Source of the DNA: Bacilli bacterium
GTDB taxonomy: Bacteria > Bacillota_I > Bacilli_A > RF39 > UBA660
DNA: 64,000 bases
Direction: 5' to 3'
Assembly (NCBI GenBank): GCA_017460745.1
Contig: JAFUAL010000042.1
Span: forward strand, 14,983 to 78,982
Part shown: positions 1 to 64,000 of the stretch, piece after piece
Layout: the number at the start of each line of letters is the position of its first letter
Numbering within the stretch: the first letter of the stretch is position 1
Notes under the pieces: generated by a model
The model's database searches: none
Told to the model about the DNA's origin: nothing
Seen by the model: the letters and a program-made list of their open reading frames with translations, nothing else
Made by a program: the position numbers and the translations under genes

Positions 1-1433
1 AAGTAATGCTTACTGAAGTAGGTGATAAAATAATTGAATATGAATCAACAAGATATAAAGAACAAAGATTAGTAGCATTTTCTAATTGGCCAACGACTGA
101 TCCTTTTGATTATAGTGAGAATATTACAAATTATTTTAAAAAAATGGCCAAGGTTGATGTTGAACATATTAAAGCAACTGATAAATTTTTATCAGGTCAA
201 TTTGTATCATATCATATTTATCCATATTATCCTGATTATTTAAACTATGAAAAAGAATATAATGATTATAAGGATCAAAATGGTGTAAAAAATACATATC
301 AAGCTTATTTAAAAAAAATAAATGATTACCACACTATGCCTGTTGTGATAAGCGAGTTTGGAGTACCATCTTCTCGTGGAATGGCTCAAAAAGATCAAAA
401 TACAATGAGAAATCAAGGTGGAATGAGTGAAGATGAACAAGGAGAAGCAATTGTTAAATGTTATCAAGATATGTTAAGTGTTGGAATAGAAAATGCAATT
501 ATCTTTACATGGCAAGATGAATGGTTTAAAAGAACTTGGAATACAATGCAAAATGTGAATTTACAGAGAACTCCTTATTGGAGTGATTATCAAACTAATG
601 AACAATATTTTGGTTTATTATCTTTTGATTCGGGTAATAACACAAGTATTAGTTACAATGATGGAAATGTTTCTGAATGGAAAAATAGTGATGTGATATC
701 TAAAACAGACAATGCATCACTTTCAGTAAAATATGATGAAAAATATGTCTATTTTTATATTAATAAAAATAATTATCAAGGAGAAAAAATATATATTGCA
801 ATTGATACAACGCCTAAAAGTGGAGCCTATTCGAGTGATAGTTATAATATTAAATTTAATAGACCAACCGATTTTTTAATTGTAATTGATGGAAAGAGTA
901 ATAGTCATATTCTCGTGCAAGAAAGATACAACACTTTGTTTGCTTTATATGGTTATGAAATTAATGAAGTAAATAGCTATTTAAATCCACCAGCAAGTGA
1001 TAGTTCTAAATTTCAAAAAATTAACTTAATGCTACAAACTGCAACCCCTCTTTTAACCAATAATAAAAGTGAGCATGCTGAAGTGTATGAAACCGGTAAA
1101 TTAAAATATGGAAATGGAAATCCAGAAAGTGATGAGTTTATTTCAAATTCAGATTTTTATATAAATGGAGATTTTATTGAAATAAGACTTCCTTGGGAAT
1201 TACTTAATTTTTCTGATCCATCTTTAATGACTATTCATGATGATTACTATGAAAACTTTGGAGTAGAAAATATTAATATTGATAAAATGTATGTTGGAAT
1301 TGGAGTAGATGGTGATACAATTGAAATGAACCCTTTAAAATTGAATAAATGGTATAACACTGTAACTTATCATGAAAGATTAAAAAAATCCTACTATATC
1401 GTTCAAAATATGTGGGTAGGAAGTGATAAATAA
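1..1433 (+). CDS. Glycoside-hydrolase-like (TIM-barrel type) protein of an exopolysaccharide locus; N-terminus lies upstream of the window
   Basis: The frame is open from nt 1 (no stop before the ATG at 6), so the gene is 5'-partial. VVISEFGVPSS resembles the nucleophile-Glu strand of clan GH-A hydrolases. The stop overlaps the next ATG (TAATG at 1431-1435), so it is co-transcribed with the HEAT-repeat and GT2 genes. Family assignment is from motif memory only. Confidence 0.45.
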   Translation, partial: VMLTEVGDKIIEYESTRYKEQRLVAFSNWPTTDPFDYSENITNYFKKMAKVDVEHIKATDKFLSGQFVSYHIYPYYPDYLNYEKEYNDYKDQNGVKNTYQAYLKKINDYHTMPVVISEFGVPSSRGMAQKDQNTMRNQGGMSEDEQGEAIVKCYQDMLSVGIENAIIFTWQDEWFKRTWNTMQNVNLQRTPYWSDYQTNEQYFGLLSFDSGNNTSISYNDGNVSEWKNSDVISKTDNASLSVKYDEKYVYFYINKNNYQGEKIYIAIDTTPKSGAYSSDSYNIKFNRPTDFLIVIDGKSNSHILVQERYNTLFALYGYEINEVNSYLNPPASDSSKFQKINLMLQTATPLLTNNKSEHAEVYETGKLKYGNGNPESDEFISNSDFYINGDFIEIRLPWELLNFSDPSLMTIHDDYYENFGVENINIDKMYVGIGVDGDTIEMNPLKLNKWYNTVTYHERLKKSYYIVQNMWVGSDK

Positions 1434-2512
1434 TGCTTAGAATAATAAATGTAATTTATATTTATTTAGCTATAATAATTTTATTAATACTATTTAATTT
1501 AGGTTATATTATTTATGAAAAAATAATTAATAAAAAAATTAGTAATAATACTTCAAAATATAAAAAAATAATTCTTAATGACTTAAAACATAAAAAAATT
1601 AATCAAAATAGTATTGATTATTTTTCTCGTAAATTAAAAAATATTAATAATTTAAGAGCTTATAATTCTGTTATAACAGAATTAATAAAAACTAAAAGTA
1701 AAAAAATGGATGAATATTTTAATAAGTATGCTGTTATATTTAATAGACTTTCTTATCATTATATTAAATATGAATCAATGAAGAAAGCTTATTTTGCTTA
1801 TGTAATTAGAACGTGTTATTTTAAAAAAGAAGTTGCAAGTGGACAGGTAATTGATTTTATTTTTAGTATTATTAAGGATAAATCAATTTATGCAAGAGAG
1901 AATGCCATGTTATTTTTATACACTAATGGATGCGAAGAATTGGTAGTAGATGCTTTGAAAATTATATGTAAGAATAATTTATATTATAATCAAATTCTTT
2001 TAGCAAATGATTTATTAAAATTTCGTGGTAATGAAAAAAGATTAAAAGATAAATTATTACTAAACTATGATAATTTTAGTGATGAATTTAAAATATCAAT
2101 TATTAACTATTTTAGATTCTCAAAAAGTAATGATTATTTGCAATTTTTTCTAACTAAACTTGAAAATAGAAACATAAATAAAGAAGTTTATTTAGCACTT
2201 CTTAGATTATTTGGTAAATACAAAGAAGAAAATGCTCTTAAATATTTACTTGAATCACTTAATTTAAAGGGCGACGAATTATTTGAATATAGGTTAGTTT
2301 CTGCATCATCTCTTAAAATTTATCAAAGTGATGTTGTAAAAAACGCCCTTATTAATGCATTAAAAGATAAAAATTGGTTTGTTAGAAAAAATGCTGCTTT
2401 ATCTCTTGCTAATTTTGAATTAAGTGATGATGATTTAAGAGAAATTAATAGTGATAGATATGCCAAAGAAATGTTGGATTTTATAATGGAAGAAAAAGAG
2501 GTAGTAAAATGA
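1433..2512 (+). CDS. Membrane-anchored HEAT-repeat protein of the EPS locus
   Basis: N-terminal TM helix (IINVIYIYLAIIILLILFNLGYIIY). C-terminal helical repeats include NWFVRKNAALSLANF, typical of HEAT/PBS-lyase repeats. ATGA start/stop overlap with the GT2 gene at 2509-2512. Confidence 0.55.
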   Translation: MLRIINVIYIYLAIIILLILFNLGYIIYEKIINKKISNNTSKYKKIILNDLKHKKINQNSIDYFSRKLKNINNLRAYNSVITELIKTKSKKMDEYFNKYAVIFNRLSYHYIKYESMKKAYFAYVIRTCYFKKEVASGQVIDFIFSIIKDKSIYARENAMLFLYTNGCEELVVDALKIICKNNLYYNQILLANDLLKFRGNEKRLKDKLLLNYDNFSDEFKISIINYFRFSKSNDYLQFFLTKLENRNINKEVYLALLRLFGKYKEENALKYLLESLNLKGDELFEYRLVSASSLKIYQSDVVKNALINALKDKNWFVRKNAALSLANFELSDDDLREINSDRYAKEMLDFIMEEKEVVK

Positions 2513-3918
2513 ATATAGTCGATCTTCTGAAAAGTATTTTATTTGTTTTTAATTCATTTTTTCTAGTTTATTTGATAGTATATTCTACTTTTTTATTCCT
2601 TTCATCTATTATTGGAAGTTTAATATTATATAGAAATAGTAATTATCGAAAACTTCGAAATGAATTAAAAGACGATTATTATGTTCCTGTTAGTATAATT
2701 GTGCCTGCATATAACGAAGAATTAACAATTATTGAAACAGTTAAATCACTTCTGAATTTACATTACAAATTATTTGAAATAGTAGTAGTTGATGATGGCA
2801 GTCGTGATGATACCTCAAAAAAATTAATCGATTATTATTCTATGATAGAAATAAAAATACCAATAAAAAAGGAAATAGAATGTAAAAATATTTTAAAAGT
2901 TTATGAAAAAATAGTAAATAATATAAAAATAGTATTGATAATTAAGGAAAATGGTGGCAAGGCAGATTCTTTAAATGCTGGAATAAATATTGCAAGTTAT
3001 CCTTATTTTACGTGCATGGATGCAGATTCTATGTTACAAGTAGATGCTTTAGAAAAAATTGTTAAACCAGTTTTAGAAGATTCTAATGTAATTGCTTGTG
3101 GTGGAAATGTACGTATTTCTAATGGAGTAAAACTGAAAAATGGAAAAGTCGTTGATTATCATCTTCCAAATAAGATACTTGATAGTATGCAAGTGCTTGA
3201 ATATGATAGATCATTCCTTGCCTCAAGAATATTATTTGACCAATTTAATGGAAATTTAATAATATCAGGTGCTTTTGGTCTGTTTAAGAAAAATATAGTT
3301 ATAGCTGCAGGTGGATATGATGCAAGCACAGTGGGTGAAGATTTTGAATTAGTAATTAAACTACATGTGTTTTGCAGAATGCATAAGATAAAATATAGTA
3401 TTAAGTATGTGTCAGATGCTGTTTGTTGGTCTCAAGCGCCCGATTCATTTGCTAATCTTTTTAGACAAAGAAAAAGGTGGAATAAAGGTTTATTACAAGG
3501 AATGATAAAATACAAAGAATTATTTTTAAATCCAAAATATGGAATGGTTAGTTTTGTTTCTTTTTTATATTTTTTAGTATATGAACTTTTTTCACCATTT
3601 ATTGAATTGATTGGAATAATTACAGTTATCATATCATTCTTATTAAATCTTTTAAATATTAAATTTATGCTTATGTTTATGGGAATATATATTGTATTTA
3701 ATAGTTTCTTATCGTTCTCTATTTTCTTATCAAGATTACATGTTGAAAATATTAAATTATCTGTTTATGATTTTTGGAAAGCACTCTTATTATCAATATT
3801 TGAAATAACAATTTTACGTTTTATTATCTTAACAGCAAGATTTTCAGCTTTTATCGGCTATAATAAACAAAAATATGTTTGGGATAGGGTAGAGAGAAAA
3901 AAAATTGAATATAAATAA
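2509..3918 (+). CDS. Family-2 processive glycosyltransferase (PgaC/IcaA/BcsA-like polysaccharide synthase)
   Basis: Motifs IIVPAYNEE, VVDDGSRDDT, CMDADS, GEDFEL and QRKRWNKG (QxxRW). TM helices at the N-terminus and several at the C-terminus. Confidence 0.88.
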   Translation: MNIVDLLKSILFVFNSFFLVYLIVYSTFLFLSSIIGSLILYRNSNYRKLRNELKDDYYVPVSIIVPAYNEELTIIETVKSLLNLHYKLFEIVVVDDGSRDDTSKKLIDYYSMIEIKIPIKKEIECKNILKVYEKIVNNIKIVLIIKENGGKADSLNAGINIASYPYFTCMDADSMLQVDALEKIVKPVLEDSNVIACGGNVRISNGVKLKNGKVVDYHLPNKILDSMQVLEYDRSFLASRILFDQFNGNLIISGAFGLFKKNIVIAAGGYDASTVGEDFELVIKLHVFCRMHKIKYSIKYVSDAVCWSQAPDSFANLFRQRKRWNKGLLQGMIKYKELFLNPKYGMVSFVSFLYFLVYELFSPFIELIGIITVIISFLLNLLNIKFMLMFMGIYIVFNSFLSFSIFLSRLHVENIKLSVYDFWKALLLSIFEITILRFIILTARFSAFIGYNKQKYVWDRVERKKIEYK

Positions 3919-3920
3919 AG

Positions 3921-3950
3921 AAGATATAGTTACATTAGCTATATCTTTTA
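3921..3950. terminator. Bidirectional hairpin between convergent GT2 and GGDEF genes
   Basis: AAGATATAG (3921-3929) pairs perfectly with CTATATCTT (3939-3947), with T/A runs on both sides. It lies in the 40-nt gap between two convergent stops. Confidence 0.6.
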
Positions 3951-3958
3951 ATATATAA

Positions 3959-4957
3959 TTATTTTCTTCTTTCGATACCAAGTTTCTTATACAATCTTTT
4001 TTTATCTTGTTGGAGTAATTTATCAGCTATAATATATAAATCTCTAATGGTTTCATTATTTTTGTGGTGAGATACGCCATAATTAATAAATAAGGGGATA
4101 TGATTATTTGCATCTAGAACAATTGCTTGAACTTCTTCTTTGATAAGTTTAAGTGTGGATTCAATTTTTTCTATATTTTGACTTTTAGTAATTAGAACAA
4201 ATTCATCTCCTCCTATACGATATATATTACTTGTGGGAAAATATTTTGATAGAATTTTAGCTACTTCTATGATATATCTATCACCATGATCATGACTAAA
4301 ATTATCATTTACATATTTTAATCTAAATAAATCGAACAATATATAATAAAATTGCTTGTTTGATTTATTTAATTTTTTAATGTAACTTTCATATGAATCA
4401 CGATTTTTCAGTCCAGTTAATCTATCAGTTGTACTTAATTTTTTTATATGTTCGACTTGATCGATTTTTTTTAGAATAATACAAATAGTATCTTTTATAA
4501 TATCTAAATATCGGCTGTTATAAGTATTAAATTCCTTTGGTAGATTAACCAGTGCAATTATATATTTTGTGTTTTTTTCTTTAATATAAATAAATGTTAC
4601 TTTGTTTAGATTTTTATTATCCAAATATTCCATGTTGAGAATTTTTTCATGTTCAATTAATTTTTTGTTATTCTTTATAAGAATTGATAAATTTTTGTTT
4701 TTTATATGTGAATTGTAATTTATGTAATCGTGATTTTTGGTACTTTTAAATAAAAATACATTACTGCATTTAAGGGATTTTTTTATTATTTCAAGTGATT
4801 TATTTAAGCCATTATAAATATCAAAAGATTTAATAGCATCAGCTAGAATATTATATGCAATATAGTACATATTATTATTTAAATTTTCTTTAGAACATTC
4901 TTTATTAATTACCTTCATTATTGCCAATTTATCACCTCTTTTAAAATAAATATTCAT
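3959..4957 (-). CDS. Diguanylate cyclase (GGDEF domain) with an uncharacterised N-terminal sensor region
   Basis: C-terminal half has RLTGLKNRDSY...FDLFRLKYVNDNFSHDHGDRYI...YRIGGDEFVLI, an intact GGDEF active site. No RxxD I-site is seen 5 residues upstream. Confidence 0.88.
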   Translation of the reverse strand: MNIYFKRGDKLAIMKVINKECSKENLNNNMYYIAYNILADAIKSFDIYNGLNKSLEIIKKSLKCSNVFLFKSTKNHDYINYNSHIKNKNLSILIKNNKKLIEHEKILNMEYLDNKNLNKVTFIYIKEKNTKYIIALVNLPKEFNTYNSRYLDIIKDTICIILKKIDQVEHIKKLSTTDRLTGLKNRDSYESYIKKLNKSNKQFYYILFDLFRLKYVNDNFSHDHGDRYIIEVAKILSKYFPTSNIYRIGGDEFVLITKSQNIEKIESTLKLIKEEVQAIVLDANNHIPLFINYGVSHHKNNETIRDLYIIADKLLQQDKKRLYKKLGIERRK

Positions 4958-5161
4958 GTATATTATATCACATACACTATAAAACTTAGAAGCAAAATAG
5001 ATAGTGAAATTATTATCTTTTTATAGCTTACTTGTTTGAAAATTAATGTTGTTGTTATATAGTCTAGTTTACTTAAAATTGAAAATTAGTTATCCTAGTC
5101 TTGTGAGGTGATTGCTATGGAAAGAATACATTTTTTATCTTTTTTGTGACCTCTGTGTATA

Positions 5162-5190
5162 TTTACTTTTTGACCATTTTGTGGTATAAT
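5162..5190 (+). promoter_or_regulatory. Sigma-A-type promoter of the 5.2-9.7 kb operon
   Basis: -35 TTTACT (5162-5167), 17-nt spacer, extended -10 TGgTATAAT (5182-5190). RBS AAGGAGAG precedes the ATG at 5214. Confidence 0.5.
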
Positions 5191-5213
5191 AAGTCTCAAA
5201 TTAAGGAGAGAAT

Positions 5214-6503
5214 ATGCAACTTAAAACAATGAATGACAACTTGAGAAAAATAGAAAAATTAAAAAATATTACGTTTATTAAATTTGTGGATTTATCGTCA
5301 ACAAATAATGATAAGTATACAATTATTCCCGGATTTATGGTTTTTTATAACGGACTTGACTATCTATTTTTAACCTCTAAAGATGAATACTTTTTAGAAT
5401 TTGTGAAAAAATTAAGAGAAGTATATTTAAAAGAAAAAGATAATATCGTGAAAAAAGATTTCTTTGGAAATAAATATTCAATCGAAATAGATGATATTAC
5501 TAAAAAACTTTTGCTTGAAGGCGAATTAGATAAAATTGAAGAAATGTATTCATTCTTGAGTGAAAAAGAAGGATACAATGAATCTTTGTTTTTTAAAGAA
5601 GAGGAAGTAAAAGGAATATTGCCGATTGTAAAATATCATTTGGAAAATACTTTGTCTTTATTTTCTATTTCACTTGAAGTAGAAAACTCACCTAAAGGAT
5701 ATCAAGGATTATATTATTTAAAAGGAAGAAAAAACGGAATTCCTTGTTTTATACCTATGTTTTATTTAAAAAATGATTACAATACTTATTATTTAGAAAT
5801 TGGTGGATTATTTGATAAAAGTATGCCAATTAGTATGAATATATCTTTTAAAGAAAAAGAAGTAGTGGTGGATACTAAAATAGAAGATTTAGCATTTTCT
5901 AATCATGAAAGTTATAAGTTTTCAGACAATAAAGTTATAGCTAAAAGGACAGTTTATTTAAACCAAGATATGAAGATATTTAAAAGTGAAGAATTAAAAC
6001 CAACTCTAGCACCTAAAAATGATTTGATGTATTTAAATGGTACTGAAACTCATTGGTATTTACTTCCTTGGAATGCTTATTATGGTGGGAAGAAAGAAGA
6101 AATTCAAATTACAGAAGATGAAAAAATTAATTCTTATCAAACAATTTATTTTGATATAGAACCAAAGATGTTTTTTATAAAAGAAAACTATTCAAAACAG
6201 TATCAAAAAAGTTCGCCGGTTGTGATTGATAATAAAAGATTTATTTTAGACAATATGGAATCAACATCAATTGGCTATGAACAAGATAAAGTTACATATA
6301 TAGAAACAAGTTTTAACAAATTAGGAACACTTGGATATTTTAAACAGCATTTAGCTGGAAAATATTTTTATCATATTGCAAATAAAGAATTAAAAAGTGT
6401 CTCTAAAAATGATTTTATAGCACTTAATCAAATGAATGGAATATATGATAAAACCGATTTACTAAGAACAGAAAAAATAAAAAAATTGATAAAGGAGAAA
6501 TAA
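5214..6503 (+). CDS. Hypothetical protein (429 aa), first gene of the AAA_5/vWA-like triad
   Basis: Long ORF with RBS AAGGAGAG 5 nt upstream and a 7-nt gap to the next gene. I recognise no motif. Confidence 0.7.
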   Translation: MQLKTMNDNLRKIEKLKNITFIKFVDLSSTNNDKYTIIPGFMVFYNGLDYLFLTSKDEYFLEFVKKLREVYLKEKDNIVKKDFFGNKYSIEIDDITKKLLLEGELDKIEEMYSFLSEKEGYNESLFFKEEEVKGILPIVKYHLENTLSLFSISLEVENSPKGYQGLYYLKGRKNGIPCFIPMFYLKNDYNTYYLEIGGLFDKSMPISMNISFKEKEVVVDTKIEDLAFSNHESYKFSDNKVIAKRTVYLNQDMKIFKSEELKPTLAPKNDLMYLNGTETHWYLLPWNAYYGGKKEEIQITEDEKINSYQTIYFDIEPKMFFIKENYSKQYQKSSPVVIDNKRFILDNMESTSIGYEQDKVTYIETSFNKLGTLGYFKQHLAGKYFYHIANKELKSVSKNDFIALNQMNGIYDKTDLLRTEKIKKLIKEK

Positions 6504-6510
6504 TAAATAA

Positions 6511-8766
6511 ATGAAATTTTTTGATAAAACAGAAGAAGAAAAGAAAAGGGAAGAAGAGAAAAAACAATTAACAACATTAGAGAAAGCAATAATTTATTCA
6601 GATATTTTAAAAGAAGATGCTTATAAAGTATTAACTAGTTATATTATGGAAGTAAAAAGTAATAAAAGAAAAAATGATTTTTTTGAATTAGATTTTTTAG
6701 TAAGAGTCTTTTTACAATTAATTGATCAAGAATTTGGTACAGAAGAGAAAATGCAAAATCAATTAGATAAAATTATTCTTATTATTCGAGATTTATTACC
6801 AGCTGGAATAAAAACTTCTAATTATACATTTATAAAAGAAATGATTATTAATAACTTTGTATCTAAAGATGGATATCTTGCTTATAATTTATTTGATATG
6901 AATTTTTATTCATTATTTGATAATAAAACACTTTATTTAAATTGTATGAATATTATTTTAAATAGCAAAAAGTTAAGAAATCAAATGTCTTTAATTATTA
7001 AATATGCATGTAAAGTTAGTCGTTATTCTATAACTAAAGATATGTTTTATAGTGATATGATTGCTTTTTTAGCTGGAATGGAAGATGTTGTTAACAATGA
7101 ATATGTAGCATATGCAAATGCTTGTTTAGAGATTGCAAAAAAAAGAGTAGGCGTTTATGCAATTGATGAAAAAAAACTGGCTCTTTGTAATTCTAATGTG
7201 GAAAGAGTAGAAGGCTATTTAGACCAAATGAAAGTATATGAGGAGTCTTTAGAAAATACTAAAACTTCTATTGGGGAAATGCTTCGAAGTGAAAAAGAAG
7301 AAATAAAAAAGATGAGAGCGTCATCAATTCAAATTTTTAGAAAAGAAATTCAAAAAGAAAAAGAAGAATTATTAAAGAAGTTAGATGAATATTTATTAGA
7401 TTTGGAAGTCTCATTAAAAGAAAAAAGTGATGATGTTTTTAAAGAAATACTTGCTAATTACCAAAAACAAATTCGTGAAATGCATACAATGTTCCAAGGG
7501 TATTCACGTGCAACAAGTGAGGATTTAATAAGAATACAAAAAGCAGCAGAAGATTCTTTACAAGAGTTGAAAAATTATGTTCAAAACGATGATCATTTGA
7601 AAGAAGTATTAACTAAAGCAAATGAAAGTAATGAAGTACGAGAAAAAATAGTTCAATTAGTAGAACAAGAAAAAAAATTGGTTACTTCTAATGAATCTGG
7701 TCTAATTCCAGGAATGGAGAAAGTTATAGTACCAGCAACACCTCAAGTTATTATTCCGCAATCACAACAAAGTCAGAGAATTTTAAGTGCTTTTGATGAA
7801 AAAATACCTTTTTCTCTTCGTTTAGATAGAATTTTAGCATTAAAAGAAGCTAATGAAAAAAAAGGAAAAATTTATCATGAAAAAACGATTCAAATTGTAA
7901 AATGTCTTATGGAAGGAGATTGGCCTTATTTATTAGGACCAAGTGGTTGTGGAAAAAGTTATTTGATGAGTCAAGTTGCAGAACTTCTAGGAATTGAACT
8001 TGTTAAAAGTGGAAAAATTACAGAACCTTATACAGTTATGGGATATACAGACCCTCAAGGTAAGTTTAGAGCAACTCAAACTTATATTGCTCTTGTATAT
8101 GGAAAATTACTTGGATATGATGAATTTGATAATGGAAATCCCGATACTCATGTTGTAATAAATGAAATATATTCTAAATTATTAGATAAATTGGATGACA
8201 TAAAAGGAAAACATTATGTAACTTTTGCCGAAGATGTACCAGCTGAAATAAATCCAAATTTTCGAATGATAAGTGCTGGTAATACAACGGGTGGTGGTGA
8301 AAATGCTTTGTTCTCATCACGTGGAAAATTAGATGAATCAGTTCAAGAGAGAATGACACCTATTCGAGTTGGATATGATAATCGTGTCGAAGAACAAATC
8401 TTTGGTCAACATAAAAATTGGTATAATTTCTTTGTTAAGTTCCGTGAAGCCTGTGATAACTATGCTTTAAATAATAATATGGAGTCTGCTCAAGGGATTG
8501 GAACAACAAGAGATGCAGCTGCTATTGTAAAATATATAAAACATGATAGTAAAACATTAGATGAATTATTAGAAGAAAAATTTACTCAGACTAAAGATAT
8601 GGATTATTTATCATCACTTGCAAAGTTTATTGGTCGTTCATATGACATTAATGTAAGTGAAGTTAAAAATCCAAATACCAATAATCATACTTTAGAGTCA
8701 TTTTCTGAACAAACGATTGCTAAAAAATTCATTTATAAGTGTAAAAGTAAAAAAGGAAATATCTAA
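6511..8766 (+). CDS. Coiled-coil N-terminal region fused to an AAA_5 (MoxR/CbbQ/McrB-type) ATPase
   Basis: Walker A GPSGCGKS (nt 7936-7959), Walker B LLGYDEFDN, and PNFRMISAGNT typical of AAA_5. About 470 residues of K/E-rich helical sequence precede the P-loop. Confidence 0.75.
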   Translation: MKFFDKTEEEKKREEEKKQLTTLEKAIIYSDILKEDAYKVLTSYIMEVKSNKRKNDFFELDFLVRVFLQLIDQEFGTEEKMQNQLDKIILIIRDLLPAGIKTSNYTFIKEMIINNFVSKDGYLAYNLFDMNFYSLFDNKTLYLNCMNIILNSKKLRNQMSLIIKYACKVSRYSITKDMFYSDMIAFLAGMEDVVNNEYVAYANACLEIAKKRVGVYAIDEKKLALCNSNVERVEGYLDQMKVYEESLENTKTSIGEMLRSEKEEIKKMRASSIQIFRKEIQKEKEELLKKLDEYLLDLEVSLKEKSDDVFKEILANYQKQIREMHTMFQGYSRATSEDLIRIQKAAEDSLQELKNYVQNDDHLKEVLTKANESNEVREKIVQLVEQEKKLVTSNESGLIPGMEKVIVPATPQVIIPQSQQSQRILSAFDEKIPFSLRLDRILALKEANEKKGKIYHEKTIQIVKCLMEGDWPYLLGPSGCGKSYLMSQVAELLGIELVKSGKITEPYTVMGYTDPQGKFRATQTYIALVYGKLLGYDEFDNGNPDTHVVINEIYSKLLDKLDDIKGKHYVTFAEDVPAEINPNFRMISAGNTTGGGENALFSSRGKLDESVQERMTPIRVGYDNRVEEQIFGQHKNWYNFFVKFREACDNYALNNNMESAQGIGTTRDAAAIVKYIKHDSKTLDELLEEKFTQTKDMDYLSSLAKFIGRSYDINVSEVKNPNTNNHTLESFSEQTIAKKFIYKCKSKKGNI

Positions 8767-9734
8767 TGAAATATATTACAAATAACCATGAAAGATTTCC
8801 AGAGAATGTTTTAGAAATACAAGTTATAAATGTTGATGATAATAAATACATAGTTTATCCTTTTCGTTTTCGTGGATTATATGATTTATATAATTATCTA
8901 AATTCCAATCCTAAAATAAATTATGAAGTATGGAGTAAAAATAATTTAGCAAGCATTAATGGTGAATTTAGTTTTGCAGGTGATGCATATGAAGATGCTT
9001 TAAAATCTTTGCTTGGAGATGTTGATCCTGGTTATCAAGAATTTCTGAAAGTAGAAAATAAAGTCAATGCTAATCTTGGAAGAGTTCATAAGTATGAAAA
9101 GATAAGAACAGTTGCCGGAGGTCATGTTAATGTTCCTTTGTACGCGTCAGGAAGTCCTTTTATATATGAAGCAAGTCGAGTAATTAATAAACCAAAATTT
9201 ATAACAGTAAATATTGCTTTATCTTATTTTTGGGGAACTTCTAAAAGTCAAGTATTTAATCGTGCAATCATAATTACTAATATTGTCAAGGCTTTAGAAA
9301 AAGCAGGTTATAGTGTTAATATAAATGCTTTTGAATTAAGTAGTGAATCTAATGAGTTATTTAAAATGATTTTTGAAATAAAACATTTTGGAGAAAAGAT
9401 AAATTATCAAGCCATGTATAAATCATTATGTAGAGTAGAATTTTTAAGAAGACTATGTTTTAGAGTACTAGAAACTTCGGATGTAAAAGAAGATTGGGAA
9501 CATGGGTATGGTTCTACATGTGGCAGAAATTTTACTAAAAAAGTTTTAAAATTAAAAAAAGATGATTTATATTTTGATCAACCAAGAGAAATGGATATAT
9601 ATGGAAGAAATTTAGTTGAAGATTTTGAAAATGCTGCTGATTATTTAAAATTAAGTAATATAATTGACGTTGAAAGAGAAAAAAATAAGTTTAAAGAAAA
9701 TGTAAAAGTGCTTAAAAAAAATTTAAAAAATTAA
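8766..9734 (+). CDS. Hypothetical partner protein with a vWA-like alpha/beta core (MIDAS motif absent)
   Basis: The ATG overlaps the upstream stop by 1 nt. KFITVNIALSYFWGTSKSQVFNRAIIITNIVKALEKAGYSVNINAF has the strand-loop-helix-strand layout of a vWA/Rossmann-like fold but no DxSxS. The fold call is inference. Confidence 0.5.
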   Translation: MKYITNNHERFPENVLEIQVINVDDNKYIVYPFRFRGLYDLYNYLNSNPKINYEVWSKNNLASINGEFSFAGDAYEDALKSLLGDVDPGYQEFLKVENKVNANLGRVHKYEKIRTVAGGHVNVPLYASGSPFIYEASRVINKPKFITVNIALSYFWGTSKSQVFNRAIIITNIVKALEKAGYSVNINAFELSSESNELFKMIFEIKHFGEKINYQAMYKSLCRVEFLRRLCFRVLETSDVKEDWEHGYGSTCGRNFTKKVLKLKKDDLYFDQPREMDIYGRNLVEDFENAADYLKLSNIIDVEREKNKFKENVKVLKKNLKN

Positions 9735-9807
9735 TTTACACACTTACTAAATTATGTTAGAATTGTTTTACAATTAAGTTATTATTTGGTTTCAAAAGGA
9801 GAATAAG

Positions 9808-10188
9808 ATGCATAAAAATTTTAAGATTATATTTATTTTAATTATTTGTTTGACATTATTTGGATGTGGAAAAAATAAAAATGATGGTTATAAATTTAAT
9901 TTTAGTACTGGGTTTCCTAATTCAGAACTTGTCGAGAATGTTCCTGAACCAGAATTTGGTGATAGTTCTTATTATGATTATTATGATGGTTCAATTTATA
10001 TTACTGTTAAAAATATAACCGAAGAGCAAGCTAAAGCATATATTAGTTCTTTAACTGAACATGGATGGAATGTTGATTTAGGTGAAGATAATAATGAATT
10101 AAGGTTTAATGCCTATGACGCATCTGGTAAGTATATTTTAGCAACATATGAAGATGAGAAATTACAAATAGAAGTTGATGGCAATTAA
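9808..10188 (+). CDS. Small lipoprotein
   Basis: Signal peptide with lipobox LTLFGCGK. RBS AAAGGAGAA upstream. Confidence 0.75.
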   Translation: MHKNFKIIFILIICLTLFGCGKNKNDGYKFNFSTGFPNSELVENVPEPEFGDSSYYDYYDGSIYITVKNITEEQAKAYISSLTEHGWNVDLGEDNNELRFNAYDASGKYILATYEDEKLQIEVDGN

Positions 10189-10200
10189 TTTTATAAACTA

Positions 10201-10226
10201 ATAGATAGAAATATCTATTTTTTTCT
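10201..10226 (+). terminator. Rho-independent terminator after the lipoprotein gene
   Basis: ATAGATA-gaa-TATCTAT hairpin followed by a T-run. Confidence 0.55.
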
Positions 10227-10324
10227 TTAATTTTTAGTTGACATTTTTTTACAAAATGCTTGATTTGACATTTTACTTATTAATATTTTTTTGGTATACT
10301 TATTCTAAAGTAGAGGTGTTAAAA

Positions 10325-13300
10325 ATGAAAAGATATTTTGTAATATTCAATTTATTATTCTTTTTATTAATAATTGACACTCATGCTTTAACTTATAATG
10401 AAATAAAATCAAGAACCACTTGTGCAAATTTTGAACTTGCAGAGGCTAGAAGTGATAAAAGTTTAAATCATAAACAATGTTTTAATACCTATGATGAAGC
10501 TAAAAATGCCATGAATAGTACTAATAATGATGATTTAGTAATTCTTGAAAGAAGTAATAACGTAACAAGAATAATAGATGCTAAATATGCTTTAGTTTAT
10601 ATGGATATTGGAGAAGAGTTAACATACTATTATAGTTATAATAATTTAACTGGTTATATAACGTATATGAATCATTCAGCAAACTATGGTGCAACAGATG
10701 GAGTATTTTTAGAACTTAATTATTCAAATCATGCTATTAAAGTTAAAATAAATGGAGTTGTTGGATGGACTAGAGATGGTAATTATAAAATTGTACCCCT
10801 TAATTTTTTAGGTACAACGTCATATTATCAAGTAACAGATGATAGTCTAAATCATTTTTATGCCAAAGATATTCAAACAACTTATTCCAGTTATTCAAGA
10901 AGTCTTGATAAAAAGCCAAGTATGTTAAATACTGGAAAATATTATAGTTATGATGGAATTTACTTTTATTCAGATTTAAAAAAATTAATAACTGATTATA
11001 AAAATGGTAATTACAATAATAGTAGTAATAAAGATAATCCATATTATAATTATTATATGTATTTACCTCATAGAGGAAGAAGTAATTATACAGCTGATGA
11101 TATTGATGCTTATTTAAAAAATACCAAGAATTTAATTGGTACCATCTATGGAAGACAGTATGTTAGTAGATATTCTAATATGTGGGCTAGTGGAATATTC
11201 TTTAAGTCAAGTGAAACATTGTATGGTGGAAATGCTATTTTGATGATGTCTTTAGCAACAAATGAAAGTGCTCTTGGGCAAAGTCGAATTGCAATAGATA
11301 AAAATAATTTATTTGGTCATGCAGCTTATGATTCAAGTGCCTATGATTCAGCAACTGGTTATTTAAATCCTTATCAAAGTATTTTAGGACATGCAAAAAG
11401 TTATATTAATTGTGGCTATGCAAATCCTAATGATTCAAGATATCGTGGTTCTAATATGGGTGATAAATCAAGTGGTATGAATATTATGTACGCAAGTGAT
11501 CCATATTGGGGAGAAAAAGCTGCTAATTATTACTATTTATTTGATAAAGATAATGGCTTTTTAGATTATAATTATTATCAACTTGGAATTACAAATATTG
11601 ATAGTGTTAATGTTCGAAGCGAACCAAATTTAACCAGTAGTATCCCATTTAATTTAAAATATAAAAATGTTCCAGTTATAATACTTGGAGAGGTCAATGG
11701 AACAAATGTTAATGGAAGTACTAAATGGTATAAAATAGTAAGTGATGCTAATTTAACAGTTGATAGAACAAGTATTCAATCATGTAGTTATACAAATTAC
11801 TATAACTATAATTCATATGTTTATGTTCATTCGTCATTTATTAATAAAATAAACACCTCTAGTAATGGACAATATAACACAAATAGTAATTTAAATGATA
11901 AAGATATTAAATATCAGGAATATTCAAGTGGAGCAGTTTATAAACCTAAAACAGCTTTGATAAATAAAAGTACAGAAGTATATGATACAGCAACTTTAAG
12001 TGTTAAAACTGGAATTACTGCAAAAGAAAATGTTTTAGTTCCTGTATTTATGGAAGCAAGTCTTGATGGAAGGGTAGTTGCTTATTTAATTGAAACAGAT
12101 TTTAGTAAAAATCAAAAAGGTTGGGTTGAAGCAAGTTCTTTAACGTTTAAAGAAAAAGATTTATTAAAAGTAAATGTAACTAATATTGGTTCATCAATAA
12201 GTACATTTAATACACCTGGTGGAAGTAGTGTTGGAAGTTTATATGATCAAACATATGCCGTTATTATAGATTCTAAAACATATAATAATGAATTGTGGAT
12301 TCAAATTGATTATTCTTTAAGTAATAATAAAACTTGGGTTAATACTAATGTTTCAACATCGGTTGGTTCATTAGAATATACTCTAAATAATATAGGAGAT
12401 AAAGAGCCCGTTATTAATGCATCAGATATTACTTTACTTATAAATTCGGAATTTAATCCTGTAGAAAATGTCAAAGCAAATGATGAAGAAGATGGAGATA
12501 TAACATCTAATGTAAAAGTTATTAGCAATAATGTGAATACATCTAAAATTGGAACATATGAAGTAACATATCAAGTAACTGATTCTAAAAATCATAATAT
12601 TTCCAAAACTATAAAAGTATATGTTGTTGATTTTAATTATGGAGACCCTTTATTCTACTTTGAATCATTAAAGCATGTAAGTGACACTAAATTTGAAGTT
12701 AAAGGATTTATTGGTGTTAAAGGAATGAATAATACAAATACATATCATACGATTGCCTTCATTAATGAACAAGATATAACTGATATATATGAATTTGAAT
12801 TAGAAGATTACTCTGATTATCCATTTGAAATGTCTAGTTTAGATGATACAACAAAATATAATTACTCTAAGGGGTGGTTTAAAGGTACAGTCGATTTAAA
12901 CAAAGAAAATATTCCTGAAGGAAATTATTATGTTTTTGTAAGTGCCTATGATTTTGATACTGGTTATTTTACAATAGATAACTTTACTAATATTGCCTAT
13001 ATTGATATGCCAAGAAGAGTAAAAGCAAATACAAGAGGAATATCATTTGATATCGATTATAGTACGTCTGGCAGTCCAATGCTTGTAAGTATTCGTGATA
13101 GAGGTTTAATTAGTTATACTGAACCAACTTCATTTGATCCAACTTATAATTTCTTTAATGAATTAAGTTTGGATAATAATAACTTAAGTATTACAGGAAC
13201 AAGTCACAGTGCTTATGTTAGTTATTCTAAAAATGACGATATAAAACGTGAACTAATATTTGAAAATACAGATAATTTTGAAAGAATAAGTTATGATTTA

Positions 13301-13573
13301 TCTTATATAGAAGATGGACCATATAAAGTAGAATTACCTGTAAGTGATGGTAAAGATAAAACAAGAGCATGGTTTAAAAAGACAATTGATTTATCAAATC
13401 TTACACCAGGTAACTATGCACTTTATATTAAAACAACATCTAATAATAAAACATATTATGGAGAACTTGTAGATGTTGCTTATACTGATTTTTCTAAAAT
13501 AAATACTAGTAAATATATATTCAATAGAGCTGATGATAGTAGGTTAAGAGTAGAACTTACTGTAAAAGAATGA
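10325..13573 (+). CDS. Large secreted cell-wall hydrolase: GH73 N-acetylglucosaminidase + SH3b-like + Ig-like (DUF5011-type) domains
   Basis: Start moved to ATG 10325 (RBS AGAGGTG; signal peptide MKRYFVIFNLLFFLLIIDTHA). LATNESALGQSRIAIDKNNLFGHAAYD is the GH73 glucosaminidase signature. EPVINASDITL...NDEEDGDITSNVKV...GTYEVTYQVTDSKNH is DUF5011/Ig-like. Confidence 0.85.
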   Translation: MKRYFVIFNLLFFLLIIDTHALTYNEIKSRTTCANFELAEARSDKSLNHKQCFNTYDEAKNAMNSTNNDDLVILERSNNVTRIIDAKYALVYMDIGEELTYYYSYNNLTGYITYMNHSANYGATDGVFLELNYSNHAIKVKINGVVGWTRDGNYKIVPLNFLGTTSYYQVTDDSLNHFYAKDIQTTYSSYSRSLDKKPSMLNTGKYYSYDGIYFYSDLKKLITDYKNGNYNNSSNKDNPYYNYYMYLPHRGRSNYTADDIDAYLKNTKNLIGTIYGRQYVSRYSNMWASGIFFKSSETLYGGNAILMMSLATNESALGQSRIAIDKNNLFGHAAYDSSAYDSATGYLNPYQSILGHAKSYINCGYANPNDSRYRGSNMGDKSSGMNIMYASDPYWGEKAANYYYLFDKDNGFLDYNYYQLGITNIDSVNVRSEPNLTSSIPFNLKYKNVPVIILGEVNGTNVNGSTKWYKIVSDANLTVDRTSIQSCSYTNYYNYNSYVYVHSSFINKINTSSNGQYNTNSNLNDKDIKYQEYSSGAVYKPKTALINKSTEVYDTATLSVKTGITAKENVLVPVFMEASLDGRVVAYLIETDFSKNQKGWVEASSLTFKEKDLLKVNVTNIGSSISTFNTPGGSSVGSLYDQTYAVIIDSKTYNNELWIQIDYSLSNNKTWVNTNVSTSVGSLEYTLNNIGDKEPVINASDITLLINSEFNPVENVKANDEEDGDITSNVKVISNNVNTSKIGTYEVTYQVTDSKNHNISKTIKVYVVDFNYGDPLFYFESLKHVSDTKFEVKGFIGVKGMNNTNTYHTIAFINEQDITDIYEFELEDYSDYPFEMSSLDDTTKYNYSKGWFKGTVDLNKENIPEGNYYVFVSAYDFDTGYFTIDNFTNIAYIDMPRRVKANTRGISFDIDYSTSGSPMLVSIRDRGLISYTEPTSFDPTYNFFNELSLDNNNLSITGTSHSAYVSYSKNDDIKRELIFENTDNFERISYDLSYIEDGPYKVELPVSDGKDKTRAWFKKTIDLSNLTPGNYALYIKTTSNNKTYYGELVDVAYTDFSKINTSKYIFNRADDSRLRVELTVKE

Positions 13574-13709
13574 AATAAGAGTTATTGATTAATTTCAATA
13601 GCTTTTTCTTGTATTAAAATTAAATAATTAATTTACTTATGTTCTTGTTTTTGATAAAATTAAATTGTGAATAACTTTAAAAAAATATAATTGAAAGAAT
13701 GGTGATTAA

Positions 13710-14666
13710 ATGAAAGATTTAAAAGTTGTATTTATGGGAACACCTGATTTTAGTATACCTATTTTGGAAGTTTTAATAGAAAATTGCAATGTAATTGGAG
13801 TTGTTACTCAACCTGATAAAATAGTCGGAAGAGATAAAAGTATTAGCTTTACACCTATTAAAAAAGTTGCAATGGAACATAATATATTAGTTTTACAACC
13901 AAACCAGATTAAAGTAGAGTATCAAGAAGTAATTGATTTAAAACCTGATATGATAGTTACCTGTGCTTATGGTCAAATTATACCTCAAGTATTACTTGAT
14001 TTTCCTAAGTATAAATGTATAAATGTTCATGCATCACTTCTTCCAAATTTAAGGGGAGGAGCACCTATTCATCATGCTTTAATAGATGGTTACACGAAAA
14101 CTGGAGTTACTATTATGTATATGGATAAGGGTATGGACTCTGGAGATATAATTAGTACTATGGAAACGAAAATAGAAGAATCAGATAATTTAGAAACTCT
14201 TCATGATAGATTAAGTAGAATGGGAGCAGAGTTACTTATAAAAACACTTCCTAGTATAATAGATGGAACGAATAAAAGAATAAAACAAGATGAAAAATTA
14301 GTTACATACGGCTTTAACATTAAAAGGGAAGAAGAACTAATTGATTTTTCTAAAAATAAAAGAGAAATATTTAATAAGATAAGAGGATTAAATCCTGTGC
14401 CTGGTGCTTATGCTATTTTAAATAATAAAACAATTAAATTTTATGAAACTAAAACTCTTGATGATATGTCATATTCTGATAAAGAAAATGGTACAATTGT
14501 AAAACTTAATAAAGATGGATTGTTTATAAAAGTTAAAGATGGAATAATAGTTGCAATAGAAATAAAACTTGAAGGTAAAAAGAAAATGAAAGTTAAAGAT
14601 TTTATAAATGGAAACAAAGAAGATTTAGTTGGAATAGTACTTAATAAAGGAGAAAATCGTGAGTAA
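13710..14666 (+). CDS. fmt: Methionyl-tRNA formyltransferase
   Basis: VVFMGTPDFSIPIL, VVTQPDK, NVHASLLPNLRGGAPIHHALI. Confidence 0.95.
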   Translation: MKDLKVVFMGTPDFSIPILEVLIENCNVIGVVTQPDKIVGRDKSISFTPIKKVAMEHNILVLQPNQIKVEYQEVIDLKPDMIVTCAYGQIIPQVLLDFPKYKCINVHASLLPNLRGGAPIHHALIDGYTKTGVTIMYMDKGMDSGDIISTMETKIEESDNLETLHDRLSRMGAELLIKTLPSIIDGTNKRIKQDEKLVTYGFNIKREEELIDFSKNKREIFNKIRGLNPVPGAYAILNNKTIKFYETKTLDDMSYSDKENGTIVKLNKDGLFIKVKDGIIVAIEIKLEGKKKMKVKDFINGNKEDLVGIVLNKGENRE

Positions 14667-15339
14667 GAATAATAAGAAAAATAATGATTTAAATATTAAA
14701 ACAATCTGGAAAATGCTTCGTTCTGAAAAAGGTAGAAGATATTCATTTATAATTTTTTATATATTTTTCTTTGGATTTTTATTTATATTTATTAATGCCA
14801 ATCATTTAAATAGTACTGTTGAAACTACTAGTGGTGAAGAATATAGTTTACCATTTAATACCAAGCTTTTAGAACAAAATAGTTATAATTTTAAATACAT
14901 AGTTAAGTCTAATTTAGATGAGTTACTATATAAAGGAATTAAAAATAGTAATTCTATTACAATAATAGATGATGCTGGAGAGCATTTATTTAGTTATAAA
15001 AATGGAGTGCTTATAGGGGATTATAATATTTTATATAAAGAATTATTTGATATATATGAGATAAAAAGAATAATTAAATCAGGAAAACTTATATCGGAAA
15101 CTAAATTAAGTGAGACTGGTGAAATTATTTATAATTATGATATAACCAATAGTAATTTAGATAATATTTTAAATAATAGTATTACGAGTTTAGAACTTAT
15201 TAATAAAATAACTGTTAAAACAAATAGTAAAAAAGAATTTATAGAAATTAATTATGATTTAATAAATTATGAAAAAGATATAAATCCTCTTTTATCAGAA
15301 TTTAAAGTAACTTTAGAAATAGGAGATATAGATGGATAA
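14659..15339 (+). CDS. Membrane-anchored hypothetical protein, translationally coupled between fmt and polA
   Basis: GTG start with RBS AAAGGAGAA. One TM helix (YSFIIFYIFFFGFLFIFI). Overlaps the fmt stop and the polA start. Confidence 0.6.
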   Translation: MSKNNKKNNDLNIKTIWKMLRSEKGRRYSFIIFYIFFFGFLFIFINANHLNSTVETTSGEEYSLPFNTKLLEQNSYNFKYIVKSNLDELLYKGIKNSNSITIIDDAGEHLFSYKNGVLIGDYNILYKELFDIYEIKRIIKSGKLISETKLSETGEIIYNYDITNSNLDNILNNSITSLELINKITVKTNSKKEFIEINYDLINYEKDINPLLSEFKVTLEIGDIDG

Positions 15340-17929
15340 AATAATATTAATAGATGGAAATAACTTAGTATTTAGAAGTTATTATGCAACTGCTTATAGT
15401 GGTAGTTTGATGAAAAATTCTAAAGGATATCCAACTAATGCTTTATATGGTCTTATTAATATGTTAAATAAAATAATTAAAGAGGAAAATCCTACTCATA
15501 TGATGATAGCCTTTGATAAAGGGAAGACTTTTAGACATGATAGTTATCCAGAATATAAAGCTGGAAGAAGTGAGACACCGGATGAACTTAAAATGCAATT
15601 TAGTAAGGCTAAAGAATTAGTAACTGCTATGGGTATTAATTATATGGAAATAGATAATTATGAAGCAGATGATATTATAGGAACATTTGCAAATTATATA
15701 GATAATACTCCTGATTTAGAAGGATTAATTGTTAGTAGTGATAAAGATTTAATTCAATTAATAAGTGATAAAGTAATAATGAAATTACTAAAAAGTAATG
15801 ATTATATCATGATGGATAAGGATAAATTTAAAGAAGTATATGGAATAGATGATCCTAAAAAGATGATTGATTTAAAGGCTTTGATGGGAGATGCGAGTGA
15901 TAATATTCCAGGTGTTAAGGGAATAGGTGAGAAAATAGCTATTTCTTTAATCGGAAAGTATGGTAGTCTTGATTTAGTCTATGAAAACATTGATTCTGTG
16001 TCCCCAGGTGTTGCAAAAAAATTAATTCAAGATAAAGAAAATGCCTATATGAGTTATAATCTAGCAACTATTTATAAAGAAGTACCAATTGAACTTGATA
16101 TAGAAAAACTAAAATATAAAGGACCAAATTTAAGTCAATATAAAGAAATGTTAGAAGAATTAGAATTCTTTTCTCTTTTAAAAAAATTAGAATCTGATAT
16201 ACCAGAAAGTCATGATGTAACTTATACTAAAATAAATGACTTAAGCGAATTAAAACTTGATGATACTTATAGTATTTATGTTGAAACACTTGGATATAAT
16301 TATCATAATGACGAAGTACTTGGAGTGAGTATTACAGATAAGTTTGGAAGTTATTATATAGATTTTGAAATGCTTAAAAACTCAAACATATTTGTTGATA
16401 ATAAGAAAAAGTATACTTATGATTTGAAAAAACTTTTATATGTGTTTAGGAAGTATAATGTTGGAATAGATAAAAATATAGATGACGTGATGTTAGTATC
16501 TTACCTACTTAATAAAAATATAAAAAATGATATAGCCCATCTTGCTAATACATTTCTTTATGGTATAAGATTTTATGAAAAAATATATGGAACTGAGATT
16601 ACCCTTAAAATGCCAAAGGATTCTGAATATATTAAAGATATTATTTTAAAATCACAGTTTTTATTTAATGAGTATCAAAGTTTCTTTGATGAACTTGATA
16701 AAGAAGAAATGAAAGATTTGTATTATAATATAGAACTTCCCTTAACTTATGTGTTAGTTAAGATGGAAGAAAATGGATTTTTAATTGATGTAGACTATTT
16801 AAATCATTTTGGAAGTGAGTTGGATGTTAAATTAAAAGAATTAGAGAAAAATATTTATAATTTAGCAGGTTGTGAGTTTAGTATATTATCACCTAAGCAG
16901 TTATCACATGTCTTGTTTGAAGAACTAAATATTCCATATCCAAAAAGAAATAAGAAAGATATGTCAACTAGTAAAGATATTTTAATGAAATTAAAGGATC
17001 GATATGAGATAGTTAATTTAATTTTAGATTACAGAGCAGTTTCGAAGATGAAATCTAATTATGTTGTAGGATTAATAAATGAAGTAGGAGAAGATTCTAA
17101 AATACGAACAATTTACAATCAAACATTAACGAAAACAGGAAGACTTTCTAGTGAAAGACCAAATTTACAAAATATACCTATAAGAGATGAACTTGGTAAA
17201 CTAATAAGAAAAGCCTTTATTCCGGAGAAGAAGGAAAATAAAATAGCATCTTTTGATTACTCTCAAATTGAACTACGAGTATTTGCATCGATGGCGGGTG
17301 CAACTGATATGATTGATGCATTTACTCATGGAGTTGATATACATACTAAAACAGCTAGTCAAATTTTTCATGTTCCGCTTACAGAAGTAACTAAAGATAT
17401 GAGACGTCGTGCTAAAGCAGTTAACTTTGGAATAATATATGGAATATCAAGTTTTGGGTTATCAGAAGATTTAAGAATAGATATAAATGAAGCTAAAAAC
17501 TTTATTGATTCTTATTTAAATTCTTTTCCAGGTATCAGTGAATATATGAATTCGATTGTTAATAATGCTTATAAAAATGGTTATGTTAAAACTTTAATGA
17601 ACAGAAAAAGAGTAATTGATGAAATATATAATAAAAATTATATTATAAGGCAAAGTGGAGAAAGAATGGCTCTTAATACTCCAATTCAAGGAACCGCTGC
17701 TGATATTTTAAAGAAAGCTATGGTTGAAATAGATTTAAATATGGAACAGATGAAATTAAAAAGTAAATTACTTGTTCAAGTTCACGATGAATTGATATTT
17801 GAAGTGGAAAGTGGAGAAGAAGATAAGTTAAAAGAAATGGTTGAACGAGTAATGAAAAATACTTATAAATTAAATGTTCCTCTTGACGTATCCTATGAAA
17901 TAGGAGATAATTGGTATGATGCAAAGTAA
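15332..17929 (+). CDS. polA: DNA polymerase I
   Basis: 5'-nuclease N-terminus (ILIDGNNLVFRSYYA). Pol motifs DYSQIELRV, RRRAKAVNFGIIYG and QVHDELIFEV. Confidence 0.97.
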   Translation: MDKIILIDGNNLVFRSYYATAYSGSLMKNSKGYPTNALYGLINMLNKIIKEENPTHMMIAFDKGKTFRHDSYPEYKAGRSETPDELKMQFSKAKELVTAMGINYMEIDNYEADDIIGTFANYIDNTPDLEGLIVSSDKDLIQLISDKVIMKLLKSNDYIMMDKDKFKEVYGIDDPKKMIDLKALMGDASDNIPGVKGIGEKIAISLIGKYGSLDLVYENIDSVSPGVAKKLIQDKENAYMSYNLATIYKEVPIELDIEKLKYKGPNLSQYKEMLEELEFFSLLKKLESDIPESHDVTYTKINDLSELKLDDTYSIYVETLGYNYHNDEVLGVSITDKFGSYYIDFEMLKNSNIFVDNKKKYTYDLKKLLYVFRKYNVGIDKNIDDVMLVSYLLNKNIKNDIAHLANTFLYGIRFYEKIYGTEITLKMPKDSEYIKDIILKSQFLFNEYQSFFDELDKEEMKDLYYNIELPLTYVLVKMEENGFLIDVDYLNHFGSELDVKLKELEKNIYNLAGCEFSILSPKQLSHVLFEELNIPYPKRNKKDMSTSKDILMKLKDRYEIVNLILDYRAVSKMKSNYVVGLINEVGEDSKIRTIYNQTLTKTGRLSSERPNLQNIPIRDELGKLIRKAFIPEKKENKIASFDYSQIELRVFASMAGATDMIDAFTHGVDIHTKTASQIFHVPLTEVTKDMRRRAKAVNFGIIYGISSFGLSEDLRIDINEAKNFIDSYLNSFPGISEYMNSIVNNAYKNGYVKTLMNRKRVIDEIYNKNYIIRQSGERMALNTPIQGTAADILKKAMVEIDLNMEQMKLKSKLLVQVHDELIFEVESGEEDKLKEMVERVMKNTYKLNVPLDVSYEIGDNWYDAK

Positions 17930-17940
17930 GTGAGGTATAT

Positions 17941-18366
17941 ATGGATAATAAAAAAAGATTAGAAGATATTTTGAAAATAAGAGAATTAAGAAGTAATTTA
18001 GATAATTTAAATTTAACAGGCGCAGAAAAAGAAGTTTTAAGAAGAAGTTTTAACTATTATGAAAATTTACTTAATTTAGATATTGTAAGAACTAACTTAA
18101 ATAAAGAAGAACTTGATAGTATGGATATTAAAAATGATATTGAAGTTGTTTCTGTTCCAGTTGAAAATAGTTCAAATAAATACACAGAGTATGCAAGTGT
18201 TTCTGAAAGTGAAGTAATTTCTATTATTAATAAATTATGTAATGAACTTGATGAAAAAGTAACTTTAACATCTTTAAAGGAATATTGTAATTATTTGATG
18301 CAAGTAAAATTATTACAAAAAAGTAATCAAGAATTATATGATGATATTTTTAATAAAAGTAAGTAA
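17941..18366 (+). CDS. Hypothetical small helical protein
   Basis: ORF with RBS GAGGT, directly after polA. No motif recognised. Confidence 0.5.
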   Translation: MDNKKRLEDILKIRELRSNLDNLNLTGAEKEVLRRSFNYYENLLNLDIVRTNLNKEELDSMDIKNDIEVVSVPVENSSNKYTEYASVSESEVISIINKLCNELDEKVTLTSLKEYCNYLMQVKLLQKSNQELYDDIFNKSK

Positions 18367-18431
18367 GAATTAAAGTTTATAAATAAGGTACTTGAAAAAG
18401 TATCTTTTTCATATTTTGGATTATATTATTA

Positions 18432-18475
18432 TTGACTTTTAAAAATTGTTTTGGTACAATTAGTTTGTATACAAA
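18432..18475 (+). promoter_or_regulatory. Promoter plus palindromic MarR/OhrR-type operator of the gpx-ohrR-trxA-trxB operon
   Basis: -35 TTGACT (18432-18437), 17-nt spacer, -10 TACAAT (18455-18460). The perfect 12-bp palindrome TTTGTATACAAA (18464-18475) follows immediately, embedded in AT-rich TACAATT/AATTAAA half-site-like sequence reminiscent of B. subtilis OhrR boxes. Confidence 0.55.
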
Positions 18476-18500
18476 TTAAATTAAAAGGAGGAATAATTTT

Positions 18501-19040
18501 ATGAGTATTTATGATTTAAAAGTTAAAACAAGAGGGGGAGAAGAATTTGATTTAAGTTCTTTGAAAGGAAAAGTTTCATTAGTAGTTAATACAGCAACAG
18601 GATGTGGATTTACACCTCAATATGAAGCAATCGAGAATCTTTATGAGAAATATCATGATAAGGGTTTTGAAGTATTAGATTTTCCATGCGACCAATTTGG
18701 ACATCAAGCACCTGGAAGTAATGATGAAATACATGAATTTTGTACAGCTAAGTATAAAACTCAGTTTGACCAATTTGCTAAAATAGATGTAAACGGAGAA
18801 AATGAAAGTCCTGTATTTACTGCTTTAAAAGAACAACAACCTGAAGAAACGGTAGTTGGTATGAAAAATAAAATATCAATGAAGGCAATTAAAAAAATAA
18901 GTACAACTTGCACTAAAAAGGGTGATATTGTTTGGAATTTTACAAAGTTTTTAGTTGATAAAGATGGAAATGCTGTTAAAAGATATGATCCAACATTTAA
19001 TCCAAGTGAAATAGAAAAAGATTTAATAGAACTTTTATAA
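18501..19040 (+). CDS. Glutathione-peroxidase-family thiol peroxidase
   Basis: NTATGCGFTPQY (catalytic Cys) and WNFTKFLVDKDG. Confidence 0.92.
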   Translation: MSIYDLKVKTRGGEEFDLSSLKGKVSLVVNTATGCGFTPQYEAIENLYEKYHDKGFEVLDFPCDQFGHQAPGSNDEIHEFCTAKYKTQFDQFAKIDVNGENESPVFTALKEQQPEETVVGMKNKISMKAIKKISTTCTKKGDIVWNFTKFLVDKDGNAVKRYDPTFNPSEIEKDLIELL

Positions 19041-19053
19041 GGAGGGATAATAA

Positions 19054-19500
19054 ATGGAATCTAAATATGATTCTTTAACTTTAAAAAATCAATTATGTTT
19101 TCCAATTTATTTATGTTCTAAAGAAATTATTCGGAAATATACACCTATTTTAAACGAACTTAATTTAACATATACTCAGTATATAGTAATGATGTATCTT
19201 TGGGAAAAGAAAACAGGTAATGTTAAAGATATAGGTAAAGTTTTATTACTTGATTCTAGTACTTTAACACCCCTTTTAAAAAAGTTGGAAGTTAAAGGGT
19301 ACATAACGAGAGTAAGATCAACTCTTGATGAAAGAAATTTAGATATAACAATTACTGATAAAGGTTTAAAATTAAGAGATAAGGCTTTAAGTGTTCCTAC
19401 CCAAATGTCACATTGTATAAATTTAGAAGAAAAAGAAATAGAGATGTTATATTCTCTTATTTATAAAGTTTTAATTAATATTGAAAAGGAGGAAAATTAA
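19054..19500 (+). CDS. ohrR: MarR-family organic-hydroperoxide sensor/repressor (OhrR-like)
   Basis: N-terminal LKNQLCFPIYLCSKE matches the OhrR sensing-Cys region (QLCF). A winged-helix MarR core follows (LTYTQYIVMMYLWE...LDSSTLTPLLKKLE). Confidence 0.75.
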   Translation: MESKYDSLTLKNQLCFPIYLCSKEIIRKYTPILNELNLTYTQYIVMMYLWEKKTGNVKDIGKVLLLDSSTLTPLLKKLEVKGYITRVRSTLDERNLDITITDKGLKLRDKALSVPTQMSHCINLEEKEIEMLYSLIYKVLINIEKEEN

Positions 19501-19815
19501 ATGGCACTTGTAGAAATAAATAAAGATAATTTTGATTCTAAAGTATTAAAAAGTGAAAGTATGGTTTTAGCTGATTTTAATGCTGATTGGTGTGGACCTT
19601 GTAAGATGTTAAAACCTATTTTAGAAAGTATTTCAAATGAAAATAAAGATATTAAAGTTGTATCTATTAATATTGACTCGGAAGATGAACTGGCTGAGGC
19701 GTACAATGTTTCATCTATTCCATGTTTAGTTTTATTTGATAAAGGAATGGAAGTAAAAAGAAGTATCGGTTTAGTATCAAAAGATGCAATTAATGATATG
19801 ATTGGAGGAAAATAA
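19501..19815 (+). CDS. trxA: Thioredoxin
   Basis: WCGPCK active site, 104 aa. Confidence 0.95.
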   Translation: MALVEINKDNFDSKVLKSESMVLADFNADWCGPCKMLKPILESISNENKDIKVVSINIDSEDELAEAYNVSSIPCLVLFDKGMEVKRSIGLVSKDAINDMIGGK

Positions 19816-20723
19816 TGTACGACATTATAATTGTTGGAGCAGGGCCAGCAGGACTTACTGCAGCTATTTATGCACGTCGTGCTTCAAAGAAAGTATTAGT
19901 ACTGGAAGCTAAAAGTTATGGTGGACAAATTATTAATACTTTAGATATAGCAAATTATCCAGTTGAAGCTCACATATCAGGTTTTGAATTTGCAACTAAA
20001 CTTTATAATCAAGCTAAAGACTTAGGTACGGAATTTATTTTTGAAAAAGTAACTAATATAAATGATAAAGAACATGAAAAAGAGGTTGTAACGACTAAGA
20101 ATACTTATAAAGCAAAAGCTGTTATCTTAGCAACCGGAGCAGATAATAGAAAACTAGGACTTGATAATGAAGAGGAACTAGTTGGAAAAGGTGTTTCTTA
20201 TTGTGCTACTTGTGATGGAGCATTTTATAAAAATAAAAATGTTGCCGTTGTAGGTGGTGGTAATACTGCACTTGAGGATGCTTTATATTTAACTGATATT
20301 GCATCTAAAGTATACTTGATTCATAGAAGAGACGAATTTCGAGGAGAAGATACAACTGTAAGTCTTTTAAAAGAAAAAGATAATATTGAATTTATTTATA
20401 ATAGCAATGTTACTAAATTAAATGCAAATGATAGACTAGAAAGTATTGAAGTAACTGATAAAGATGGAAAAACTAAAACAATAGAAGTATCAGGAATATT
20501 TGTTGCAGTTGGAAGAATTCCTGAAAACGAAAACTTCCGCAGGTTAATTAATTTAGATGATAAAGGATATGTTATTGCTGAAGAAGATTGTAATACAAAC
20601 GTAGAAGGAATATTTGTTGCAGGTGATAATAGAAAAAAAGAAGTAAGACAATTAGTTACTGCAACAAGTGATGGAGCAGTTGCTGCTACCAATGCAATTA
20701 AATATATCAACAACCTTAAATAA
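19815..20723 (+). CDS. trxB: Thioredoxin-disulfide reductase
   Basis: GAGPAGLTAAIYA, CATCDG redox centre, GGGNTALEDA. Confidence 0.95.
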   Translation: MYDIIIVGAGPAGLTAAIYARRASKKVLVLEAKSYGGQIINTLDIANYPVEAHISGFEFATKLYNQAKDLGTEFIFEKVTNINDKEHEKEVVTTKNTYKAKAVILATGADNRKLGLDNEEELVGKGVSYCATCDGAFYKNKNVAVVGGGNTALEDALYLTDIASKVYLIHRRDEFRGEDTTVSLLKEKDNIEFIYNSNVTKLNANDRLESIEVTDKDGKTKTIEVSGIFVAVGRIPENENFRRLINLDDKGYVIAEEDCNTNVEGIFVAGDNRKKEVRQLVTATSDGAVAATNAIKYINNLK

Positions 20724-20736
20724 TTTTGTTAAACTT

Positions 20737-20765
20737 AGACTATAAATATAGTCTTTTCTATTTTA
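20737..20765 (+). terminator. Rho-independent terminator after trxB
   Basis: AGACTATA-aa-TATAGTCT perfect hairpin followed by TTTTCTATTTT. Confidence 0.7.
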
Positions 20766-20828
20766 ATAAAATAAATAAAACATATAATTAATTGTTGAAA
20801 ATATTTAATTTATGTAAAGGAGGCATTA

Positions 20829-21782
20829 ATGGATGTAGTAAAAAATATTTCAGTAATATTTATATCTATTTTTTTTGAGAGTTTACCATTTTTACTTTTA
20901 GGATCGTTTTTATCTGCATGTATTGAAACATATGTATCTAATGAAACAATTGCCAAAATTATACCTAAAAATAAAATATTAGGTTCTATCGTTGGTGTAT
21001 TTTTAGGATTTTTCTTGCCTGCTTGCGATTGTGCAGTTATTCCTGTTTCTAAAAGATTATTAAAGAAGGAGGTTCCTATAAACGTTGCAATTTCATTTAT
21101 GTTAGCCTCTCCAATTATTAATCCTGTTGTTTTACTTTCAACTTATAATGCATTTTATAGAACAAGTCCTGAAATATTTTGGTATCGAATGCTTTTTGGT
21201 ATTATAATTTCACTTTTAGTAGGTATTGTTATGGGAATAATTTTTGGTAAGAAAGAAGTTATAATTAATAGATTAATAGATGATGAAGATGAATGTTCAC
21301 ATTGTAACAATCATGAAGAAAATAGTAGTATAAAACATTGTCAATGTAATCATGAGCATAAAAAACATTCTAGCTTTAAGCATAATATTTTATCTATTTG
21401 TAAGCATACAGCTATTGATACATTTGAAGTAGTTAAGTACTTAATGTTTGGAGCTTTAATAGCAAGTTTTGTTCAAGTTTTATTACCAAGAAGTGTATTA
21501 ACAGTTTTTAACAATAATGAAGTTTTATCTATAATTACTTTAATGTTATTTGCCTATTTAATTTCACTTTGTTCAACATCAGATTCTTTTGTTGGAAAAT
21601 CTCTTTTAAAAACATTTAGTAAAAGTTCAATTATTGCCTATTTATTATTAGGCCCAATGATTGATATTAAAAATACTGTTGTATTACTAGGTAATTATAA
21701 AAAGAATTTTGTGTGGACTTTAATATTTTTAATTTTTGTAGTTATTTTTGTATTTAGTTTATTGGTGGTGAAAATACTATGA
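20829..21782 (+). CDS. DUF318-type permease (two-component membrane permease, large subunit) with a His/Cys-rich loop
   Basis: Polytopic membrane protein with PACDCAVIPV. The central loop is CSHCNNHEENSSIKHCQCNHEHKKH. Confidence 0.75.
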   Translation: MDVVKNISVIFISIFFESLPFLLLGSFLSACIETYVSNETIAKIIPKNKILGSIVGVFLGFFLPACDCAVIPVSKRLLKKEVPINVAISFMLASPIINPVVLLSTYNAFYRTSPEIFWYRMLFGIIISLLVGIVMGIIFGKKEVIINRLIDDEDECSHCNNHEENSSIKHCQCNHEHKKHSSFKHNILSICKHTAIDTFEVVKYLMFGALIASFVQVLLPRSVLTVFNNNEVLSIITLMLFAYLISLCSTSDSFVGKSLLKTFSKSSIIAYLLLGPMIDIKNTVVLLGNYKKNFVWTLIFLIFVVIFVFSLLVVKIL

Positions 21783-22609
21783 AAAAAAGATTTTTAGGAA
21801 TAGTTGCTATAGTTTATTCATGTATAATTCTTTATGTTTGGATATTCGATATACTTAAAAACTTTTTAGCACCAAGTATGCAAATTTACATTAAGTTATC
21901 ATTGATACCGATGTTTTTAATTAGTTTAGTAATGTTATTTAATAATAAAGTTAATTATAAATTTAAAATAAGTGACTTAGTTTTAATATTACCACTTGTA
22001 TTATTAATATTAGCAGGGGATGGTAGATTAACATCTAGTTTTGCAAGTAATAGAACAACTAATTTTAATACTGAAAATAGAATTAAAAATGAAAATGATA
22101 ATGTAGTAGTAAGTAATGAAAATGAAGACAATTTACAAGAATTAAATATAGAAGGAGTAAGTGAGGAGCATGATTTCTCAAGTCCATATTTTAATATAGT
22201 TGATGCCAATTATAATGAATTATCAAATTATATAACTTTTTCACCTAAAGCCGATAAGTATAAAGGAAAAACAATAAAAGTACGAGGATTTGCTTTAACA
22301 AAAGCATCATTTATAACAGATGATTATTTTTTAATTGGAAAATATGCTATTAGTTGTTGTGCAGCGGATGCAGGATTTACTGGATTTGTTGTAAAACATA
22401 ATGATAATAAAATTTTAAATGATAAGTGGTATGAAATAGAAGGTATTTTAGAAAAGGGTAAAGATAAAGATGGATATGACATTATGTATATTGAAGTTAT
22501 AAATCTAAAAGAGATTGATAGCAAAGATGAAGAGCAATATGTATATCCATGTTATTCCTATGATGATGGTACATGTGAGGCCATATCAGTGTATGATTTG
22601 GAATATTAG
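21779..22609 (+). CDS. TIGR03943-like partner subunit of the two-component permease
   Basis: ATGA overlap with the permease gene. Three N-terminal TM helices and a C-terminal soluble domain with CCAADAGF, as in YcgQ-type partners. Confidence 0.65.
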   Translation: MKKRFLGIVAIVYSCIILYVWIFDILKNFLAPSMQIYIKLSLIPMFLISLVMLFNNKVNYKFKISDLVLILPLVLLILAGDGRLTSSFASNRTTNFNTENRIKNENDNVVVSNENEDNLQELNIEGVSEEHDFSSPYFNIVDANYNELSNYITFSPKADKYKGKTIKVRGFALTKASFITDDYFLIGKYAISCCAADAGFTGFVVKHNDNKILNDKWYEIEGILEKGKDKDGYDIMYIEVINLKEIDSKDEEQYVYPCYSYDDGTCEAISVYDLEY

Positions 22610-22626
22610 TAATTTATAAATATGGG

Positions 22627-22650
22627 GATACTTTTTTAAGTATCTTTTTT
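22627..22650 (+). terminator. Rho-independent terminator at the left edge of the accessory island
   Basis: GATACTT-tttt-AAGTATC followed by T6. Confidence 0.7.
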
Positions 22651-22693
22651 ATGAAAAAAACAAGTTTAGTAGTATAATGTTTTTGGTGATATT

Positions 22694-23421
22694 ATGTGGG
22701 AACTTTTAGAAAAATTTAATTACATGTTATTAACGAGTCCTATATACTGGACATTAATTATTGTATGTATTATTATAATATTTGTAGGTACCAAATATTA
22801 TAATGAAATAATTGGCTGGTTTGGAGAAAAATGGACACGTAAAGAACTTAATAAATTAGATAAAAGTAAATATGTAATTTTAAACGATATGATGATTTTA
22901 GTAAAAATAAAACATACCAAATAGATCATATTGTATTATTAAAATATGGAATTTTTGTTATTGAAACCAAACAGTTTAATGGTTATATTACAGGTGAAAA
23001 GTATGATAATAAGTGGGTAAGACATTTAAAAGGAAATAAAAAAATTTATTATAGCAATCCTATAAGACAAAATTATGGTCATGTTAAAGCAATATGTGAA
23101 TTATTAAATATTAATGAAGATAAAGTATTTAATATTGTATGCATAACTAGTAATGCTAAATTAAATATTAAACATGATGGAGAAATAATATTAATAAAAA
23201 AATAATTTATTATTGAATTAAAAAATAAAATAATTATTAACAACATAGTCGATAAAAATAAAAGAAAAGAACCTGTTGAAGTGATAAATAAAACAAAAAT
23301 GAAATATGATATTAATACTTGTCCTAAATGTGGTGGTATTTTAGTAGAAAGAAAAAGTGAATATGGTAAATTTATTGGTTGCAATAATTATCTTAAAATG
23401 TAAATATACTAGAAAAATATA
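22694..23421 (+). pseudogene. NERD-domain nuclease with C-terminal topoisomerase-type zinc ribbon, inactivated by three lesions
   Basis: Frame 2 gives the TM helix plus GEKWTRKELNKL...YVILNDMMILVK, then a stop at 22922. Frame 1 continues KTYQIDHIVLLKYGIFVIETKQFNGYITG...NPIRQNYGHVKAI (NERD core). There is an in-frame TAA at 23203. CPKCGGILVERKSEYGKFIGCNNYLK then breaks at an A-run; removing one A restores ...YLKCKYT. Confidence 0.8.
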
Positions 23422-23711
23422 ATTGTGGTAAATTAATAAAAATAATTTATAACAATTATTATCATATATATAATGAAAATGAAATAATATTTTATTACTA
23501 TTACTTCGTGTCTTTGAGTTGCTTTTTTAATGTAATCTCATACGATTTATAAAGAAATGAATTTGTTGATTAACCTTTGAAATAACATAATAATTGAAAA
23601 AAATTAGTCAAATTATTGCAATATTTGGTAAAATATTACTATAAGTACTATTCAAAATGTTATATTATATGATATACTGTCTATATAGGATAGGTGTAAT
23701 GGTGATTAATT

Positions 23712-24827
23712 ATGAATAAAATACGAGTTTTTGAAACATTCTCAGGAATTGGTGCCCAAAACAAGGCATTGAGAAATATTGGAATTGATTATGAAATAGT
23801 TGCAACAAGTGATTGGTTTGTTGATGCTATTTTGGCATATGATGCAATACATTGTAAAGGTACAAAAATTAATGTACCATCATATAAAAAACAAATAGAA
23901 TATTTATCAAAATTTACATTCAGTTGTGATTCTGTAAAGCCATATCGTAATTTAGCAAAAAAAGGTGCAGAAGAAATTAAAAAATTATATATTGCAAATA
24001 AACGAACAAAGAATCTTGGGTCAATAACAGAAATTAAAGCGAAAGATATACCTGATCATGATTTGTTAACATATAGCTTTCCTTGTCAAGATTTATCTAC
24101 TGGTGGAAAAACAAGAGGGATGAGCAAGGGCTCAGGGACTAGATCAGGATTGTTATGGGAAATAGAAAGAATATTAACTGAATTAAATGAAGAGAATAGA
24201 TTGCCTAAGTATTTGTTAATGGAAAATGTTAAAGCTATTCTTGCTGAATCCAATAAAAAAGATTTTAAAATGTGGCAAGATTTTTTAGAAAATTTGGGAT
24301 ATAAAAATGAAGTTATGGTTTTATCAGGAAAATATTTTGGGGTACCTCAGGATAGGGCAAGATGTTTTATGGTTAGTGAATTAGGAAGACAACCAGAAAT
24401 AGAATCAAGACTGAAACTTTCATTATACCCAGAAGAGGATATAAGTAAATTTTTAAGAACTGATTATACTGACCCAGTATATAAACAGGAGGCAGATGAT
24501 GCACAATTACGTAAAACCGATTCGAGAGAAAGAATGTGGAAAGTTAATCAAAGAGATATCAAAAATTTAAAGTATTTTAATACTATAACGTGCAACATGG
24601 ATAGACAAAACAATGCAGGTATGATATTATATGATGGACCCAAAGGGAAGTCTTATCGTTTATTGACAGCACGTGAAGCATTTTTGCTGATGGGATTTTC
24701 TGAAGAAGACTTTGAAAATGTAAAAAAACTTGGATTAAGTTATAGAAAAATGATTAAATTAGCAGGTAATTCAATTGTTGTGCCTGTTTTAGAAGCAATA
24801 TTTAAGGTAATGTTTGAGGAGAAATAA
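23712..24827 (+). CDS. dcm: DNA (cytosine-5)-methyltransferase
   Basis: Motif I FETFSGIGA, motif IV FPCQDLS, motif VI ENVKAIL, QDRARCF, GNSIVVPV. Confidence 0.95.
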   Translation: MNKIRVFETFSGIGAQNKALRNIGIDYEIVATSDWFVDAILAYDAIHCKGTKINVPSYKKQIEYLSKFTFSCDSVKPYRNLAKKGAEEIKKLYIANKRTKNLGSITEIKAKDIPDHDLLTYSFPCQDLSTGGKTRGMSKGSGTRSGLLWEIERILTELNEENRLPKYLLMENVKAILAESNKKDFKMWQDFLENLGYKNEVMVLSGKYFGVPQDRARCFMVSELGRQPEIESRLKLSLYPEEDISKFLRTDYTDPVYKQEADDAQLRKTDSRERMWKVNQRDIKNLKYFNTITCNMDRQNNAGMILYDGPKGKSYRLLTAREAFLLMGFSEEDFENVKKLGLSYRKMIKLAGNSIVVPVLEAIFKVMFEEK

Positions 24828-24828
24828 G

Positions 24829-25857
24829 ATGAATAGAGTAGTTCTGCCAATTGATAAAAAATCTTTATTTTTGAATATATTTAATGATAATGAATATGGG
24901 CATACTGCAACTGTATCAACTCCAATTAAGCAAGGGAATTCTACAAATGAAAAATTAGCTCAAATATTCAAAGTTCCAAAACAAATAGATTTTAATGCAA
25001 AACCATTATTAGTTGATGAATTAATAAAAAACTCTAAATCTAAAATAAAAATTAATAATGTATTTTTGTTTGATAAAATTGCTGTAAATGGTGAACTAAT
25101 CGAAACTGGGAAAATTTTATATTGCATGTACATTAAGGAAGAAGTAGATTCTTCCAAAGCACAATATGGAAGGATTAAACTTCATTACCCATTAGGATTA
25201 AAATATGAAGATAGTGACATTGATATAGACAATAAATATATTATTAATCTTATTTCAAAGAAAGTATTTAATTATGCTTTTATAGTAAATAGTTTTGAAT
25301 ATGACTTTGATAATGATATATTGAATTTTAATATAACAATTATTGGGGAAAACAAAATACCATACTCAAAAGTTTTTATCAATAATAAAGGAACAGGAAA
25401 CAAATTTAATAGTATTTTTAATGAATTCGCTGAATCTTATGATATGGAAATTATCTCATTAAGACAAAAATTTGGACAAGAAATCGGTCCTGATAATTAT
25501 TTAGAATACATGGAGATAGCAAAAGATAAAGCAATGGCCGAAGTGGAACTATATGCTAGAAAAAAGTATAAAAATGATGTGACTAATATATCGTTACCAT
25601 ATCCTTATTCGTTATATGATTTTGAATGTAGAGAAGGATATACCACTAAATATTATTTAGTATTTTATACTACATCTAATAATGAATACTTTAATATATC
25701 GTCAAAAAAACTTAAATTTATTAATGATTTTAAAAATAATGTAGAAATATTAGTAATGACAAACATTTTGAACGAGCCAAAAATATCAAAGTATAACGTA
25801 GAGCAAATATTGACATTTTCAAAAAGTATAAATTCAGTAATGCTTAGAAAGGAGTAA
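24829..25857 (+). CDS. Hypothetical protein (343 aa) between Dcm and the GHKL ATPase; possible MzaA-equivalent
   Basis: Start set at ATG 24829 (RBS GAGGAG 8 nt upstream, 1 nt after the dcm stop). No clear motif. The C-terminal YDFECREGYTTKYYLVFYTT...FNISSKKLKF is weakly reminiscent of a PD-(D/E)XK/DUF3883-type core. Confidence 0.6.
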   Translation: MNRVVLPIDKKSLFLNIFNDNEYGHTATVSTPIKQGNSTNEKLAQIFKVPKQIDFNAKPLLVDELIKNSKSKIKINNVFLFDKIAVNGELIETGKILYCMYIKEEVDSSKAQYGRIKLHYPLGLKYEDSDIDIDNKYIINLISKKVFNYAFIVNSFEYDFDNDILNFNITIIGENKIPYSKVFINNKGTGNKFNSIFNEFAESYDMEIISLRQKFGQEIGPDNYLEYMEIAKDKAMAEVELYARKKYKNDVTNISLPYPYSLYDFECREGYTTKYYLVFYTTSNNEYFNISSKKLKFINDFKNNVEILVMTNILNEPKISKYNVEQILTFSKSINSVMLRKE

Positions 25858-25860
25858 TCT

Positions 25861-27315
25861 ATGGGAAAGTATATTACACAAATTCCACCAGCTAAATCAT
25901 TAATTAGTGGAATAAGATCAATTGGATATAGTTTTGCATCTTCTGTTGCAGATATTATAGATAATAGTATCACAGCAAAGGCTTCTGAAATAAATGTATA
26001 TGCTGATCCGTTAGATGAACCATATTTTGTGATCTTGGACAATGGGCTAGGAATGAATTATGATGAATTAAAAAACGCAATGACATTTGGATCAGACAGA
26101 AGTAACAAGATAGATAATGAACTAGATTTGGGAAGATTTGGTCTTGGATTAAAGTCAGCATCTTTATCACAATGTCGAAAAATGATGGTTATTAGTAAAG
26201 AAAAAGATAGTATAAATGGTATGTGTTATGATTTAGAAATAATTGAAGCTCAAAATGATTGGGTGCTTGAAGTACTAGACGAAGATGAAATTAAAAGAAT
26301 GCCGTGTTTTGAACAATTAAATAAATATGAGACTGGAACATTAGTTATTTGGCAGAATTTTGATAAATTAGATGCATTAGCCACTAATTTTGTAACCTCT
26401 TTTAGAAATGCAGTTGCTGATGCAAAAAAACATGTTGAGTTAGTATTTCACTATTATTATGATTCAGTTAGTATTTATTTTAATAATGATAGGATTGAAA
26501 AAAGAGATCCATTTTTAATTAATTCAGCTCCTAGACAGCAAACCGGTAGGACAGACCCTATAATAATGAATGGTTCAATTATTACAATTACACCTTATAC
26601 GCTACCTTTTGCCAATACATTAACACAAGAAGAAAAAAAATTATTAGGAAATACAAATATATATGATGAACAGGGCTTTTATATTTATAGAAATAAAAGA
26701 CTTATAATTTGGGGAAGTTGGCTCCATATGAATGTTAGAAGTGAGTTAAGCAAATTAGCTCGTGTTAAAATAGAGATACCTTCTACATTAGATAAAGAAT
26801 GGAGCCTAGATGTAAAAAAATCAACTGCAAAAATCCCAGACAAAATAAAAGATCAAATAAAAGCTTCTCTTGAGGACTCAATACACAGAAGTAAAAGAAC
26901 AACAAGATTCAAAGGGGTAAAAGAGCAGCAATTTGAAGACAAGGTGTGGAATAGAATAAATTTAAGAGATGGTTTTGTTAAATATGAATTGAATAAGGAA
27001 AATCCATTATACAAGTTGTTATCAGAAAATCTTTCAGAAACAGATAAAAGATTATTGGATTCCTTTATATTTCAAATTGAGACTGGGTTACCAAAGTATT
27101 CAATACAAAACGACACTCTAGATGATTTGAAAATTATAAATGATAGTGATAGTAATACACCAGAAGAATTAGTTGAGAGAGTATGCAAAGATTTGGAATG
27201 CGTACCGAGCTCCAAAAAAGAAGCAATATTGGATGAATTACTTAAAACAGATGTATATAAGAGTATTTCTGATAAAAGAGATTTAATAATTGAGAGGATT
27301 GGTGTTTATGTCTGA
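25861..27315 (+). CDS. GHKL-superfamily ATPase (HATPase_c_3; MORC/MutL-like)
   Basis: Bergerat-fold motifs: N-box ADIIDNSITAKA, G1 LDNGLGM, G2 LGRFGLGLKSAS. Confidence 0.85.
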   Translation: MGKYITQIPPAKSLISGIRSIGYSFASSVADIIDNSITAKASEINVYADPLDEPYFVILDNGLGMNYDELKNAMTFGSDRSNKIDNELDLGRFGLGLKSASLSQCRKMMVISKEKDSINGMCYDLEIIEAQNDWVLEVLDEDEIKRMPCFEQLNKYETGTLVIWQNFDKLDALATNFVTSFRNAVADAKKHVELVFHYYYDSVSIYFNNDRIEKRDPFLINSAPRQQTGRTDPIIMNGSIITITPYTLPFANTLTQEEKKLLGNTNIYDEQGFYIYRNKRLIIWGSWLHMNVRSELSKLARVKIEIPSTLDKEWSLDVKKSTAKIPDKIKDQIKASLEDSIHRSKRTTRFKGVKEQQFEDKVWNRINLRDGFVKYELNKENPLYKLLSENLSETDKRLLDSFIFQIETGLPKYSIQNDTLDDLKIINDSDSNTPEELVERVCKDLECVPSSKKEAILDELLKTDVYKSISDKRDLIIERIGVYV

Positions 27316-30088
27316 TTTAGAAACAAAAGCATATAGAATGTTAAAAGAATTTTTAAGAGGAGAAAACAAGTCTATAGAAAAAATAAGGGAGGCTATTGAT
27401 ACAATATTAGAAATGAGTATTTTCAAAGAATCAAATATAGAAGATATCAAAAATACTATATATGATGAATATATAACTAATATTGGAATTGTAAATCCTG
27501 ATGCAGAATTTCTTGTTAAAGATAAAGATTTCAATAATTGGATGAAATTATCCAATGCTTCTACAAATTGCTTTGATAGATATATGGACTATTTAAGGGA
27601 CATGGATTTTCCGGAAGCCTCAATTGAAAAAATGACTAAGGCAACAAACGATATACTAGCTAGATGTGCCGATCCAAATAATTTAAATGACCATAAGAAC
27701 TCTAAGAAAAAAGGCTTGGTAATGGGAGATATTCAATCTGGAAAAACTGCAAATTACACTGCTTTAATAAATTTGGCTGCTGATTATGGATACAAAGTGA
27801 TAGTACTACTAGCTGGTATGACAGATTCTTTGAGAGAACAAACACAAAAACGTATTGATTCAGGATTTATTGGTGCCAAGAGTGATACCATAAGTAGTTC
27901 AATAATAAATTTTGTAGGCGTAGGAAAAGAAGAAAACAAGTATTATGCCATCCCTTTAACTAATGTTAATTCAGATTTTGGTAAAGTGGTAAGAGAAAAT
28001 CAGAATACCAATTCTAGCGATTTTAATAAACCACTAATATTGGTTATTAAGAAAAATAAAAGTGTATTAAAGCAGGTTAAAGATTATTTAAAACCAGGAA
28101 TTCATGGAATCACTTCAGAAAATATTTTAATTATTGATGATGAGGCTGATAATGCATCTGTTAATACCAAAAATAATGATGATCCATCAATTATTAATAA
28201 GCTAATTCGAGATTTATTCAATAATTTTACTATTGCTTCGTACGTTGGATTTACAGCAACGCCTTTTGCAAATATATTTATAAATCCATATGATGATGAT
28301 TTTAATAAAGATTTATTTCCATCAGACTTTATCGTTCAATTAAGGGAACCTTCATCATATTTTGGAGCAAATAAGGTTTTTAATAATCTTGGAAGTATAG
28401 ATGAGCCTAAATATAAGCATATAGAAATACTAGATCCGCATGAAAAAAACTTTTTACTATTAACACATAAAAAAGATGATGAAATATTTCCTGTTCTACC
28501 TAATAGTTTGAAAAAAGCAATAAATGATTTCATAATTGTAAATGTTATTAGAACATTAAGAGGGAAAGAATTTAAACATAGGACCATGATGATTAATATT
28601 TCTCGTTTTAATGCAATCCAATATAAAATATATGATAAAATCAATGATTATATTGATTTGATGAAAAATACTATATCACAAACTTATAAATCGGATTTTA
28701 ATAGTTTTATTAGAGATCCTTACATGAATGATTTATATGAAGAATATAATGATGAATTTTTCTCTGAAATAAGAGAAGAATTTACATGGGATCAAATTCA
28801 AGAAGGTTTAAATAGTGAGATTCAACAATTTATAGTTACAGTAGTAAATAATAACAATAAGAAAAATAGATTTAATTATGATAATTATGAAAAAGAAGGA
28901 GCTAGAGTAATCGCTATTGGAGGATTTATTCTATCAAGAGGTCTTACTTTAGAGGGATTAATGATAAGCTACTTCAATAGAAAAGCCAATGCTTATGACA
29001 CAGTATTACAGATGTGCAGATGGTTTGGATACAGACCAGGATACGAAGATTTATGCAGAATATATATGACTCAAGAAAATATTGATAATTTTGAGGATGT
29101 CATAGATGCCGTATCAAATTTAAAAGAGCAATTTAAACAAATGGATGTAGAAAATAAAACACCTGAGGATTTTGGATTAATGGTAAAACAATCGCCAGCA
29201 AGACTAAATATGCAAATGTTTATTTCGAGTGGAGAAGAGCTTGAAAAATTTGAAAAGATGGGCATTACTGCTAAAAACAAAATGAGAAGCACCGAGGAAA
29301 AAATAATAACACTGAACTATAGTGGAATTGCTACGGATACATCCAAGTTATTTAATGATAAAGTAAAAAATGAAGAAAACAAAAATACAATCGACTTATT
29401 ATTTAATAGTTTAAAAGATAAAGAATTAAATTTAGAGTATGTTGGTGGGAGATTAATGGTTCAAAGAATACCAAAAGGCATTATTTCTGATTTTATTAGC
29501 AAATTTAAATTACCATTTCTAAATAAGAATTTTGATACAGAGAGTTTATCAGAATATATCAAGAATTCTGTTTTCATGCAAGAATGGGATTTAGTTATAG
29601 CAACGGGTTCTAAGAATGATAATGATTATTGGAACTTTGAAGGCTATAATATACCAGTTATAACTCGTTCATTTGACATGAATTATTCAGATAACATAAT
29701 ACGAATTTCTGGAAATAAAAACAGATTGTATGAACCTGGTATTTTTAATAGTGGTTTGAATGATAAACAATTGTCACAGGCAAATATGAACATGGTTTAT
29801 CATGAAAGAAAAAATCTTATTGCAGAAGACTATTTAAATATTCAAAGGCGTCCATTATTAGTAATATACCCAATTAGGTTAAAAAAGAAAAAGAATTCAC
29901 CAGTCAATGATTCTGAAATGAAAGCAATTAATAATTTTAATAATGGAACCCCATTGTTCGGAATTGCTTTAGGTTTTCCTGGTATTAAAACAAATGAAAG
30001 AGTTAGCTACAGACTAAATAAAGTTAAGATTGAGCAATTATCTCTTGATTTTGAGTATGAGGAGGAATATGATCCTAATGAAGATTAA
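27308..30088 (+). CDS. Z1-domain protein (SF2 helicase-like P-loop NTPase)
   Basis: Start at ATG 27308, overlapping the GHKL stop by 8 nt. Walker A GDIQSGKTANYT, DExx box IIDDEADNAS, GFTATPFAN. Z1 signature RGLTLEGLMISYFNRKANAYDTVLQMCRWFGYRPGYEDLCRIY. Confidence 0.85.
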   Translation: MSDLETKAYRMLKEFLRGENKSIEKIREAIDTILEMSIFKESNIEDIKNTIYDEYITNIGIVNPDAEFLVKDKDFNNWMKLSNASTNCFDRYMDYLRDMDFPEASIEKMTKATNDILARCADPNNLNDHKNSKKKGLVMGDIQSGKTANYTALINLAADYGYKVIVLLAGMTDSLREQTQKRIDSGFIGAKSDTISSSIINFVGVGKEENKYYAIPLTNVNSDFGKVVRENQNTNSSDFNKPLILVIKKNKSVLKQVKDYLKPGIHGITSENILIIDDEADNASVNTKNNDDPSIINKLIRDLFNNFTIASYVGFTATPFANIFINPYDDDFNKDLFPSDFIVQLREPSSYFGANKVFNNLGSIDEPKYKHIEILDPHEKNFLLLTHKKDDEIFPVLPNSLKKAINDFIIVNVIRTLRGKEFKHRTMMINISRFNAIQYKIYDKINDYIDLMKNTISQTYKSDFNSFIRDPYMNDLYEEYNDEFFSEIREEFTWDQIQEGLNSEIQQFIVTVVNNNNKKNRFNYDNYEKEGARVIAIGGFILSRGLTLEGLMISYFNRKANAYDTVLQMCRWFGYRPGYEDLCRIYMTQENIDNFEDVIDAVSNLKEQFKQMDVENKTPEDFGLMVKQSPARLNMQMFISSGEELEKFEKMGITAKNKMRSTEEKIITLNYSGIATDTSKLFNDKVKNEENKNTIDLLFNSLKDKELNLEYVGGRLMVQRIPKGIISDFISKFKLPFLNKNFDTESLSEYIKNSVFMQEWDLVIATGSKNDNDYWNFEGYNIPVITRSFDMNYSDNIIRISGNKNRLYEPGIFNSGLNDKQLSQANMNMVYHERKNLIAEDYLNIQRRPLLVIYPIRLKKKKNSPVNDSEMKAINNFNNGTPLFGIALGFPGIKTNERVSYRLNKVKIEQLSLDFEYEEEYDPNED

Positions 30089-31016
30089 TTTTGAAGATAA
30101 ATTTAAAGAACTAAGTGCAATTAGCGATATATTAAAAAAGGTTGATAGTAATAATAAAGTAAAGATTTTTTATGGTTTATCAAAAGAAGGCAAAAAAAGA
30201 TTAGCATTTTTATCAACAATTGTTCCTAGTCAAATAGAATCTACAAAAATGATAAGTGTTAGTTATTATAAAGATAATGAAAATTCAAATTGGTTAAGTT
30301 TTGATCTAGAAAATAATAACTATTCCAATCTATTCTATACTTTCTGTACAGATATGGTTAATTCATTGAATGGATTAAATGATGAAAAAGAAGAATTAGA
30401 ATATTTAAAACAAAGATTTTATAATTGGAAAAAGATGTTTCAAAATATATCTACTAAAGAATTATCAGAGGAAAAAGAGCAAGGAATATATGGAGAATTG
30501 TATTTTTTATACAAGTATATGATTCCAAAATATGGTGTAGAGAAATCGATTTTATCATGGGCTGGACCACATAAGTTTAACAAAGACTTTTCAATTGACG
30601 AAAATTGGTACGAAATTAAAACATCAAGTGTTAATGCTACTACAATTGAAATAAGATCAATTAATCAATTAGATTCAGATGTTGATGGTTTTCTTGCTGT
30701 AGTTAAGGTTGAAAAAATGTCTACGGAATATAGAGGGGAATTGTCATCTATTTTTGAATTAATTCAAGCTATCATGAGTGAAATTACAAGTATTCAAATT
30801 CAAGACGATTTTCTTAATAAACTAATTGAGTTAGGGGTTGGACCTGAAAATAATTTTGGCTCACGCCGCTATGATACAAAAAATATATTATTATATAATG
30901 TGTCAGATAAATTTCCTAGGCTTACAAGAAAAAATATAGCATTCGCTGAAATAGAAAATGTTACTTATACTATTAATCTTTCTCAAATTGATAAATTTAA
31001 GTTGGAGGAATTATGA
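30078..31016 (+). CDS. PD-(D/E)XK-motif protein (DUF4420-like)
   Basis: Start at ATG 30078 (or 30069) after RBS GAGGAGGA, overlapping the Z1 3' end. GIYGELYFL...GPHKFNKDFS...WYEIKTSS gives an E...D...ExK pattern. Confidence 0.7.
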   Translation: MKINFEDKFKELSAISDILKKVDSNNKVKIFYGLSKEGKKRLAFLSTIVPSQIESTKMISVSYYKDNENSNWLSFDLENNNYSNLFYTFCTDMVNSLNGLNDEKEELEYLKQRFYNWKKMFQNISTKELSEEKEQGIYGELYFLYKYMIPKYGVEKSILSWAGPHKFNKDFSIDENWYEIKTSSVNATTIEIRSINQLDSDVDGFLAVVKVEKMSTEYRGELSSIFELIQAIMSEITSIQIQDDFLNKLIELGVGPENNFGSRRYDTKNILLYNVSDKFPRLTRKNIAFAEIENVTYTINLSQIDKFKLEEL

Positions 31017-33106
31017 TAAGTTTAGAAGAATTTAGAGAGGATTATATAAATGAAATCAATTTAACAGCTATCGAAAATAGTGAGCATCAACCAGATGCTT
31101 TCATTGATGAAATGTCTGAAACACTTATAGAAGACTTTTCCATAATTAATGGTTTGGACAGATGTTTTTATTCATTTAATAAAGGAACTAAGGCCTTCAA
31201 AAATATGCAAATAGATGGTGGCTATTTAGATCTTCCAGCAAATGTTATTGATTTACTAATTGCAGATTATAATCCCGGAGATGTAACAACAATAACTAAT
31301 GAATTTATTAATTCAAAGTCACAATTGATGATTAATTATTTTGAAAATGTGCTAAAAGGCTATTTTACAAATGCAGAATATAGTAATGAAGCGGTTCAAC
31401 TAGCGTATAGTATTTTAAATAATTTGGATTCTATAAATAAAATTCACCTGGTTATTATATCTACTAATAAACTGAGTACAAGAGTTAAAACAATAGATTT
31501 TCCTGACTTTATTTATAATAATAGAAAATTTAAAGTTGAATTAGATGTTATTGATATTCAAATGATATATAATTCCAGATTAAAAGATTTTAAAAAAGAG
31601 CCAGTTGTTATAAATACTGCTGATTTTGGATTAAATGGTATTCAATGTATAAAAGCTGATATTGGTACCAACGATTATGAAGCCTACTTAGCAATTGTAC
31701 CTGGTAAGTTTTTATGTGATATATATGAAAAGTATGGTCCTAGATTATTGGAGTCAAATGTTAGATCATTTTTAAATGCAAAGGGAACAGTTAATAAAGG
31801 TATTCGTGGTACAATATTAAACGAGAGAAACAAATTTTTTACATATAATAACGGAATTTCTACAGTCGCAAAAGATATTAAGACTAAAATCATTCCTAAT
31901 GAAGGATTATATATAACTGAATTTAATGATTTTCAAATAATTAATGGTGGGCAAACAACAGCATCCTTAGCATCGGCTGATATTAGAGATAAAGCTCCGT
32001 TAGATAATATTTATGTTCAAATGAAATTAACTATTGTTAAAGAGGATGCTCCTGAATTTGTACATAATATTTCAAAATATGCTAACAGCCAAAATAAAGT
32101 AACTGCGGCAGATCTTAACTCCAATCATCCATTCTATATAAAAATGGAAGAATTTTCTAGAAAAACATTTGCGCCACCTGTTAATAATCAACCATACCAG
32201 ACACTATGGTTCTTTGAAAGAGCTCGTGGACAATATGATCAGCCAAAAATGAGTATGACTAAAGCAGAACGTGAAAAATATACTAAGCTAAATCCAAATA
32301 ATCAAAAATTTACTAAAACTGATTTAGCAAAATATTTAAATTCAGCTGCTATGAAGCCATATGCTGTTTCAAAGGGTGCACAATTGAATTTAATTGATTT
32401 TCAAACCGATTTAGAAGCACAGTGGAATAAAGATAAACTTTCATTTAATGAATTGTTCTATAAAGATTTAATTTCTAAGGCAATCTTATTTAAAACAATA
32501 GAGAAAGTTATTTCTGAACAGAATTGGTATATAGAGAATAAAGCATATAGGGCTCAATTGGTAACATATTCATTTTCAAAATTAATTTATGAAGTTAAAA
32601 AAAATGGTAATATGGAATTGGACTATAAAACAATATGGGATAAGCAAAGTGTACCAGACTATATTATTGATGAAATAATTAACATTTCAAAACTATGTTT
32701 TGATGCATTTAACGATCCTAATAGAACATTTAATAATATTGGTGAATATACAAAAAGAAAAGATTGCTGGACTATTATAAAAGACAAGAATTATACATTA
32801 TCTGAAGATACTATAGATTCACTAGTATCAAAAGAAGAGAAAAAAATAGAAGCTATTAGTGCAAAAAAAGATGAAAAATTAAATAATTCTGTTATGCAAG
32901 AAGTTGAAATATTTCAACTTGGTATAGATTATTGGAATAGAGTTAAGCAACTAGGCATTGAACAAAATATTTTGAATGGTAGAGATATAGAATTTATAGA
33001 TTATGCAATTAAATATTGCAATGGATTAGTAATGGGTATGTCACCTGCACAAACTAAAATTATTTTTGAGATAAAAGACAAATTAGAACAGCATGGTATT
33101 AAATAA
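31013..33106 (+). CDS. AIPR (abortive-infection phage-resistance) family protein
   Basis: ATGA overlap with the upstream gene. About 700 aa with NVRSFLNAKGTVNKGIRGTI...FFTYNNGIST...IINGGQTTASL, which matches my memory of the AIPR core. Confidence 0.7.
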   Translation: MISLEEFREDYINEINLTAIENSEHQPDAFIDEMSETLIEDFSIINGLDRCFYSFNKGTKAFKNMQIDGGYLDLPANVIDLLIADYNPGDVTTITNEFINSKSQLMINYFENVLKGYFTNAEYSNEAVQLAYSILNNLDSINKIHLVIISTNKLSTRVKTIDFPDFIYNNRKFKVELDVIDIQMIYNSRLKDFKKEPVVINTADFGLNGIQCIKADIGTNDYEAYLAIVPGKFLCDIYEKYGPRLLESNVRSFLNAKGTVNKGIRGTILNERNKFFTYNNGISTVAKDIKTKIIPNEGLYITEFNDFQIINGGQTTASLASADIRDKAPLDNIYVQMKLTIVKEDAPEFVHNISKYANSQNKVTAADLNSNHPFYIKMEEFSRKTFAPPVNNQPYQTLWFFERARGQYDQPKMSMTKAEREKYTKLNPNNQKFTKTDLAKYLNSAAMKPYAVSKGAQLNLIDFQTDLEAQWNKDKLSFNELFYKDLISKAILFKTIEKVISEQNWYIENKAYRAQLVTYSFSKLIYEVKKNGNMELDYKTIWDKQSVPDYIIDEIINISKLCFDAFNDPNRTFNNIGEYTKRKDCWTIIKDKNYTLSEDTIDSLVSKEEKKIEAISAKKDEKLNNSVMQEVEIFQLGIDYWNRVKQLGIEQNILNGRDIEFIDYAIKYCNGLVMGMSPAQTKIIFEIKDKLEQHGIK

Positions 33107-33134
33107 AAAAGGAAAATCTTCGATTTCCTTTTTT
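33107..33134. terminator. Bidirectional terminator between AIPR and the convergent restriction gene
   Basis: AAGGAAAATC-ttc-GATTTCCTT hairpin (one bulge), flanked by an A-run and a T-run. Confidence 0.65.
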
Positions 33135-34410
33135 ATTTATATATAATATCATCAGGCCTTATGTTGCTTTTATAATTATTATATTGTTCATCCAGATTGT
33201 TTAAGTACTTTTCTAATTTATTTAAGTCCTTTGAACTATCTAGTATATATTTATTTGTTAGTTGAGCAATTTTGCTTCCATTAATCATAATTAGTGGATA
33301 TTGATCTTCCAGAATCTCTTCTTGTGTTTGTTGCGAAAAAGTGGAGTTTGTAACAAACACACCTACATAATTCCTTTTTAATTTTGCAATTGTTCTTGCT
33401 ATATCTTTACTATTTATGGTTTCATTTTGACATTTTGCTTGTCCTATTACTACCATTTTTATTCCTGCTAAATCTTGACCAATATCAATTCTTGTTATAA
33501 AATCTATTCCTTTGTCTCCAGAACCTTTAGTTATGTAGCCTTCTAAATATTTAGTATTATTTTCCATAAAGAAAAATTGGGTAATTTGTAAAGCAAATAG
33601 TTCAAATTGTAATTTTTTATTTTTATAATGTTCTTCAATAATTCCGATTATTTTATCTTCAAACGAACTACTATTTGCTTTTTGATCTTTTTCTTTAATT
33701 ATTCTTGATTTTAATACATGACGTCTGACTTTTTCAATATTATCATTGCCGTTTTTAACCCAATATTTCCATGATAAAGGTGCATTTTTATTTGCTTCTT
33801 GGATTGATAATCTATTATTACATCTATCAGATATCCATTCCCAATCTAATTGATTATTTTCATTTGATAAGTCTAAAATACAAAATTCAAATTCGAAATT
33901 TGTAAATTCATTATTATCGGCTTTTTGTGTTATTAGGCTAACTTTTTCAATTACTCCAAATCCATGAAATTGTAGATATCCTTTTTTTATTCTTTCAAAA
34001 AAAACTATTGGAACTGCTTTTTCTCTTTCTTTTATATCATTTGAGCTATGTTTTTTCCATTCGTCCATTAGGATTTTATTTCCACTTGCAGTTGATGGAT
34101 TAATACTATTACTTTTGCAATCACCATAATATATTACAATACCATTATCTGGATCATATCTATCTTTCCATGGCGTGTTTTCTGTTCCAGCTTTATGTGG
34201 CGAACTTGAAATAATTATAATTGGATCTCGATCACCATCAACGGCTTTAATATTTTTTGCTTTATGTATTCCTCGTTCAAATCTAAATGTTGAATCTAAA
34301 TTTTTTGATTTTGTATAATAAATAAAGTTTTTAGTATTATCGATAAATTCTTGAGCATTTGTGCTATAATCATTAGATAATCTAAATATATCGCCAATTC
34401 TTAATTTCAT
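33133..34410 (-). CDS. Putative modification-dependent (type IV) restriction endonuclease: SRA/YDG-like N-domain + Mrr-type PD-(D/E)XK C-domain
   Basis: C-terminus GDKGIDFITRI...MVVIGQAKCQ matches the Mrr_cat D...(Q/E)xK motif. N-terminus GIHKAKNIKAV...PIIIISSS...DRYDPDNGIVIYYGD...SGNKIL parallels the SRA pattern (GIH...SLVLSGGY.DD.D.G..F.YTG...N.AL). Confidence 0.65.
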   Translation of the reverse strand: MKLRIGDIFRLSNDYSTNAQEFIDNTKNFIYYTKSKNLDSTFRFERGIHKAKNIKAVDGDRDPIIIISSSPHKAGTENTPWKDRYDPDNGIVIYYGDCKSNSINPSTASGNKILMDEWKKHSSNDIKEREKAVPIVFFERIKKGYLQFHGFGVIEKVSLITQKADNNEFTNFEFEFCILDLSNENNQLDWEWISDRCNNRLSIQEANKNAPLSWKYWVKNGNDNIEKVRRHVLKSRIIKEKDQKANSSSFEDKIIGIIEEHYKNKKLQFELFALQITQFFFMENNTKYLEGYITKGSGDKGIDFITRIDIGQDLAGIKMVVIGQAKCQNETINSKDIARTIAKLKRNYVGVFVTNSTFSQQTQEEILEDQYPLIMINGSKIAQLTNKYILDSSKDLNKLEKYLNNLDEQYNNYKSNIRPDDIIYK

Positions 34411-34640
34411 AGTATCATACCTCTATAAATATTATACTATAAAACCAATCCATTTTTTGTATTTTTTCACTTTTACATTTCCTATTATATAAACTTTGAT
34501 AAACTATGATAAATTATTAATGTCCACAAAACCTTATTTTATAAGGAATCTAAATTTTCGTATAAGTAATAATTCGTGCGGGGGGTGGCCCCTCTGAAGA
34601 GAGCAAAATAATTTTTCAACAATTATTTTGTTATGCATAC

Positions 34641-34704
34641 AATAATATGGGTGAATTAATTATATATGAATAATGGATACAGAATAGTTGTTGATGCGGG
34701 ACAC
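34641..34704 (+). repeat. Direct repeat copy 1: non-functional duplicate of the amidase gene 5' end
   Basis: AATAATATGGGTGAATTAATTATATATGAATAATGGATACAGAATAGTTGTTGATGCGGGACA matches 37389-37451 with 1 indel and 2-3 substitutions. The indel creates a stop (MGELIIYE*). Confidence 0.9.
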
Positions 34705-34760
34705 CTAAATACGAAGTTCCCCAAATTAAAGATATAACAAATATTAAGTCTATAAATGTA

Positions 34761-34789
34761 AAGATACTTGGGAGAGTATCTTTTTTTTT
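34761..34789 (+). terminator. Hairpin + T9 run just inside the left repeat
   Basis: AAGATACT-tgggag-AGTATCTT followed by TTTTTTTTT. No intact gene lies upstream on this strand, so it is probably a relic. Confidence 0.55.
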
Positions 34790-34815
34790 GTATAATAATT
34801 TTGGAGTTGATTAGT

Positions 34816-35661
34816 ATGAAATTGAATTATCGATTAATAAAAATAAGTTGTATAGTAATGGTGATAACGTTGTGTATTACTTCTATATTAACTTTTGCCT
34901 GTACTCAAAATAGAGTTATTATTTATATTAGTAATATTCTTTTGAATATTTTTGCTGGTGCTGTTATTTTGTTTATAACATCACTTGTTGAATATTTTGC
35001 TAGTAGAAAAAAAGATTTGGAAACTCTTATGAAATTTATTCTTGATTACCGAAATAAATTTTCTAAAATTAAATATTTGGAGGAAGTTAAATTATTAAAT
35101 CATGATGAATACAAGAAAAAATTTAATAAGGACGATAGTAATGTAGAATTACTTTTGAAAGTAGGTAATGAGTGTGATGAATATAATAAAGGATTAATAA
35201 AAAACTTTGATAAGACTATAGATGCATATATAGATATTTCAAAAATAAATTTTAATGATTTTTGGGATATTTATGCAGATTTACGTTTTATATTTAATAA
35301 TAAAAAAAATAATTTAAAACTTTATAATGAAATTTTTAAATATATATATGATGAAGCAAATTTAATTAGAGAATTATCTTACCATTTAAACATCTACAAA
35401 ACATCTGATGTTAATCCTATTGTTATGTATGATAAAATAAGAAAATATCAAAATCATATTTTTTATGAAAAAGAATTAATGCCCGGAGAGAAATTGAATA
35501 AAAAGAATATGGAATTGATTAAAAGCGGAATTTCTTATCAAACAACATGGCGAAAAGACAAAAGTTCATTTTTTGTATACAATAAAATGACAAAATATTT
35601 AGATGAACAGTATGATAATGTTGGAAAGATAGCATATTTTAATAACGATTATAAAAATTAA
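34816..35661 (+). CDS. Hypothetical membrane protein (2 N-terminal TM helices + helical soluble domain)
   Basis: Start at ATG 34816 (RBS GGAG at 34803; the track TTG start at 34768 was rejected). TM helices IKISCIVMVITLCITSILTFA and IIYISNILLNIFAGAVILFITSLV. No motif recognised. Confidence 0.65.
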   Translation: MKLNYRLIKISCIVMVITLCITSILTFACTQNRVIIYISNILLNIFAGAVILFITSLVEYFASRKKDLETLMKFILDYRNKFSKIKYLEEVKLLNHDEYKKKFNKDDSNVELLLKVGNECDEYNKGLIKNFDKTIDAYIDISKINFNDFWDIYADLRFIFNNKKNNLKLYNEIFKYIYDEANLIRELSYHLNIYKTSDVNPIVMYDKIRKYQNHIFYEKELMPGEKLNKKNMELIKSGISYQTTWRKDKSSFFVYNKMTKYLDEQYDNVGKIAYFNNDYKN

Positions 35662-35709
35662 TTAAATAATTTTGTAAAAAAATATGGTGATATAATTTGA
35701 GGTGTAATA

Positions 35710-36744
35710 ATGAATTTAACTGAATTAAATACAATTTTGGTGGCATCAGAATTAAAGTCGCTTTACAGTATTACAAAAGGAATTATTAATTGTGAAAATA
35801 ATTCTATAGTAAGCTTAGGATTTTTCAATTATGTAATCTTATTATCAGTAGAGATATGTGATTATGCAAATGAAACATATGGTGATAAGTTAACTTATAA
35901 ATATAAAAGAAAAATAAAAGAATGTAGAGCTAGAATTAAAGAATATAATATTGAATCTAGTGAAATATTAGCATTAATTGAAAAGACAAATGTGGAATCA
36001 ATAGATTATTTTTATAAAGATTTATCTAAATTAGTTCAAATGATATTTGGCTCTTTGATAACTAATTTAGGAATCTATAAATATAACGATAAAATTATTT
36101 CTAATACTTTTTTAATATCAAAGGACTTAAAACCTATTATTTATAATGATAGAAAAATTGATAAAAAAAGAATAAAAGAAGTATCAACTTCGTTAGGAAT
36201 GTTATTAAATACTTTATATTTAATTTTTTATAAAGATGTTCAAGTTCAAGCAAATGTTAATATTAAGTATAATTTTGTTTTAGAAGATTACAATGTTAGA
36301 AAAAAAAATAATTTACTTAATCCAAAAATAAATAATAATGAAGCATTATTTTTTTTAGATATATTGTCAATTTTAAATTTCTGTAAAGAAATTATATATT
36401 ATTTTGAAATATGTGATGAATTGAAATATCGAATTTTTTATTTGGCATTTTATAGAACGTATCATAATACCATTAAACTCGTTGAAAAAGATGATAAATA
36501 TCTGAATATAAATAATATATTAAAAAAATACTATAACTTGGATAATAAAGTATTTAGAAATGCAATGTTTCATTATAATATAACAGATAAAATTAATAGT
36601 AATGAAATTAAATTTGATCAAATGTATTATGGAATAATTTTTAAGTATTTAAAAATGAGTGATATTGAATATAAAAAAAGTATAATAAATTATTTTACAG
36701 AGCTTTCCTCAGCTATATCGAATATAATTTTATTCAAAAAGTAA
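35710..36744 (+). CDS. Predicted HEPN-type (Rx4H) helical protein, Abi-like
   Basis: All-helical 344-aa protein with FRNAMFHYN near the C-terminus (R283-x4-H288, nt 36556-36573), the RNxxxH form of the HEPN RNase motif as in the Abi_2/AbiD-F families. RBS GAGGTG upstream. Confidence 0.55.
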   Translation: MNLTELNTILVASELKSLYSITKGIINCENNSIVSLGFFNYVILLSVEICDYANETYGDKLTYKYKRKIKECRARIKEYNIESSEILALIEKTNVESIDYFYKDLSKLVQMIFGSLITNLGIYKYNDKIISNTFLISKDLKPIIYNDRKIDKKRIKEVSTSLGMLLNTLYLIFYKDVQVQANVNIKYNFVLEDYNVRKKNNLLNPKINNNEALFFLDILSILNFCKEIIYYFEICDELKYRIFYLAFYRTYHNTIKLVEKDDKYLNINNILKKYYNLDNKVFRNAMFHYNITDKINSNEIKFDQMYYGIIFKYLKMSDIEYKKSIINYFTELSSAISNIILFKK

Positions 36745-36936
36745 ATAAAATTATAACTTTTTTACCAAAAATATAAATTATATTTTTGTAATAGCAAGCA
36801 CTGAATTTGTACACGCACAAAATTCGCTTGATGGGACTTGAATTTAAATAATAATCAAGTTACTACAGGGTCGCTTTAATTATAAATACGAAAAGTTGTT
36901 TCTTTGAATTTCTATTAGTAATATTTATATAAGTAA

Positions 36937-36999
36937 AAAAGACTATCATTTTTATTGAACCAATATTTCAATAAAGTTGATAGTCTTTTAATTTTTTTA
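36937..36999. terminator. Long compound hairpin (12 bp + 8 bp stems), bidirectional terminator
   Basis: AAAAGACTATCA (36937-36948) pairs with TGATAGTCTTTT (36978-36989). The inner stem is TTATTGAA (36952-36959) with TTCAATAA (36967-36974). T-runs are present on both strands. It overlaps the stop of the minus-strand ORF. Confidence 0.65.
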
Positions 37000-37309
37000 T
37001 TTGTTCATCTTTTAATATATGTTCTTCAATACTTGGATCATATTCTAGTTTTAAATATCCAAGTAATTCATTTATATTTTTAATTAATTTTTTTGATGTT
37101 TCATCTAATTTATTATTCTTTTTTAAATGTTTTTCTAAATCATCAACATAATCTTGTAAATCTATATCAAGATGTCTTCTTTTATCAACTTCATGTAATA
37201 CTATTTTGTTAGCATATTCATGATCTTGAACTTTTTTATAATATCTTTTATAATTTACAATTACATTATTATCACTATGTTCAACTAAATCTTCTGAGTA
37301 TCCAACCAT
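36968..37309 (-). CDS. Small acidic/basic helical ORF (113 aa), possibly a gene fragment
   Basis: ORF only; no convincing RBS upstream (…AAACTGGCTAAAATG). Its 5' end abuts the right direct repeat at 37389. Confidence 0.3.
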   Translation of the reverse strand: MVGYSEDLVEHSDNNVIVNYKRYYKKVQDHEYANKIVLHEVDKRRHLDIDLQDYVDDLEKHLKKNNKLDETSKKLIKNINELLGYLKLEYDPSIEEHILKDEQIKKLKDYQLY

Positions 37310-37388
37310 TTTAGCCAGTTTTTTTAAAATCTAAATTTAGATATTTTTTGAACGATTTTAAAGTAACTTTTATTAAACTAACTCATAA

Positions 37389-37451
37389 AATAATATGGGT
37401 GAATTAATTAATATGAATAATGGATATAGAATAGTTGTTGATGCTGGACAT
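37389..37451 (+). repeat. Direct repeat copy 2 (functional 5' end of the amidase gene)
   Basis: See copy 1 at 34641-34704. Homology starts at AATAATATGGG and ends at GGACA. Flanks are unrelated. Confidence 0.9.
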
Positions 37452-38807
37452 GGAGGAAGTGATCCTGGGGCAGTATCTGGAAATTTAAGAGAAAAGGATT
37501 TTACTTTAAAAGCTGCTAATTATATGTATAATAGATTTAGAGAATTAGGAGTTCCTGTTGCTATTACAAGAAATACGGATGAAACATTAAGCAGAACTGA
37601 AAGACTTAATACTATGAGAAATACATTTGGAAATGATTCTAAAGTAATAGTATTATCAAATCACATAAATGCAGGAGGAGGCGAGGGTGCAGAAGTAGTA
37701 TACCCACTTCGTACTTCTTCAACACTTCCGTCAATGATTTTAGAAGAAATTGGTAATCGTGGTCAAATAAAAAGAAAGTATTATCAAAGAGTACTTCCAG
37801 AAAATCCAAGTAAGGATTATTATTACATCATGCGTGAAACACCAAATACAACAGCTTTATTAATTGAATATGGGTTCATTGATAATCCAAATGACCAAAG
37901 AAAATTACAAAATAATTTACTTGAATATGTAGAAGGGGTAGTTGAAGCTGTATCAGATTATATTGGAATTAACTACACACCACCTGGCTCTTCTGTACCT
38001 GATACTGACGGACTTTATACGGTTAAAAGAGGAGATACACTTTATTCCATTGCAAGAGAATATAATATAACTGTCAATGAATTAAAAAGTTTAAATGGTT
38101 TAACCAGTAATAACTTAAGCATTGGTCAAACACTTAAAGTACCAAATTTAGAAATACCAGAAGAAATAGAACAAGATGAATACATTGTAAAACAAGGTGA
38201 TACATTATCATCAATTGCAAGAGAGTTTAATACAACTGTAAATGATTTAATAACTTATAATGATCTTCCTACAACAATACTAAGTGTTGGTCAAATTTTA
38301 AGAATTCCAGGAAATCCTTCAAGTGATTTAATTTATATAGTACAACCAGGTGATACTTTATATGCTATTGCTAATAACTATGGTGTAAGTGTCGATGCTA
38401 TAAAGGAGTTAAATAACTTAACAAATAATACTTTAAGTATAGGACAAAATTTGTATATACCAAAAGGAACAACTATAGAAGAAACAGATTATGTTGTTTA
38501 TCAAGTAGAACCAAGTGATACTTTATATAGTATTGCAAGACGTTATAATACAAGTGTTGATGCTATTAAAGACTATAATAATTTAACAAGTAATGTTTTA
38601 ACAATCGGACAGAATCTTCAAATACCTGTTCAAAAAGTACAAACAGAAAATATAACCTATGTAGTAAAAAGAGGCGATACATTATATAAAATAGCAAATG
38701 ACTATGGTGTAACTGTTTTAGATATCATGAATTTGAATAACATGGATTCTACATTACTAAGCATTGGAGAAACTATTTTAATACCAAATCAAAAAGGTGA
38801 TTTTTAA
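37395..38807 (+). CDS. N-acetylmuramoyl-L-alanine amidase (Amidase_3) with five C-terminal LysM repeats
   Basis: VVDAGHGGSDPGAV and LSNHINAGGGEGAEV. Five Y.V..GDTLY.IA LysM units. No signal peptide, so endolysin/CwlC-like. The start could also be ATG 37413. Confidence 0.9.
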   Translation: MGELINMNNGYRIVVDAGHGGSDPGAVSGNLREKDFTLKAANYMYNRFRELGVPVAITRNTDETLSRTERLNTMRNTFGNDSKVIVLSNHINAGGGEGAEVVYPLRTSSTLPSMILEEIGNRGQIKRKYYQRVLPENPSKDYYYIMRETPNTTALLIEYGFIDNPNDQRKLQNNLLEYVEGVVEAVSDYIGINYTPPGSSVPDTDGLYTVKRGDTLYSIAREYNITVNELKSLNGLTSNNLSIGQTLKVPNLEIPEEIEQDEYIVKQGDTLSSIAREFNTTVNDLITYNDLPTTILSVGQILRIPGNPSSDLIYIVQPGDTLYAIANNYGVSVDAIKELNNLTNNTLSIGQNLYIPKGTTIEETDYVVYQVEPSDTLYSIARRYNTSVDAIKDYNNLTSNVLTIGQNLQIPVQKVQTENITYVVKRGDTLYKIANDYGVTVLDIMNLNNMDSTLLSIGETILIPNQKGDF

Positions 38808-38821
38808 TAAGTCACTTTTTT
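38780..38821 (+). repeat. Amidase 3' end + terminator, copy A of a thrice-repeated element
   Basis: AATACCAAATCAAAAAGGTGATTTTTAATAAGTCACTTTTTT. The core AAGGTGATTTTTAATAAGTCAC (38794-38815) recurs at 42409-42430 and 43585-43606. Confidence 0.9.
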
Positions 38822-38934
38822 AATATTGACATATTTATTTAAATAATATATATTGCTATTAACAAGTGGATGATATTCGATAAGTTATTCGAATATGCTA
38901 ATAAAAATATTGTATGAATTAGGTGGTGAATAAG

Positions 38935-39367
38935 ATGGATCAAGATAAAATGCATTTGGTAAATAAATTATTTAATAGTGAAACAATTAGAACAATTTGG
39001 AATAAAGAGCAAGAAAAATATTTTATAAGTATTGTGGATTTAGTTGGATTATTATCAGAAAGTAAAAACAAACATGCATATTGGAGAAAGTTAAAACAGC
39101 GTTTAAAAGAAGAAGGAAATGAAACCATGACAATTTGTCACGCTTTGAAACTAAAAGCGCAAGATGGTAAATATCGTATGACTGATGTAGTTGACATTAA
39201 GGGGAAGTTTAGAATTATTGAATCTGTTCCTAGTAAGAATGCGGAGGTAAAATTGCAGGTAATGCAATAAAAAAATTAGAAAATGAACTTGGTGAAAGCA
39301 TAATTACTAGCGATAATGCACTTAATTATGAGTATGTAGATGAATTAGAAATTGAAATGGAAAAATA
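38935..39367 (+). pseudogene. Bro-N-domain protein, internally deleted and frameshifted
   Basis: FNSETIRTIWNKEQEKYFISIVDLVGLLSES...YWRKLKQRLKEEGNE...LKLKAQDGKYRMTDV is the widespread Bro-N family. The ORF stops at 39270, right after SKNAEVKLQ. The -1 frame continues GNAIKKLENELGESIITSDNAL... (typical C-terminal tail) to 39367. Confidence 0.6.
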
Positions 39368-39410
39368 ACTATATAATTAACAATAATTATATTTATAGGA
39401 GGTATAACAT

Positions 39411-39677
39411 ATGGAAAAAAATATTGAAGAAATAACATTATTATTAATGTATTTAACATCTTGGGAAGAAGATGGATATGTAGCTGATGAGAATGATATG
39501 CCAAAAGAAGCAAAAATTAAAACTTGTTGGAAAGGATATTCATTTGATATTATTAATAAATTAACTGATGATAATTATCTTTATTTTAGTAAATGTAAAA
39601 ACAAATCTATTTCTTTAACTCCAAAAGGAGAAGAATTAGCTAAAAAATTAATCGATAAATATATAAAAAATAAATAG
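39411..39677 (+). CDS. Small DUF6429-like (winged-helix-like) protein
   Basis: ITLLLMYLTSWEE...CWKGYSFDIINKL...SISLTPKGEELAKKLIDKY matches my memory of the DUF6429 family pattern. Confidence 0.55.
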   Translation: MEKNIEEITLLLMYLTSWEEDGYVADENDMPKEAKIKTCWKGYSFDIINKLTDDNYLYFSKCKNKSISLTPKGEELAKKLIDKYIKNK

Positions 39678-39690
39678 GAGGTGACTCAAA

Positions 39691-40890
39691 ATGACTGCAC
39701 CAAAATTAGATTTTTTATTAGAGATATTGGATAATAGAAATAATAATCCTGAAAGTTATGATACTAAGGTAAAAGAAAAAATAAATGAGTTGTATGATTT
39801 GTTAGATAAAATAAAGCCATTATCTGATGATGAATATAAAGTTTTATATTTTAGTGTAGAAAAGGGAAATATTGAAGAATATGGTAATTATGAAGAGTTA
39901 AAAGTAGATGGTGAAGTTGATAGCTACGAAGAATTTAAAACTAGATTTAATGAAGACTACGCAGATGAAATAATGTGGTATAAAATGACTTCTACTAAGT
40001 ATAAAAATTATCGTATGATATCAATTAATTCCAAAACTATAATATATGCTGATATGAATAATGAAAATACAAATTTTGAAGATTATCAATTGCAAGAATT
40101 ATTAGATTTTCTTATAATCAAAGTGAAAGATTGTATTCAAAAACTTGAAGACGAAACTTACAATGATTATATATCAAATAATTATTCTTATAAAAATAGA
40201 TTCGGCGTAATAAAAAGAAATGTGTATTGGAATATATATCCAGATACTAAGAAAAAACTATTAAATGAAATATCACAAGAAGAAATGAACTATTTCATTG
40301 AAAATGCAAGCGATAAAACTAATAATAGAATAAAAAATATGACATCTAGAAAGTATTTTGAATGTGTCGGATTAGTATATGAAAATATAGGTTATGAAAT
40401 AAGTAATTTAACAGATAAAGAACTATATTTAAAATATGCTGATGGTAGAGATGAAGGCTTAAGTAAAATTGATGAGAATAGTAGTCAAGAATTTGATAAA
40501 TGGTATAATGATTATAGCAAGTTTGGAGGACATCCTTGGGAAATTATAAGAGGTCATTCGTTTACTAGAGTTAATTTACAAGTTCACAATGATGATAATG
40601 GATATTATTTATCGCTTGATGGTAATATAATCTTAAGAAAAATTGAAATAGCTAAAATATTTATTGCACTAAATAAAAATAATATACCAGTACAAATATA
40701 TAATGTAAATATAATAAAGAATGCATTTAAGGGTATTGATTATATTGGCATTGTTCCTAATGATATTATGCCAATTGAATGTGGTGGTTATTTTAAAAAA
40801 TACAAACCAACTGAATTTATACATATGGAAGATAATAAAATATTTAAGTACATTGAGTGGGAATTATTAGAAAATATAGAATTAAAATAG
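39691..40890 (+). CDS. Hypothetical protein (399 aa)
   Basis: RBS GGAGGTG upstream, 13-nt gap after the previous gene. No motif recognised. Confidence 0.6.
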   Translation: MTAPKLDFLLEILDNRNNNPESYDTKVKEKINELYDLLDKIKPLSDDEYKVLYFSVEKGNIEEYGNYEELKVDGEVDSYEEFKTRFNEDYADEIMWYKMTSTKYKNYRMISINSKTIIYADMNNENTNFEDYQLQELLDFLIIKVKDCIQKLEDETYNDYISNNYSYKNRFGVIKRNVYWNIYPDTKKKLLNEISQEEMNYFIENASDKTNNRIKNMTSRKYFECVGLVYENIGYEISNLTDKELYLKYADGRDEGLSKIDENSSQEFDKWYNDYSKFGGHPWEIIRGHSFTRVNLQVHNDDNGYYLSLDGNIILRKIEIAKIFIALNKNNIPVQIYNVNIIKNAFKGIDYIGIVPNDIMPIECGGYFKKYKPTEFIHMEDNKIFKYIEWELLENIELK

Positions 40891-40901
40891 AGGAGAAAAA
40901 T

Positions 40902-42341
40902 ATGAAGTATGAAAAGTATTTAATAAAAAAGGGCAAATTAGATTTGTTATCATCTTTAAAATCTTTAGATAAAAATTTACTTAATAAAACATTAAAAGAA
41001 TCTGGAATGAGTAGCCTTGAAGAATTAAAGAATGCAATTATCGAAGAATTTGAAATGAGTTTAGATATGTCAAAAGATGATCAATTTACAAGAATGTATT
41101 TTGAAAGATTACTTAATCATGAAAATTCAGAATGGATGTCAGCATATCAACAAGATATTGAGAATTTTTTAGTTTTTGTGTATGAAAATGGAGATTATTA
41201 TTCTTATTATATTCCAATTGAGATAAAAGAAATAATTAATAGATTACTAGGTAGCATGACTCCAGAAGAAAAATTTAATTTAGAAAATGCTGCTAATACA
41301 CCAATAGTAAAAGATTTAAAAGGACTATTGGATACATTAAGTGTTAGTGACTTGAAACATATCGGTGGATTATTACATGTTAATAGACTAAGTAACAAAC
41401 CTAAAAAAGAACTAGTTAAAATTATTTATAGTGCTCTTACAGATAAGGATAAATTGATAGATGTAATTGAAAGATTTATAGATAAAGAATTTGATTTATT
41501 AAAAGATTTGATGATTAACAAAGGTACTATTCAAAATAATAACATCAATATGGAAACATATCATTTCTTATATATGGTCGGTATAGTTTTCCTATTTAGA
41601 AGAGATAATAAATTTTACGTTTCTATGACTGATGATGTTTACAATACTATGAAAAAAGTAAATTTAAATAGTGTTCAAAAAATAGTAGATGAAAACACAA
41701 AGGTATATAATCTTGTTAGAGCAATGGTTGAATTATATGGTGTATTTTCATATAGTTATTTAGATTATTATTATAGTTTATATTATGGTAACGGTGAAGA
41801 ATTAGATACGCCAAATAATGCATTATTATTTTGTGAGAGAGCAGATAACATAGATATAATTCATACAGAACATAATATGTATTTTATTAATAGAATACTT
41901 GGACAAAAGGAATTTGAACCGTTATTAGATGATATTATCTCAAGACAAGAAAGTATTAAAAGAAAACCAATTAAATTAGAAAAATTACTTAAATACTCAA
42001 ATTATGATTATTACGAAGAAACAGAATCTAAAAATAAATTCAAAAAATATTTAAAAAGAAAAAACATTCCATCTGATACTATTGAAATAATTATAAAAAT
42101 AATTTCTGATATGTATAGACTTGGAAATAATTATATTAGTGCATCAATTGAAATGCTTCAAGATTATGGAGTAGAAGTAACGGAAAATAATATGCAAGAA
42201 ATAATAAAATATTTAATGGATATATATAATAATTCAAGAATTTGGTCTAATAATGGATGGACACCTATTGAAATGAGAAAAAATTATGAAGATATTTTTT
42301 TAAACGAAAATAGTGATAATGTAGATAGTTGTGAGTCGTAA
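40902..42341 (+). CDS. Hypothetical protein (479 aa)
   Basis: Start at ATG 40902 (RBS AGAGGAGAA; the upstream track start at 40857 overlaps the previous gene and was rejected). No motif recognised. Confidence 0.6.
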   Translation: MKYEKYLIKKGKLDLLSSLKSLDKNLLNKTLKESGMSSLEELKNAIIEEFEMSLDMSKDDQFTRMYFERLLNHENSEWMSAYQQDIENFLVFVYENGDYYSYYIPIEIKEIINRLLGSMTPEEKFNLENAANTPIVKDLKGLLDTLSVSDLKHIGGLLHVNRLSNKPKKELVKIIYSALTDKDKLIDVIERFIDKEFDLLKDLMINKGTIQNNNINMETYHFLYMVGIVFLFRRDNKFYVSMTDDVYNTMKKVNLNSVQKIVDENTKVYNLVRAMVELYGVFSYSYLDYYYSLYYGNGEELDTPNNALLFCERADNIDIIHTEHNMYFINRILGQKEFEPLLDDIISRQESIKRKPIKLEKLLKYSNYDYYEETESKNKFKKYLKRKNIPSDTIEIIIKIISDMYRLGNNYISASIEMLQDYGVEVTENNMQEIIKYLMDIYNNSRIWSNNGWTPIEMRKNYEDIFLNENSDNVDSCES

Positions 42342-42378
42342 AAGAAAATATATAGTATATAGTAGCAGGTGTTCTTAT

Positions 42379-42437
42379 GAATATCATGAAATTTAATACC
42401 AAATCAAGAAGGTGATTTTTAATAAGTCACTTTTTTT
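42379..42437 (+). repeat. Copy B: remnant of the amidase 3' end with an internal deletion + terminator
   Basis: GAATATCATGAAATTTAATACCAAATCAAGAAGGTGATTTTTAATAAGTCACTTTTTTT aligns to amidase nt ~38722-38731 joined to ~38777-38821. Confidence 0.85.
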
Positions 42438-42469
42438 ATGTTTAAATTAATAAATTCCTTATATGCATA

Positions 42470-42498
42470 TTGAAACCAAAATAAATGTTTGGTATAAT
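42470..42498 (+). promoter_or_regulatory. Sigma-A-type promoter of the 42.6-43.5 kb single-gene cassette
   Basis: TTGAAA (42470-42475), 17-nt spacer, TATAAT (42493-42498). Confidence 0.6.
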
Positions 42499-42565
42499 AC
42501 TCGTCAAACGAAGTAGCTTATTATTAGAAGTGAAAAACATTTATCAAATAAAGTGGAGAAGTAAT

Positions 42566-43504
42566 ATGGAAAATAGTAAAAATAATAAAAAAATAATTAT
42601 ATTTTTAATGATATTCATTGCATGTTTAATTATAATTAATTTTATTTGCGCATATCCTAAATATGAAATAACTGTAGAGATAATTGTTTGTTTAAGTTTA
42701 TTAACAATTTTGTCATTATCAGAGATGTTTGATGATCTCAGCATACCAAAGGTAATATCATTATCTAAAAATGTAAAAGAGATAAAGAAAGAAAATAATG
42801 ATTTAAAAGATACAAATATAAAATTATTGACACAAATTGCAAGCATTAAGAATTCTAATAGTCAAAATATTTTTCTGCCTAATTCTTTTAGTACTGTTAG
42901 TTCTTCGAATATAGATGATATAAATAAAAATGATGATAAAATTGAATCAGAAGAAAGTGATGTCCAAAGTAATTTAGAAAATAAGGATTATAAGGATTAT
43001 AGAACGCGTCATAAATATAGAAATAATTTAGACGTATTTATGTTAAAAAAAGTATTAGAGTTTAGTAACGATATTCCAAATTGTGATATTCGATATGATG
43101 TTAAGTTAATTAATGACAAAATTAGAGATGATAACATTATGAATAATGAGGTAAGGTTTGATGCATTAAAGTCAACTCCAAATGAAAACATTTTTTATGA
43201 AGTTAAAATTATACCATATCTATTTGATTTTTCTTATCAACTTCATTATATGTTAAGAACAATCGAATTATATAAAGATTATAGTAAAATTCCTTGCAAA
43301 TTGGTTTTAGTTTTACCTAAATTTGAAAAAGAATTAGAAAAAATATTATTTAATACAAGTAGAGATAGATTTTCTATGATTAAAGATAGGATATCAAATA
43401 GATTTGATCCCGCTATAAAAAATCATTTGTTAGAAATAGTGGAAGTAGATGTTTCTAAAGAAGAATTAGACAATTATATTAAAGAAAAAGAAGAATCAAA
43501 GTAA
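42566..43504 (+). CDS. Membrane-anchored coiled-coil protein with a C-terminal PD-(D/E)XK-like motif
   Basis: Start at ATG 42566 (RBS AAGTGGAGA), downstream of the predicted promoter. Two TM helices, then a coiled coil (KEIKKENNDLKDTNIKLLTQIASIKN). The C-terminal VRFDALKSTPNENIFYEVKI gives D-x12-E-x-K. Confidence 0.55.
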   Translation: MENSKNNKKIIIFLMIFIACLIIINFICAYPKYEITVEIIVCLSLLTILSLSEMFDDLSIPKVISLSKNVKEIKKENNDLKDTNIKLLTQIASIKNSNSQNIFLPNSFSTVSSSNIDDINKNDDKIESEESDVQSNLENKDYKDYRTRHKYRNNLDVFMLKKVLEFSNDIPNCDIRYDVKLINDKIRDDNIMNNEVRFDALKSTPNENIFYEVKIIPYLFDFSYQLHYMLRTIELYKDYSKIPCKLVLVLPKFEKELEKILFNTSRDRFSMIKDRISNRFDPAIKNHLLEIVEVDVSKEELDNYIKEKEESK

Positions 43505-43584
43505 TTTAGTTTTCATTTGTATTTTTAATATTTAAGAAAATGAATTTAGAAAATATTATAATTATAATTAAATAAAAACAAAAT

Positions 43585-43612
43585 AAGGTGATTTTTAATA
43601 AGTCACCTTTTT
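43585..43612 (+). terminator. Copy C of the repeated terminator core; right edge of the island
   Basis: AAGGTGA-tttttaataag-TCACCTT perfect 7-bp stem followed by TTTT. Shares the 22-nt core with copies A and B. Confidence 0.65.
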
Positions 43613-43689
43613 AAATACATAAAATGACGTAAAGAAATTGAAAAAAAATATATTTAATGCTATAATCACTATAGAAGGAAGGAATTAAG

Positions 43690-44229
43690 ATGAAAAAAGA
43701 AGAAAACAAGAAAAATAAAAAAAATGATGAAGTTGAAATAAGCTTTAAATTCAATAAGAAAAAATTAGTTCAAGGACTTGGTATTGCTTTAGTTGTAGTA
43801 GCTGTATTAGGACTTGCATTTGCAGTTTCAAATACAACGAGCAAGGATACTAAAGCGTTTGAATTTGTTGACATTACAGTTGATGATTATCTAGAAAAAA
43901 TGAAAGAAAGTGAAAAGTCAGTTATATACGTTGCACGTCCAGGTTGTTCTTGGTGTCAAAAAGAATCACCTATCATAAAAGCACTTGGAGCTCAATATGA
44001 TTTAACAATTTACTATTTAAATACAGATCCATTCTGGGATAGTGAAAATGAAACTTATACAGAAGCAGGACAAAAATTCATGGCATCAGCTGAACAATAT
44101 AAAGATGGATGGGGAACACCTAATACAATCATTGTTCAAAACGGAGAAATAGTTGATGGTGAATTCAGTTACGTTGAAAAAAGTGCATTAAAAGATTTAT
44201 TTAAGAGAAATGGATTTATAAATGGATAA
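43690..44229 (+). CDS. Membrane-anchored thioredoxin-fold protein (CxxC)
   Basis: TM helix GLGIALVVVAVLGLAFAV. Active-site-like RPGCSWCQKESP. Confidence 0.75.
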   Translation: MKKEENKKNKKNDEVEISFKFNKKKLVQGLGIALVVVAVLGLAFAVSNTTSKDTKAFEFVDITVDDYLEKMKESEKSVIYVARPGCSWCQKESPIIKALGAQYDLTIYYLNTDPFWDSENETYTEAGQKFMASAEQYKDGWGTPNTIIVQNGEIVDGEFSYVEKSALKDLFKRNGFING

Positions 44230-44671
44230 TAAAGTGTATAATTTAGCAAGACGTTTTCAAAATAAATATTTTGGAACAATTGCTTTTAGAATAAGAGCAC
44301 ATAGTAATGTTGTAGCAGATCATATTAATAAAGATGAAAAGGTATTATATGTTTTCTGTGGTCAAAAGGGTGGTTCTAACAGAGAAATATTTTCTAGCTG
44401 TGTAGTTGCTTTAACTAATCAAAGAATAATAATTGGAACTAAAAGAGTACTATGGGGCTATTTTTTAACAACAATAACACCAGACCTTTTCAATGATTTA
44501 AAGGTTCAATCAGGGCTATTATTTGGAAGAATTCTAATTGATACAGCAAAGGAAAAAGTTGCTATTTCAAATCTTGCTAAATCTTCACTTAAAGAAGTTG
44601 AAACAGCAATATCAACTTACATAAGTAAATATAAAACTAATAAAAAAAGTGAAAAAGAAGAATCAAAATAG
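44222..44671 (+). CDS. Hypothetical protein, bacterial PH-domain-like (YokE-like)
   Basis: Overlaps the upstream gene. The pattern VVALTNQRIIIGTKR...GRILIDTAKEKVAISNL resembles bacterial PH domains (weak). Confidence 0.4.
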   Translation: MDNKVYNLARRFQNKYFGTIAFRIRAHSNVVADHINKDEKVLYVFCGQKGGSNREIFSSCVVALTNQRIIIGTKRVLWGYFLTTITPDLFNDLKVQSGLLFGRILIDTAKEKVAISNLAKSSLKEVETAISTYISKYKTNKKSEKEESK

Positions 44672-44764
44672 ATTCTTTTTTTCTAAATAAATCATAATAA
44701 ATATACAAAATAATTTTGTTTTGCTATAATAATATTATGAATTTACTAAAAAATGGAGGTAGTT

Positions 44765-47632
44765 ATGTATATACCACTTTTAAATAAGACAACCTACACA
44801 TTCTTATCAAGTTTACTGGAAGTAGATGATTTAATTGAGATAGCTAAAAGTAATAACTTGAATACAATAGCCATCTGTGATGATAACATGTATGGAACGA
44901 TGGAATTTATTAAAAAATGTGAATTAAATAATCTAAAACCCATAGTTGGAGTAGATTTTAAATCACGACTTTTATTTGCCAAGAATTATGATGGTTACTC
45001 AAATTTATTAAAACTAATTAATTTACAAAGTGAAAAAGAATTAACGGAAGAAGATTATAATTTATATAAATCAAATCTCGTTTGTATTCCTTTAACTGAA
45101 ATCACAACAATATACGAAGATACATTCTATCCAGTAAAGAATGAAAATAAAGATCAAGATAACATTATTTTCATAAATCCATTACTTTATAAAGAAGCAA
45201 GTGACTTTGAAATCTTAAAATATTTAGAATTACTACGTGATAACAAAACTATTACAGATGAATATATTGAAAAAAAAGGATGTTACTATCAAAAACAAAA
45301 TAAAGAAGAAGTAGCTTGTAAAAATACTTTTAAACTCGCAGATATGTGTAATTTAACTCTTCCAAAATATGAATTAAACCTTCCAATTTATAGTAAGGAA
45401 GTTGAACCAGCAAGTTTTCTAACCAACTTAGCTTTAAAAGGACTTGAAAAAAGATTAAATGGAGACGTAGGCAATGAATACAAAAAACGTTTAAAGTACG
45501 AACTTGATATTATAAATAAAATGGGATTTGCAAACTATTTTCTAGTTGTCTATGACTTTATTAAATATGCTAAGACTAATAAAATTTTAGTAGGCCCTGG
45601 AAGAGGAAGTGCAGCAGGTTCTTTAGTTGCTTATACTTTAGGAATAACTGAAATAGATCCTTTAAAATATAATTTATTATTTGAAAGATTTTTAAATCCA
45701 GAACGTATTACTATGCCCGATATAGATACAGATTTTCCTGATATTTATCGTGACCAAGTAATTAATTATGTTAAAGAAAAGTATGGTAAAAAAAATGTAG
45801 CTAATATTGTAACATTCAATACCATGGGAGCTAAACTTTGTATTCGTGATATTGGAAGAGTCATGAATGTATCTTTAAGTCTTGTGGATAAAATAACAAA
45901 AATTATAGGAAGTAACAAAGAAAAATTAAGTGTAATTGCTGAAGATACCCGACTAAAAAAATTAATTGAAGAAGATATTAAAGTAAAAAAACTAATTGAA
46001 GTTGCTATTAAACTTGAAGGAATTAAAAGAAATACATCCATTCATGCAGCAGGAGTTATTATTTCAAATAACACACTTGATTCGATTGTTCCTTTAATAT
46101 ACGATAAGACCATAGATTCTTATATTTCAGGGTATGAAGCAAGTTATCTAGAAGACTTAGGATTATTAAAGATGGATTTTCTGGGAATAAAAAATTTAAC
46201 GACAATCATGGAAGTACAAGACTTAATATTAAAAAATGAAAATGTTGAAGTAGACTTTAAAGATATACCACTTGATGACGAGAAAACATATAACTTATTT
46301 CAAAATGGAGATACAAATGGTATATTTCAATTTGAATCAACTGGTATGAAAAACTTTTTAAGAGAATTAAAACCAGTTAACTTCAGTGAATTAAAAGATG
46401 CAATTGCTTTATTTAGACCAGGACCATCTGCTTCCATTCCAACTTATATTAAAAGAAGAAATAAAGAAGTAGAAGTTGATTATTTTACAAAAGAATTAAA
46501 ACCAATTTTAGAAGAGACATATGGTATTATTATCTATCAGGAACAAATCATGAAACTTGCAAATGTTATAGCAGGATACACATTAGGAGAAGCTGATATT
46601 TTAAGACGAGCAATCTCTAAAAAGAAAAAAGAAATACTCGATCAAGAAGAAAGTAAATTTATTAGTAAAGGAATAGAAAACGGATATTCAAAAGAACTAT
46701 CTGAAACTATTTACTCTTTAATACTTAAATTTGCTTCATATGGATTTAATAAAAGTCACAGTATTGCTTACACCATGATTTCCTATAAGATGGCCTACTT
46801 AAAAGCCCATTTTCAAAAGTATTTCTATGTAAGTTTACTTAATAGTGTAATCTCAGATACCGAAAAAACAAGAGAATACTTATATGAAATGAAAAAATAC
46901 AACCTAAATATTTTAAAACCAGATATTAGATATAGTACCAACACTTATTTAATCAAAGAAAAAGAAATACTTGCACCATTTAATTTAATAAAAGGAATAA
47001 GTAACATAGTAAGTAGCAAAATAATAAGTGAAAGAAATAAATATGACACGATATATGATATATTTAGTAGTTTAAATTTAACTAAAAGCAACTATGAAAT
47101 GCTAATAAAGAGTGGATGTTTTGATTCTTATTACAATCGAAAAACTTTAATTGAAAACTTAGATTCTTTACTAAACTATGCATCTCTTTGTAAAGACTTA
47201 GATAAAGAATTTGTGTTAATTCCTGAAATAATTGAATGTGAAGAATATTCAAGTGCTGAATTAATTGAAATGGAAAAAGAATTATATGGCTTCTTCTTAT
47301 CGAATCATCCAGTAGCAAACTATAAGGCTCGCGAAAGTAAAGATAGTATTATTGACTTAAAAGATATAGATAAATATTTTAATGAATTTAAAACGATGAT
47401 TGTGCTAGTTGAAAGTACTCATGAAATTACAACTAAAAAAGGAGATAAAATGTTATTCTTTAAGGGAAGTGATGAAGAAAGAGTAATTGATTTTACAGTA
47501 TTTCCAGATACTTACGAAAAATATTTTAATATTAGAAAAAATTATATTTTAAAAGTATATGGAAAAATTGAAAAAAGAAATGGGGAGTTTCAAATAATTG
47601 TTTCTAAAATAGATAATTTGGAGGAATATTAA
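44765..47632 (+). CDS. dnaE: DNA polymerase III alpha subunit (DnaE type)
   Basis: Start at ATG 44765 (RBS GGAGG). GPGRGSAAGSLVAY, MPDIDTDFPD catalytic aspartates, HAAGVIIS, C-terminal OB fold. Confidence 0.95.
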   Translation: MYIPLLNKTTYTFLSSLLEVDDLIEIAKSNNLNTIAICDDNMYGTMEFIKKCELNNLKPIVGVDFKSRLLFAKNYDGYSNLLKLINLQSEKELTEEDYNLYKSNLVCIPLTEITTIYEDTFYPVKNENKDQDNIIFINPLLYKEASDFEILKYLELLRDNKTITDEYIEKKGCYYQKQNKEEVACKNTFKLADMCNLTLPKYELNLPIYSKEVEPASFLTNLALKGLEKRLNGDVGNEYKKRLKYELDIINKMGFANYFLVVYDFIKYAKTNKILVGPGRGSAAGSLVAYTLGITEIDPLKYNLLFERFLNPERITMPDIDTDFPDIYRDQVINYVKEKYGKKNVANIVTFNTMGAKLCIRDIGRVMNVSLSLVDKITKIIGSNKEKLSVIAEDTRLKKLIEEDIKVKKLIEVAIKLEGIKRNTSIHAAGVIISNNTLDSIVPLIYDKTIDSYISGYEASYLEDLGLLKMDFLGIKNLTTIMEVQDLILKNENVEVDFKDIPLDDEKTYNLFQNGDTNGIFQFESTGMKNFLRELKPVNFSELKDAIALFRPGPSASIPTYIKRRNKEVEVDYFTKELKPILEETYGIIIYQEQIMKLANVIAGYTLGEADILRRAISKKKKEILDQEESKFISKGIENGYSKELSETIYSLILKFASYGFNKSHSIAYTMISYKMAYLKAHFQKYFYVSLLNSVISDTEKTREYLYEMKKYNLNILKPDIRYSTNTYLIKEKEILAPFNLIKGISNIVSSKIISERNKYDTIYDIFSSLNLTKSNYEMLIKSGCFDSYYNRKTLIENLDSLLNYASLCKDLDKEFVLIPEIIECEEYSSAELIEMEKELYGFFLSNHPVANYKARESKDSIIDLKDIDKYFNEFKTMIVLVESTHEITTKKGDKMLFFKGSDEERVIDFTVFPDTYEKYFNIRKNYILKVYGKIEKRNGEFQIIVSKIDNLEEY

Positions 47633-47634
47633 TA

Positions 47635-49053
47635 ATGAAAAAAACGAAAATAATTGGAACTATTGGTGATAAAAATAATGATGTTAAAACGCTTGAAGAG
47701 ATGATTAATCTTGGAGTTGATGTCTTTCGAATCAATTTAAGTTATATTGACCTTGATTTATGTGATACTTTAATTAAAAATATAAGACTTGCATCTAAAA
47801 ATGTAAAAAAAATAGTTGGTATCATGTTAGATTTAGATGGACCAAGTATTAGAATTGATAAATTAATAGAAAATGAGGCTTATTTAGAACTTGGAGATAC
47901 CATTAGAATTTATAACTATCATGTAGTATGTAATAATACTCAAATATCAACTAATTGCAATAACTTAGTAGAATTAGTAAACAAATCTGATATTATTATT
48001 ATTGGTCATGGTGATGTTAAATTAAAGGTAGAAGAAATTAACTCTGATAACTTTGTTTGCGAGGTAGTAGATGCTGGATTTATTAAAAGTAATCAAGTAG
48101 TTCATATTAAATCATCTTATATGGATTTATCATTTATTAGTTCAAAAGATAAAGAAAGCATAATGTATGCTATAAAACAGGATGTTGATTTTCTTGCTTT
48201 ATCATATGTTCGAGATGAACAAGATGTTTTAAGTGTCATTGATATGTTAATTGAAAATGAAAACGATCATATTGGAATAATTTCTAAAATTGAAACAGAA
48301 GATGCTTTTTTAAATATAGATGAAATATTAAAAGTAAGTGATGGAGTCATGGTATCAAGAGGTGATTTGGGTATTAATACTGAAATCGAAAAACTTCCAT
48401 ATTTACAAAAAGAAATTTTAAAGAAAGCCAATAGTTATCAAAAAATTGGACTAGTCTCAACCAACTTCTTAAAAAGTATGGTTAAAGAAAAAATTCCTTC
48501 TCGAGGTGAAGTTACAGATATCTATAATGCTGTTTTTGATAAAGCGGATGGTCTTGTTTTAACTGATGAAACAACTATTGGAGAACATTCTTTAGAGTCA
48601 ATTACCCTTATGAGTAAAATACTAAGTGAAGCTGAACTGCACTTTGATTATAAAGAAAATTTAGAAGATACTTTAAAACATGGGAAATTAGATGTTACCT
48701 CAACTATTTCTTATTCAGTAGTTGACTCTGGAATACTTTTAAATGCTAGTTGTATTCTTGCTAATACCATAAGTGGTTATACAGCCAGAAAGATTAGTTA
48801 CTTTAGACCAATGAGCCCAATTCTTGGTTTAAGCCCTGATAAAAAAACACTTAGGTCTTTAACTTTAAACTATGGAGTAACACCAGTTTTAATCAAAAAA
48901 TATGATGACTCTGAAAGTATAGTAACCGAATGTGTTAATAAATATAAAGAAATAACTGATTATAAAATAGGTGATATAGTAATAATTACAGGTGGTCTTC
49001 CAATTAGTACTAAGAATACAGACTTCATGAAAATAGAAAAAATTGTTGATTAA
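47635..49053 (+). CDS. pyk: Pyruvate kinase
   Basis: KIIGTIG, NLSY, ISKIETEDA, VSRGDLG. Confidence 0.93.
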   Translation: MKKTKIIGTIGDKNNDVKTLEEMINLGVDVFRINLSYIDLDLCDTLIKNIRLASKNVKKIVGIMLDLDGPSIRIDKLIENEAYLELGDTIRIYNYHVVCNNTQISTNCNNLVELVNKSDIIIIGHGDVKLKVEEINSDNFVCEVVDAGFIKSNQVVHIKSSYMDLSFISSKDKESIMYAIKQDVDFLALSYVRDEQDVLSVIDMLIENENDHIGIISKIETEDAFLNIDEILKVSDGVMVSRGDLGINTEIEKLPYLQKEILKKANSYQKIGLVSTNFLKSMVKEKIPSRGEVTDIYNAVFDKADGLVLTDETTIGEHSLESITLMSKILSEAELHFDYKENLEDTLKHGKLDVTSTISYSVVDSGILLNASCILANTISGYTARKISYFRPMSPILGLSPDKKTLRSLTLNYGVTPVLIKKYDDSESIVTECVNKYKEITDYKIGDIVIITGGLPISTKNTDFMKIEKIVD

Positions 49054-49068
49054 GAGATTTAAAAAATC

Positions 49069-49204
49069 TTGACAAAAATTAAAAAAACAAGTAAAATTAT
49101 CGAGTCGCATAAATTGACGTCTGTGGGAAAGACATATACCTTGATATATTTTATATAAACTTTATATAAGGCTAGAATTCCTAAATTCTATTCCTTATTT
49201 TTTT
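49069..49204 (+). promoter_or_regulatory. Promoter plus ~100-nt leader ending in a terminator-like hairpin upstream of the MATE fusion gene
   Basis: TTGACA (49069-49074), 17-nt spacer, TAAAAT (49092-49097). The leader ends with AAGGctAGAATT...AATTCTattCCTT plus a T-run (49168-49204), directly before the RBS. No riboswitch class recognised. Confidence 0.4.
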
Positions 49205-49245
49205 ATGCTTTAAATAAGGAAGAAAATGAAAGGAGAATAAAAAGT

Positions 49246-51255
49246 ATGAAAAATGAAAAGATTTATTTAACCGAAGCACCTATTAAAAAATTACTTATGA
49301 AGTTTTCAATTCCCTGTATTTTATCACTTCTTATTAGTGCTTTATATAATATTGTTGATCAAATTTTTATAGGTAATAGTTTAAGTGGTACAGCAGGAAT
49401 TATGGCAACTACTATTGTATTTCCATTTACAGTTGTTGCTCTTTCTATTGCTTTAATGGTAGGAGATGGTGCCAGTGCTCTTTTTAGTATATCAATGGGA
49501 GGAAAAGAAAAAGAAGTAAGTCAAAAATGTATTGGTAATTCTTTAACTTTAATGATTATTTTTAAATTATTATTAACAATAATAGGCTTTATCTTTCAAA
49601 CACCTATACTTAATGTCCTTGGAATAAATGGATATAGTTTAGACTGTAGATTATATGCTAAAACATATTATACTATTATTTTAATGGGATTTCCTTTCTA
49701 TATTTTTACAGCTTACTTAAGTTCTTTAATTAGAGCCGATGGAAGTCCTATATATGCTATGATTGCAACAGTAGTTGGAGCAGTTATTAATTTAATATTT
49801 GATCCTATCTTAATATTTGTTTTTAATATGGGAGTAAGGGGAGCTGCTATTGCAACAATTGCTGGTCAAATTATCTCAGCCTTAATATCCATTATCTATT
49901 TTAAAAAGCCTAAACTAATGAATATAACAAAAGATACTTTAAAACTTGATAAGCATATTAGTAAAAAAATATTACAACTTGGAATATCTAGTTTTATAAC
50001 TCAAATATCAATTGCAATTATTACAGTTGTTGCAAACAATGTAGTTGGTACGATAGGGGGTAATCATGCAACTGATGCCGGTGGTGCACTTGGAATAGTT
50101 TTCAAAGTATTTGCCATTGTAATATCATTTTCAATTGGTGTATCAGTTGGAGGACAACCTATAATTGGATTTAATTATGGAGCTAAACGATATGATAGAG
50201 TAATTGAAACTTATAAAAAAATATTATTTGTTAACATCATTATTGGTCTTATTGTAACCATTTTATTTCAATTTTTTCCAAAACAAATTGTTTCTTTATT
50301 TGGTGGTAATGCTAGTGATTTCATCTTTTATCAAAACTATGCTGTAAAAGCTTTCAGATTATATTTAGGTGGAATACTTTTCTGTTGTATTCAAAAATCA
50401 AGTTGTATTTTCTTACAATCAATTGATAAACCTTATAAATCAATGATATTATCTTTAACAAGAGATGTTATTTTATTAGTACCTGGTGTTTTAATCTTTG
50501 GACTTCTTGGTAATTTAGATACTATGTTATATGCTGGAATAATTGCAGATATTGGTTCATTTATAATTACGGTAATATTTATTTCCATTGAATATAATAA
50601 TATAAAAGATTATAAAGTAGTAGATACTAAAAAGAATAATAGTAGCCATTTTGTCATTACAATCGGAAGAGAGTTTGGAAGTGGTGGAAAATATATTGGA
50701 GAATGTTTAGCTAAAAAATTTAATATTAACTGTTATGATAAAGAATTACTTGAGTTAACTGCTAAAGATTATAATTTAGATTTAAAAACTTTAGAAAATG
50801 TTGACGAACAAGAAAAAAACACTTTTTGGTATGGATTTGCCAGTAAATATCTTGATTCTAAAAATGAAGTTTTACCAATAAGTGCCAAAGACGCTTTATT
50901 CTTAAAAATTTCTAAAGTAATAGAAGATTTATATCATAAAGAAGATTGTATAATAATTGGAAGATGTTCTAATTATATTTTAAAAGATTATGATAATGTT
51001 TTTAAAATCTTTATTTATGCAAGTGATATGGATTTTAAAATTGAAAGAAAAGAAAAATTTAATAACTTAACGAAAAAAGAAGCTATAAAAGAAATTAACA
51101 AAATAGATAAGTTAAGAAAAAATCATTATGAATATTTTACTGGTGTAGCTTGGAAAGATATAAATAACTATGATTTATGTATAGATACTTCAAGTGTTGG
51201 AATTGATGATGCTATTAATATAATCGAATCTTATGTAAAAAATAAAATTAACTAA
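49246..51255 (+). CDS. MATE-family efflux transporter fused to a C-terminal cytidylate-kinase-like domain
   Basis: About 450 aa of 12-TM MATE sequence, then ITIGREFGSGGKYIGECLAKKFNINCYDKELL... typical of the cytidylate-kinase-like (AAA_28/CMK-like) family. One uninterrupted ORF. Confidence 0.8.
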   Translation: MKNEKIYLTEAPIKKLLMKFSIPCILSLLISALYNIVDQIFIGNSLSGTAGIMATTIVFPFTVVALSIALMVGDGASALFSISMGGKEKEVSQKCIGNSLTLMIIFKLLLTIIGFIFQTPILNVLGINGYSLDCRLYAKTYYTIILMGFPFYIFTAYLSSLIRADGSPIYAMIATVVGAVINLIFDPILIFVFNMGVRGAAIATIAGQIISALISIIYFKKPKLMNITKDTLKLDKHISKKILQLGISSFITQISIAIITVVANNVVGTIGGNHATDAGGALGIVFKVFAIVISFSIGVSVGGQPIIGFNYGAKRYDRVIETYKKILFVNIIIGLIVTILFQFFPKQIVSLFGGNASDFIFYQNYAVKAFRLYLGGILFCCIQKSSCIFLQSIDKPYKSMILSLTRDVILLVPGVLIFGLLGNLDTMLYAGIIADIGSFIITVIFISIEYNNIKDYKVVDTKKNNSSHFVITIGREFGSGGKYIGECLAKKFNINCYDKELLELTAKDYNLDLKTLENVDEQEKNTFWYGFASKYLDSKNEVLPISAKDALFLKISKVIEDLYHKEDCIIIGRCSNYILKDYDNVFKIFIYASDMDFKIERKEKFNNLTKKEAIKEINKIDKLRKNHYEYFTGVAWKDINNYDLCIDTSSVGIDDAINIIESYVKNKIN

Positions 51256-51256
51256 G

Positions 51257-51277
51257 AGCACTTTTAGTGCTTTTTTT
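51257..51277 (+). terminator. Rho-independent terminator
   Basis: AGCACT-ttt-AGTGCT followed by T7. Confidence 0.7.
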
Positions 51278-51327
51278 GACTTATAATATAAAATATGATA
51301 TAATATGCAACTAAGAAAAGGTGTTTT

Positions 51328-52560
51328 ATGAAAAATATTCGAAAAAGATTTCTAAGTGGAGTAGTTGCCGGTATTTTTATTTTACTTCCAGGTATGAGTG
51401 GAAAAGTTAAAGCTGAGGAATTTAAGGAAACAGAAGATGAAGTAATTAGTCAAAGTGAAACTTTGATGTATAATGGAGATAATTTAAATAGTAATGCAAT
51501 TACAAATATAAAAATAAATGAAGAATTATTTAGATTATTAGAAATTGACGATTTTGATTTAATAAACTATGATGAAGTAAATAAGATAGGTGTTACTTTA
51601 AGTGAAGTAAATTTTAGATTAGGAGCCGGTACAAATTACAAAAGCCTTAGAACTATTAAAAGTGGAGAAATAGTTGATATTTTATATCAAAGTAGTAATG
51701 GTTGGTATTTAGTAAATTATCAAGGAACATATGGTTTTATATCTATGGATTATTCTAAAATAATAGATTTTGATTTATTAGAACAGCAAATAAGTGAACT
51801 TCCTCAAGTAGTAAAAAAAGTTGAAGCAACAACGGATGTTAATATTAGAGAATTGCCAAGTACAGAAAGTAATGTATTAGGATTACTAAAAAAAGGAAAA
51901 AGATTAAACTATGTGTGTGAAGTTAGTGATAAGTGGATAGAAGTAACCAATGGAACTAATGTTGGATATATTAAAAAAGACTATCTTAAACCAGTATTTG
52001 CAATAGATTCAGAATATTATAAAAATATTTGTATGACTCATGATACTAAAGTATATGATTATCCATATGCGAATATTGTAAGTACATTACCTAAATATGA
52101 GACAGCTTTTGTCTACGGTGAGACTGATGATTTTTATTTAATTGATTCAGAAGGTACAGTTGGATATGTGAGAAAAATAGATACATATGAATTGAATGGT
52201 ACTTATGTGGTTGTTGATATATCTGATCAAAAGGTAAGACTTTATAATGATGCTTTAGAAATACTTTCAGATAATGTTGTAACTGGTAAAGATGAAACTC
52301 CAAGTCATTTAGGTTATACTAAAGTAAAATCGAAACAAAAGAATAGATATCTTAAAAAATTTGATGTCACTGTAGATTATTGGATAGGTTTCAATGATTA
52401 TGGAGAAGGATTACATGATGCACGTTGGAGACATGGTAAATTTGGTGGAGAAATATATCATAAAAAAGGAAGCCATGGTTGTATTAATACACCAAATGAT
52501 GCTATAAAACAAATATATGATGAAGTATCAATCGGAGATAAAGTCTTAATAAAAAGATAA
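51328..52560 (+). CDS. L,D-transpeptidase (YkuD domain) with SH3b-like repeats
   Basis: Signal peptide, two SH3b-like segments, and C-terminal GSHGCINTP catalytic motif. Confidence 0.85.
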   Translation: MKNIRKRFLSGVVAGIFILLPGMSGKVKAEEFKETEDEVISQSETLMYNGDNLNSNAITNIKINEELFRLLEIDDFDLINYDEVNKIGVTLSEVNFRLGAGTNYKSLRTIKSGEIVDILYQSSNGWYLVNYQGTYGFISMDYSKIIDFDLLEQQISELPQVVKKVEATTDVNIRELPSTESNVLGLLKKGKRLNYVCEVSDKWIEVTNGTNVGYIKKDYLKPVFAIDSEYYKNICMTHDTKVYDYPYANIVSTLPKYETAFVYGETDDFYLIDSEGTVGYVRKIDTYELNGTYVVVDISDQKVRLYNDALEILSDNVVTGKDETPSHLGYTKVKSKQKNRYLKKFDVTVDYWIGFNDYGEGLHDARWRHGKFGGEIYHKKGSHGCINTPNDAIKQIYDEVSIGDKVLIKR

Positions 52561-52651
52561 AATTTTGAAATTATATTTCAAGATTTTTTTCTTTTAAATA
52601 GATAAATATTATAGTATAATAAATATGAATTAAACATATTGGAGAAAGTTT

Positions 52652-53161
52652 ATGATTAGAAAAATATTTATTCCTAAAAAGTACGTTAAAGATATTTTTA
52701 ATATTGACTATGAAAAGTTAAAAAGAGATGGCTATAAAATATTAATATTTGATTTAGATAATACTATAGGAAGTATTAAAGAAAATACATGTGATAAAGA
52801 AACAAGTGATTTTTTAAATTCCTTAAATAAAGATTTTAAAGTAATAATTGCAAGTAATAGTAGAAAAAAAAGAGTTAACGAATTTTGTTCTAATTTAAAT
52901 GTTTATAAAATGCATCTTAGTTTAAAACCTCTTGGAATAATACTTTGGAAAATAAAAAAGAAATATAACATAAACTATAAAGAAATGGTAATTATAGGTG
53001 ATCAGTTAATGACAGATATATTTTTAGGAAATAGATATAAATTATTAACTATTCTTGTAGATAAAAAAGGGGAAAATGATTTAAATATTACTAAATTTAA
53101 TAGAGCATTAGAAAATAGAATAAAAAAGAAATATAATATGAAAGTTGGTGAATATTTCTAG
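52652..53161 (+). CDS. yqeG: YqeG-family HAD phosphatase
   Basis: ILIFDLDNTI (DxD) and IIGDQLMTDI. Synteny with yqeH. Confidence 0.85.
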   Translation: MIRKIFIPKKYVKDIFNIDYEKLKRDGYKILIFDLDNTIGSIKENTCDKETSDFLNSLNKDFKVIIASNSRKKRVNEFCSNLNVYKMHLSLKPLGIILWKIKKKYNINYKEMVIIGDQLMTDIFLGNRYKLLTILVDKKGENDLNITKFNRALENRIKKKYNMKVGEYF

Positions 53162-54153
53162 TGAAAAAATGTATGGGATGTGGAGTAGTTTTACAAAATG
53201 AAAATATCTTAAATATTGGATTTACTCCTAATTTAGAAATGGATTTATGTATGAGATGTTTTAAAGTAAAAAACTATGGAGAAACATCAAGTGTTGCTAA
53301 AAACAATGAAGATTATATTAATATTTTAAAAAACATTAGTAGTACTAACGATTTAGTTTTATATATTGTTGATATTTTAAATATAAAAGAAGATTTAAAC
53401 GAAATAAGAGAATATTTAAGAAATAATATAATACTTGTATTAAATAAAAAGGATATATTACCAAAAAGTGTTAAAGATGAAAAAATCATAAGTTACATAA
53501 AAGAAAGATATGATTTTTTAGATGTAATTATAGTAAGTAGCTTGAATAATTATAATTTAGATTTATTAATGTCTAAAATAAATAGATGTAAAACAGGAAA
53601 GAATGTTTATTTTGTTGGAGAAACAAATGCTGGTAAAAGTAGCTTAATTAATAAAATTATTAATAACTACAGTGATACTCAAGTAGATTTAACTGTTTCT
53701 AGTATGCCTGAAACAACACTTGAAAAAATAAAAATCAAAGTAAGAGATGATTTATATATTATAGATACACCAGGAATTGTCGATAAAGAAAATATAATTA
53801 ATTATTTAGATAAAAAATATTATAAAATATTAAACACTAATAAAGAAATTAAACCTAAAACATTTCAAATTTATAGAAATCAAAGTTTATTAATAGGTGA
53901 CTTTTTAAGAATAGATTATATAGAAGGAGATAAAAATAGTTTTACCTTATATATTCCAAATGGAATTAAAGTAAAGAAAGTGAATTCTAGACATAACTCT
54001 TTAAAAGAATTATCTTATAAAGAATATGATCTTAATTTTCATAATGATTTAGTAATATATGGACTTGGTTTTATAAAAATAGTAATAAATGGGCGTATTG
54101 GAATTTATTTAGATAAAGATGTTAAAACTTTTTTGAGAAAAAATATGATTTAA
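53161..54153 (+). CDS. yqeH: Ribosome-biogenesis GTPase YqeH (circularly permuted)
   Basis: GTG start overlapping the yqeG stop. N-terminal Zn finger CMGCG...CMRC. G4 LNKKD precedes G1 GETNAGKSSLIN. Confidence 0.88.
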   Translation: MKKCMGCGVVLQNENILNIGFTPNLEMDLCMRCFKVKNYGETSSVAKNNEDYINILKNISSTNDLVLYIVDILNIKEDLNEIREYLRNNIILVLNKKDILPKSVKDEKIISYIKERYDFLDVIIVSSLNNYNLDLLMSKINRCKTGKNVYFVGETNAGKSSLINKIINNYSDTQVDLTVSSMPETTLEKIKIKVRDDLYIIDTPGIVDKENIINYLDKKYYKILNTNKEIKPKTFQIYRNQSLLIGDFLRIDYIEGDKNSFTLYIPNGIKVKKVNSRHNSLKELSYKEYDLNFHNDLVIYGLGFIKIVINGRIGIYLDKDVKTFLRKNMI

Positions 54154-54321
54154 CTTGAAAAGAAATCTACCACAATTACGTTAACTTTAGATGATGTGTT
54201 AAGGTAGAAAAAATAAAATAATAAAAAGAAAAAAGAAGAGTTTACAAACTGAGATAATAGTGATATTATATCAAGTATGACTTAACATAAATCCAAAAAT
54301 AGACATAAATATTTACTATAA

Positions 54322-54587
54322 TTTCATATTATATTTGTATGTAAATATAGAAAGCCATTACTATCAAATAAGCAAATATTTGATTATATAAAAATATTAT
54401 CAAGAAAAATTTGTTATAAAAATAATATAATTATTGAATATATGGAAATAGATAAAAATCATATTCACTATATGATAGAAGCAAATCCTACGTTATCAAT
54501 TAGTAAAATAGTAAAACTTTTAAAAAGTTATACAACATATCATATATGAAAAAAATATTAAAAGAATATATAGAAAATCAAGGATAA
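54322..54587 (+). pseudogene. tnpA: IS200-type Y1 transposase (tnpA) remnant
   Basis: FHIIFVCKYRKPLL...DKNHIHYMIEANPTLSISKIVKLLKSYTTYHI matches the HUH/Y1 TnpA core. It lacks a start, has a TAA just upstream and stops at 54547. The C-terminal LKEYIENQG is in another frame, so there is an internal deletion. Confidence 0.75.
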
Positions 54588-54598
54588 GGTGGTAGTTA

Positions 54599-55711
54599 GT
54601 GTTAAAAGCATTTAAGTATAGAATATATCCAAATAAGGAACAAATAGACCAAATAAATAAAACCTTTGGAAGTGTAAGATTTGTCTTTAATAAAATGTTA
54701 CAGTTTAAAAAAGACTTATATGATCAAATAGAATTATCATATTCTAAAATAGATTGTAATAACTGGTGTAATAAAGTATTAAAAGATGAATATCCTTGGT
54801 TAAAAGAAATAGATAAGTTTGCTCTTACTAATGCTATACATAATATGGATAATGCTTATCAAAAATTTTTTAAAGAACATTCAGGATTTCCTAAATATAA
54901 AAGTAAAAAAAATAATAATAACTCTTATACTACAAATTATACGAATAATAATATAAAAGTAGATTTTAATAATAATATAATTAAATTACCTAAACTAACT
55001 AATATGAAAATAAAATTACATAGAAAATTTGAAGGAATTATTAAAAGTGCAACTATAAGTAGAACACCAACTAATAAATATTATGTTTCAGTATTAGTAG
55101 AAACTAATATAAAACCATTACCAAAAGTAAATAGTAATGTAGGAATAGATTTAGGAATTAAAGACTTATGTATAACATCTGATGGAAAGAAATATGAAAA
55201 TCCTAAAATATTATCAAAATATAAAAAGAAATTAGTTAAATTACAAAGACAAATGTCTAAGAAAGTTATAGGAAGTAATAACTTTAATAAAATAAAAAAA
55301 CAAATAGCACTAAATCATGAGAAAATAAAAAATATAAGACTTAATCATTTACATAAAGTAAGTAATGAAATAATAAACGAAAACCAAGTAATTATTTCTG
55401 AAGACTTACAAATAAAGAATATGGTTAAGAATCATAAATTAGCATCAAGTATTACAGATGCATCTTGGTATGAGCTAACAAGACAATTAGAGTATAAAGC
55501 CAACTGGTATGGAAGAACTTATGTAAAAATAGATAAGTTTTATCCTAGCAGTCAAATATGTTCGAGTTGTGGATATCAAAACAAGGATACAAAAAAATTA
55601 AGTATTAGAGAATGGAAATGTCCTAATTGTAATACTCATCATGATAGAGATATTAATGCTGCATGCAATATATTGAGAGGAGGAATAAAAAAACTACAGA
55701 TGGCAATATAA
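54599..55711 (+). CDS. tnpB: TnpB (IS605 OrfB) RNA-guided endonuclease
   Basis: [13 protein letters not shown]-terminus, RuvC motifs VGIDLGIKD and [10 protein letters not shown], Zn ribbon CSSCGY...[21 protein letters not shown] start with RBS AAGGTGG. Confidence 0.92.
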
Positions 55712-55813
55712 ACGATATAGGGATGGAACAGCCCTAATTTACGCTTGTGGAGATTTTATTTAGTGAGGTCTATGAAACAAGAAACCTATAACTTTAGATT
55801 ATGGGTAGTTCAC
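55640..55813 (+). ncRNA. Predicted TnpB omega-RNA (reRNA) scaffold spanning the tnpB 3' end to the IS right end
   Basis: Position inferred from the known TnpB/omega-RNA arrangement. The 55720-55813 segment is relatively GC-rich and hairpin-rich (GGGATGGAACAGCCC; CCTATAA...TTATGGG). The exact 5' end is unknown. Confidence 0.35.
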
Positions 55814-55857
55814 TTATTAGGTAAAACATTATAAAATGAATTTAGAAAGAGGAATTT

Positions 55858-56403
55858 ATGGAAACTGAAATATTAAATGAATTAGAAGAAAATTTAAAAA
55901 AGAGTATTGAATCCCTTGAAGGAAGATTAAAAAAAATAAGTGCTGGACGTGCTAATCCTGCAATACTTGATGGAGTTATGGTTGATTATTATGGTAGTCT
56001 AACACCACTTAAAAGTTTAGTAACAATTTCAATACCAGAGGCAAGAGTTTTAATGTTAAAACCATTTGATAAATCAAGTTTGAGTGGAATTGAAAAGGCA
56101 ATTTTTGAAGCAAATATAGGTTATACTCCTAATAATGATGGAGAATGTATTAGAATAATTGTTCCTGAGTTAACTGAGGATAGACGTCGTGAACTTGTAA
56201 AACAGGCTAAAGGAATATGTGAAGAGGCTAAAGTATCAATTAGAAATAATAGACGTGATGCAGTTGATATGTTAAAAGTTGCCGAACTTCCTGAAGATAC
56301 TGAAAAAAGAAGCGAAGAAAGAGTTCAAGAACTAGTAAATAAATATAATAAAATAGTAGATGATAAACTAGAAGAAAAGTCTAAAGATTTGATGACAGTT
56401 TAG
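55858..56403 (+). CDS. frr: Ribosome recycling factor
   Basis: ISAGRANPAILDGVMVDYYG...LKPFD...IRNNRRDA. Confidence 0.95.
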   Translation: METEILNELEENLKKSIESLEGRLKKISAGRANPAILDGVMVDYYGSLTPLKSLVTISIPEARVLMLKPFDKSSLSGIEKAIFEANIGYTPNNDGECIRIIVPELTEDRRRELVKQAKGICEEAKVSIRNNRRDAVDMLKVAELPEDTEKRSEERVQELVNKYNKIVDDKLEEKSKDLMTV

Positions 56404-56521
56404 AATATTTTTGAATTGAAGAAAGTAGCATATAAATATAGGATAAAAATACATTTTATTCTATATTTTTTTATATAATTTTGAAAACCTTACAAAATGG
56501 CTAAAAAAGTGAAAAAAGTAC

Positions 56522-56550
56522 TTGATTTTCATATTTTTGTGTGTTAGAAT
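56522..56550 (+). promoter_or_regulatory. Strong sigma-A promoter of the S10 operon
   Basis: TTGATT (56522-27), 17-nt spacer, extended -10 TGtTAGAAT (56542-50). Confidence 0.65.
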
Positions 56551-56660
56551 ATACATCGTGTTTGATTGCTTAGATGTGCAAGGTTGTCGATACACGTGGA
56601 CACGTTGTTCGGGTTATTTGCACGGAGCAAGCCTATACCAGATATAGACGAAGGGAGTGA
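56551..56660 (+). promoter_or_regulatory. Structured, locally GC-rich 5' leader of the S10 operon (candidate r-protein autoregulatory leader)
   Basis: Nested pairings: GTGCAA (about 56576)/TTGCAC (about 56618) enclosing ACGTG-ga-CACGT. Ends at RBS AAGGGAG. Confidence 0.4.
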
Positions 56661-56665
56661 CGATC

Positions 56666-56980
56666 ATGTCAAAACAAGTAGTTCGCATTAGATTAAAAGC
56701 GTATGATCATCGTATACTTGATAATGCTTGTACTAAAATTGTTGAAACTGTAAAAAGAGCAGGAGGAGAAATTAGTGGACCAGTACCACTTCCAACTGAA
56801 ATTGAAAAGTTTACAATTTTAAGAGCTGTTCATAAATACAAAGACTCACGTGAACAATTTGAAATGAGAACACATAAAAGACTTATCGATATCAAAAATC
56901 CTAAAAAGGAAATCATTGATGCACTAACACATCTTGATTTACCAAGTGGTGTAGATATTGATATTAAACAAGGAAAGTAA
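56666..56980 (+). CDS. rpsJ: 30S ribosomal protein S10
   Basis: [22 protein letters not shown] 56666 follows RBS AAGGGAG; the track GTG start at 56657 was rejected. Confidence 0.97.
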
Positions 56981-57001
56981 TAAGAAAGAGAGGAATTAGA
57001 A

Positions 57002-57775
57002 ATGAAAGGAATCTTAGGTAGAAAGATTGGAATGACTCAAGTATTTTCTAAGAGTGGTAAATTAATTCCTGTAACTGTAGTAGAAGTTGAACCTAACGTT
57101 GTTAGTCAAATTAAAACTATAGAAACAGACGGGTATGAAGCAATTCAACTTGCTGCATTTACTGCTAAAGAAAAAAATACAAGTAAGCCAAAAATGGGTC
57201 ATCTAAAAAAAGCAGGAGCTGAACCTAAGCGCTTCTTAAAAGAAATAAGAGGGGTAAATATTAGTGATTATACATTAGGCGGGGTAGTTGATGCTAGTGT
57301 ATTTACAGAAGGAGAAATGGTTGATGTATCAGGTATTTCAAAAGGTAAAGGATACCAAGGTGTAATCAAACGTTTCAATCAAACAAGAGGACCAATGGGA
57401 CATGGTAGTCAATATCATCGTGGTGTTGGTTCAATGGGAACACTTCTTCCAATGCATGTATTAAAAGGAAAGAAGTTACCAGGTCATATGGGACATGAAC
57501 TTGTTACAGTTCAAAATCTTGAAATAGTTAAAATTGATTTAGAAAATAATATTGTTTTAATTAAAGGAAACGTTCCAGGACCAAAGAAATCTTTAGTTGT
57601 TATTAAAACAGCTGTAAAAAATCCTGATAAAGTAAATGAGAAAGTTGATTTAGTATTTTATGAAGTAGAAAGTGAAGAGACTACAAACGAAGAAACTACT
57701 ACAGAAACAAATGAAGTAACTGAAGAAGTTGAAACAGAAAATACTGAATCCGGAGAGGTACCATCTCAAGAATAA
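57002..57775 (+). CDS. rplC: 50S ribosomal protein L3 with an acidic C-terminal extension
   Basis: [15 protein letters not shown]. About 45 extra E/T-rich residues at the C-terminus. Confidence 0.97.
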
Positions 57776-57798
57776 TTTCTTGATGAAAGGAGGATATT

Positions 57799-58395
57799 AT
57801 GGAAAAAGTTAATGACATTAAATTAAAGAAAGAAATATTTGATATAGAACCAAACGATAACGTTGTTAGAGATGCAATTCAAGTTGCAATGTCTGGTCTT
57901 CGTCAAGGAACTTATAAAGTAAAAACAAGAAGTGAAGTATCAGGTGGAGGAAGAAAACCTTGGAGACAAAAAGGTACAGGACGTGCTCGTCAAGGATCAA
58001 TTCGTGCACCACAATGGCGTGGTGGTGGAGTAGCACTTGGACCAGTACCACGTGATTATTCACTTAAAATGAATCGTAAAGAAAGAAAGTTAGCATTAAA
58101 GAGTGCTTTAACATACAAAGCACGTGATAAAGAAATCATAGTTGTTGATGAGTTATCACTTGATGTTCCAAAAACAAAAGAAATGCTTAAGTTATTAGAA
58201 AGTTTAGAACTTAATAATAAAAAAGTATTAATAGTAATGCATGAGTTAAATGAAAATATTATTCTTGCAGGACGTAATTTACAAAATATATTCATGATGG
58301 AACCATTCGAACTTAATGTACTTGACATTATAAATGCTGACTATATATTAGCGGATGTCGCTGCAATTAAGGATATCGAGGAGGCATTAAAATAA
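57799..58395 (+). CDS. rplD: 50S ribosomal protein L4
   Basis: GGGRKPWRQKGTGRARQGS. Confidence 0.97.
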   Translation: MEKVNDIKLKKEIFDIEPNDNVVRDAIQVAMSGLRQGTYKVKTRSEVSGGGRKPWRQKGTGRARQGSIRAPQWRGGGVALGPVPRDYSLKMNRKERKLALKSALTYKARDKEIIVVDELSLDVPKTKEMLKLLESLELNNKKVLIVMHELNENIILAGRNLQNIFMMEPFELNVLDIINADYILADVAAIKDIEEALK

Positions 58396-58396
58396 T

Positions 58397-58678
58397 ATGG
58401 ATACAAAGTATTTAGAAATTATTAAAGCTCCTTTAATTACTGAAAAAAGCCGTGACCGTGAAGCGTTAAACCAATACAGTTTCAAAGTTTCACCAAAGGC
58501 CTCAAAAATAGAAATTAAAGAAGCTGTTGAAAAAATATTTAAGGTTGATGTTTTAGAAGTTAGAACTTCAAACATGCCTGTTAAGAAAAAAAGAGTAGGT
58601 CGTTATGCTGGTCTTAGTAATAGATGCAAAAAAGCAATCGTTACTTTAAAACCTGGACAAACGATTGAAATGCAATAG
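58397..58678 (+). CDS. rplW: 50S ribosomal protein L23
   Basis: [11 protein letters not shown]...[10 protein letters not shown]. Confidence 0.96.
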
Positions 58679-58686
58679 GAGGTCTT

Positions 58687-59517
58687 ATGGCAATTAAGAA
58701 TTTTAAACCCACAACTAATGCAAGACGTAAGATGAGTACACTTGTAAATGAAGATATAACAAAGAGTACTCCTGAAAAAAGTCTTACAGTAACTCTTAAA
58801 AAGAATGGTGGACGTAATAATCAAGGACGTATTACAGTAAGACACCATGGTGGTGGAGAAAAAAGAAAATATCGTATAATTGATTTTAAAAGAAATAAAT
58901 TTGATATCGAAGGACGTGTTGCAAGTGTTGAATACGATCCAAACCGTTCTGCAAATATTGCTTTAATTAATTATAAAGATGGTGAAAAAAGATATATCAT
59001 AGCACCAAAGGATATTCATGTAGGAGATATAGTTGTAAGTGGAGAAAACGTTGATATTAAAGTAGGAAACGCTCTTCCAATTATGAATATACCAGTTGGT
59101 ACAGTAATTCATAATATAGAACTTCGTCCTAAAAAAGGTGGAGCTTTAGCTAGATCAGCAGGATCAAGTGCTCAAATACTTGGACGTGAAGGTAAATATG
59201 TTATGATTAGACTTTCAAGTGGAGAACAAAGAAAAATACTTGGAACTTGTATGGCAACTATCGGTGAAGTTGGAAATGCTGATTATGAACTTGTTCATTT
59301 AGGTAAAGCTGGAAGAAGTCGTCATATGGGAATTCGTCCAACAGTACGTGGATCTGTAATGAACCCTAACGATCACCCACATGGTGGTGGTGAAGGTCGT
59401 GCACCAGTTGGTCGTAAAGGACCTGTTACTCCTTGGGGAAAACCTGCACTTGGATATAAAACTCGTAAAAAGAAAACTAGCGACAAATTAATCGTACGTC
59501 GTAGAAATGGTAAATAA
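58687..59517 (+). CDS. rplB: 50S ribosomal protein L2
   Basis: [15 protein letters not shown]; [13 protein letters not shown]. Confidence 0.98.
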
Positions 59518-59528
59518 GGAGATATAAT

Positions 59529-59798
59529 ATGGCAAGAAGTTTAAAGAAAGGACCTTATGTATTCGATAGATTACTAAAAAAGGTTCAAGGATTAAATGAA
59601 TCTGGAAAGAAAGAAGTTATTAAGACTTGGTCTCGTCGTTCAACAATTTATCCTGAGTTTATTGGACATACATTTGCTGTACATAATGGAAAAGAATTTA
59701 TTCCAGTTTATGTAACAGAAGATATGGTTGGTCATAAATTAGGAGAATTTTCACTAACTCGTAAGTTTGGTGGACACGGCGAAAACAAAACTAAATAA
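59529..59798 (+). CDS. rpsS: 30S ribosomal protein S19
   Basis: [11 protein letters not shown]...[23 protein letters not shown]. Confidence 0.98.
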
Positions 59799-59818
59799 TA
59801 TACGGAGGGAAATTAAGT

Positions 59819-60151
59819 ATGGAATCATATGCAATTGCTAAAATGCAAAGAATTTCACCAATTAAAGCAAGACTTGTTATTGATTTAATTCGTGGAAAAA
59901 ATGTAAATGACGCTAAAACCATATTAGTAAATTATAATACTAAAGCTTCTAAATTAATACTTAATGTACTAAATTCTGCTACTGCTAATGCAGTTAACAA
60001 CGAAGGTGCAGATGAGAGTAAATTATTTGTAAGTGAAGCAAGAGTAGATGCTGGTCCTGTTATGAAAAGAATTATGTTTGATTCAAGAGGATATATAGGA
60101 CATAAGGATAAAAGAACTAGTCATATAGTAGTTCGTGTTAAGGAAAGATAG
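59819..60151 (+). CDS. rplV: 50S ribosomal protein L22
   Basis: [18 protein letters not shown]; operon position. Confidence 0.96.
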
Positions 60152-60159
60152 GAGATATT

Positions 60160-60807
60160 ATGGGACAAAAAGTAAGTCCAATTGGACAAAGAATAGGTAT
60201 AAATAAAGACTGGGAATCTAAATGGTATGCTCCTAAAAAGGACTTTGCTAAAGTTTTAAAAGAAGATATGGAAATACGTAAATATCTTGAAAAAAGTTTA
60301 GTAGATAAAGGTGTTGCAAAAATTGAAATTGAAAGAAGTAAGAAAAAATGTGAAGTTACAATTCATTCTGCAAAACCTGGTGTATTAATTGGAAAAGGTG
60401 GAGAAGAAATTGATAAGTTAAAGAAAACTCTATCAAATCTTGTTAATCATCCAGTACAAGTATCAGTTGTTGATGTTAAAAAAGCAGATATGAATGCTCA
60501 ACTTGTTGCTGATTCAATTGCAAAACAAATATCAAATAGAGCATCATTTAGAATGGCTCAAAAACGTGCAATTAAAAATGCTATGAAAGCTGGAGCTAAA
60601 GGAATTAAAACTAGTGTTTCAGGACGATTAGGCGGAGCTGACATGGCAAGAAGTGAAGGATATAAAGAAGGTACAATTCCACTTCATACTTTTAGAGCAG
60701 ATATTGATTATGCAGGGAGTGAAGCAGACACTACATTTGGAAAAATTGGTGTAAAAGTATGGATTTATAAAGGAGAAATTCTTCCTTCAAAGAATGGAGG
60801 TAAGTAA
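60160..60807 (+). CDS. rpsC: 30S ribosomal protein S3
   Basis: [13 protein letters not shown]...[13 protein letters not shown] (KH domain). Confidence 0.98.
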
Positions 60808-60809
60808 TT

Positions 60810-61250
60810 ATGGCTTTAATTCCAGCAAGAGTTAAATACAGAAGAGTACATAGATTACCATATGAAGGACGTGCAAAAGGAAATACAACACTTTCATTTG
60901 GTGAATATGGACTAATGGCAAAAGAAGGTGCTTGGATTACAACTAATCAAATCGAAGCAGCTCGTGTTGCTATGACAAGATATATGAAACGTGGTGGAAA
61001 AGTATGGATTAATATATTTCCACATATGCCAGTAACAAGCAAACCACTTGGAACTCGTCAAGGAAAAGGAAAAGGTGCAGTTGATAAGTGGGTAGCTGTT
61101 GTTAAAGAAGGCAAAATTATGTTTGAAATTGGTGGAGTAACAGAAGATGTTGCCAGAGAAGCATTTAGACTAGCTAGTCATAAATTACCAATTAAAACAA
61201 AATTTGTAACAAAAGAAATGGAAAATGGTGGTGATACTAATGAAGGTTAA
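60810..61250 (+). CDS. rplP: 50S ribosomal protein L16
   Basis: [12 protein letters not shown]...RQGKGKG. Confidence 0.97.
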
Positions 61251-61440
61251 TGATATAAGAAAAATGACCACTGAGGAAATAAACAAGAAAGTGGTTGATG
61301 CAAAGCAAGAATTATTTAATTTACGTTTTTCATCATCACTAGGAAATCTTGAGAAGCCTTCAAGAATCAAAGAATTAAGACATGATGTTGCAAGATGCAA
61401 AACAGTTCTTAGAGAACGTGAGATGGAGGAGAGAGTATAA
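61240..61440 (+). CDS. rpmC: 50S ribosomal protein L29
   Basis: Start at ATG 61240 ([10 protein letters not shown]), overlapping the rplP end. ELFNLRF motif. Confidence 0.95.
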
Positions 61441-61694
61441 TGGAGAGACGTAAAGAGTTAGTTGGAAAAGTTGTAAGTAGTGTAAATGATAAAACTATTA
61501 CAGTTTTAGTTGAAACTTATAAAAAAGATCCATTATATGGTAAAAGAGTAAAATATTCTAAAAAGTATGCAGTACATGATGAAAAGAATATAGCATCAGT
61601 TGGAGATACAGTTAGAATAGTTGAAACAAGACCATTATCTAAAACAAAATATTTCTATTTAAAAGAAATAGTAGAAAAAGCAGTTATTCTATAG
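61440..61694 (+). CDS. rpsQ: 30S ribosomal protein S17
   Basis: [18 protein letters not shown]...YAVHDE. Confidence 0.96.
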
Positions 61695-61716
61695 GATAAC
61701 TTGATAAGGAGGAAAA

Positions 61717-62088
61717 ATGATTCAACAAGAAAGTCGTCTTAAAGTTGCTGATAACTCAGGAGCACGTGAATTATTAGTTATTCGTGTTCTTGGAGGAAGT
61801 AAAGTTAAGACTGGAAATATTGGTGATATCGTTGTTGGAACTGTAAAAAATGCTATTCCAAACGGTACTGTCAAAAAAAGCAAAGTTGTAAAAGCAGTTA
61901 TTGTTCGTTCTAAATTTGGTGTAAGAAGAGATGATGGTTCTTATATTAAGTTTGATGATAATGCCTGCGTAATTATAAAAGATGATAAGAGTCCAGTGGG
62001 AACACGTATTTTTGGACCAGTAGCAAGAGAACTTCGTGATGATAAAGATTTTATGAAGATTGTATCCCTTGCTAAGGAAGTACTATAG
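61717..62088 (+). CDS. rplN: 50S ribosomal protein L14
   Basis: [18 protein letters not shown]. Confidence 0.98.
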
Positions 62089-62098
62089 AGGTGTTGAT

Positions 62099-62410
62099 AT
62101 GAGATTAAAAACAGGAGATAAAGTTATAGTAATTACTGGCGCAAGTAAAGGACAAGAAGGTACTATTAAAAAAGTATTACGCAATGAAAATAAAGTAATA
62201 GTTGAAGGCGTTAATATTGTTAAAAAACATCAAAAGGGAAATGGTCAAGAATCAGGTGGAATACTTGAAATTGAAGCACCTATTAATGCATCAAATGTAA
62301 TGTTAATTGACCCAAAAACTAAGAAACCTACTAGAGTAGGAGTTACTGTTAACGAAAAAACTAATAAGAAAGTAAGAGTTTCAAAAAAATCAAACGAAAA
62401 GTTTGATTAA
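62099..62410 (+). CDS. rplX: 50S ribosomal protein L24
   Basis: Start at ATG 62099 ([26 protein letters not shown] motif). Confidence 0.96.
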
Positions 62411-62427
62411 AGAAGGAGGAATTATTG

Positions 62428-62967
62428 ATGAACCGCCTAAAAGAAAAATACTTGAATGAAGTTGTTCCAAGTTTAAAAGAAAAATATAGTTATAAATCAG
62501 TTATGGAAGTTCCAAAACTATCAAAGATTGTTGTTAATATTGGAGTTGGAGATGCAACAACTAATTCTAAATTACTTGATGCAGCTGTTAACGATCTAAC
62601 AGCAATTACTGGACAAAAACCAGTTATAACAAAAGCTAAAAAGAGTATAGCAGGATTCCATGTAAGAGAAGGACAAGCAATTGGTTGTAAAGTAACACTT
62701 AGGGGAGATGCAATGTATAATTTTATGGATAAATTAATTAGTATTGGTCTTCCTCGTGTTAGAGATTTTCGTGGAATTAGTCCAAAAGCATTTGATGGTC
62801 GCGGAAATTATACTTTAGGTATCAAAGAACAATTAATTTTTTCTGAAATTGAATACGATAATGTCGTTAAAGTTCGTGGAATGGATATTGTATTTGTAAC
62901 AACTGCTAAATCTAACGAAGAAGCATTCGATTTATTAAATGAACTTGGAATGCCATTTAGAAAGTAA
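62428..62967 (+). CDS. rplE: 50S ribosomal protein L5
   Basis: [16 protein letters not shown]...[11 protein letters not shown]. Confidence 0.97.
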
Positions 62968-62979
62968 TTGGAGGAAATT

Positions 62980-63165
62980 ATGGCTAAGAAAAGTATGATA
63001 AATAAAGCTAACAGAAAACAAAAATTTAAAGTTCGTGAATATACAAGATGTGAGCGTTGTGGTAGACCTCATGCAGTAATGAGTAAATTTGGAATTTGTA
63101 GAATATGTTTTCGTGAACTAGCTTATAAAGGACAAATACCAGGTGTTAAAAAATCTAGTTGGTAA
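62980..63165 (+). CDS. rpsN: 30S ribosomal protein S14, type Z (zinc-binding)
   Basis: 61 aa; [10 protein letters not shown]...CRICFRE (CxxC...CxxC). Start at ATG 62980 after RBS GGAGGA. Confidence 0.96.
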
Positions 63166-63195
63166 TACTGGTATAATAAAGGAGGATAAAATAAT

Positions 63196-63594
63196 ATGGT
63201 AGTAACAGATGCTATTGCAGATATGCTAACGAGAATTCGTAATGCAAATCAATTACGCTATCAAGAAGTATTGGTACCATCTTCAAAAATGAAAATAGAA
63301 ATTGCTAAAATATTAAAAGATGAAGGTTTCATTGAAGATTATAAAGTATCAAAAGATGATGTTCAAGGAACGATTGTTTTAACATTAAAATATGGACCAA
63401 ATAAAGAAAGAGTTATTACTGGACTTAAGAGAATATCAAAACCAGGCTTAAGAGTGTATGCAAAATGTGAAGACATTCCTAAGGTATTAAATGGACTTGG
63501 TATAGCAATTATTTCTACGAGCAAAGGTTTAATGACTGATAAAGAAGCACGTAAAAATAACTTAGGTGGAGAAGTACTTGCTTATATTTGGTAA
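63196..63594 (+). CDS. rpsH: 30S ribosomal protein S8
   Basis: [14 protein letters not shown]...GGEVLAYIW. Confidence 0.98.
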
Positions 63595-63608
63595 GAAAGG
63601 ATAAAATT

Positions 63609-64000
63609 ATGAGCCGTATAGGAAATAGAAAAATTATTATTCCTGAAGGTGTTAGTGTAGAATTAAATGAAAATGTAGTTACTGTTAAAGGTAAACTTGG
63701 TGAATTAAGTTTAGAACTTCCAAGCGTTATAACTATGGAAATAGATGGTAACGAAATTACTCTAAAAAGAAGTAATGAACAAAAATTTACTAAAGCATTA
63801 CATGGAACAGCTAACGCAAATATTACTAACATGATTAAAGGAGTAGTTGAAGGTTATAAAAAGAATTTGGAAATTGTTGGTGTTGGATATCGTTTTAATA
63901 TGAAAGGAAACACTCTTGTTATTTCAGCAGGATATTCTCATCCAGTTGAAATTGCAGTACCAGAGGGTATTAAAGTAGAACTAGTTAGTAATACAGAAAT
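63609..64000 (+). CDS. rplF: 50S ribosomal protein L6 (3' end beyond the window)
   Basis: Not in the ORF track because it runs off the window. ATG 63609 gives MSRIGNRKIIIPEGVSVELNENVVTVKGKLGELS...EIVGVGYRF. Confidence 0.93.
   Translation, partial: MSRIGNRKIIIPEGVSVELNENVVTVKGKLGELSLELPSVITMEIDGNEITLKRSNEQKFTKALHGTANANITNMIKGVVEGYKKNLEIVGVGYRFNMKGNTLVISAGYSHPVEIAVPEGIKVELVSNTE

Follow-up and report, generated by a model that had tools for sequence, protein, structure and literature searches.

Three closely packed genes on the plus strand of a 64,000-nucleotide stretch of contig JAFUAL010000042.1 from a Bacilli bacterium (the window) raise the question of what kind of machine their products may form and in which cellular process it would act.

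Gene organization and expression signals

The open reading frames span positions 5214–6503 (G1, 429 aa), 6511–8766 (G2, 751 aa) and 8766–9734 (G3, 322 aa), with a gap of 7 nt between the first two and a 1-nt overlap (TAATG) between the last two. These reading frames and junctions, as well as the motifs quoted in the first-pass annotation, were all recovered from the sequence. Each gene is preceded by a Shine-Dalgarno-like site, which for gene 1 reads AAGGAGAG (5203–5210, plus strand) and lies 3 nt upstream of the ATG. The 256-nt intergenic region upstream of gene 1 contains a promoter-like site at 5162–5190 on the plus strand (TTTACT, a 17-nt spacer and TATAAT, with TG at 5182–5183; score 10/12). 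The site had been described as an extended -10 promoter belonging to the unit; it does exist, but such matches in this AT-rich stretch are no more common than in shuffled sequence (35 observed versus 40.4 expected), and for this reason the promoter is considered plausible, short of demonstrated. No intrinsic terminator was detected at the 3' limit of the three-gene unit, where a promoter-like site for the next gene (TTTACA, a 17-nt spacer, TAGAAT and TG) is found at 9735–9763 on the plus strand.

The three encoded proteins

The assignment of gene 2 to the AAA_5/MoxR class of ATPases was borne out by profile matches to the AAA domains of midasin (E 3e-28), to CobS (9ujv, E 2.4e-8) and to CbbQ (E 8e-6). 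The AAA+ core and C-terminal region, delimited by conservation and profile matches, comprise residues 451–751 (7861–8763, plus strand) and include Walker A (GPSGCGKS, residues 476–483, nt 7936–7959), Walker B (LLGYDE within LLGYDEFDN, nt 8107–8124), the sensor-1 residue N591 (nt 8281–8283), R604 (nt 8320–8322) and R614 (nt 8350–8352); the motif NFRMISAGN was also confirmed. Residues G476, G481, K482, E538, D540, N591, T592, R604 and R614 are invariant in the 21 bacterial and phage homologues and D537 is nearly so, and by this sequence comparison the catalytic residues of G2 are intact. Midasin (Rea1), a eukaryotic ribosome-assembly factor, provides the best-scoring solved relatives of this domain and likewise combines an AAA_5 motor with a vWA/MIDAS-type domain, but it is a single polypeptide of 4,700–4,900 residues in which six AAA domains are fused and the MIDAS domain is a true one.

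The core of G2 is preceded by an extension of about 450 residues that is confined to cellular homologues. It begins with an N-terminal domain of unknown family (residues 1–215; 6511–7155, plus strand), which has a mean pairwise identity of 33% among 17 bacterial homologues and is absent from the phage homologues. A K/E-rich, coiled-coil-like segment, recognized from heptad periodicity and composition, follows at residues 216–400 (7156–7710, plus strand) and leads into a proline-containing linker with the consensus elements IPG..R..VP and AFDE.IPF (residues 401–450; 7711–7860, plus strand). The first-pass annotation had proposed a coiled coil of about 470 residues. Such a segment is present, but its length is closer to 180 residues, and K/E-rich or heptad-periodic sequence is limited to residues 1–60 and about 216–400, residues 61–215 being of other composition and not K/E-rich. 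Database searches with the coiled-coil segment returned spurious coiled-coil matches only.

G3 (8766–9734, plus strand) belongs to Pfam family PF23822 (DUF7192; E 7.5e-21) and matches phrog_1909 (E 3e-21). The order of its secondary structure elements and its conservation delimit a vWA-like α/β core at about residues 106–295 (9081–9650, plus strand), in which the segments KFITVNIALSYFWGTS...VKALEKAGYSVNINAF were found; residues 225–249 hold the family signature EFLRR..FR and GYG. The loop equivalent to the MIDAS (residues 152–160, SYFWGTSKS; nt 9219–9245, plus strand) lacks the D-x-S-x-S motif, as do all homologues inspected (0 of 27 bacterial, 0 of 7 from phages or mobile elements). The AF2 model of G3 (pLDDT 83.7, pTM 0.77) gave as its best Foldseek match the NorD vWA domain in NorQ–NorD complexes (E 2e-5, probability 1.0), followed by the vWA domains of vWF-A1, Ku70/80, C2a, Rpn10 and TFIIH p44, with some 45 further vWA domains below NorD in the list. 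These matches agree with the earlier description of gene 3 as vWA-like without a MIDAS. Since Pfam VWA models did not match any of 12 G3 homologues at E<=1, the vWA assignment is based on topology and on similarity at the 3Di level. The Foldseek TM-scores are low, about 0.22, and like the missing Pfam match they weigh against a vWA-type adaptor.

G1 (5214–6503, plus strand) is a β-rich, cell-specific third component by profile searches, AF2 and Foldseek. As the first-pass annotation had indicated, it contains no recognizable motif: there were no matches in Pfam, NCBIfam or PADLOC, and a single non-significant one in PHROG. Its AF2 model (pLDDT 85.6, pTM 0.82) features an N-terminal α/β region followed by a meander of about 18 β-strands, for which Foldseek found nothing at E<=1e-3 in PDB and BFVD. 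The G1 family comprises 224 representatives at 50% clustering, every one of about 370–450 aa, and its gene lies upstream of the ATPase gene in every locus examined. G1 was not found in phages and has no known relative outside its own family, by sequence or by fold. With 224 relatives of gene 1, a phrog_249 match for gene 2 and a DUF7192 family for gene 3, the operon is not the orphan it was first called.

Distribution, divergence and phage homologues

The three genes also occur as a unit elsewhere. The triad recurs in uncultured gut Bacilli (27 species), with the order G1-G2-G3 kept in all 27 loci wherever the contig allows, and the order is unchanged in a deeper branch at 20–34% identity; the genes of the homologous triads are tightly spaced or overlapping. 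Again wherever the contig allows, the 27 species and the deep-branch loci retain intact copies of each of the three genes, which indicates purifying selection. TelA lies directly downstream of the triad, or overlaps it, in 3 of the 3 visible deep-branch loci. The other neighbours are housekeeping genes rather than defence islands, gene architecture is uniform across the 224 G1 representatives, no nuclease, peptidase, TIR, pore former or other recognizable effector was found in the triad proteins, and none of the three components matched PADLOC; these four features speak against a role in conflict. Membership failed for every PADLOC defence family.

Universal conservation in core synteny, which had been taken to imply a housekeeping role, was not seen. 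Close relatives differ at one conserved position, EngB-Der...ThrRS, where they carry either exactly the three genes or cleanly none, and the interval missing from the empty locus L050 (11338–16136 of L046) corresponds exactly to the triad. In 5 of about 11 informative relatives (Der at least 77% identical) Der is followed by ThrRS or by unk624 alone, and for two of the empty loci the nearest relatives by Der, at 93% identity, do carry the triad; absence was scored at this one site, and the triad could sit elsewhere in such a genome. Such patchiness between near relatives at a constant location leaves room for a role in conflict or as an accessory unit. In comparisons with Der and ThrRS at 85–88% identity, G1 is about 45%, G2 49–59% and G3 57–71% identical, so that by sequence identity the triad diverges several times faster than the neighbouring genes, and its divergence correlates with that of Der (r 0.5–0.7). 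Weak constraint on lineage-specific structural proteins could give the same picture. The triad is gained or lost as one block and is most likely accessory, neither a housekeeping operon nor a cofactor-insertion system.

The ATPase and DUF7192 genes occur as a pair without G1 in Staphylococcus Kayviruses (PALS1_061/062), in cluster L mycobacteriophages (Faith1 gp136/gp135, with gp127; LeBron gp128/gp127) and in IMG/VR phage contigs, and correspond to phrog_249 and phrog_1909. Alignment with hhalign of the G2 AAA+ region with phage ATPases gave E-values of 1.7e-33 (Kayvirus PALS1_061), 2.4e-20 and 6.4e-21, and that of G3 with the phage partner 2.6e-29. The phage genes are adjacent or overlapping in the same order, with the same invariant ATPase residues and a MIDAS-less loop, but lack the N-terminal domain and coiled coil of G2. 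In the genomes of these lytic phages they occupy early or replication regions. Overexpression of LeBron gp128, the ATPase homologue, is highly toxic in M. smegmatis (PMC13148394). The short integrase-linked pair that borders the triad at locus L016 is a further phage connection.

Candidate functions and related systems

The explanation that we tentatively favour, at somewhat less than an even chance, is an accessory ATP-driven remodelling complex of the MoxR/CobS kind. Gain and loss as a block, fast divergence and a two-gene core common to lytic phages together make phage-host conflict or phage-relevant envelope or membrane stress the most likely process, and the TelA link in the deep branch fits such a role. 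The three genes would encode a single protein-remodelling machine in which G2 is the AAA+ motor, presumably a hexameric ring, its coiled-coil arm and N-terminal domain being peculiar to the cellular form, and G3 is a degenerate vWA-type adaptor that may have lost its MIDAS metal site and may dock on the ring as NorD does on NorQ or CobT on CobS. G1 would be made first from the shared transcript and serve as the third, cell-specific subunit, whether as client or as a specificity or output module. The mechanistic template is NorQ-NorD, where a vWA finger occupies the pore of the ring (PMC13036017); both NorQD and CobSTN have a vWA partner whose finger or shaft is inserted into the ring, and the third subunit of CobSTN binds the adaptor on its far side (PMC13036017; bioRxiv 10.64898/2026.07.21.739949).

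NorQ-NorD and CbbQ-CbbO, of the CbbQ/GvpN/NorQ group of MoxR AAA+ proteins with vWA co-chaperones, share with the triad an AAA_5-class motor and a separately encoded vWA-fold partner, and supply the best structural match of G3 and a profile match of G2, respectively. In NorD and CbbO, however, the MIDAS is functional and the client (NOR, Rubisco) is encoded close by; the triad adds an obligatory G1 and extends its motor by a long coiled-coil N-terminus. It is possible, if rather unlikely, that the triad is a lineage-specific chaperone, in which a MoxR-type ATPase and a vWA-like co-chaperone mature or repair a cellular complex encoded elsewhere, for instance in envelope or membrane assembly, with G1 as adaptor or client and a dispensable role in ordinary physiology like that of RavA-ViaA, without conflict. 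TelA/YceH in Listeria and Bacillus are the basis for reading the deep-branch TelA partner as a sign of envelope stress, which would suit a chaperone, as would the housekeeping neighbours, the subclade-level synteny, the correlation of triad divergence with that of Der, and the absence of an effector domain. The MIDAS serves known MoxR-vWA pairs to grip the client; G3 has none, and no conserved client gene accompanies the triad in any lineage. The characterized MoxR-vWA pairs (NorQD, CbbQO, CoxDE, RavA-ViaA and CobST) are all chaperones (PMC13036017; PMC9976466; PMC3893208), but a host-specific client hardly explains homologous pairs in strictly lytic phages, nor does a chaperone sit well with patchy presence at 93% Der identity or with divergence far above that of the neighbouring genes.

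It is improbable that the pair serves phages in the first place, in an early or replication-associated function, and that the chromosomal copies are captured phage genes without an independent host role or at the service of a resident mobile element. The pair does adjoin a DnaB-like helicase in IMG/VR phages and is surrounded by dUTPase, RNase H and PhoH genes in Kayviruses, and at locus L016 a short integrase-linked pair, with the tyrosine recombinase first and the phage-like pair after it, adjoins the triad. Against this, no integrase, phage structural genes or flanking repeats were found around the chromosomal triads, GC content equals that of the flanks, the genes appear to be under purifying selection, and G1 and the G2 extension are cell-specific.

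The first-pass annotation had pointed to MoxR-vWA ternary conflict systems; these are the VMAP/iSTAND systems of Kaur, Burroughs, Iyer and Aravind (2020; PMC7159879), in which activation frees effector domains. Their strict order (third protein, MoxR, vWA), co-inheritance and fast-evolving third component are all matched here, but G1 has no VMAP-C, VMAP-M or iSTAND match in Pfam at E<=1 and an all-β C-terminal part in the AF2 model, G3 is MIDAS-less and without C-terminal effector domains, the architecture is single and not diversified, and the hosts are reduced gut Bacilli rather than multicellular actinobacteria or cyanobacteria; membership, contradicted on its defining features, is very improbable. 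Least credible is a CobS/CobT-type cobaltochelatase, the function implied by PHROG (phrog_249, 'porphyrin biosynthesis', E 7.6e-22) and by phage annotations and one that the shared plan of AAA+ motor, vWA adaptor and adaptor-bound third subunit in CobS-CobT-CobN might recall; this identity is contradicted by a MIDAS-less G3 that is not CobT, a G1 that is not CobN, the absence of CobN or other corrin genes from the window and every neighbourhood, and a CobS similarity that is class-level only, since midasin and CbbQ score comparably. The resemblance to phage CobS/CobT-like pairs noted earlier does reflect real homology on the CobS-like side, the phage partner being a DUF7192 protein, not CobT.

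Organisation and inheritance of the three-gene cassette

The three genes lie on the forward strand of the window, a metagenome-assembled 'Bacilli bacterium' sequence of about 25% G+C (proteins IJ068_04485 and IJ068_04495), at 5214-6503 (G1, 429 aa), 6511-8766 (G2, 751 aa) and 8766-9734 (G3, 322 aa). The tight packing reported in the first-pass annotation is confirmed, with a gap of 7 nt between G1 and G2 and an overlap of G2 and G3 in the sequence TAATG, and a Shine-Dalgarno-like site precedes each of the three starts. The promoter proposed at 5162-5190 does exist as a site, but this AT-rich DNA contains no more matches of the kind than shuffled sequence does (35 found, 40.4 expected). No terminator was predicted 3' of G3, and a separate promoter-like site precedes the gene downstream of G3. 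No part of G1, G2 or G3 is hydrophobic over a length that would suit a membrane span or a signal peptide. An Rfam search over the whole window gave no match, nor did a similarity search of the operon DNA against phage records.

Upstream of the triad, window positions 1-4957 hold the 3' part of a gene for a 707-aa unknown protein, a HEAT_2-like gene, a family-2 glycosyltransferase gene and a divergently transcribed GGDEF gene, an arrangement consistent with the c-di-GMP/EPS locus described earlier; a CotH-like protein is encoded beyond the 5' end of the window (1-526 of the compared contig L001). A lipoprotein and a glucosaminidase follow downstream. The operon had been called an orphan, which it is not, since relatives of the triad or of its G2-G3 pair were found in other Bacilli and in phages. 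Scanning one genome per species gave 27 loci; the species are all uncultured gut Bacilli, 'Candidatus Coprovivens' among them, and the order G1-G2-G3 is identical in every locus where the contig permits. The flanks vary by clade and are made up of ordinary genes (Der/EngA, EngB, ThrRS, FtsK-like, PncA/PncB, ThiI, Mur ligase, GatB, guanylate kinase, NusB). Across clades there is no conserved fourth gene upstream of G1, and no gene besides the triad is kept that might encode a client, TelA being linked in the distant, deep branch only.

Eight species share the arrangement EngB-Der-unk624-G1-G2-G3-ThrRS-FtsK-like, and such neighbours first led us to infer a vertically inherited core or housekeeping operon. 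This was overturned by a presence/absence test on 80 metagenome contigs with close relatives of that Der, where loci were taken as informative if Der was at least 77% identical and enough downstream sequence was available. The triad is present in six informative loci (L045-L049 and L053) and absent from five; in four of the latter (L050, L052, L054 and L058) ThrRS begins 0.4-1.1 kb after Der, and the fifth (L061) carries unk624 only. Absence was scored at the Der-ThrRS site, so that a copy elsewhere in those genomes is possible. When an empty and a filled site are aligned, homology stops at the end of Der and restarts just past G3, and the missing block (11338-16136 of the filled locus L046) comprises exactly the three genes, with no repeats flanking it. 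For two of the empty loci the nearest Der relatives, at 93% identity, carry the triad, and filled and empty states interleave on the Der tree, an interleaving that rests on these nearest-neighbour identities and on an unbootstrapped neighbour-joining tree. Universal conservation in core synteny, named in the first-pass annotation as the mark of a housekeeping role, is thus not what is observed: presence is patchy at a fixed site among close relatives. The three genes are inherited and lost as one block, and G1 is an obligatory third protein in cells. Divergence is rapid, for at Der/ThrRS identities of 85-88% G1 is about 45%, G2 49-59% and G3 57-71% identical. The triad is, in sum, a discrete cassette, dispensable and quick to diverge, that occupies a variable spot of the chromosome and yet is intact wherever it is present.

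The gene unk624, found beside the triad in one subclade (L003:4189-6063, with homologues in L006, L007, L010, L011, L012, L021 and L025), encodes a protein of 617-660 aa that has no Pfam match, is 40-68% identical between homologues and evolves as fast as G1. Its presence and position vary independently of the triad. By eye it has a transglutaminase-like Cys/His/Asp pattern (VCVGYSNLL ... GNHARR ... FADPTWD), which no profile confirms.

The motor, its vWA-like partner and the third protein

The G2 motifs quoted in the first-pass annotation are present at their coordinates (GPSGCGKS, residues 476-483, at nt 7936-7959), and the ATPase core further contains LLGYDE (533-538), N591/T592, R604 and R614. 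Walker A, Walker B, sensor-1 and the two arginines are invariant in 21 bacterial and phage homologues, with D537 nearly so, and for this reason G2 should be an active ATPase, that is, a catalytically competent motor of the MoxR/CobS class. The features by which the AAA_5/MoxR-CobS-midasin class was recognised (Walker A GxxGxGK[ST], Walker B hhhhDE, a sensor-1 Asn/Thr, arginines after sensor-1, and profile similarity) are all found in G2. Pfam AAA_5 matches at 23.5 bits against a cut-off of 22, Pfam AAA is likewise barely above threshold, and phrog_249 ('porphyrin biosynthesis', i.e. CobS-like) is a strong match. A single-sequence search of the PDB returned P-loop noise only, and the class matches needed a profile, built from 17 bacterial, one mobile-element and three phage homologues, which found midasin AAA domains (E 3e-28 summed, best single domain 1e-7), cobaltochelatase CobS (2.4e-8) and CbbQ (8.4e-6). 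The N-terminal part of G2, earlier described as some 470 aa of K/E-rich coiled coil, has this character only over about 180 residues (216-400) and the first 60. Mean identity in the N-terminal domain and coiled coil is 33%, compared with 58% in the AAA+ core. The possibility that the N-terminus is a fused TelA was ruled out (hhalign probability 0.2).

G3 belongs to Pfam PF23822 (DUF7192), with 75.1 bits against a cut-off of 27 over model positions 11-259 of 281, and is also matched by phrog_1909 (E 3e-21); PF23822 matches all 12 of the bacterial and phage homologues searched. A literature search on DUF7192 returned no paper. The AlphaFold2 model, made from a 27-sequence alignment, has a pLDDT of 83.7 and a pTM of 0.77, and its secondary structure elements follow the order of the vWA fold, in which a central β-sheet is flanked by helices (b1-a1-b2-b3-a2/3-b4-a4-b5-a5). 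The best four Foldseek matches in the PDB are to the NorD vWA domain on the NorQ AAA+ ring (E 2e-5 to 2e-3, probability 0.98-1.0), and nearly all later ones are also vWA domains (vWF-A1, Ku70/80, C2a, Rpn10, TFIIH p44, TRAP and collagen VI). These matches and the strand order favour the vWA-like character proposed earlier for gene 3, but we hold to it with moderate confidence only, because the TM-scores are low (about 0.22) and the Pfam VWA models matched none of 12 G3 homologues at E≤1. A profile search with G3 against PDB sequences gave no significant match.

The metal site of vWA domains, MIDAS, requires DxSxS after b1 together with a downstream Thr and Asp. At this position G3 has a loop of residues 152-160, SYFWGTSKS (consensus LSYxWGTSKxQ), and neither DxSxS nor a conserved Asp or Ser triad occurs there in any bacterial or phage homologue, so that the missing metal site noted for the window protein extends to the whole set. 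The signature of the DUF7192 family is instead EFLRR..FR and GYG. Homologues are 282-368 aa long, the sole addition being an optional short N-terminal extension, and none was found on plasmids. A resemblance of the G3 N-terminus (window 8790-8960, residues 9-65, YIVYPFRFRGLYDLYNYLNSNP) to the C-terminal half of the GRB2 SH2 domain was dismissed (hmmsearch E 0.3).

G1 had been described as having no recognisable motif, and family, sequence and fold searches alike left this unchanged: the family search gave no match, with none in Pfam at E≤1, and a profile search of PDB sequences returned nothing significant. The model (pLDDT 85.6, pTM 0.82) features an N-terminal α/β part followed by a meander of about 18 β-strands, so that the C-terminal two-thirds are all-β. 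Foldseek found no significant neighbour in the PDB or BFVD; there were only generic β-meander, porin, VDAC and FABP-like matches (E at least 2.7e-3, TM at most 0.2), the sole, weak fold resemblances being to β-barrel pores, and no fold was assigned. An exhaustive profile search recovered 224 representatives at 50% clustering, all of about 370-450 aa and of one uniform architecture. G1 was not found in phage collections.

Distant relatives, phages and known MoxR-vWA systems

Four distant G1 relatives, 20-24% identical and on contigs of 28-40% G+C, are each followed by a 721-747-aa AAA_5 protein (PF07728 is precomputed on these deep-branch G2 orthologues), and DUF7192 comes next in the three of the four loci whose contig extends that far. 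The three genes therefore do co-occur elsewhere, in constant order, in 27 species and in the deep branch. In all three deep-branch loci with a visible next gene, a TelA-family gene (PF05816) overlaps or abuts G3 downstream to form a four-gene unit (L037:12340-13422, L040:11634-12287 and L042:4826-5881). Neither the window nor any of the 27 loci contains TelA.

In phages the ATPase and DUF7192 occur as a pair without G1, and the phage ATPases are without the 450-residue N-terminal region of G2. The pair adjoins a DnaB-like helicase on three IMG/VR contigs, is carried by 236 Staphylococcus phage records, e.g. Kayvirus PALS1_061/062 (hhalign against G2, E 1.7e-33), and is found in cluster L mycobacteriophages (Faith1 gp136 with gp135 and gp127; LeBron gp128/gp127). 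The true family of the triad is this phage pair of CobS-like ATPase and DUF7192, which the cellular version extends by G1 and a long motor N-terminus, and by TelA in one branch. The earlier comparison with phage CobS/CobT-like pairs thus stands for the ATPase but not for its partner, which is DUF7192 and not CobT.

Cluster L phages have two DUF7192 paralogues per single CobS-like ATPase (Faith1 gp135 and gp127; LeBron gp127 and probably gp120). For the ATPase of Faith1 and LeBron (L034 and L044), one record gives the label 'porphyrin biosynthesis', and a 2026 paper calls it 'AAA-ATPase' and suggests that it acts as an MCM-like helicase; both functional labels look unsupported by the identity of the DUF7192 partner, and 'porphyrin biosynthesis' is almost certainly misleading. 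In one species (L016:1773-6146), a tyrosine recombinase gene (Phage_integrase, E 3e-27) precedes those of a short, 577-aa phage-like ATPase and a 297-aa DUF7192 protein, and this group lies directly upstream of a chromosomal triad, so that a mobile-element copy of the pair sits beside the cellular one.

Membership in the ternary MoxR-vWA conflict systems (VMAP/iSTAND), as suggested at first, is not borne out. The gene order third component, MoxR, vWA that forms part of the VMAP definition (PMC7159879) is matched by G1-G2-G3 in all loci. However, G1 has neither a VMAP-C nor an inactive STAND domain (no Pfam match at E≤1, all-β C-terminal two-thirds), and G3 lacks the variable C-terminal effector domains, with an architecture that is not diversified between relatives. 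Unlike NorQD and CbbQO, the triad has no client enzyme in its conserved neighbourhood. A search of all components against PADLOC-DB v2 gave only generic, non-significant AAA/coiled-coil matches. A cobaltochelatase is ruled out, as G3 is not CobT and has no MIDAS, and neither CobN nor cobalamin genes of a corrin pathway were found in the window or the neighbourhoods.

Possible mode of action and role

To our knowledge, MoxR-type AAA+ motors with vWA partners are widespread, and the job is known for only a handful of them. The triad should work like other such machines. In NorQ-NorD, a finger of the vWA domain reaches into the pore of the ring, and hydrolysis of ATP twists a linker in the adaptor (PMC13036017); in CobSTN, the CobT shaft is inserted in the CobS ring, and CobN sits on the other face of CobT (bioRxiv 10.64898/2026.07.21.739949). 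By analogy, G3 would dock on a G2 hexamer and transmit force to G1, or gate it. Since MIDAS is missing, G3 must grip its partner by another surface, for which the conserved EFLRR..FR/GYG region is a candidate, and the cell-specific N-terminal domain and coiled coil of G2 may serve as a further contact site or as an arm for localisation.

As to the process served, we favour a phage-host conflict or a phage-relevant envelope stress response, because of the patchy presence, the fast divergence, the lytic-phage homologues and the TelA link. Four points speak against a classical defence-island system and keep a niche chaperone a live alternative: no effector is recognisable, the architecture is uniform, the neighbours are housekeeping genes, and there are no PADLOC matches. 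Within the favoured process, a specific and rather improbable version is an undescribed type of phage defence or exclusion, in which the motor and the MIDAS-less adaptor would hold or release G1 as a sensor or membrane-active effector, the two-gene core of phages would be a counter-measure or an ancestral takeover tool, and in one branch TelA would serve as the partner on the membrane side.

DUF7192, which in therapeutic Staphylococcus Kayviruses and mycobacteriophages is conserved beside an ATPase annotated as 'CobS-like / porphyrin biosynthesis', gains a fold-level identity as a vWA-like domain with no metal site. In uncultured gut Bacilli the pair has a cellular version of three genes, which behaves as a dispensable cassette that evolves fast. 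Were the cassette a defence or envelope-stress system, it would represent a new class whose motor is already well understood, and would explain why lytic phages keep the pair; were it merely a niche chaperone, the main gain would be the corrected annotation. The only experimental datum found comes from overexpression in M. smegmatis, in which the ATPase gp128 was among the most toxic LeBron genes, gp127 and gp120 not being in the list of toxic genes (PMC13148394).

Elsewhere in the window, a separate recognisable defence island lies at 23712-34410, about 14 kb downstream of the triad, with housekeeping genes (fmt, polA, thioredoxin and others) in between. It encodes a Dcm-type DNA methylase, an unknown ORF, HATPase_c_3, Z1, DUF4420 and AIPR (abortive-infection type) proteins and, on the opposite strand, an Mrr_cat/AspBHI-N restriction enzyme. 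An IS605-family OrfB/TnpB gene (Cas12f-like TNB domain) is found at 54599-55711, just upstream of RRF and the S10 ribosomal-protein operon (from about 56657).

Follow-up and report, generated by a model that had tools for sequence, protein, structure and literature searches.

Mza, as named, comprises five genes, none of them a methylase, and is reported in PMC9523054 (citing Gao et al. 2020) to have been validated against phage; an initial sequence-only reading of the locus described here ascribed mzaABCDE to Gao et al. 2020, in agreement with reference 52 of that paper. The comparative-genomics prediction on MORC ATPases mentioned in the same reading is that of Iyer et al. 2008 (PMC2292703), which gives the prokaryotic MORC signature and predicts the Z1 operon. 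A Walker A motif with Gln, a DDEAD motif and a motif VI with QxxR spacing were defined for the H-subunit of CglI (PMC5861437), where such Z1 motifs have been shown to drive ATP-dependent dsDNA translocation (PMC5861437, PMC4267653). The DUF4420 family has been placed in the PD-(D/E)XK superfamily (PMC3424549), and DUF3883 is the biochemically proven catalytic domain of YenY4I, the characterised DUF3883 enzymes being modification-dependent (PMC6765204). A literature search returned no mechanistic paper on Mza, AIPR or DUF4420, consistent with the statement in the sequence-only reading that the mechanism is unresolved, and a search for solved structures of AIPR, DUF4420 or full-length Z1 homologues returned none. 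Operons of the Mza/MORC-Z1 kind have already been described; new in this locus are the origin and state of its second gene product, G2, which, judged by its sequence, is a restriction-enzyme derivative that has lost its catalytic residues and kept its other domain.

Within the window, by which we mean the whole 64,000-nucleotide stretch of DNA analysed, six co-directional + strand open reading frames span positions 23712-33106 and are followed by a convergent gene:

23712-24827, + strand: Dcm, C5 cytosine DNA methyltransferase (Pfam, NCBIfam, motifs)
24829-25857, + strand: G2 (342 aa), predicted nuclease-dead NOV_C/DUF3883-type derivative (sister clade, alignments, AF2 model)
25861-27315, + strand: MORC-family GHKL ATPase with S5-like domain, MzaB homologue (Pfam, PADLOC, NCBIfam)
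27308-30088, + strand: DEAD-Z1 SF2 helicase-like motor with C-terminal extension, MzaC homologue (Pfam, PADLOC, NCBIfam)
30078-31016, + strand: DUF4420 PD-(D/E)XK protein, MzaD homologue (Pfam, PADLOC, NCBIfam)
31013-33106, + strand: AIPR protein (AIPR_N and AIPR), MzaE homologue (Pfam, PADLOC, NCBIfam)
33133-34410, - strand: MspJI/AspBHI-family putative 5mC-dependent restriction endonuclease, convergent (Pfam, PADLOC, PDB)

We chose as starts those codons preceded by a Shine-Dalgarno sequence, and annotations of this locus in public assemblies use the same starts. The resulting junctions are, in gene order, gaps of 1 and 3 nt and then overlaps of 8, 11 and 4 nt (the last being ATGA), exactly matching the single operon with 1-3-nt gaps or 4-11-nt overlaps described from the sequence. 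All motifs quoted in that description occur in the translations (Dcm: FSGIGA, PCQDLS, ENV and QDRAR; GHKL: DNSITA, DNGLGM and GRFGLGLKS; Z1: GDIQSGKT, DDEADNAS and QMCRWFGYRPGY; DUF4420: E...D...EIK; AIPR: NNGIST and INGGQTT), and Pfam backs its five family assignments (DNA_methylase, HATPase_c_3, Z1, DUF4420, AIPR). The six-gene operon is confirmed, and the interpretation first given to it is supported with the caveats set out below. This set of six genes recurs in identical order at about 50 loci in other genomes (Bacilli, Clostridia, Fibrobacter, Alphaproteobacteria, Riflebacteria and Prevotellaceae MAGs, as well as 2 IMG/VR contigs) and is therefore not a chance juxtaposition. In about 49 of 50 loci the methylase comes first in the cassette; it is thus not an orphan.

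The catalytic motifs of the DUF4420, GHKL and Z1 proteins are at least 95% conserved. The GHKL ATPase matches HATPase_c_3 (2e-32) and the MzaB models of PADLOC (5e-52) and NCBIfam (7.6e-68, 229 bits), and its best PDB sequence matches are MORC2/MORC3 (4e-6), ahead of MutL (0.15). The MORC signature GhXhhpXXRhl reads GFYIYRNKRLI in this protein and is conserved, together with the N, G1 and G2 boxes, across 49 homologues. The Z1 protein (926 aa; Pfam Z1 7e-72, PADLOC MzaC 3e-103, NCBIfam MzaC 3.8e-122) carries the Gln-containing Walker A (GDIQSGKT), DDEAD and a motif VI with QxxR spacing (QMCR), all conserved across 45 homologues. In the DUF4420 protein (Pfam 1e-53, PADLOC MzaD 1.5e-12, NCBIfam MzaD 2.3e-25), which is presumed to be the cutter, the active-site motif is intact, with E..GE..., KD and ExK(T) at least 95% conserved across 43 homologues. 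The AIPR protein (Pfam AIPR 5e-91, AIPR_N 1.5e-15; PADLOC MzaE 3e-60; NCBIfam MzaE 3e-82) has 41 invariant columns in 20 homologues, a canonical MzaE among them; neither sequence nor profile searches gave it a PDB relative. PADLOC models for MzaB, MzaC, MzaD and MzaE all match, but MzaA is absent and the NCBIfam MzaB-E scores (229/409/89/277 bits) lie 4-5 fold below the equivalog cut-offs of 850/1500/420/1050 bits. The operon is a distant Mza relative, not Mza proper, of the type predicted by Iyer et al. 2008.

Dcm matches Pfam DNA_methylase (1e-56) and NCBIfam dcm (3.5e-46) and contains the motifs FSGIGA, PCQ, ENV, QDRAR and GNSI. Its best solved relative is M.MpeI (4dkj/8c56; 1.6e-50, full length), to which the target-recognition region aligns poorly. 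It presumably sets the self-protection mark. As the sequence-only reading had noted, no Vsr gene is found in or beside the operon.

Gene 2, listed as unknown in that reading, drew no sequence match in Pfam, PADLOC, PHROG, NCBIfam or the PDB. It can now be identified through a sister clade of about 360-aa proteins, homologous to G2 over the whole length at 30-32% identity (tblastn down to 6e-41), which match PF13020 at 5e-15 and carry an intact NOV_C/DUF3883 D...ExK nuclease domain; PF13020 is present in 119/120 of the sister-clade clusters listed. The AF2 model of G2 (pLDDT 89) gives weak Foldseek matches, mostly to PD-(D/E)XK nucleases. On these grounds G2 is read as a catalytically dead derivative of a NOV_C/DUF3883 restriction endonuclease, with the following parts (codons of the three residues checked):

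24829-25383, + strand: G2 N-terminal domain, aa 1-185
25579-25833, + strand: G2 C-terminal degenerate PD-(D/E)XK domain, aa ~251-335
25618-25620, + strand: D264, kept
25657-25659, + strand: L277, in place of the catalytic Glu
25663-25665, + strand: F279, in place of Lys

In standalone-type proteins (n=119) D264, E266, E277 and K279 are each present in 119/119, whereas the counts in 119 cassette-type G2 proteins are 118, 33, 0 and 19. The dead motif is accompanied by a downstream MORC gene at 50/50 loci, among which a dead G2 without MORC was never found, and an intact D-E-K occurs at 12/12 loci without a MORC gene, exclusively in two-gene methylase and nuclease pairs. Dead and active forms constitute two clades, so that the split probably reflects a single evolutionary event and not 50 independent ones. 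Across 7 different contexts, one of which includes an upstream HTH gene, the sole conserved neighbour of the sister-clade genes is the upstream Dcm, and the window Dcm is nearer to the Dcms of these standalone pairs (89-99 bits) than to those of cassettes lacking G2 (28-46 bits). Since the standalone relatives are known from genes alone and the characterised DUF3883 enzymes are modification-dependent, the label 'Type II R-M pair' reflects gene context.

These autonomous pairs, and the naming of canonical Mza as five genes of which none is a methylase, would suit an arrangement of two independent neighbours, an ordinary Type II R-M pair (Dcm and an active G2) and, after it, a distinct Mza-like system of four genes. 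We consider this very improbable: the catalytic Glu is absent from cassette-type G2 and its nuclease domain is relaxed, G2 and MORC are separated by only 3 nt with a Shine-Dalgarno sequence, and dead G2 and active nuclease divide strictly by the presence of MORC. Moreover, a C5-methylase stands beside all five canonical Mza loci sampled, which indicates that the methylase belongs to this kind of system.

Mean pairwise identity in the C-domain is 39.2% among cassette-type G2 proteins versus 63.5% among active relatives; in the N-domain it is 61.4% versus 60.8%. The C-terminal domain of cassette-type G2 is thus under relaxed constraint, whereas conservation of the N-terminal domain equals that seen among the active relatives. 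We infer that G2 may be a nuclease-dead site reader which, on unmethylated DNA, would license both the motor and the DUF4420 nuclease; its putative DNA binding is deduced solely from homology to putative endonucleases. Alternatively, G2 could be an accessory scaffold, regulator or assembly factor, with unmethylated DNA recognised elsewhere in the core, by AIPR_N, by the C-terminal region of Z1 or by the N-terminal region of DUF4420. In three loci (L068, L069, L070) Dcm is followed directly by MORC, Z1, DUF4420 and AIPR; recognition must lie in the core there, so that a dedicated reader is not universally required and specificity may sit in another subunit. Among relatives, the slot upstream of MORC is either empty or occupied by MzaA, G2 or an active short DUF3883 protein, which fits an exchangeable sensor/adaptor position, and Foldseek gave no match with probability above 0.21 for the G2 N-terminal domain (pLDDT 93), in which no recognisable DNA-binding fold was found. 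Against this role stand the equal conservation of the N-domain in both clades, the several polar residues among those invariant across them (including K11, N19, T28, Q35, R115, N135 and S180) and the expectation that the non-catalytic domain of a putative endonuclease is its recognition module. We regard the scaffold role as unlikely, although it deserves serious consideration.

The operon is flanked by a NERD pseudogene and by the MspJI-like gene, whose end lies 26 bp from the AIPR stop codon. This gene falls outside the span covered by the sequence-only reading. Its product matches RE_AspBHI_N (4e-26), Mrr_cat (6e-11), PADLOC mREase_II (3e-130) and, over its full length, MspJI (4f0p, 3.9e-68); a D...QxK-type motif (GIDF...GQAKC) is visible, which we take to resemble the MspJI catalytic motif. 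A homologue adjoins the cassette at 9 further loci, which show three different arrangements, and directly follows MzaE in one canonical Mza, making the gene a recurrent neighbour and a candidate, though not proven, functional part of the system. The recurrence of such 5mC-dependent enzymes could also mean that the cassette itself reads 5mC or acts mainly by abortive infection, sensing modified or foreign DNA, with AIPR as toxic effector and Dcm in a regulatory or epigenetic role. The modification dependence of characterised DUF3883 nucleases, the naming of AIPR for abortive infection, its match to an Abi-alpha-like PHROG and the link drawn by Iyer et al. between MORCs and the reading of epigenetic marks point the same way. 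This explanation appears improbable, because no partner is as constant as Dcm, whose gene opens the operon and is translationally coupled, Vsr accompanies Dcm in some relatives, as in ordinary 5mC self-marking systems, and an SRA/PUA-like fold is not seen in the G2 N-domain, although the PDB holds such structures.

The cassette is a mobile unit, with different flanks in each genome compared; one IMG/VR copy adjoins a serine recombinase and a CI/LexA-like repressor. Maintenance of a mobile element (addiction), or a DNA-repair or chromosome-organisation module built on the MORC clamp, would accommodate this mobility. Such a non-defence role seems barely credible given the homology to a system reported as phage-validated (PMC9523054, citing Gao 2020) and the defence-island surroundings, which here comprise the MspJI-like gene and the NERD pseudogene and at other loci Type I R-M and toxin-antitoxin genes.

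We therefore return to the reading of the locus as a methylation-guarded, NTP-driven restriction/defence cassette of the Mza/MORC-Z1 kind, which, including the reader role of G2 and the following mechanism, we hold to be somewhat more probable than even. A Type II-like M+R pair would have been captured upstream of a MORC-Z1-DUF4420-AIPR core, where its R subunit became the non-cutting G2. Dcm would mark host copies of a short site, and the N-terminal domain of G2 would bind unmethylated copies on incoming DNA and recruit or license the motor. The Z1 ATPase would translocate on dsDNA, by analogy with the CglI H-subunit, the MORC dimer may serve as an ATP-operated clamp or checkpoint, DUF4420 would make the cut and AIPR would be an essential fourth core subunit. 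The adjoining MspJI-like enzyme could cover phages with modified cytosines. If this reading is true, a dead restriction enzyme may guide the rest of the machine.

With mzaABCDE the operon shares the core order of MORC/MutL-like GHKL ATPase, Z1, DUF4420 PD-(D/E)XK and AIPR, at 21-29% identity to a canonical Mza. It lacks both Vsr and MzaA (ankyrin and sigma-70), has G2 in the place of MzaA, and Dcm is its first, translationally coupled gene, whereas the methylase merely adjoins the canonical loci. The Type-3 prokaryotic MORC operon of Iyer, Abhiman and Aravind (2008), called a putative 'Type II' system by Miller et al. 2022, shares MORC with GhXhhpXXRhl, DCM, AIPR, an SFII helicase whose Z1 motif is DThhQXuRhFG (DTVLQMCRWFG in the window) and a novel RE-fold protein with E-D-ExK. 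Vsr is frequent in those operons but missing here, and the accessible parts of both papers describe no G2-like or DUF3883-derived gene between methylase and MORC. CglI and NgoAVII (M, R and H subunits) share the C5-methylase and the DEAD-Z1 motor with unusual Walker A (Gln) and QxxR motif VI, and similarly divide site recognition and translocation between subunits. The CglI R-subunit, however, both reads (B3 domain) and cuts (PLD domain), whereas G2 is predicted to be nuclease-dead, has a different fold and is a reader candidate only; cutting is assigned to the separate DUF4420 protein, MORC and AIPR have no CglI counterpart, and the Z1 C-terminal region differs. The two-gene Dcm and N-domain-NOV_C/DUF3883 pairs, putative Type II R-M systems, share with G2 the N-terminal domain and the position directly downstream of Dcm, but keep D...E...ExK (119/119) with no MORC, Z1, DUF4420 or AIPR gene after it, while cassette-type G2 never keeps the Glu (0/119), seldom keeps the Lys and always has MORC after it. 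The neighbouring gene has the RE_AspBHI_N (SRA-like) and Mrr_cat architecture of the MspJI/AspBHI family; the window enzyme differs in that it has to leave alone the 5mC pattern set by the adjoining Dcm, and this need for compatible specificities would favour co-transfer of the two.

We identified six open reading frames on one strand across 23712-33106 by ORF calls and translations, with each start placed at a codon that follows a Shine-Dalgarno sequence; these starts agree with those that public assemblies give for the identical locus. The operon comprises the following genes:

23712-24827, + strand, Dcm, C5-methylase (Pfam DNA_methylase, 1e-56)
24829-25857, + strand, G2, the second gene, without database match
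25861-27315, + strand, GHKL (MORC) ATPase (Pfam HATPase_c_3, 2e-32)
27308-30088, + strand, Z1 protein (Pfam Z1, 7e-72)
30078-31016, + strand, DUF4420 protein (Pfam DUF4420, 1e-53)
31013-33106, + strand, AIPR protein (Pfam AIPR, 5e-91, plus AIPR_N)

The gaps of 1-3 nt and overlaps of 4-11 nt described in an earlier sequence-only reading were borne out, with gaps of +1 and +3 nt followed by overlaps of 8, 11 and 4 nt; all motifs quoted there were found in the translations, and Pfam matches agree with all five of its assignments (Dcm, GHKL, Z1, DUF4420 and AIPR). The window has a G+C content of ~26% and is near-identical to a scaffold of Acholeplasma sp. CAG:878, from a gut Bacilli lineage known from metagenomes. 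A problem with a Mollicute genetic code can be ruled out, as translation table 11 gives read-through of all six genes. A promoter scan was uninformative at 26% GC (114 found versus 100 expected), and terminator-like sites inside the intergenic gaps were not found.

G2 (342 aa) has no match in Pfam, PADLOC, PHROGs, NCBIfam or PDB sequences. Its family consists of ~196 clusters at 90% identity, all of ~340 aa and without annotation, and its N-terminal domain is matched by only 87 representative clusters of 1.84 billion proteins. By family-profile search, the six-gene order is whole in ~47 of 52 genome loci, which belong to metagenome-assembled genomes (MAGs) labelled Bacilli, Clostridia, Fibrobacter, Alphaproteobacteria, Riflebacteria and Prevotellaceae. 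The most divergent homologues, three proteins of ~30% identity, have a Dcm upstream only, without MORC, Z1, DUF4420 and AIPR genes, and their C-terminal 85 residues match Pfam NOV_C/DUF3883 (PF13020) at 5e-15. A search seeded with one of them yielded a sister clade of 200 clusters of ~360 aa, with PF13020 present in 119 of the 120 listed. In seven genomic contexts of these standalone-type proteins, only a Dcm, 10-17 bp upstream, recurs as a neighbour, preceded in one context by a small HTH gene; this layout is the anatomy of a putative Type II restriction-modification (R-M) pair. PF13020 does not match G2 itself and is precomputed for none of its 120 closest clusters, so that the one route by which G2 is related to NOV_C/DUF3883 is the match of the sister clade combined with a full-length alignment. 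Steczkiewicz et al. 2012 (PMC3424549) placed DUF3883 in the PD-(D/E)XK superfamily, and in the characterised enzyme YenY4I this domain carries out catalysis (Lutz et al. 2019, PMC6765204).

In this alignment, standalone proteins read ...PYDIE...KKYIEVKST where G2 reads ...LYDFE...TKYYLVFYT, placing D264, L277 and F279 of G2 at the positions occupied by D, E and K in the sister clade. Unlike the endonuclease of a Type II R-M pair, G2 does not carry a complete catalytic motif, and the loss extends across the cassette-type proteins, the clade to which G2 belongs.

Conservation of catalytic-motif residues (window numbering) in the two clades
D264: standalone-type 119/119, cassette-type 118/119
E266: standalone-type 119/119, cassette-type 33/119
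E277: standalone-type 119/119, cassette-type 0/119
K279: standalone-type 119/119, cassette-type 19/119

The dead motif is accompanied by a MORC gene immediately 3' in 50/50 loci, including L027, a locus whose MORC gene was missed by the scoring owing to an 11-nt overlap, and in 12/12 loci with an intact D-E-K motif the MORC gene is lacking. For the C-terminal domain, the mean pairwise identity is 63.5% among standalone proteins and falls to 39.2% among cassette proteins; for the N-terminal domain, it is alike in cassette and standalone groups (61.4% versus 60.8%). Judged by these residues, G2 is predicted to be catalytically dead. A decaying relic can be ruled out: the G2 reading frame is intact in 50 loci and translationally coupled to both of its neighbours, and the N-terminal domain of G2 is conserved as strongly as in the active relatives.

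The full-length AF2 model of G2 (pLDDT 89) has no Foldseek match in the PDB below E = 0.15; the weak top matches are mostly PD-(D/E)XK nucleases (MGME1, Hjc, RecU, HincII), which is only suggestive. The N-terminal domain model (pLDDT 93) matched no solved fold by Foldseek (best probability 0.21), and neither a DNA-binding nor a 5mC-reading fold was found for it in the PDB. In a 697-aa protein (P0268), this domain is fused to a region that matches P-loop NTPases (nSTAND3/AAA_22) weakly, an arrangement that hints at a portable sensor module.

The motifs of the remaining core proteins are retained. The GHKL protein contains DNSITA, DNGLGM, GRFGLGLKS and GTLVIW as well as the MORC-specific S5 motif GhXhhpXXRhl, which reads GFYIYRNKRLI, all conserved in 49 homologues, and its nearest solved structures in a PDB search are MORC2/3. 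The Z1 protein combines a Gln-containing Walker A motif (GDIQSGKT) with DDEAD and motif VI QxxR (as QMCR), at least 95% conserved among 45 homologues; its motif DThhQXuRhFG reads DTVLQMCRWFG, with Cys at the 'tiny residue' position. The E..GE, KD and ExK (EIK in the window) motifs of the DUF4420 protein are kept in 43 homologues: the DUF4420 active site is intact and the G2 active site is dead, and the cutter should therefore be assignable by simple mutagenesis. The AIPR protein has 41 invariant columns, common even to a canonical MzaE, with no PDB relative by sequence or profile search, and in 20 AIPR homologues a relaxed Pfam scan returned AIPR and AIPR_N alone. Invariant in AIPR are E247/N249/R251 and the NNG, NGGQTT and ER motifs. 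A likeness of INGGQTT to the DGQQR/DGQHR motif that marks DUF262/DndB ParB-like domains was considered, but support for it was not found. Sequence and profile searches of the PDB with G2, Z1, DUF4420 and AIPR gave nothing useful.

We tentatively propose that a restriction endonuclease without active site may have been kept as the reader of DNA site and methylation state for a MORC-Z1-nuclease-AIPR machine. In such a machine, (i) Dcm would mark host sites, (ii) the conserved N-terminal domain of G2 would read unmethylated sites and license the complex, (iii) Z1 would translocate, by analogy with CglI, (iv) MORC would act as an ATP-operated clamp or checkpoint, (v) DUF4420 would cut, and (vi) AIPR would play an essential role. 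The gene 5' of MORC was compared in canonical Mza loci (L066, L075-L078) and plasmid Z1 cassettes (L067, L065, L068-L070), and varies between MzaA (canonical), G2 (window), a short DUF3883 protein or none; the short protein, on a Hymenobacter plasmid, has an intact ExK motif. This variable slot fits an exchangeable sensor or adaptor but does not prove it. The proposal is weakest where three cassettes (L068-L070) have Dcm followed directly by MORC without G2, and the reader function may therefore reside outside G2, which may then be an accessory protein.

The simplest history would be that an M+R pair was captured 5' of a MORC-Z1-DUF4420-AIPR core and that the R subunit then lost catalysis. The split between dead and active motifs follows the two clades, and the loss was therefore probably one event. 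In a variant cassette from a Fibrobacter sp. MAG (L045), G2 is the first gene and a different Dcm (28% identical) lies 3' of AIPR at 18342-19406. A G2-less cassette in Acetoanaerobium noterae (L071), one of the two closest of this kind found, has a Z1 protein 33% identical to that of the window and an extra 545-aa ORF (13592-15229) that overlaps the AIPR stop codon; no Dcm homologue was found there with the window Dcm as query. The flanks of the window cassette are common to no other G2 locus, and those of the Acholeplasma sp. CAG:878 locus L004 differ as well, indicating that the cassette is mobile. On a 38.9-kb IMG/VR contig (L072), the complete six-gene cassette lies beside a large serine recombinase (phrog_95, 3.7e-91) and also adjoins a primase/helicase-like protein and a CI/LexA-like repressor, a setting from which we infer that the cassette can ride on an integrative element.

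The window Dcm scores 89-99 bits against the Dcms of standalone pairs versus 28-46 bits against those of G2-less cassettes. Among solved structures, the CpG methylase M.MpeI is its best relative, with poor alignment of the target-recognition region. The observed/expected ratio in the window is 0.53 for CpG, a value near which is also common among low-GC genomes, and 1.07 for GpC. GATC is strongly under-represented (observed/expected 0.50), and GGATCC is absent (0 observed versus 7.4 expected). Pooled palindrome avoidance over 842 kb of cassette loci shows depletion of GATC, GGCC and CATG; these are equally depleted in standalone-pair loci, and therefore no site can be assigned to Dcm. The Dcm of L004 (8881-9999) is 84% identical to the window Dcm over residues 1-300 and identical over the last 70 residues, the five proteins 3' of it are 95-99% identical to those of the window, and the flanks differ, with an MspJI-like gene absent. 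This pattern places a recombination breakpoint inside the L004 Dcm gene.

Two further features border the operon:

22694-23402, + strand, NERD + topoisomerase-type Zn-ribbon pseudogene, between a DUF1980 gene and the operon
33133-34410, - strand, MspJI/AspBHI-family 5mC-dependent endonuclease, 26 bp past the AIPR stop codon, convergent

The MspJI-like protein has the N-terminal SRA-like (RE_AspBHI_N, PF18062, 3.9e-26) and C-terminal Mrr-type catalytic (PF04471, 5.8e-11) architecture of the MspJI/AspBHI family and matches PADLOC mREase_II (3.4e-130 over 2-424) and MspJI (4f0p, 3.9e-68). Homologues adjoin the cassette in 10 of ~50 G2-type loci, the window included (the other nine being L005, L006, L008-L010, L020, L028, L030 and L036), in three arrangements: 3' convergent, 5' on the same strand (26-29% identity) and 3' on the same strand (42-45% identity). 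An AspBHI-type gene also lies directly 3' of MzaE in the canonical Thalassospira locus (L066:12655-13824), and none was found beside standalone pairs in seven contexts. The specificity of the MspJI-like enzyme must be compatible with the adjacent Dcm. The recurrent pairing points to methylation-blocked and methylation-dependent restriction putatively matched in specificity, and suggests that both restriction modes travel as matched sets.

The NERD pseudogene is disrupted by a single frameshift near 22915 and by an in-frame stop near 23205; conceptually repaired, it matches NERD (7e-26) and Zn_ribbon_Top1 (1.6e-10). An imperfect (75%) 36-nt direct repeat (22615-22650 and 34751-34786), each copy with a hairpin (GATAC...GTATC) and a T-run, brackets a 12.1-kb block that comprises the operon together with this pseudogene and the MspJI-like gene; the repeats may be island ends or simply two similar terminators. 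A 67-nt direct repeat (34636-34703 and 37384-37450, 95-96% identical) provides a second copy of the RBS and the first 13 codons of a LysM-amidase gene (37395-38807) and flanks a 2.7-kb segment with the lowest G+C of the window (~20%). The ORFs of this segment (297, 344 and 113 aa) have no match in Pfam, NCBIfam or PADLOC, and the segment looks like an insertion scar.

If G2 is a reader, the locus would be a clear case of a nuclease-dead restriction enzyme co-opted as specificity subunit, a living intermediate on the way from a Type II R-M pair to a module that gives an ATP-driven defence system its specificity. The slot 5' of MORC (MzaA, G2, short DUF3883 or empty) would then be an exchangeable sensor in all Mza-type systems, explaining why the gene at this place differs among Mza lineages, and the MspJI-like enzyme would be a specificity-matched second arm against cytosine-modified phages. 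If G2 is merely accessory, the locus simply adds another member to a known defence family that had been predicted computationally. The window variant offers a practical entry point to target recognition by Mza-type systems, as its candidate target sensor is small, well folded in its model and derived from a putative sequence-specific endonuclease with active relatives available for comparison.

The sequence-only reading had described the operon as Mza-like and proposed a PADLOC check, in which the models for MzaB, MzaC, MzaD and MzaE matched.

Homology of the core proteins to Mza models
MzaB, GHKL protein: PADLOC 5e-52; NCBIfam 7.6e-68, 229 bits versus 850-bit equivalog cut-off
MzaC, Z1 protein: PADLOC 3e-103; NCBIfam 3.8e-122, 409 bits versus 1500-bit cut-off
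MzaD, DUF4420 protein: PADLOC 1.5e-12; NCBIfam 89 bits versus 420-bit cut-off
MzaE, AIPR protein: PADLOC 3e-60; NCBIfam 277 bits versus 1050-bit cut-off

The NCBIfam MzaB-E equivalog models match window proteins at 8e-68 to 4e-122, and the B-C-D-E gene order of Mza is found in the operon. Identity to the canonical Mza on a Thalassospira plasmid, where MzaE is named by PGAP, is 21-29% (28% for MzaC). An MzaA-type gene with ankyrin repeats and sigma-70 regions heads 5/5 canonical loci sampled, whereas the window has G2 in that place, with no sigma-70 or ankyrin match in Pfam, PADLOC or NCBIfam and thus no counterpart of MzaA. The finding is real and the sequence-only reading of it was correct, except that by sequence the operon appears to be a distant relative and not Mza proper. 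A C5-methylase adjoins all five canonical loci sampled (L066, L075-L078), with Vsr in two, and is therefore a regular companion of such systems. Mza-type cassettes are abundant (MzaC alone forms at least 8000 clusters), and literature and PDB searches found neither a published mechanism nor a solved structure for them.

The window Z1 protein shares the DEAD-Z1 motor signature (Gln Walker A, DEAD, QxxR) of CglI/NgoAVII, and in CglI ATP hydrolysis drives dsDNA translocation after site recognition by a separate subunit (PMC5861437, PMC4267653). In contrast to the R-subunit of CglI/NgoAVII, which has a B3-like domain and a PLD nuclease, the six window proteins have no PLD or B3 Pfam match; G2 differs in its N-terminal domain, which has no PDB fold match, and its C-terminal domain is a degenerate PD-(D/E)XK fold. 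Iyer et al. 2008 (PMC2292703) predicted this operon type as a third kind of MORC operon, with MORC (GhXhhpXXRhl), an SFII helicase (DThhQXuRhFG), a novel E-D-ExK restriction-fold protein, DCM, often Vsr, and AIPR; the MORC signature, Z1 helicase motif, E-D-ExK protein, DCM and AIPR are all found in the window. Miller et al. 2022 (PMC9523054) came upon the combination Z1 + DUF4420 + cytosine methylase (+ AIPR, MORC) again, as a putative system, and credit the validated mzaABCDE to Gao 2020. The operon class is thus already known as a computationally predicted, partly validated defence system, and the new element here is what gene 2 encodes, with the evolutionary logic that follows from it.

Follow-up and report, generated by a model that had tools for sequence, protein, structure and literature searches.

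What does a pair of long direct repeats signify when the DNA between them encodes no recombinase? The question arises in a 64-kb window (the whole stretch of DNA analysed) in which the 5' end of an amidase gene occurs twice, on either side of an insert of about 2.7 kb. The original prediction regarded this arrangement as the scar of a cassette insertion or exchange at the amidase 5' end, produced either by site-specific integration with att duplication and later loss of the recombinase, or by homology-driven capture. We favour, with a probability of roughly 85%, a reading in which the locus is the decayed left end of an integrative mobilizable element (IME), consisting of attL and the left 2.66 kb of the element, fused via the microhomology AAAGTAA to a complete amidase allele.

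Two amidase 5' ends in one window

The features of the two copies and of the gene to which they belong are as follows.

34619-34644, plus strand: left (stranded) amidase promoter, with AC at 34619-34620, a 15-nt spacer and CATACAATA at 34636-34644
34636-34703, plus strand: left repeat, containing the -10 box, the RBS GGGTGA (34650-34655), ATG at 34666 and amidase codons 1-13
37366-37392, plus strand: functional amidase promoter, with AC at 37366-37367, a 16-nt spacer and CATAAAATA at 37384-37392
37384-37450, plus strand: right repeat, covering the intact gene from the -10 box and RBS through ATG at 37413 to codon 13
37449-37450, plus strand: CA, the centre of an unoccupied attB, inside the right repeat
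37413-38807, plus strand: intact N-acetylmuramoyl-L-alanine amidase gene, with Amidase_3 and five LysM domains (Pfam, NCBIfam)

The repeat pair is real. BLASTN and MAFFT align 34636-34703 with 37384-37450 (68 and 67 nt) at 94% identity, with 3 substitutions and a 1-nt indel, at coordinates no more than 5 nt from those originally given, and the abrupt loss of homology at both flanks is upheld by the alignment. The window has no third copy, and exact matches to a 34-nt core number two across the 64 kb, against an expectation of 0 from 100 shuffles. As predicted, the right copy forms the start of the intact amidase gene (ATG 37413, codons 1-13), homologues of which were found in 63 species and which is the target gene of the element family described below. 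The left copy had been read as a dead fragment, MGELIIYE*, yet this uses the wrong start: the conserved ATG is the second, at 34666 on the left and 37413 on the right. Read from there, the left copy encodes 23 residues, namely MNNGYRIVVDAGH, the conserved amidase start, followed by LNTKFPKLKI*.

Using the consensus KCACM/GCATANNNTA for promoter comparison (PMC3416734), we find AC-N15-17-CATAnnnTA upstream of 36 of the 43 amidase 5' ends, as against 0.8% of random 110-nt windows. The amidase promoter appears to be a mother-cell, sigma-K-like one, with sigma-K dependence predicted from its motifs. Between the two copies, the -35 to -10 spacers are unrelated, yet from -10 to +39 the identity is 94%. 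The left spacer (a "type A" allele) resembles those of L006, L008 and L019 among the related loci, and the right spacer ("type B") is as in L001, L081 and L018, of which L001 and L081 are the closest relatives. Since the copies differ in their spacers and are alike from the -10 box through codon 13, they represent two allelic 5' ends. The direct repeat of ~69 bp is thus two alleles of a functionally constrained amidase 5' end, one of them stranded at attL and the other in use.

The left junction, the relic and its complete relatives

Between the two alleles lie the features below.

34666-34737, plus strand: micro-ORF of 23 codons, MNNGYRIVVDAGHLNTKFPKLKI*, in which 13 amidase codons are followed by the element-side (P') arm
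34702-34731, plus strand: attL core and element-side arm, with the presumed crossover CA at 34702-34703 followed by CCTAAATACGAAGTTCCCCAAATTAAAG
34761-34796, plus strand: left-end hairpin and T-run (hairpin/T-run 34761-34789), overlapping the TTGGGA-17-TATAAT promoter of the first element gene
34816-35661, plus strand: gene for a 2-TM protein of 281 aa, conserved as first gene in the IME family
35710-36744, plus strand: gene for an all-helical protein of 344 aa, a HEPN candidate with an invariant FRNxxxHY motif
36792-36812, plus strand: non-coding motif TAGCAAGCACTGAATTTGTAC
36937-36989, no strand assigned: inverted repeat of 23 bp, 91% complementary, giving the regulator relic a hairpin at its 3' end
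36968-37367, minus strand: XRE-type regulator pseudogene, with residues 54-179 of 182 kept
37360-37366, no strand assigned: breakpoint microhomology AAAGTAA, common to the regulator gene and the native amidase -35 region

Comparison with other genomes identifies the left junction as the putative attL of an IME carrying a large serine recombinase (LSR), inserted at amidase codon 13/14 (DAGH|GG), and the left repeat supplies its host-side (B) arm. In the window and in eight other genomes (L002, L006, L016, L010, L076, L078, L079 and L081) the amidase 5' copy breaks off at one common CA, where a homologous P' arm takes over. The attL region of the window is 88.7% identical in nucleotide sequence to that of L081, and the same amidase/P'-arm fusion peptides are found in L002, L006, L016 and L081. 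Moreover, the half-site GAAGTTCCCCAAATT, of which the window holds a single exact occurrence, pairs in inverted orientation with the P arm AATTTGGGnnCTTTC/TTTTTGGGGAACT that adjoins the recombinase gene in complete elements. The assignment of CA as crossover dinucleotide, and of activity to the recombinase, is a prediction from these alignments. A copy of the P' half-site with one mismatch also occurs at 26706-26719, within chance expectation.

Complete IMEs in other genomes measure 7-11 kb and are bounded by the same attL junction, with the LSR gene adjoining the other junction, at amidase codon 13/14. Their order in L010, L076/L078 and L081 is attL, cargo, XRE regulator, HTH_36, LSR and attR, after which the amidase continues from codon 14 on. 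LSRs (domains Resolvase, Recombinase, Zn_ribbon_recom and DUF4368) were found in L010, L022, L076, L078, L079 and L081, a MobV relaxase is confirmed in L076, and L076 and L078 carry one and the same IME in distinct host backbones. Reconstruction of attP gives an imperfect palindrome centred on CA (in L081, TTTTTGGGGAACT..CA..AAGTTCCCCAAATT), and the attL and attR of a complete element share the CA core only, with no 64-bp repeat and no amidase-like arm. LSR-type interruption of the amidase, at two sites, affects about half of the 63 related species (among the 63 loci, 29 begin at site 2 and 5 at site 1). The layout of an attL relic beside an intact gene recurs in L002, where two relics follow one another, and in L006 and L016, and L010 has a mirror-image relic downstream of its amidase gene. 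In a distant species (L043), AIPR/REase genes that are 84-89% identical lie next to the amidase.

Positions 34705-37366 correspond to the leftmost 2.66 kb of an IME of this kind. Starting from the P' half-site, they would comprise, in this order, an insulating terminator, the core gene for the TM protein, a single cargo gene, a binding motif and the 3' portion of the XRE gene. The rest is absent, from the regulator 5' end through the 86-aa, HTH_36 and 48-aa genes to the LSR and attR. What had been called a relic terminator (34761-34789) is indeed a terminator, though one that the element family conserves at its left end; it is alignable across 7 independent attL ends, and a generic terminator scan did not call it because its stem has too few G-C pairs. 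The TTGGGA-17-TATAAT sequence is the best promoter-like site of the region. The TM protein is 59-69% identical in amino acids to the product of the first post-attL gene of the complete IMEs L076-L080 (69% for L076), and DNA homology to these IMEs covers 34772-35657 and stops there.

The HEPN candidate is the cargo of the relic. Its ten homologues (37-56% identity) are solitary, at the edges of RM/defence clusters in all five neighbourhoods inspected, and so the supposed TM + HEPN pair is no pair: one member is the first gene of the element family, and relatives of the other stand alone at defence-cluster edges. An Rx4-6H motif in the C-terminal helical domain (R283-N-x3-H288) is invariant in 11 homologues. 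The AF2 model (pLDDT 79.5) of the whole protein has no Foldseek match in PDB at E<0.001, a PDB profile search also gave no match, and the genome contigs scanned with the HEPN-like protein contained no relatives. The TM, HEPN-like and small-ORF proteins have no Pfam, NCBIfam or PADLOC match.

Downstream of the cargo, the 18-21 nt motif TAGCAAGCACTGAATTTGTAC recurs twice, inverted, in the L081 IME, once in L061 and, at intervals of ~52 nt, four times in the L031 IME; from this recurrence the element probably uses it for protein binding, perhaps as an operator or an oriT. It lies inside the "compound hairpin" of the original prediction, the fold of which lacks significance as DNA (z -1.5); an Rfam scan of 34300-37500 at E<=1 returned nothing. 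The motif (36769-34) and attL regions match the L081 IME at 86-90% nucleotide identity. What had been listed as a doubtful minus-strand ORF proves to be a truncated, frameshifted XRE-type regulator gene, full-length homologues of which are 170-182 aa long with HTH_3/HTH_19/HTH_31 domains. The HTH domain (residues 1-53) is gone and a +1 frameshift is present in an A-run near 37322; by tblastn the relic has 80% identity (to P0050) over residues 68-179 and 75% over residues 54-69, in a different frame, and 36989-37366 is 90% identical in nucleotide sequence to the L081 IME regulator. In L081-L084 the regulator is divergent from an 86-aa/HTH_36/48-aa/LSR operon. As originally stated, no integrase or transposase lies between the copies (tblastn with 5 LSRs; Pfam). 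A MobV relaxase, and with it a mobilization module, is absent from the window, and a search of the rest of the window for recombinase or IME relics yielded the TM gene and the XRE relic only.

The right junction and the history of the locus

On the right, homology to the L081 regulator ends at 37366 and native amidase-upstream homology begins at 37360 (L001), 37355 (L018) or 37363 (L081), the two tracts overlapping by 7 bp at 37360-37366, part of which could be chance alignment extension in DNA of 26% GC. At AAAGTAA the relic meets position -53 of an amidase allele that is complete and has another promoter spacer. The right repeat has no element-side arm and no P arm upstream, and hence is not attR; element homology stops at 37366, within the regulator gene rather than at an att site. 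The right repeat is the intact target site and promoter of a second amidase allele, not an element end. Having neither recombinase nor attR, the relic is no longer movable by site-specific recombination.

A probable history begins with an IME that would have inserted, via its LSR, into codon 13/14 of a LysM amidase gene with a sigma-K-like promoter. Its right part (regulator N-terminus, the 86-aa, HTH_36 and 48-aa genes, recombinase and attR) would later have been lost, and a single illegitimate recombination at AAAGTAA would have joined the truncated regulator to position -53 of an amidase allele from another lineage. Of the site-specific integration originally proposed, the integration scar at the amidase 5' end and the later loss of the recombinase hold, the recombinase family being identified in complete relatives as that of large serine recombinases, whereas att duplication does not, as complete elements exchange at CA and have neither a 64-bp repeat nor a replacement 5' end.

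The final join may have come about in two ways. An incoming intact allele may have repaired the IME-disrupted gene, with the gene body as homologous anchor and an illegitimate join at the other end; alternatively, a foreign block comprising the defence island, promoter, attL and IME left part may have been placed upstream of the resident gene. Which way the event went is our inference. L006 has an attL copy with 97.8% identity to the L008 allele and a resident copy with ~88%, identities which would favour import of an attL block over repair. The proposed comparison with empty sites found none within the species: the cassette occurs in 9 contigs and 4 runs, always in the identical arrangement, left repeat included, and none of them has a complete element. 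With no alternative state in the same species, we infer the history from other species. In the 4 runs one contig is 100% identical across 33800-38200 and shows no skipping joint, and run X5 has an attL variant and the cassette at ~96-98% identity, on contigs too short for the downstream part.

Direct repeats at both ends of a segment with no recombinase inside are also what a mobile cassette with duplicated att sites would present, and decayed elements keeping attL and attR are known (PMC5704250). Both 64-bp repeats would then be att sites, and a recombinase supplied in trans could mobilise the segment in the manner of a cis-mobilizable element (CIME). Given a right repeat that lacks the element-side arm, a P/P' half-site present only once in the window, complete family members sharing just the CA core with no amidase-like arm, and element sequence that stops within a truncated gene at 37366, we consider this very unlikely. 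A scenario in which the amidase 5' end was duplicated in situ (in tandem or as a segment) and later invaded by unrelated DNA fares no better and is close to negligible: it accounts for two copies in direct orientation 2.7 kb apart, but not for their unrelated promoter spacers, nor for a left copy that ends exactly at the crossover, into a P' arm common to 8 other genomes.

Homology-driven capture remains improbable to a lesser degree, and it yields exactly the observed product of repeats flanking an insert. Here a circle closed at AAAGTAA, carrying the promoter, 13 codons, attL and the IME left part, would enter by a single RecA crossover within the ~69-92 bp of amidase 5' homology that an intact gene offers, and this stretch would be duplicated; the left copy would have the recipient spacer, and the right copy the spacer of the circle with the AAAGTAA joint at -53. 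However, such a course needs reciprocal microhomology excision and the survival and transfer of a non-replicating circle, an unlikely intermediate, as well as a crossover in ~70 bp of 94% identity. The 4 runs contain neither circle nor deletion joint at the level of contigs, and the lineage-typical right spacer would have to be the foreign allele and the atypical left spacer the recipient's own. Capture by a single crossover is not needed to explain the structure. Target duplication as the origin of the repeats is rejected, the left copy being a true attL; an element-borne replacement 5' end is ruled out, as complete elements have none, and so is repair from a sister chromosome after excision, as the promoter spacers are unrelated. 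No defining feature of an integron- or transposon-type origin is present: the repeat measures 68 nt as against 2-14 bp for a TSD, and terminal inverted repeats and a transposase are lacking.

Significance and comparison with known systems

Taken as the decayed left end of an IME, an apparent recombinase-less cassette with long att repeats becomes an ordinary immobile relic in which each feature (terminator, TM gene, cargo, motif, pseudogene) is assigned, and it cautions that long direct repeats at a gene 5' end can be two alleles and not att sites. A decayed IME is an already known kind of object; less ordinary is an amidase interrupted by LSR elements in about half of the species of a clade of uncultured gut Bacilli. 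Furthermore, the sequences define a pair of natural attB sites, DAGH|GG and NAGGGEG, within a single conserved gene, both accompanied by cognate LSRs and reconstructed attP arms, and such attB/attP/recombinase sets are the raw material of genome-integration tools. If the sigma-K-type promoter reflects mother-cell expression, the amidase is a candidate for a new developmentally tolerated gene interruption, and also for a route of defence-gene build-up at one chromosomal spot. By analogy with skin, excision of intact elements might be tied to sporulation.

More speculatively, and in our view doubtful at present, the amidase may be a recurrent landing pad that builds the adjoining defence island. 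IMEs with defence cargo would insert and lose their recombinase end, and an intact allele would be re-established via microhomology, possibly following Hfr-like transfer started from the integrated IME, leaving the cargo upstream and the site open for the next element. The stacked relics of L002, the mirror relic of L010 and the 84-89% identical AIPR/REase genes of L043 are compatible with such a cycle.

The right joint resembles homology-facilitated illegitimate recombination (the term of PMC6382021), in which a homologous anchor is combined with a microhomology joint of a few bp and the recipient DNA between is lost; the likeness rests on the product, the process and natural competence being hypothetical here. 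As regards IMEs, the family agrees in that complete relatives have an LSR and MobV relaxase, insert inside a protein-coding gene, bear variable cargo and frequently decay, and the window shares with them attL and the core genes (TM, and XRE in truncated, frameshifted form). Unlike an IME, the window retains the left 2.66 kb only, with recombinase (tblastn with 5 LSRs; Pfam), relaxase and attR absent, and the target gene is restored beside the relic, placing attL next to an intact attB.

CIMEs and tandem accretion of the ICESt1/ICESt3 type offer a further parallel, given a recombinase-less remnant beside an integration site that is left free, and relics that can stack, as the two successive ones in L002. 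A CIME, however, keeps attL and attR and is excisable in trans, whereas the window has no attR, and in ICESt1/ICESt3-type accretion a tyrosine-recombinase att site regenerates the target, whereas the free site here is a second allele acquired via microhomology. With the sporulation gene-intervening elements (skin/sigK, SPbeta/spsM and gin/gerE; PMC4191935, PMC5595907) the contrast is that the amidase of the window is intact and unsplit, its frame being interrupted in relatives, and that no RDF was identified; the literature searched contains no amidase as a target of such elements. The likeness is that an LSR element splits a gene with a mother-cell-type promoter, at att sites of ~50 bp with inverted half-sites, gin being a non-phage example.

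Two copies of the amidase 5' end

The window is chromosomal DNA of 26% GC from an uncultured bacterium (Bacilli) of the gut or rumen. Its left part carries fmt, polA and accessory genes, followed by the Dcm-linked genes of a defence cluster, MzaB/Z1/DUF4420/AIPR (23.7-33.1 kb); a minus-strand gene for an AspBHI-like methyl-directed REase, the repeat-bracketed segment and an amidase gene (Amidase_3 + 5xLysM) occupy the middle, and a variable 4.6-kb block, then PedC-like, bPH, dnaE and pyk genes, lie to the right. The direct repeats claimed for the amidase 5' end in the original prediction are confirmed by alignment: the left copy (34636-34703) and the right copy (37384-37450) share 94% identity over 68/67 nt, with 3 substitutions and a 1-nt indel, the similarity ends abruptly on both sides, and exactly two occurrences of a 34-nt core are present in the window, where chance predicts none.

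The repeated unit comprises a -10 box, the RBS GGGTGA, a conserved ATG (34666, 37413) and the first 13 amidase codons (MNNGYRIVVDAGH). The spacers between -35 and -10 are unrelated to each other, that of the left copy resembling homologous loci L006, L008 and L019 from other genomes, and that of the right copy resembling the closest relatives, L001, L081 and L018. These are two diverged alleles, which look identical from the -10 box and unrelated just upstream because the sequence from -10 onward is constrained (promoter, RBS, catalytic-site codons). The unrelated spacers rule out both in-situ duplication and repair from a sister chromosome after excision as sources of the repeat. The spacer that separates the start of the REase gene from the left amidase promoter, otherwise of 26% GC, contains a 30-mer rich in G+C (GTGCGGGGGGTGGCCCCTCTGAAGAGAGC, 34577-34606), with no Rfam match and no homologue among the loci retrieved.

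Of 43 amidase 5' ends in related genomes, 36 are preceded by the motif AC-N15-17-CATAnnnTA, vs 0.8% of random windows, and the motif agrees with the Bacillus subtilis sigma-K consensus KCACM/GCATANNNTA (tabulated in PMC3416734), suggesting that the amidase promoter is probably of mother-cell type. A CwlD-like second amidase in the relatives (186 bits, under the curated cut-off of 221) lends slight support to a spore-forming nature of these organisms.

A recombinase target and a microhomology joint

Relatives of the amidase are encoded in 63 species-level loci. Interruptions of the gene are frequent there and fall at two positions: site 1, after codon 13 (DAGH|GG), and site 2, at codons ~87-91 (NAGGGEG). 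The 5' end is intact in 29 loci, the gene starts at site 2 in 29, and a site-1 right junction is found in 5. Proteins encoded next to the junctions (508-553 aa; Resolvase, Recombinase and Zn_ribbon_recom domains) are large serine recombinases, with DUF4368 also present in the site-1 type, and such a gene lies <=10 kb away in at least 18 site-2 loci. Site-2 recombinases usually belong to a different family ('AGIYIRLS...', 508-553 aa) and lie 1-4 kb upstream. The site-2 sequence is GGAGGTGGCGAAGG (NAGGGEG codons), its uninterrupted equivalent in the window being 37671-37690; the amidase match begins at residue ~80-89 in L007, L011, L013, L022, L024, L033-L043, L046-L048, L050, L051, L053-L058, L061 and L062, and both sites are interrupted in L022 and L046.

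On the recombinase side, the site-1 junction has the form ...AAATTTGGGACTTTCC..CA|YGGnGG (L003, L010, L022, L031, L046); the opposite junction consists of amidase codons 1-13, CA, then ..GAAGTTCCCCAAATT.., as in the window (34702-34731) and in L002, L006, L016, L010, L076, L078, L079 and L081. One element arm repeats the other in inverted orientation, which makes the reconstructed attP (the element's own site) an imperfect palindrome with CA at its centre. All junctions observed are accounted for by exchange at this CA, and the point where the left repeat breaks off on its right is therefore the recombinase crossover. The left repeat itself is best read, from these sequences, as attL.

The right repeat has a different character. 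Homology to an element regulator gene stops at 37366, and homology to native amidase upstream regions starts at 37360 (L001), 37355 (L018) or 37363 (L081). The overlap, AAAGTAA (37360-37366), belongs both to regulator codons 54-56 (other strand) and to the promoter -35 region; at -53, the relic thus passes into a complete amidase allele. No sequence like an element P arm was found before the right copy, which would be an unoccupied attB with its promoter and not an element end. The earlier reading of a site-specific integration scar that had lost its recombinase therefore holds, except that the right repeat does not qualify as an att end, having no P arm before it. Comparison shows that a serine-recombinase integrative mobilizable element (IME) integrated at CA 34702-34703, that its right ~3+ kb, recombinase and attR included, was lost, and that one microhomology joint links the remainder to a second amidase allele.

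Two directions would fit the process behind this joint. The disrupted gene may have been repaired by incoming DNA, with a homology anchor in the amidase body and an illegitimate joint at the free end, to which we apply the term homology-facilitated illegitimate recombination as used in PMC6382021. Alternatively, a foreign block (island, promoter, attL and left part of the IME) may have been imported and attached directly in front of the resident promoter. The attL copy of L006 shares 97.8% identity with the L008 allele, as against about 88% for the resident copy and ~84% genome-wide, and in the window it is the right copy that has the lineage-typical spacer; these two observations speak more for import, neither being decisive. 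The joint lies a few nt at most from the upstream border of the promoter in three independent cases (window -53, L006 about -58, L002 about -63), as would be expected if a working promoter had been selected for.

The segment and its complete relatives

All features between the repeats fit the plan of complete elements:

34704-34731, P' arm
34761-34789, hairpin and T-run, kept after attL in seven independent elements
34816-35661, TM gene, 59-69% identical to the first gene of complete IMEs
35710-36744, 'HEPN' gene, with ten homologues sharing an invariant FRNxxxHY motif
36792-36812, 18-21-nt motif recurring in the L081, L031 (four copies) and L061 elements
Minus strand, XRE regulator relic, residues 54-179 of the IME's 182-aa XRE (80% aa identity; 90% nt identity to L081)

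We infer that the hairpin stops transcription that starts at the amidase promoter from running on; it is overlapped by the best sigma-70-like promoter of the region. DNA homology of the TM gene to complete IMEs (34772-35657) stops at the stop codon. The proposed pairing of TM and 'HEPN' genes was not borne out: in five neighbourhoods inspected, the 'HEPN' homologues stand alone, bordering RM, GmrSD and Abi clusters, with no TM partner beside them, and the window gene is therefore cargo and not half of a pair. Its product is a candidate HEPN protein on the strength of the motif. Five of seven contigs read for three homologues (L071-L075) end ~100-300 bp downstream of the 'HEPN'-like gene, which suggests strain-variable or repeated sequence directly after it. 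The minus-strand ORF once considered doubtful is this remnant of the XRE regulator gene, with a frameshift in an A-run and no HTH domain.

The 18-nt motif (AGCAAGCACTGAATTTGT) is common to elements with different recombinases; it occurs as four copies at ~52-nt spacing in L031 (1947-2175) and as an inverted pair in L081, one copy on each side of the genes that lie downstream of XRE (10555-10585, 11695-11729). This pattern looks like a putative operator or iteron, and a putative oriT is also conceivable.

Complete relatives (L010, L076-L078, L081) fit the IME category as understood in PMC5704250. The 6.8-kb element of L010, from attL (~1805) to attR (8636), encodes a serine protease-like protein, a putative relaxase (which we take to be of Mob_Pre type), an XRE regulator and a recombinase. 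A 7.7-kb element in L076, L077 and L078 comprises attL, terminator, TM protein, MobV relaxase (121 bits vs a cut-off of 100), HTH, Big_2, XRE (182 aa, minus strand), 85 aa, HTH_36, 47 aa, recombinase and attR, followed by the amidase; its presence in two unrelated host backbones indicates recent movement. L081 shares the window's backbone (amidase, PedC-like, bPH, dnaE, pyk) and carries an element of ~11 kb. In L079 (16897-19390), a recombinase gene and a truncated P arm precede a Bro-N gene in place of the amidase 3' part, another decay route in which attR and the remainder of the target gene are lost.

Relics, neighbouring blocks and known systems

L002 holds a site-2 attL fragment (codons 3-90), a site-1 attL and then an intact gene; L006 and L016 have one site-1 relic each. 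In L010, a mirror-image relic, an amidase 3' fragment starting at site 2 (12490-12840; residues 89-207, 78% identity), lies 2.5 kb downstream of an amidase intact from site 1 onwards. Relics consequently accumulate on either side of the gene. Nine contigs and four runs, all of identical arrangement, contain no deletion joint at contig level, where rare variants would be missed.

Directly upstream of the window relic lies the defence island (23712-34410): Dcm methylase, a 347-aa unknown, MzaB-like HATPase, Z1, DUF4420 and AIPR (a Mza-type system), and the divergent AspBHI-like methyl-directed REase. AIPR and REase of L043 are 84-89% identical (aa) to those of the window, whereas its amidase is only 59% identical, and the island therefore appears to move between lineages. 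A second variable block downstream of the amidase (38923-43504) contains a Bro-N-like / PDC-S13 N-terminal fragment, DUF6429 and three unknown ORFs, with no amidase 3' fragment or recombinase relic found in it; the PedC-like gene directly follows the amidase in L001, L007 and L018, and in L022 the gene nearest to the site-2 attL on the element side encodes a DUF6429 homologue (2479-2736). Elsewhere in the window, a TnpB / IS605 OrfB-type gene (54599-55711; HTH_OrfB_IS605, OrfB_IS605, Cas12f1-like TNB) has a GTPase gene on one side and frr on the other, with no tnpA nearby in the ORF list.

The main interest of these observations lies in the clade-wide targeting of one amidase gene at two sites and in the pattern of a relic beside an intact gene, which would add cargo to the neighbouring defence island. 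The object in the window is a decayed serine-recombinase IME, and its identification as a transposon insertion is rejected. It differs from a CIME in having no attR, and from a gene-intervening element in that the amidase is whole. Its intact relatives are similar to the skin and gin elements as regards the type of recombinase and the probable class of promoter that drives the targeted gene (PMC4191935, PMC5595907).

Follow-up and report, generated by a model that had tools for sequence, protein, structure and literature searches.

Abortive-infection proteins of the AbiD, AbiD1 and AbiF type (Pfam Abi_2, PF07751) are single-protein HEPN toxins. They are mostly helical, they are encoded by solo genes in restriction-modification (R-M), defence and mobile-element settings, and their C-terminal third contains an R-N-x3-H motif with an aromatic residue directly behind it. 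The lactococcal members are about 340 to 366 amino acids long, and in C. difficile phages the abiF gene is found just upstream of an amidase/endolysin gene. In HEPN domains the motif is placed where core helix 3 ends and the loop to helix 4 begins, with the histidine exposed, and HEPN proteins are repeatedly encountered within R-M operons, as exemplified by PrrC (PMC3710099), the anticodon nuclease of the EcoprrI/PrrI type Ic R-M operon. The lactococcal AbiC/AbiP group, made up of membrane-anchored Abi proteins that each come from a single gene, is of another kind; here the proteins have an extra-membrane (ecto) domain, as described in a review, and AbiC consists of two N-terminal hydrophobic helices and then a soluble domain. 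A third point of comparison is offered by the MOBV (Mob_Pre) integrative mobilizable elements with serine recombinases, which are flanked by direct repeats derived from the 5′ end of a target gene, bring a copy that keeps the target gene intact, and carry cargo adjoining the junction.

The locus considered here lies in a window of 64,000 nucleotides, the whole stretch of DNA that was analysed, from a Bacilli bacterium (contig JAFUAL010000042.1). It holds two genes, referred to as A and B, within a 2.7-kb segment bounded by direct repeats, and an earlier note had proposed them to be a two-gene system made of a membrane protein and a HEPN ribonuclease. The reading preferred here, which is given a little better than an even chance, is that A and B are independent single-gene cargo, side by side in one organism, within the remnant of an integrative mobilizable element at the 5′ end of an amidase gene, and that B is a toxic effector.

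The repeat-flanked segment and gene A

The direct repeats are located at 34636-34703 and 37384-37450 on the + strand and are identical in 64 of 68 alignment columns, the differences being three substitutions and one 1-nt indel. Gene A (34816-35661, + strand) encodes 281 amino acids from its ATG and represents a family of unknown function. Gene B (35710-36744, + strand) encodes a mostly helical, soluble protein of 344 amino acids from an unnamed family, with an invariant histidine within an R-N-x3-H-Y motif. Much of what the earlier note had said of the layout stands: the open reading frame coordinates give two co-oriented genes 48 nt apart, the segment is a repeat-flanked insert in defence-island surroundings, and neither gene belongs to a recognised family, as HMM scans of A and of B yielded no meaningful match in Pfam, PADLOC, NCBIfam or PHROGs. 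The GC content of the cassette is 20.1% versus 26% for the window.

Residues 3-31 and 33-63 of the A protein are hydrophobic and presumably form two membrane-spanning helices; a soluble, mostly helical domain comes next, with a small alpha/beta C-terminal part (model pLDDT 88). The two N-terminal transmembrane helices and helical domain that had been assigned to A are therefore retained, as presumed membrane helices, on the basis of the hydrophobic segments and the model. A longer version of A would start with the TTG at 34768, which falls inside the promoter-like site described below. No fold match was obtained with Foldseek for the A model against the PDB, and a profile search with the A alignment against PDB sequences found nothing; the Foldseek matches of the A and B models, for example to GPCRs and cytochrome bd, are noise. 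The closest relative of A shares 75% identity, and relatives were collected from 23 loci representing 8 kinds of place. Homologues lie upstream of Mob_Pre (L004-9, L080/81), and others are found near hsdR/KAP/GmrSD, a YobI NTPase or Fic.

Like AbiC, A has two N-terminal hydrophobic helices and then a soluble domain, and it behaves as a single autonomous gene, as in the AbiC/AbiP group. It differs in having neither a PADLOC or Pfam match, PADLOC being a collection that we take to include AbiC and AbiP models, nor a Foldseek match, so that only the general membrane-anchor architecture is common to both; moreover, topology suggests a cytoplasmic location for the soluble domain of A, in contrast to the ecto domain of AbiC/P. 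An AbiC/P-like role for A would be only an analogy. A might be a membrane-anchored, probably non-enzymatic protein that is expressed from the end of the element, and it may conceivably act in exclusion or abortive infection, like lactococcal AbiC and AbiP.

Gene B: motif, fold and neighbourhoods

The B motif FRNAMFHYN (36553-36579, + strand; residues 282-290, including R283, N284, H288 and Y289) is a candidate HEPN-type catalytic site. The R283-x4-H288 arrangement noticed earlier is confirmed by its codons (36556-36558 for R283 and 36571-36573 for H288) and by an alignment of the B family in which H288 is present in 85/85 sequences, R283 in 80/85 and N284 in 72/85. B contains just 9 arginines and 2 histidines in total, and the number of motifs expected from its composition is 0.05 for R-x4-H and 0.006 for RNxxxH; occurrence of the motif by chance is improbable. 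Across the 85 sequences, which share about 20% identity, R73 and H288 are invariant, and conservation is 90% or higher at K77, G121, D193, R283, Y289 and G308, with K77 and D193 exceeding 95%. The family comprises 156 representatives (clusters at 50% identity; E <= 0.001) of 330-390 amino acids, mostly helical and from Bacillota, and the closest relative of B shares 56% identity with it. A first GTDB pattern scan made from the initial alignment had found nothing. In L031-34 an upstream partner of B, 359-399 amino acids in length, was considered as an ATPase and rejected, there being no Pfam match; it looks like a remote paralogue with an NRxxRxNIHY motif of its own.

In the AlphaFold model of B (pLDDT 80, pTM 0.85) the motif ends a predicted helix (280-287), H288 is the first residue of the loop, and helices at 305-340 follow, a predicted position that would agree with that of the motif in HEPN domains (PMC3710099). 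The sequence R283-N284-x3-H288 agrees with the HEPN Rx4-6H motif in having a polar residue after the arginine, as is usual there, and in being conserved family-wide. With AbiD/AbiF the B protein has in common its mostly helical nature, the R-N-x3-H motif with an aromatic residue behind it in the C-terminal third, and presumably its size; the B family likewise consists of solo genes in R-M, defence and mobile-element settings, and B, as with abiF of the C. difficile phages, is near an amidase gene. The difference is that no homology is detectable between them (no PF07751 match). Aligned to Abi_2 with hhalign, B matched over the 11-residue motif only, at 1.3% probability, and hmmsearch in both directions with filters off gave E > 0.09; the Abi_2 kinship suggested in the earlier note is accordingly not confirmed. 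Nor is the HEPN fold, a four-helix up-down bundle: the 85 relatives, searched against Pfam and PADLOC, had scattered single matches and no HEPN or Abi model, and profile searches of the B alignments against PDB sequences found nothing. When the PDB and BFVD were searched by Foldseek with the whole B model, the best E value was 0.2, no TM-score exceeded 0.2 and no HEPN was among the matches, a weak negative. AbiF (8vz6) is within the PDB library, yet it was outside the top 50 Foldseek matches of B. HEPN families are very divergent and are frequently missed by sequence and Foldseek searches, and helical bundles are hard for Foldseek. The HEPN assignment of B would be founded only on the motif, its modelled position and the context. 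With regard to an AbiF-type antitoxin RNA, no Rfam match and no repeat array were found for B, which is preceded by only 48 nt, and the upstream regions of six B homologues do not align and contain no conserved non-coding region.

The genes next to B relatives provide that context. Close B homologues adjoin a type IIG R-M system and a PLD-helicase (L001/L002), EcoRI-type methylases and GmrSD (L003), Dcm, Abi_C and MutH (L013-16), DpnI and an MmeI-like enzyme (L017), or a MunI R-M system (L082). In five type I R-M operons the gene order is hsdS, B, hsdR; in three of these loci hsdR directly follows B (gaps of 12-28 nt), and otherwise two further genes lie in between; L048, for example, has the order hsdM, hsdS, B, hsdR. 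By a rough count, neighbours of B relatives also include type II and type IIG R-M genes, type I and type II methyltransferases, ATPases with matches to the models for GajA of Gabija and AriA of PARIS, integrases, serine recombinases and Mob_Pre. The location of B relatives inside type I operons beside hsdR/hsdS and the HEPN-style Arg/His motif recall PrrC, but B lacks an ABC-ATPase domain and any sequence similarity to PrrC, and the B gene of the window is not inside a type I operon. By this analogy, the R-M position and motif of the B family suggest a second-line toxin that would be freed when R-M is disabled, and the settings of B relatives fit a stand-alone HEPN-like toxin.

A competing explanation is that B is a defence-island effector and not a HEPN RNase, in which a new helical fold would bring together R73, K77, D193, R283 and H288 in one active site and the R-x4-H spacing would be coincidental or convergent. 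R73, K77 and D193 are far from the motif, equally conserved with it and outside the canonical HEPN signature, and the active site may accordingly be another one; R73 matches H288 in being invariant, the structure and profile searches link B to no HEPN, AbiF 8vz6 included, and the model forms one compact body as opposed to having a separable C-terminal domain. The explanation is tentative and on balance unlikely, because the polar residue after the arginine and the modelled helix-end placement are typical of HEPN, a divergent HEPN could readily escape such searches, and R-M embedding is a setting in which HEPN proteins recur. Under the preferred reading, B would be a stand-alone toxic effector of abortive-infection type. 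It would most likely be a metal-independent RNase, probably a homodimer, that uses R283/N284/H288 as a HEPN-style site, and by analogy with PrrC it may stay latent until phage infection or loss of neighbouring R-M activity. Should B prove to be an RNase, the many HEPN-type toxins that are coupled to R-M systems would gain a further lineage. A family of 156 clusters, unannotated in the libraries tried, with a strictly conserved Arg/His motif and repeated R-M embedding, is a testable defence candidate.

The amidase junction and a probable mobile-element remnant

Both direct repeats derive from the target, being duplicates of the amidase 5′ end. In the left repeat the RBS and first codons of the amidase gene recur in truncated and frameshifted form, and the right repeat comprises the RBS and 5′ end of the gene that is intact (37395-38807, + strand), which encodes an N-acetylmuramoyl-L-alanine amidase with Amidase_3 and five LysM domains. 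The repeats look like attL and attR junctions, respectively, with the amidase 5′ end as the apparent integration target. An exact-protein look-up found no empty amidase site, every contig with this amidase having the same arrangement.

Between the left repeat and A there is a hairpin, AAGATACT / AGTATCTT and then a T-run (34761-34789, + strand), which was read from the sequence and, standing behind the amidase fragment, resembles a terminator that insulates A. It is absent from the terminator-scan list, the stem having fewer than three G-C pairs, and its position is conserved in L080, L007 and L004. The promoter-like site for A (34768-34796, + strand) consists of TTGGGA, 17 nt and TATAAT, is followed by a GGAG RBS, and with 10/12 matches is the best + strand site in the scan; its -10 region and the RBS are conserved 5′ of A homologues. 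This promoter upstream of A is the only convincing one; the TATAAT that a sequence scan revealed just before B is only 3 nt from the B RBS and is judged too close to serve B.

In L080, L007 and L004 the amidase-like fragment, hairpin and promoter also precede A and a Mob_Pre relaxase gene comes after it, and in view of this shared block the 2.7-kb segment has the appearance of an integrative mobilizable element that has decayed and of which A is the first gene. The alignment of window positions 34619-35663 with L080 (77% identity) spans the left repeat and stops at the A stop codon; since DNA homology to the A-carrying elements ends at this point, B and orf113, a small reading frame described below, are a different piece of DNA. 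A large serine recombinase is encoded about 5 kb downstream in L007. These comparisons cover the left ends of the elements, the right ends of the related elements being beyond the DNA compared. The segment resembles the MOBV elements in its direct repeats from a target gene 5′ end, in the element-borne copy that keeps the target gene intact, in the cargo that adjoins the junction, and in its relatives, which encode a relaxase and a serine recombinase. It differs in that the window copy is only 2.7 kb and has neither enzyme: no recombinase or relaxase gene was found within 34704-37383 (open reading frames and Pfam scan), and tblastn with Mob_Pre against the window detected no relaxase remnant.

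Such a setting raises the alternative that one or both of A and B work for the mobile element itself, through entry or surface exclusion, as an addiction toxin with a stabilising effect on the element, or in accessory mobilization. A is the first gene at the att-like junction and is directly upstream of the Mob_Pre relaxase gene in three lineages. B relatives, as solo genes, also occur at integrase or relaxase ends of mobile elements, where they adjoin tyrosine and serine recombinases; B-family genes hold the equivalent place in L055 and L061 (aroA 5′ fragment, B-family gene, HTH_36, Mob_Pre) and precede HTH_36 and Mob_Pre in L056. Nevertheless, this alternative is considered unlikely. Members of both families are also found where mobilization genes are absent, inside R-M operons or beside other defence genes. 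A is furnished with a promoter of its own and, upstream, with a terminator-like hairpin, as for autonomous cargo, and plasmids (tblastn of A and of B against PLSDB) and viruses (IMG/VR scan for both families) yielded no member of either family.

The preferred reading of independent cargo can be extended to a broader proposal, which is regarded as quite improbable: the B family would be a new stand-alone class of defence toxins in Bacillota, with a centre formed by R283/H288 and R73/K77/D193, acting as a guard for adjacent R-M systems, and the att-side slot of MOBV elements would be dedicated to swappable defence cargo. If this were true, the B family would have a new RNase fold or else be a HEPN of great divergence, and would fire once the adjacent R-M system has been neutralised, the att-side slot would be filled by A in amidase-targeting and by B in aroA-targeting elements, and A would be a second new single-gene defence protein, in this case of the membrane. 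Small mobilizable elements in the 5′ ends of housekeeping genes, with variable and autonomously expressed cargo at the junction, offer a slot that can be mined for defence candidates.

Distribution of A and B

The loci with B relatives number 51 (about 52 kinds of place) and are made up of 5 places reached via close homologues (L001-3, L013-17, L082) and 46 genome loci. A search of every locus with the HMMs of the two families showed no A gene in the 51 loci with B relatives and no B gene in the 23 loci with A relatives; among all loci compared, the window organism is the only place with both. Each family is a solo gene with many different neighbours, and among these loci a conserved two-gene unit of A and B does not exist. 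The two-gene system of a membrane partner and a HEPN protein is thus not upheld, the neighbourhood comparison by which the earlier note proposed to check it having returned no co-occurrence in other genomes, and the effort of cloning both genes together is saved.

A single abortive-infection or toxin-type system, with the membrane protein as sensor or executor and the HEPN RNase as its partner, is very improbable and is largely refuted by the gene neighbourhoods: the co-orientation, the 48-nt spacing in which the terminator scan found no terminator-like site, the sole convincing promoter upstream of A and the similarly low GC (21% for A and 19% for B) speak for it, but co-occurrence is 0/51 and 0/23, the closest relatives are at different distances (75% versus 56% identity), and the DNA shared with A-carrying elements does not extend to B. 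As independent cargo, A and B may still have a local functional link in this organism, with possible co-transcription.

The remainder of the segment is occupied by orf113 (36968-37309, - strand), which encodes a 113-amino-acid hypothetical protein and, among the loci compared, was seen solely in contigs of the source organism. A 113-amino-acid reading frame downstream of the A homologue in L021 was considered as a relative and rejected, the two sequences being unrelated. Between B and orf113 there is an inverted repeat (36937-36989) with 23-nt arms that are 91% complementary and 7 nt apart, which is probably a bidirectional terminator.

Conservation of gene B and the HEPN question

Gene B (35710-36744, forward strand) encodes a protein of 344 aa and starts 48 nt after gene A; a scan detected no terminator-like site in the gap between the two. 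Both products are entered at NCBI as hypothetical proteins (IJ068_04610 for A and IJ068_04615 for B) of a "Bacilli bacterium" MAG. The ORFs and the RNxxxH motif described in an earlier note are confirmed in the sequence, where FRNAMFHYN occupies residues 282-290 of B (nt 36553-36579). Since B contains only two His and nine Arg, RNxxxH would be expected 0.006 times by chance.

B has 11 relatives in a collection of 5.8 billion proteins, and an exhaustive profile search (E <= 0.001) recovered a family of 156 cluster representatives at 50% identity, nearly all full-length matches being of 330-390 aa. Across 85 aligned representatives, which are about 20% identical to the window protein, R73 and H288 are invariant, K77, G121, D193, R283, Y289 and G308 are conserved at 90% or more, N284 is conserved at 85%, and residue 14 is acidic throughout; the family consensus of the motif is FRNCMxHY. 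The AlphaFold model of B is a single compact, mostly helical body (pLDDT 80, pTM 0.85) in which helix 280-287 terminates in the motif, H288 is first in the next loop, and long helices follow at 305-340. The Rx4-6H motif of the HEPN RNase superfamily has the same helix-end and loop placement (Anantharaman et al., PMC3710099).

Direct tests for membership of HEPN or of Abi_2 (the AbiD/AbiF family) were all negative. B has no match in Pfam, NCBIfam, PADLOC or PHROG, none of the 85 relatives matched a Pfam or PADLOC HEPN/Abi model, a B profile search of PDB sequences found no match, and Foldseek with the B model found none better than E = 0.2 in the PDB, where the AbiF structure 8vz6 is included, or in BFVD. 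Compared by hhalign with an alignment of Abi_2 that started from AbiF of phage phiC2, the family matched only through FRNcMxHY on lRNxCAHyG (11 columns, 1.3% probability), and HMMER with filters off returned nothing in either direction. Rfam, a tandem-repeat search and alignment of homologue upstream regions turned up nothing resembling an antitoxin RNA of the AbiF type in front of B. B can therefore not be shown to belong to Abi_2 or to any HEPN family described so far. The HEPN assignment proposed in the earlier note stays plausible from the motif, its helix-end position and the restriction-modification (R-M) context, yet unproven by the direct tests. A HEPN-like RNase toxin is our best mechanistic guess, held at slightly short of an even chance; the main alternative is that B uses a different catalytic architecture, one that would also involve the conserved R73, K77 and D193.

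Genomic contexts of the B family

The close relatives of B (48-56% identity) are solo genes without exception, and the neighbour differs each time. Among the fetched loci (L numbers), L001/L002 have a type IIG R-M gene with a PLD-helicase, L003 has a pair of EcoRI-type methylases with GmrSD, L013-16 have Dcm, Abi_C and a protein with a MutH domain, L017 has DpnI with an MmeI-like enzyme, and L082 has the MunI R-M system. A genome scan seeded with a sub-alignment of more distant relatives gave 46 more loci, from Clostridia, Lachnospiraceae, Erysipelotrichales, Listeria, Granulicatella, Macrococcus and Gemella. Counted over 148 neighbours within two genes of a B-family gene, the commonest families are subunits of type I R-M systems, ATPases that match the GajA and AriA models, AAA_21, Mob_Pre, and recombinases of the tyrosine and serine types. 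Five loci have the order hsdS, B-family gene, hsdR in type I R-M operons, with hsdR 12-28 nt from the B-family gene in three and two genes away in the others. Embedding in R-M operons is the described context of many HEPN clades, such as PrrC in the PrrI type Ic operon (PMC3710099), which the B family resembles in this respect, and the genomic context of B fits a HEPN protein.

In four genomes a protein of 359-399 aa with no Pfam match lies immediately 5′ of the B-family gene, which it overlaps or approaches to within 15 nt (L031:3923-5020, L032:5747-6946, L033:5780-6940, L034:5845-6924). It has its own invariant NRxxRxNIHY motif, and global hhalign with the B family is collinear and weak (25% probability, P = 1.5e-4), so that it is possibly a distant paralogue in tandem with the B-family gene. 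Tandem paralogues are reported for abiF genes (PMC12373285), and the candidate arrangement is alike.

The earlier note had also proposed that A and B form a two-gene system. HMMs of both families were run over every fetched locus, and both were found in one place only in the window; that the families co-occur nowhere else among these loci is the outcome the earlier note had set as refuting, and the two-gene interpretation is not supported. Moderately large and so far without annotation, the B family is a reasonable single-gene defence candidate.

Gene A and its relatives

Gene A (34816-35661, forward strand) encodes 281 aa from an ATG at 34816 preceded by a GGAG ribosome-binding site (RBS); the mechanical ORF begins at TTG 34768, inside the best promoter-like site on that strand (34768-34796; TTGGGA, 17 nt, TATAAT). 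A thus appears to carry its own promoter, and a hairpin in front of it would insulate it from upstream transcription. A soluble domain comes after two hydrophobic stretches (residues 3-31 and 33-63); AlphaFold models this domain with confidence (pLDDT 88) as helices with a small three-stranded C-terminal unit. Conserved positions in this domain are mostly aromatic or aliphatic, with R64, R209, Q212 and N256 the only invariant polar residues, a pattern that speaks more for a structural or binding role than for catalysis.

The same 5.8-billion-protein collection holds 33 relatives of A. DNA was fetched around A and B relatives on long contigs, and in the loci examined the A relatives are solo genes, found immediately 5′ of a Mob_Pre relaxase (L004-9, L080/81), with hsdR/KAP NTPase/response regulator on one side and GmrSD on the other (L010-12), behind a YobI-like NTPase (L019) or behind Fic (L022, L024). 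A is at the extreme end of a mobilizable element in three lineages and elsewhere adjoins R-M, KAP, GmrSD, Fic or YobI genes. Lactococcal AbiC/AbiP, a membrane-anchored group of single-gene Abi proteins (PMC13064643), offers the closest functional analogy and would suggest an Abi role, although A resembles this group neither in sequence (PADLOC) nor in fold (Foldseek); it is just as possible that A serves exclusion or the maintenance of the element. At L024:1657-2943, with Fic just upstream as in L022, the A-family protein runs on into a C-terminal GNAT acetyltransferase domain (428 aa), as either a true fusion or the result of a lost stop codon.

A probable mobile-element remnant and its surroundings

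The flanking direct repeat is real (34636-34703 and 37384-37450, 64 of 68 columns identical), and the surroundings are also as the earlier note had them, with an AspBHI_N+Mrr_cat enzyme at 33133-34410 on the reverse strand and housekeeping genes (DnaE, pyruvate kinase) starting at 44.7 kb. The right repeat comprises the RBS and first codons of an intact Amidase_3+LysM gene (37395-38807), and the left repeat is a truncated amidase copy whose reading frame is disrupted by a 1-nt indel. The annotated first ATG of the amidase is without an obvious RBS (37395-37415) and the second, at 37413 (MNNGYRIVV...), has GGGTGA 9 nt upstream; the latter may be the true start, in which case the repeat spans the RBS and about 13 codons.

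The left repeat is part of a block that stays conserved together with A. From the amidase fragment to the stop codon of A, window 34619-35663 is 77% identical to L080, the A homologue there being 70% identical. L080, L007 and L004 share the order amidase-like fragment, hairpin and T-run, TGgTATAAT promoter and RBS 5′ of A, all three have Mob_Pre after it, and L007 has a large serine recombinase about 5 kb beyond Mob_Pre. We read this as a putative family of integrative mobilizable elements targeting the amidase 5′ end, in which A comes first after the left junction. The window cassette has no relaxase or recombinase (Pfam; tblastn with Mob_Pre), contains B and orf113 (36968-37309, reverse strand) instead, and has 20% GC against 26% for the AT-rich window, and is thus, on this reading, a decayed or rearranged mobile-element remnant. 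No empty amidase site was found among contigs carrying this amidase, and the far ends of the related elements fall outside the fetched DNA, so that we infer that the repeats function as att sites.

B-family genes occupy the same junction-proximal place in aroA-linked elements as A does in the amidase-targeting ones. Truncated 5′ fragments of aroA (EPSP synthase) lie directly 5′ of B-family genes (L055:6584-6910, L061:6474-6830, L062:6483-6866), followed in L055 and L061 by HTH_36 and Mob_Pre after B, an order that L056 shares from B onwards. Cargo in the slot beside the attachment site thus looks interchangeable, and the window has two such genes in tandem.

Two independent assemblies of the amidase region (L078 and L079, contigs of 2.2-2.3 kb) stop within orf113 at a point 383 nt before the amidase, which may reflect strain variation or the repeat confusing the assembler. 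Just left of the left repeat, in very AT-rich intergenic surroundings, lies a GC-rich patch, cgtgcggggggtggcccctctgaagagagc (34566-34612), with no Rfam match. A 115-aa ORF at 38923-39270 matches only the first ~100 of the 286 positions of PADLOC PDC-S13 (1.4e-37), as well as phrog_15286, with weak Bro-N similarity, and looks like a truncated or N-terminal-domain-only gene. The stretch 39411-43504 lies between the amidase and the housekeeping block and encodes a DUF6429 protein (88 aa) followed by three proteins in one orientation (399, 494 and 339 aa) that lack a Pfam match; these genes could be further uncharacterised island cargo. An IS605-type OrfB/TnpB gene (HTH_OrfB_IS605, OrfB_IS605 and Cas12f1-like TNB domains) is present at 54599-55711.
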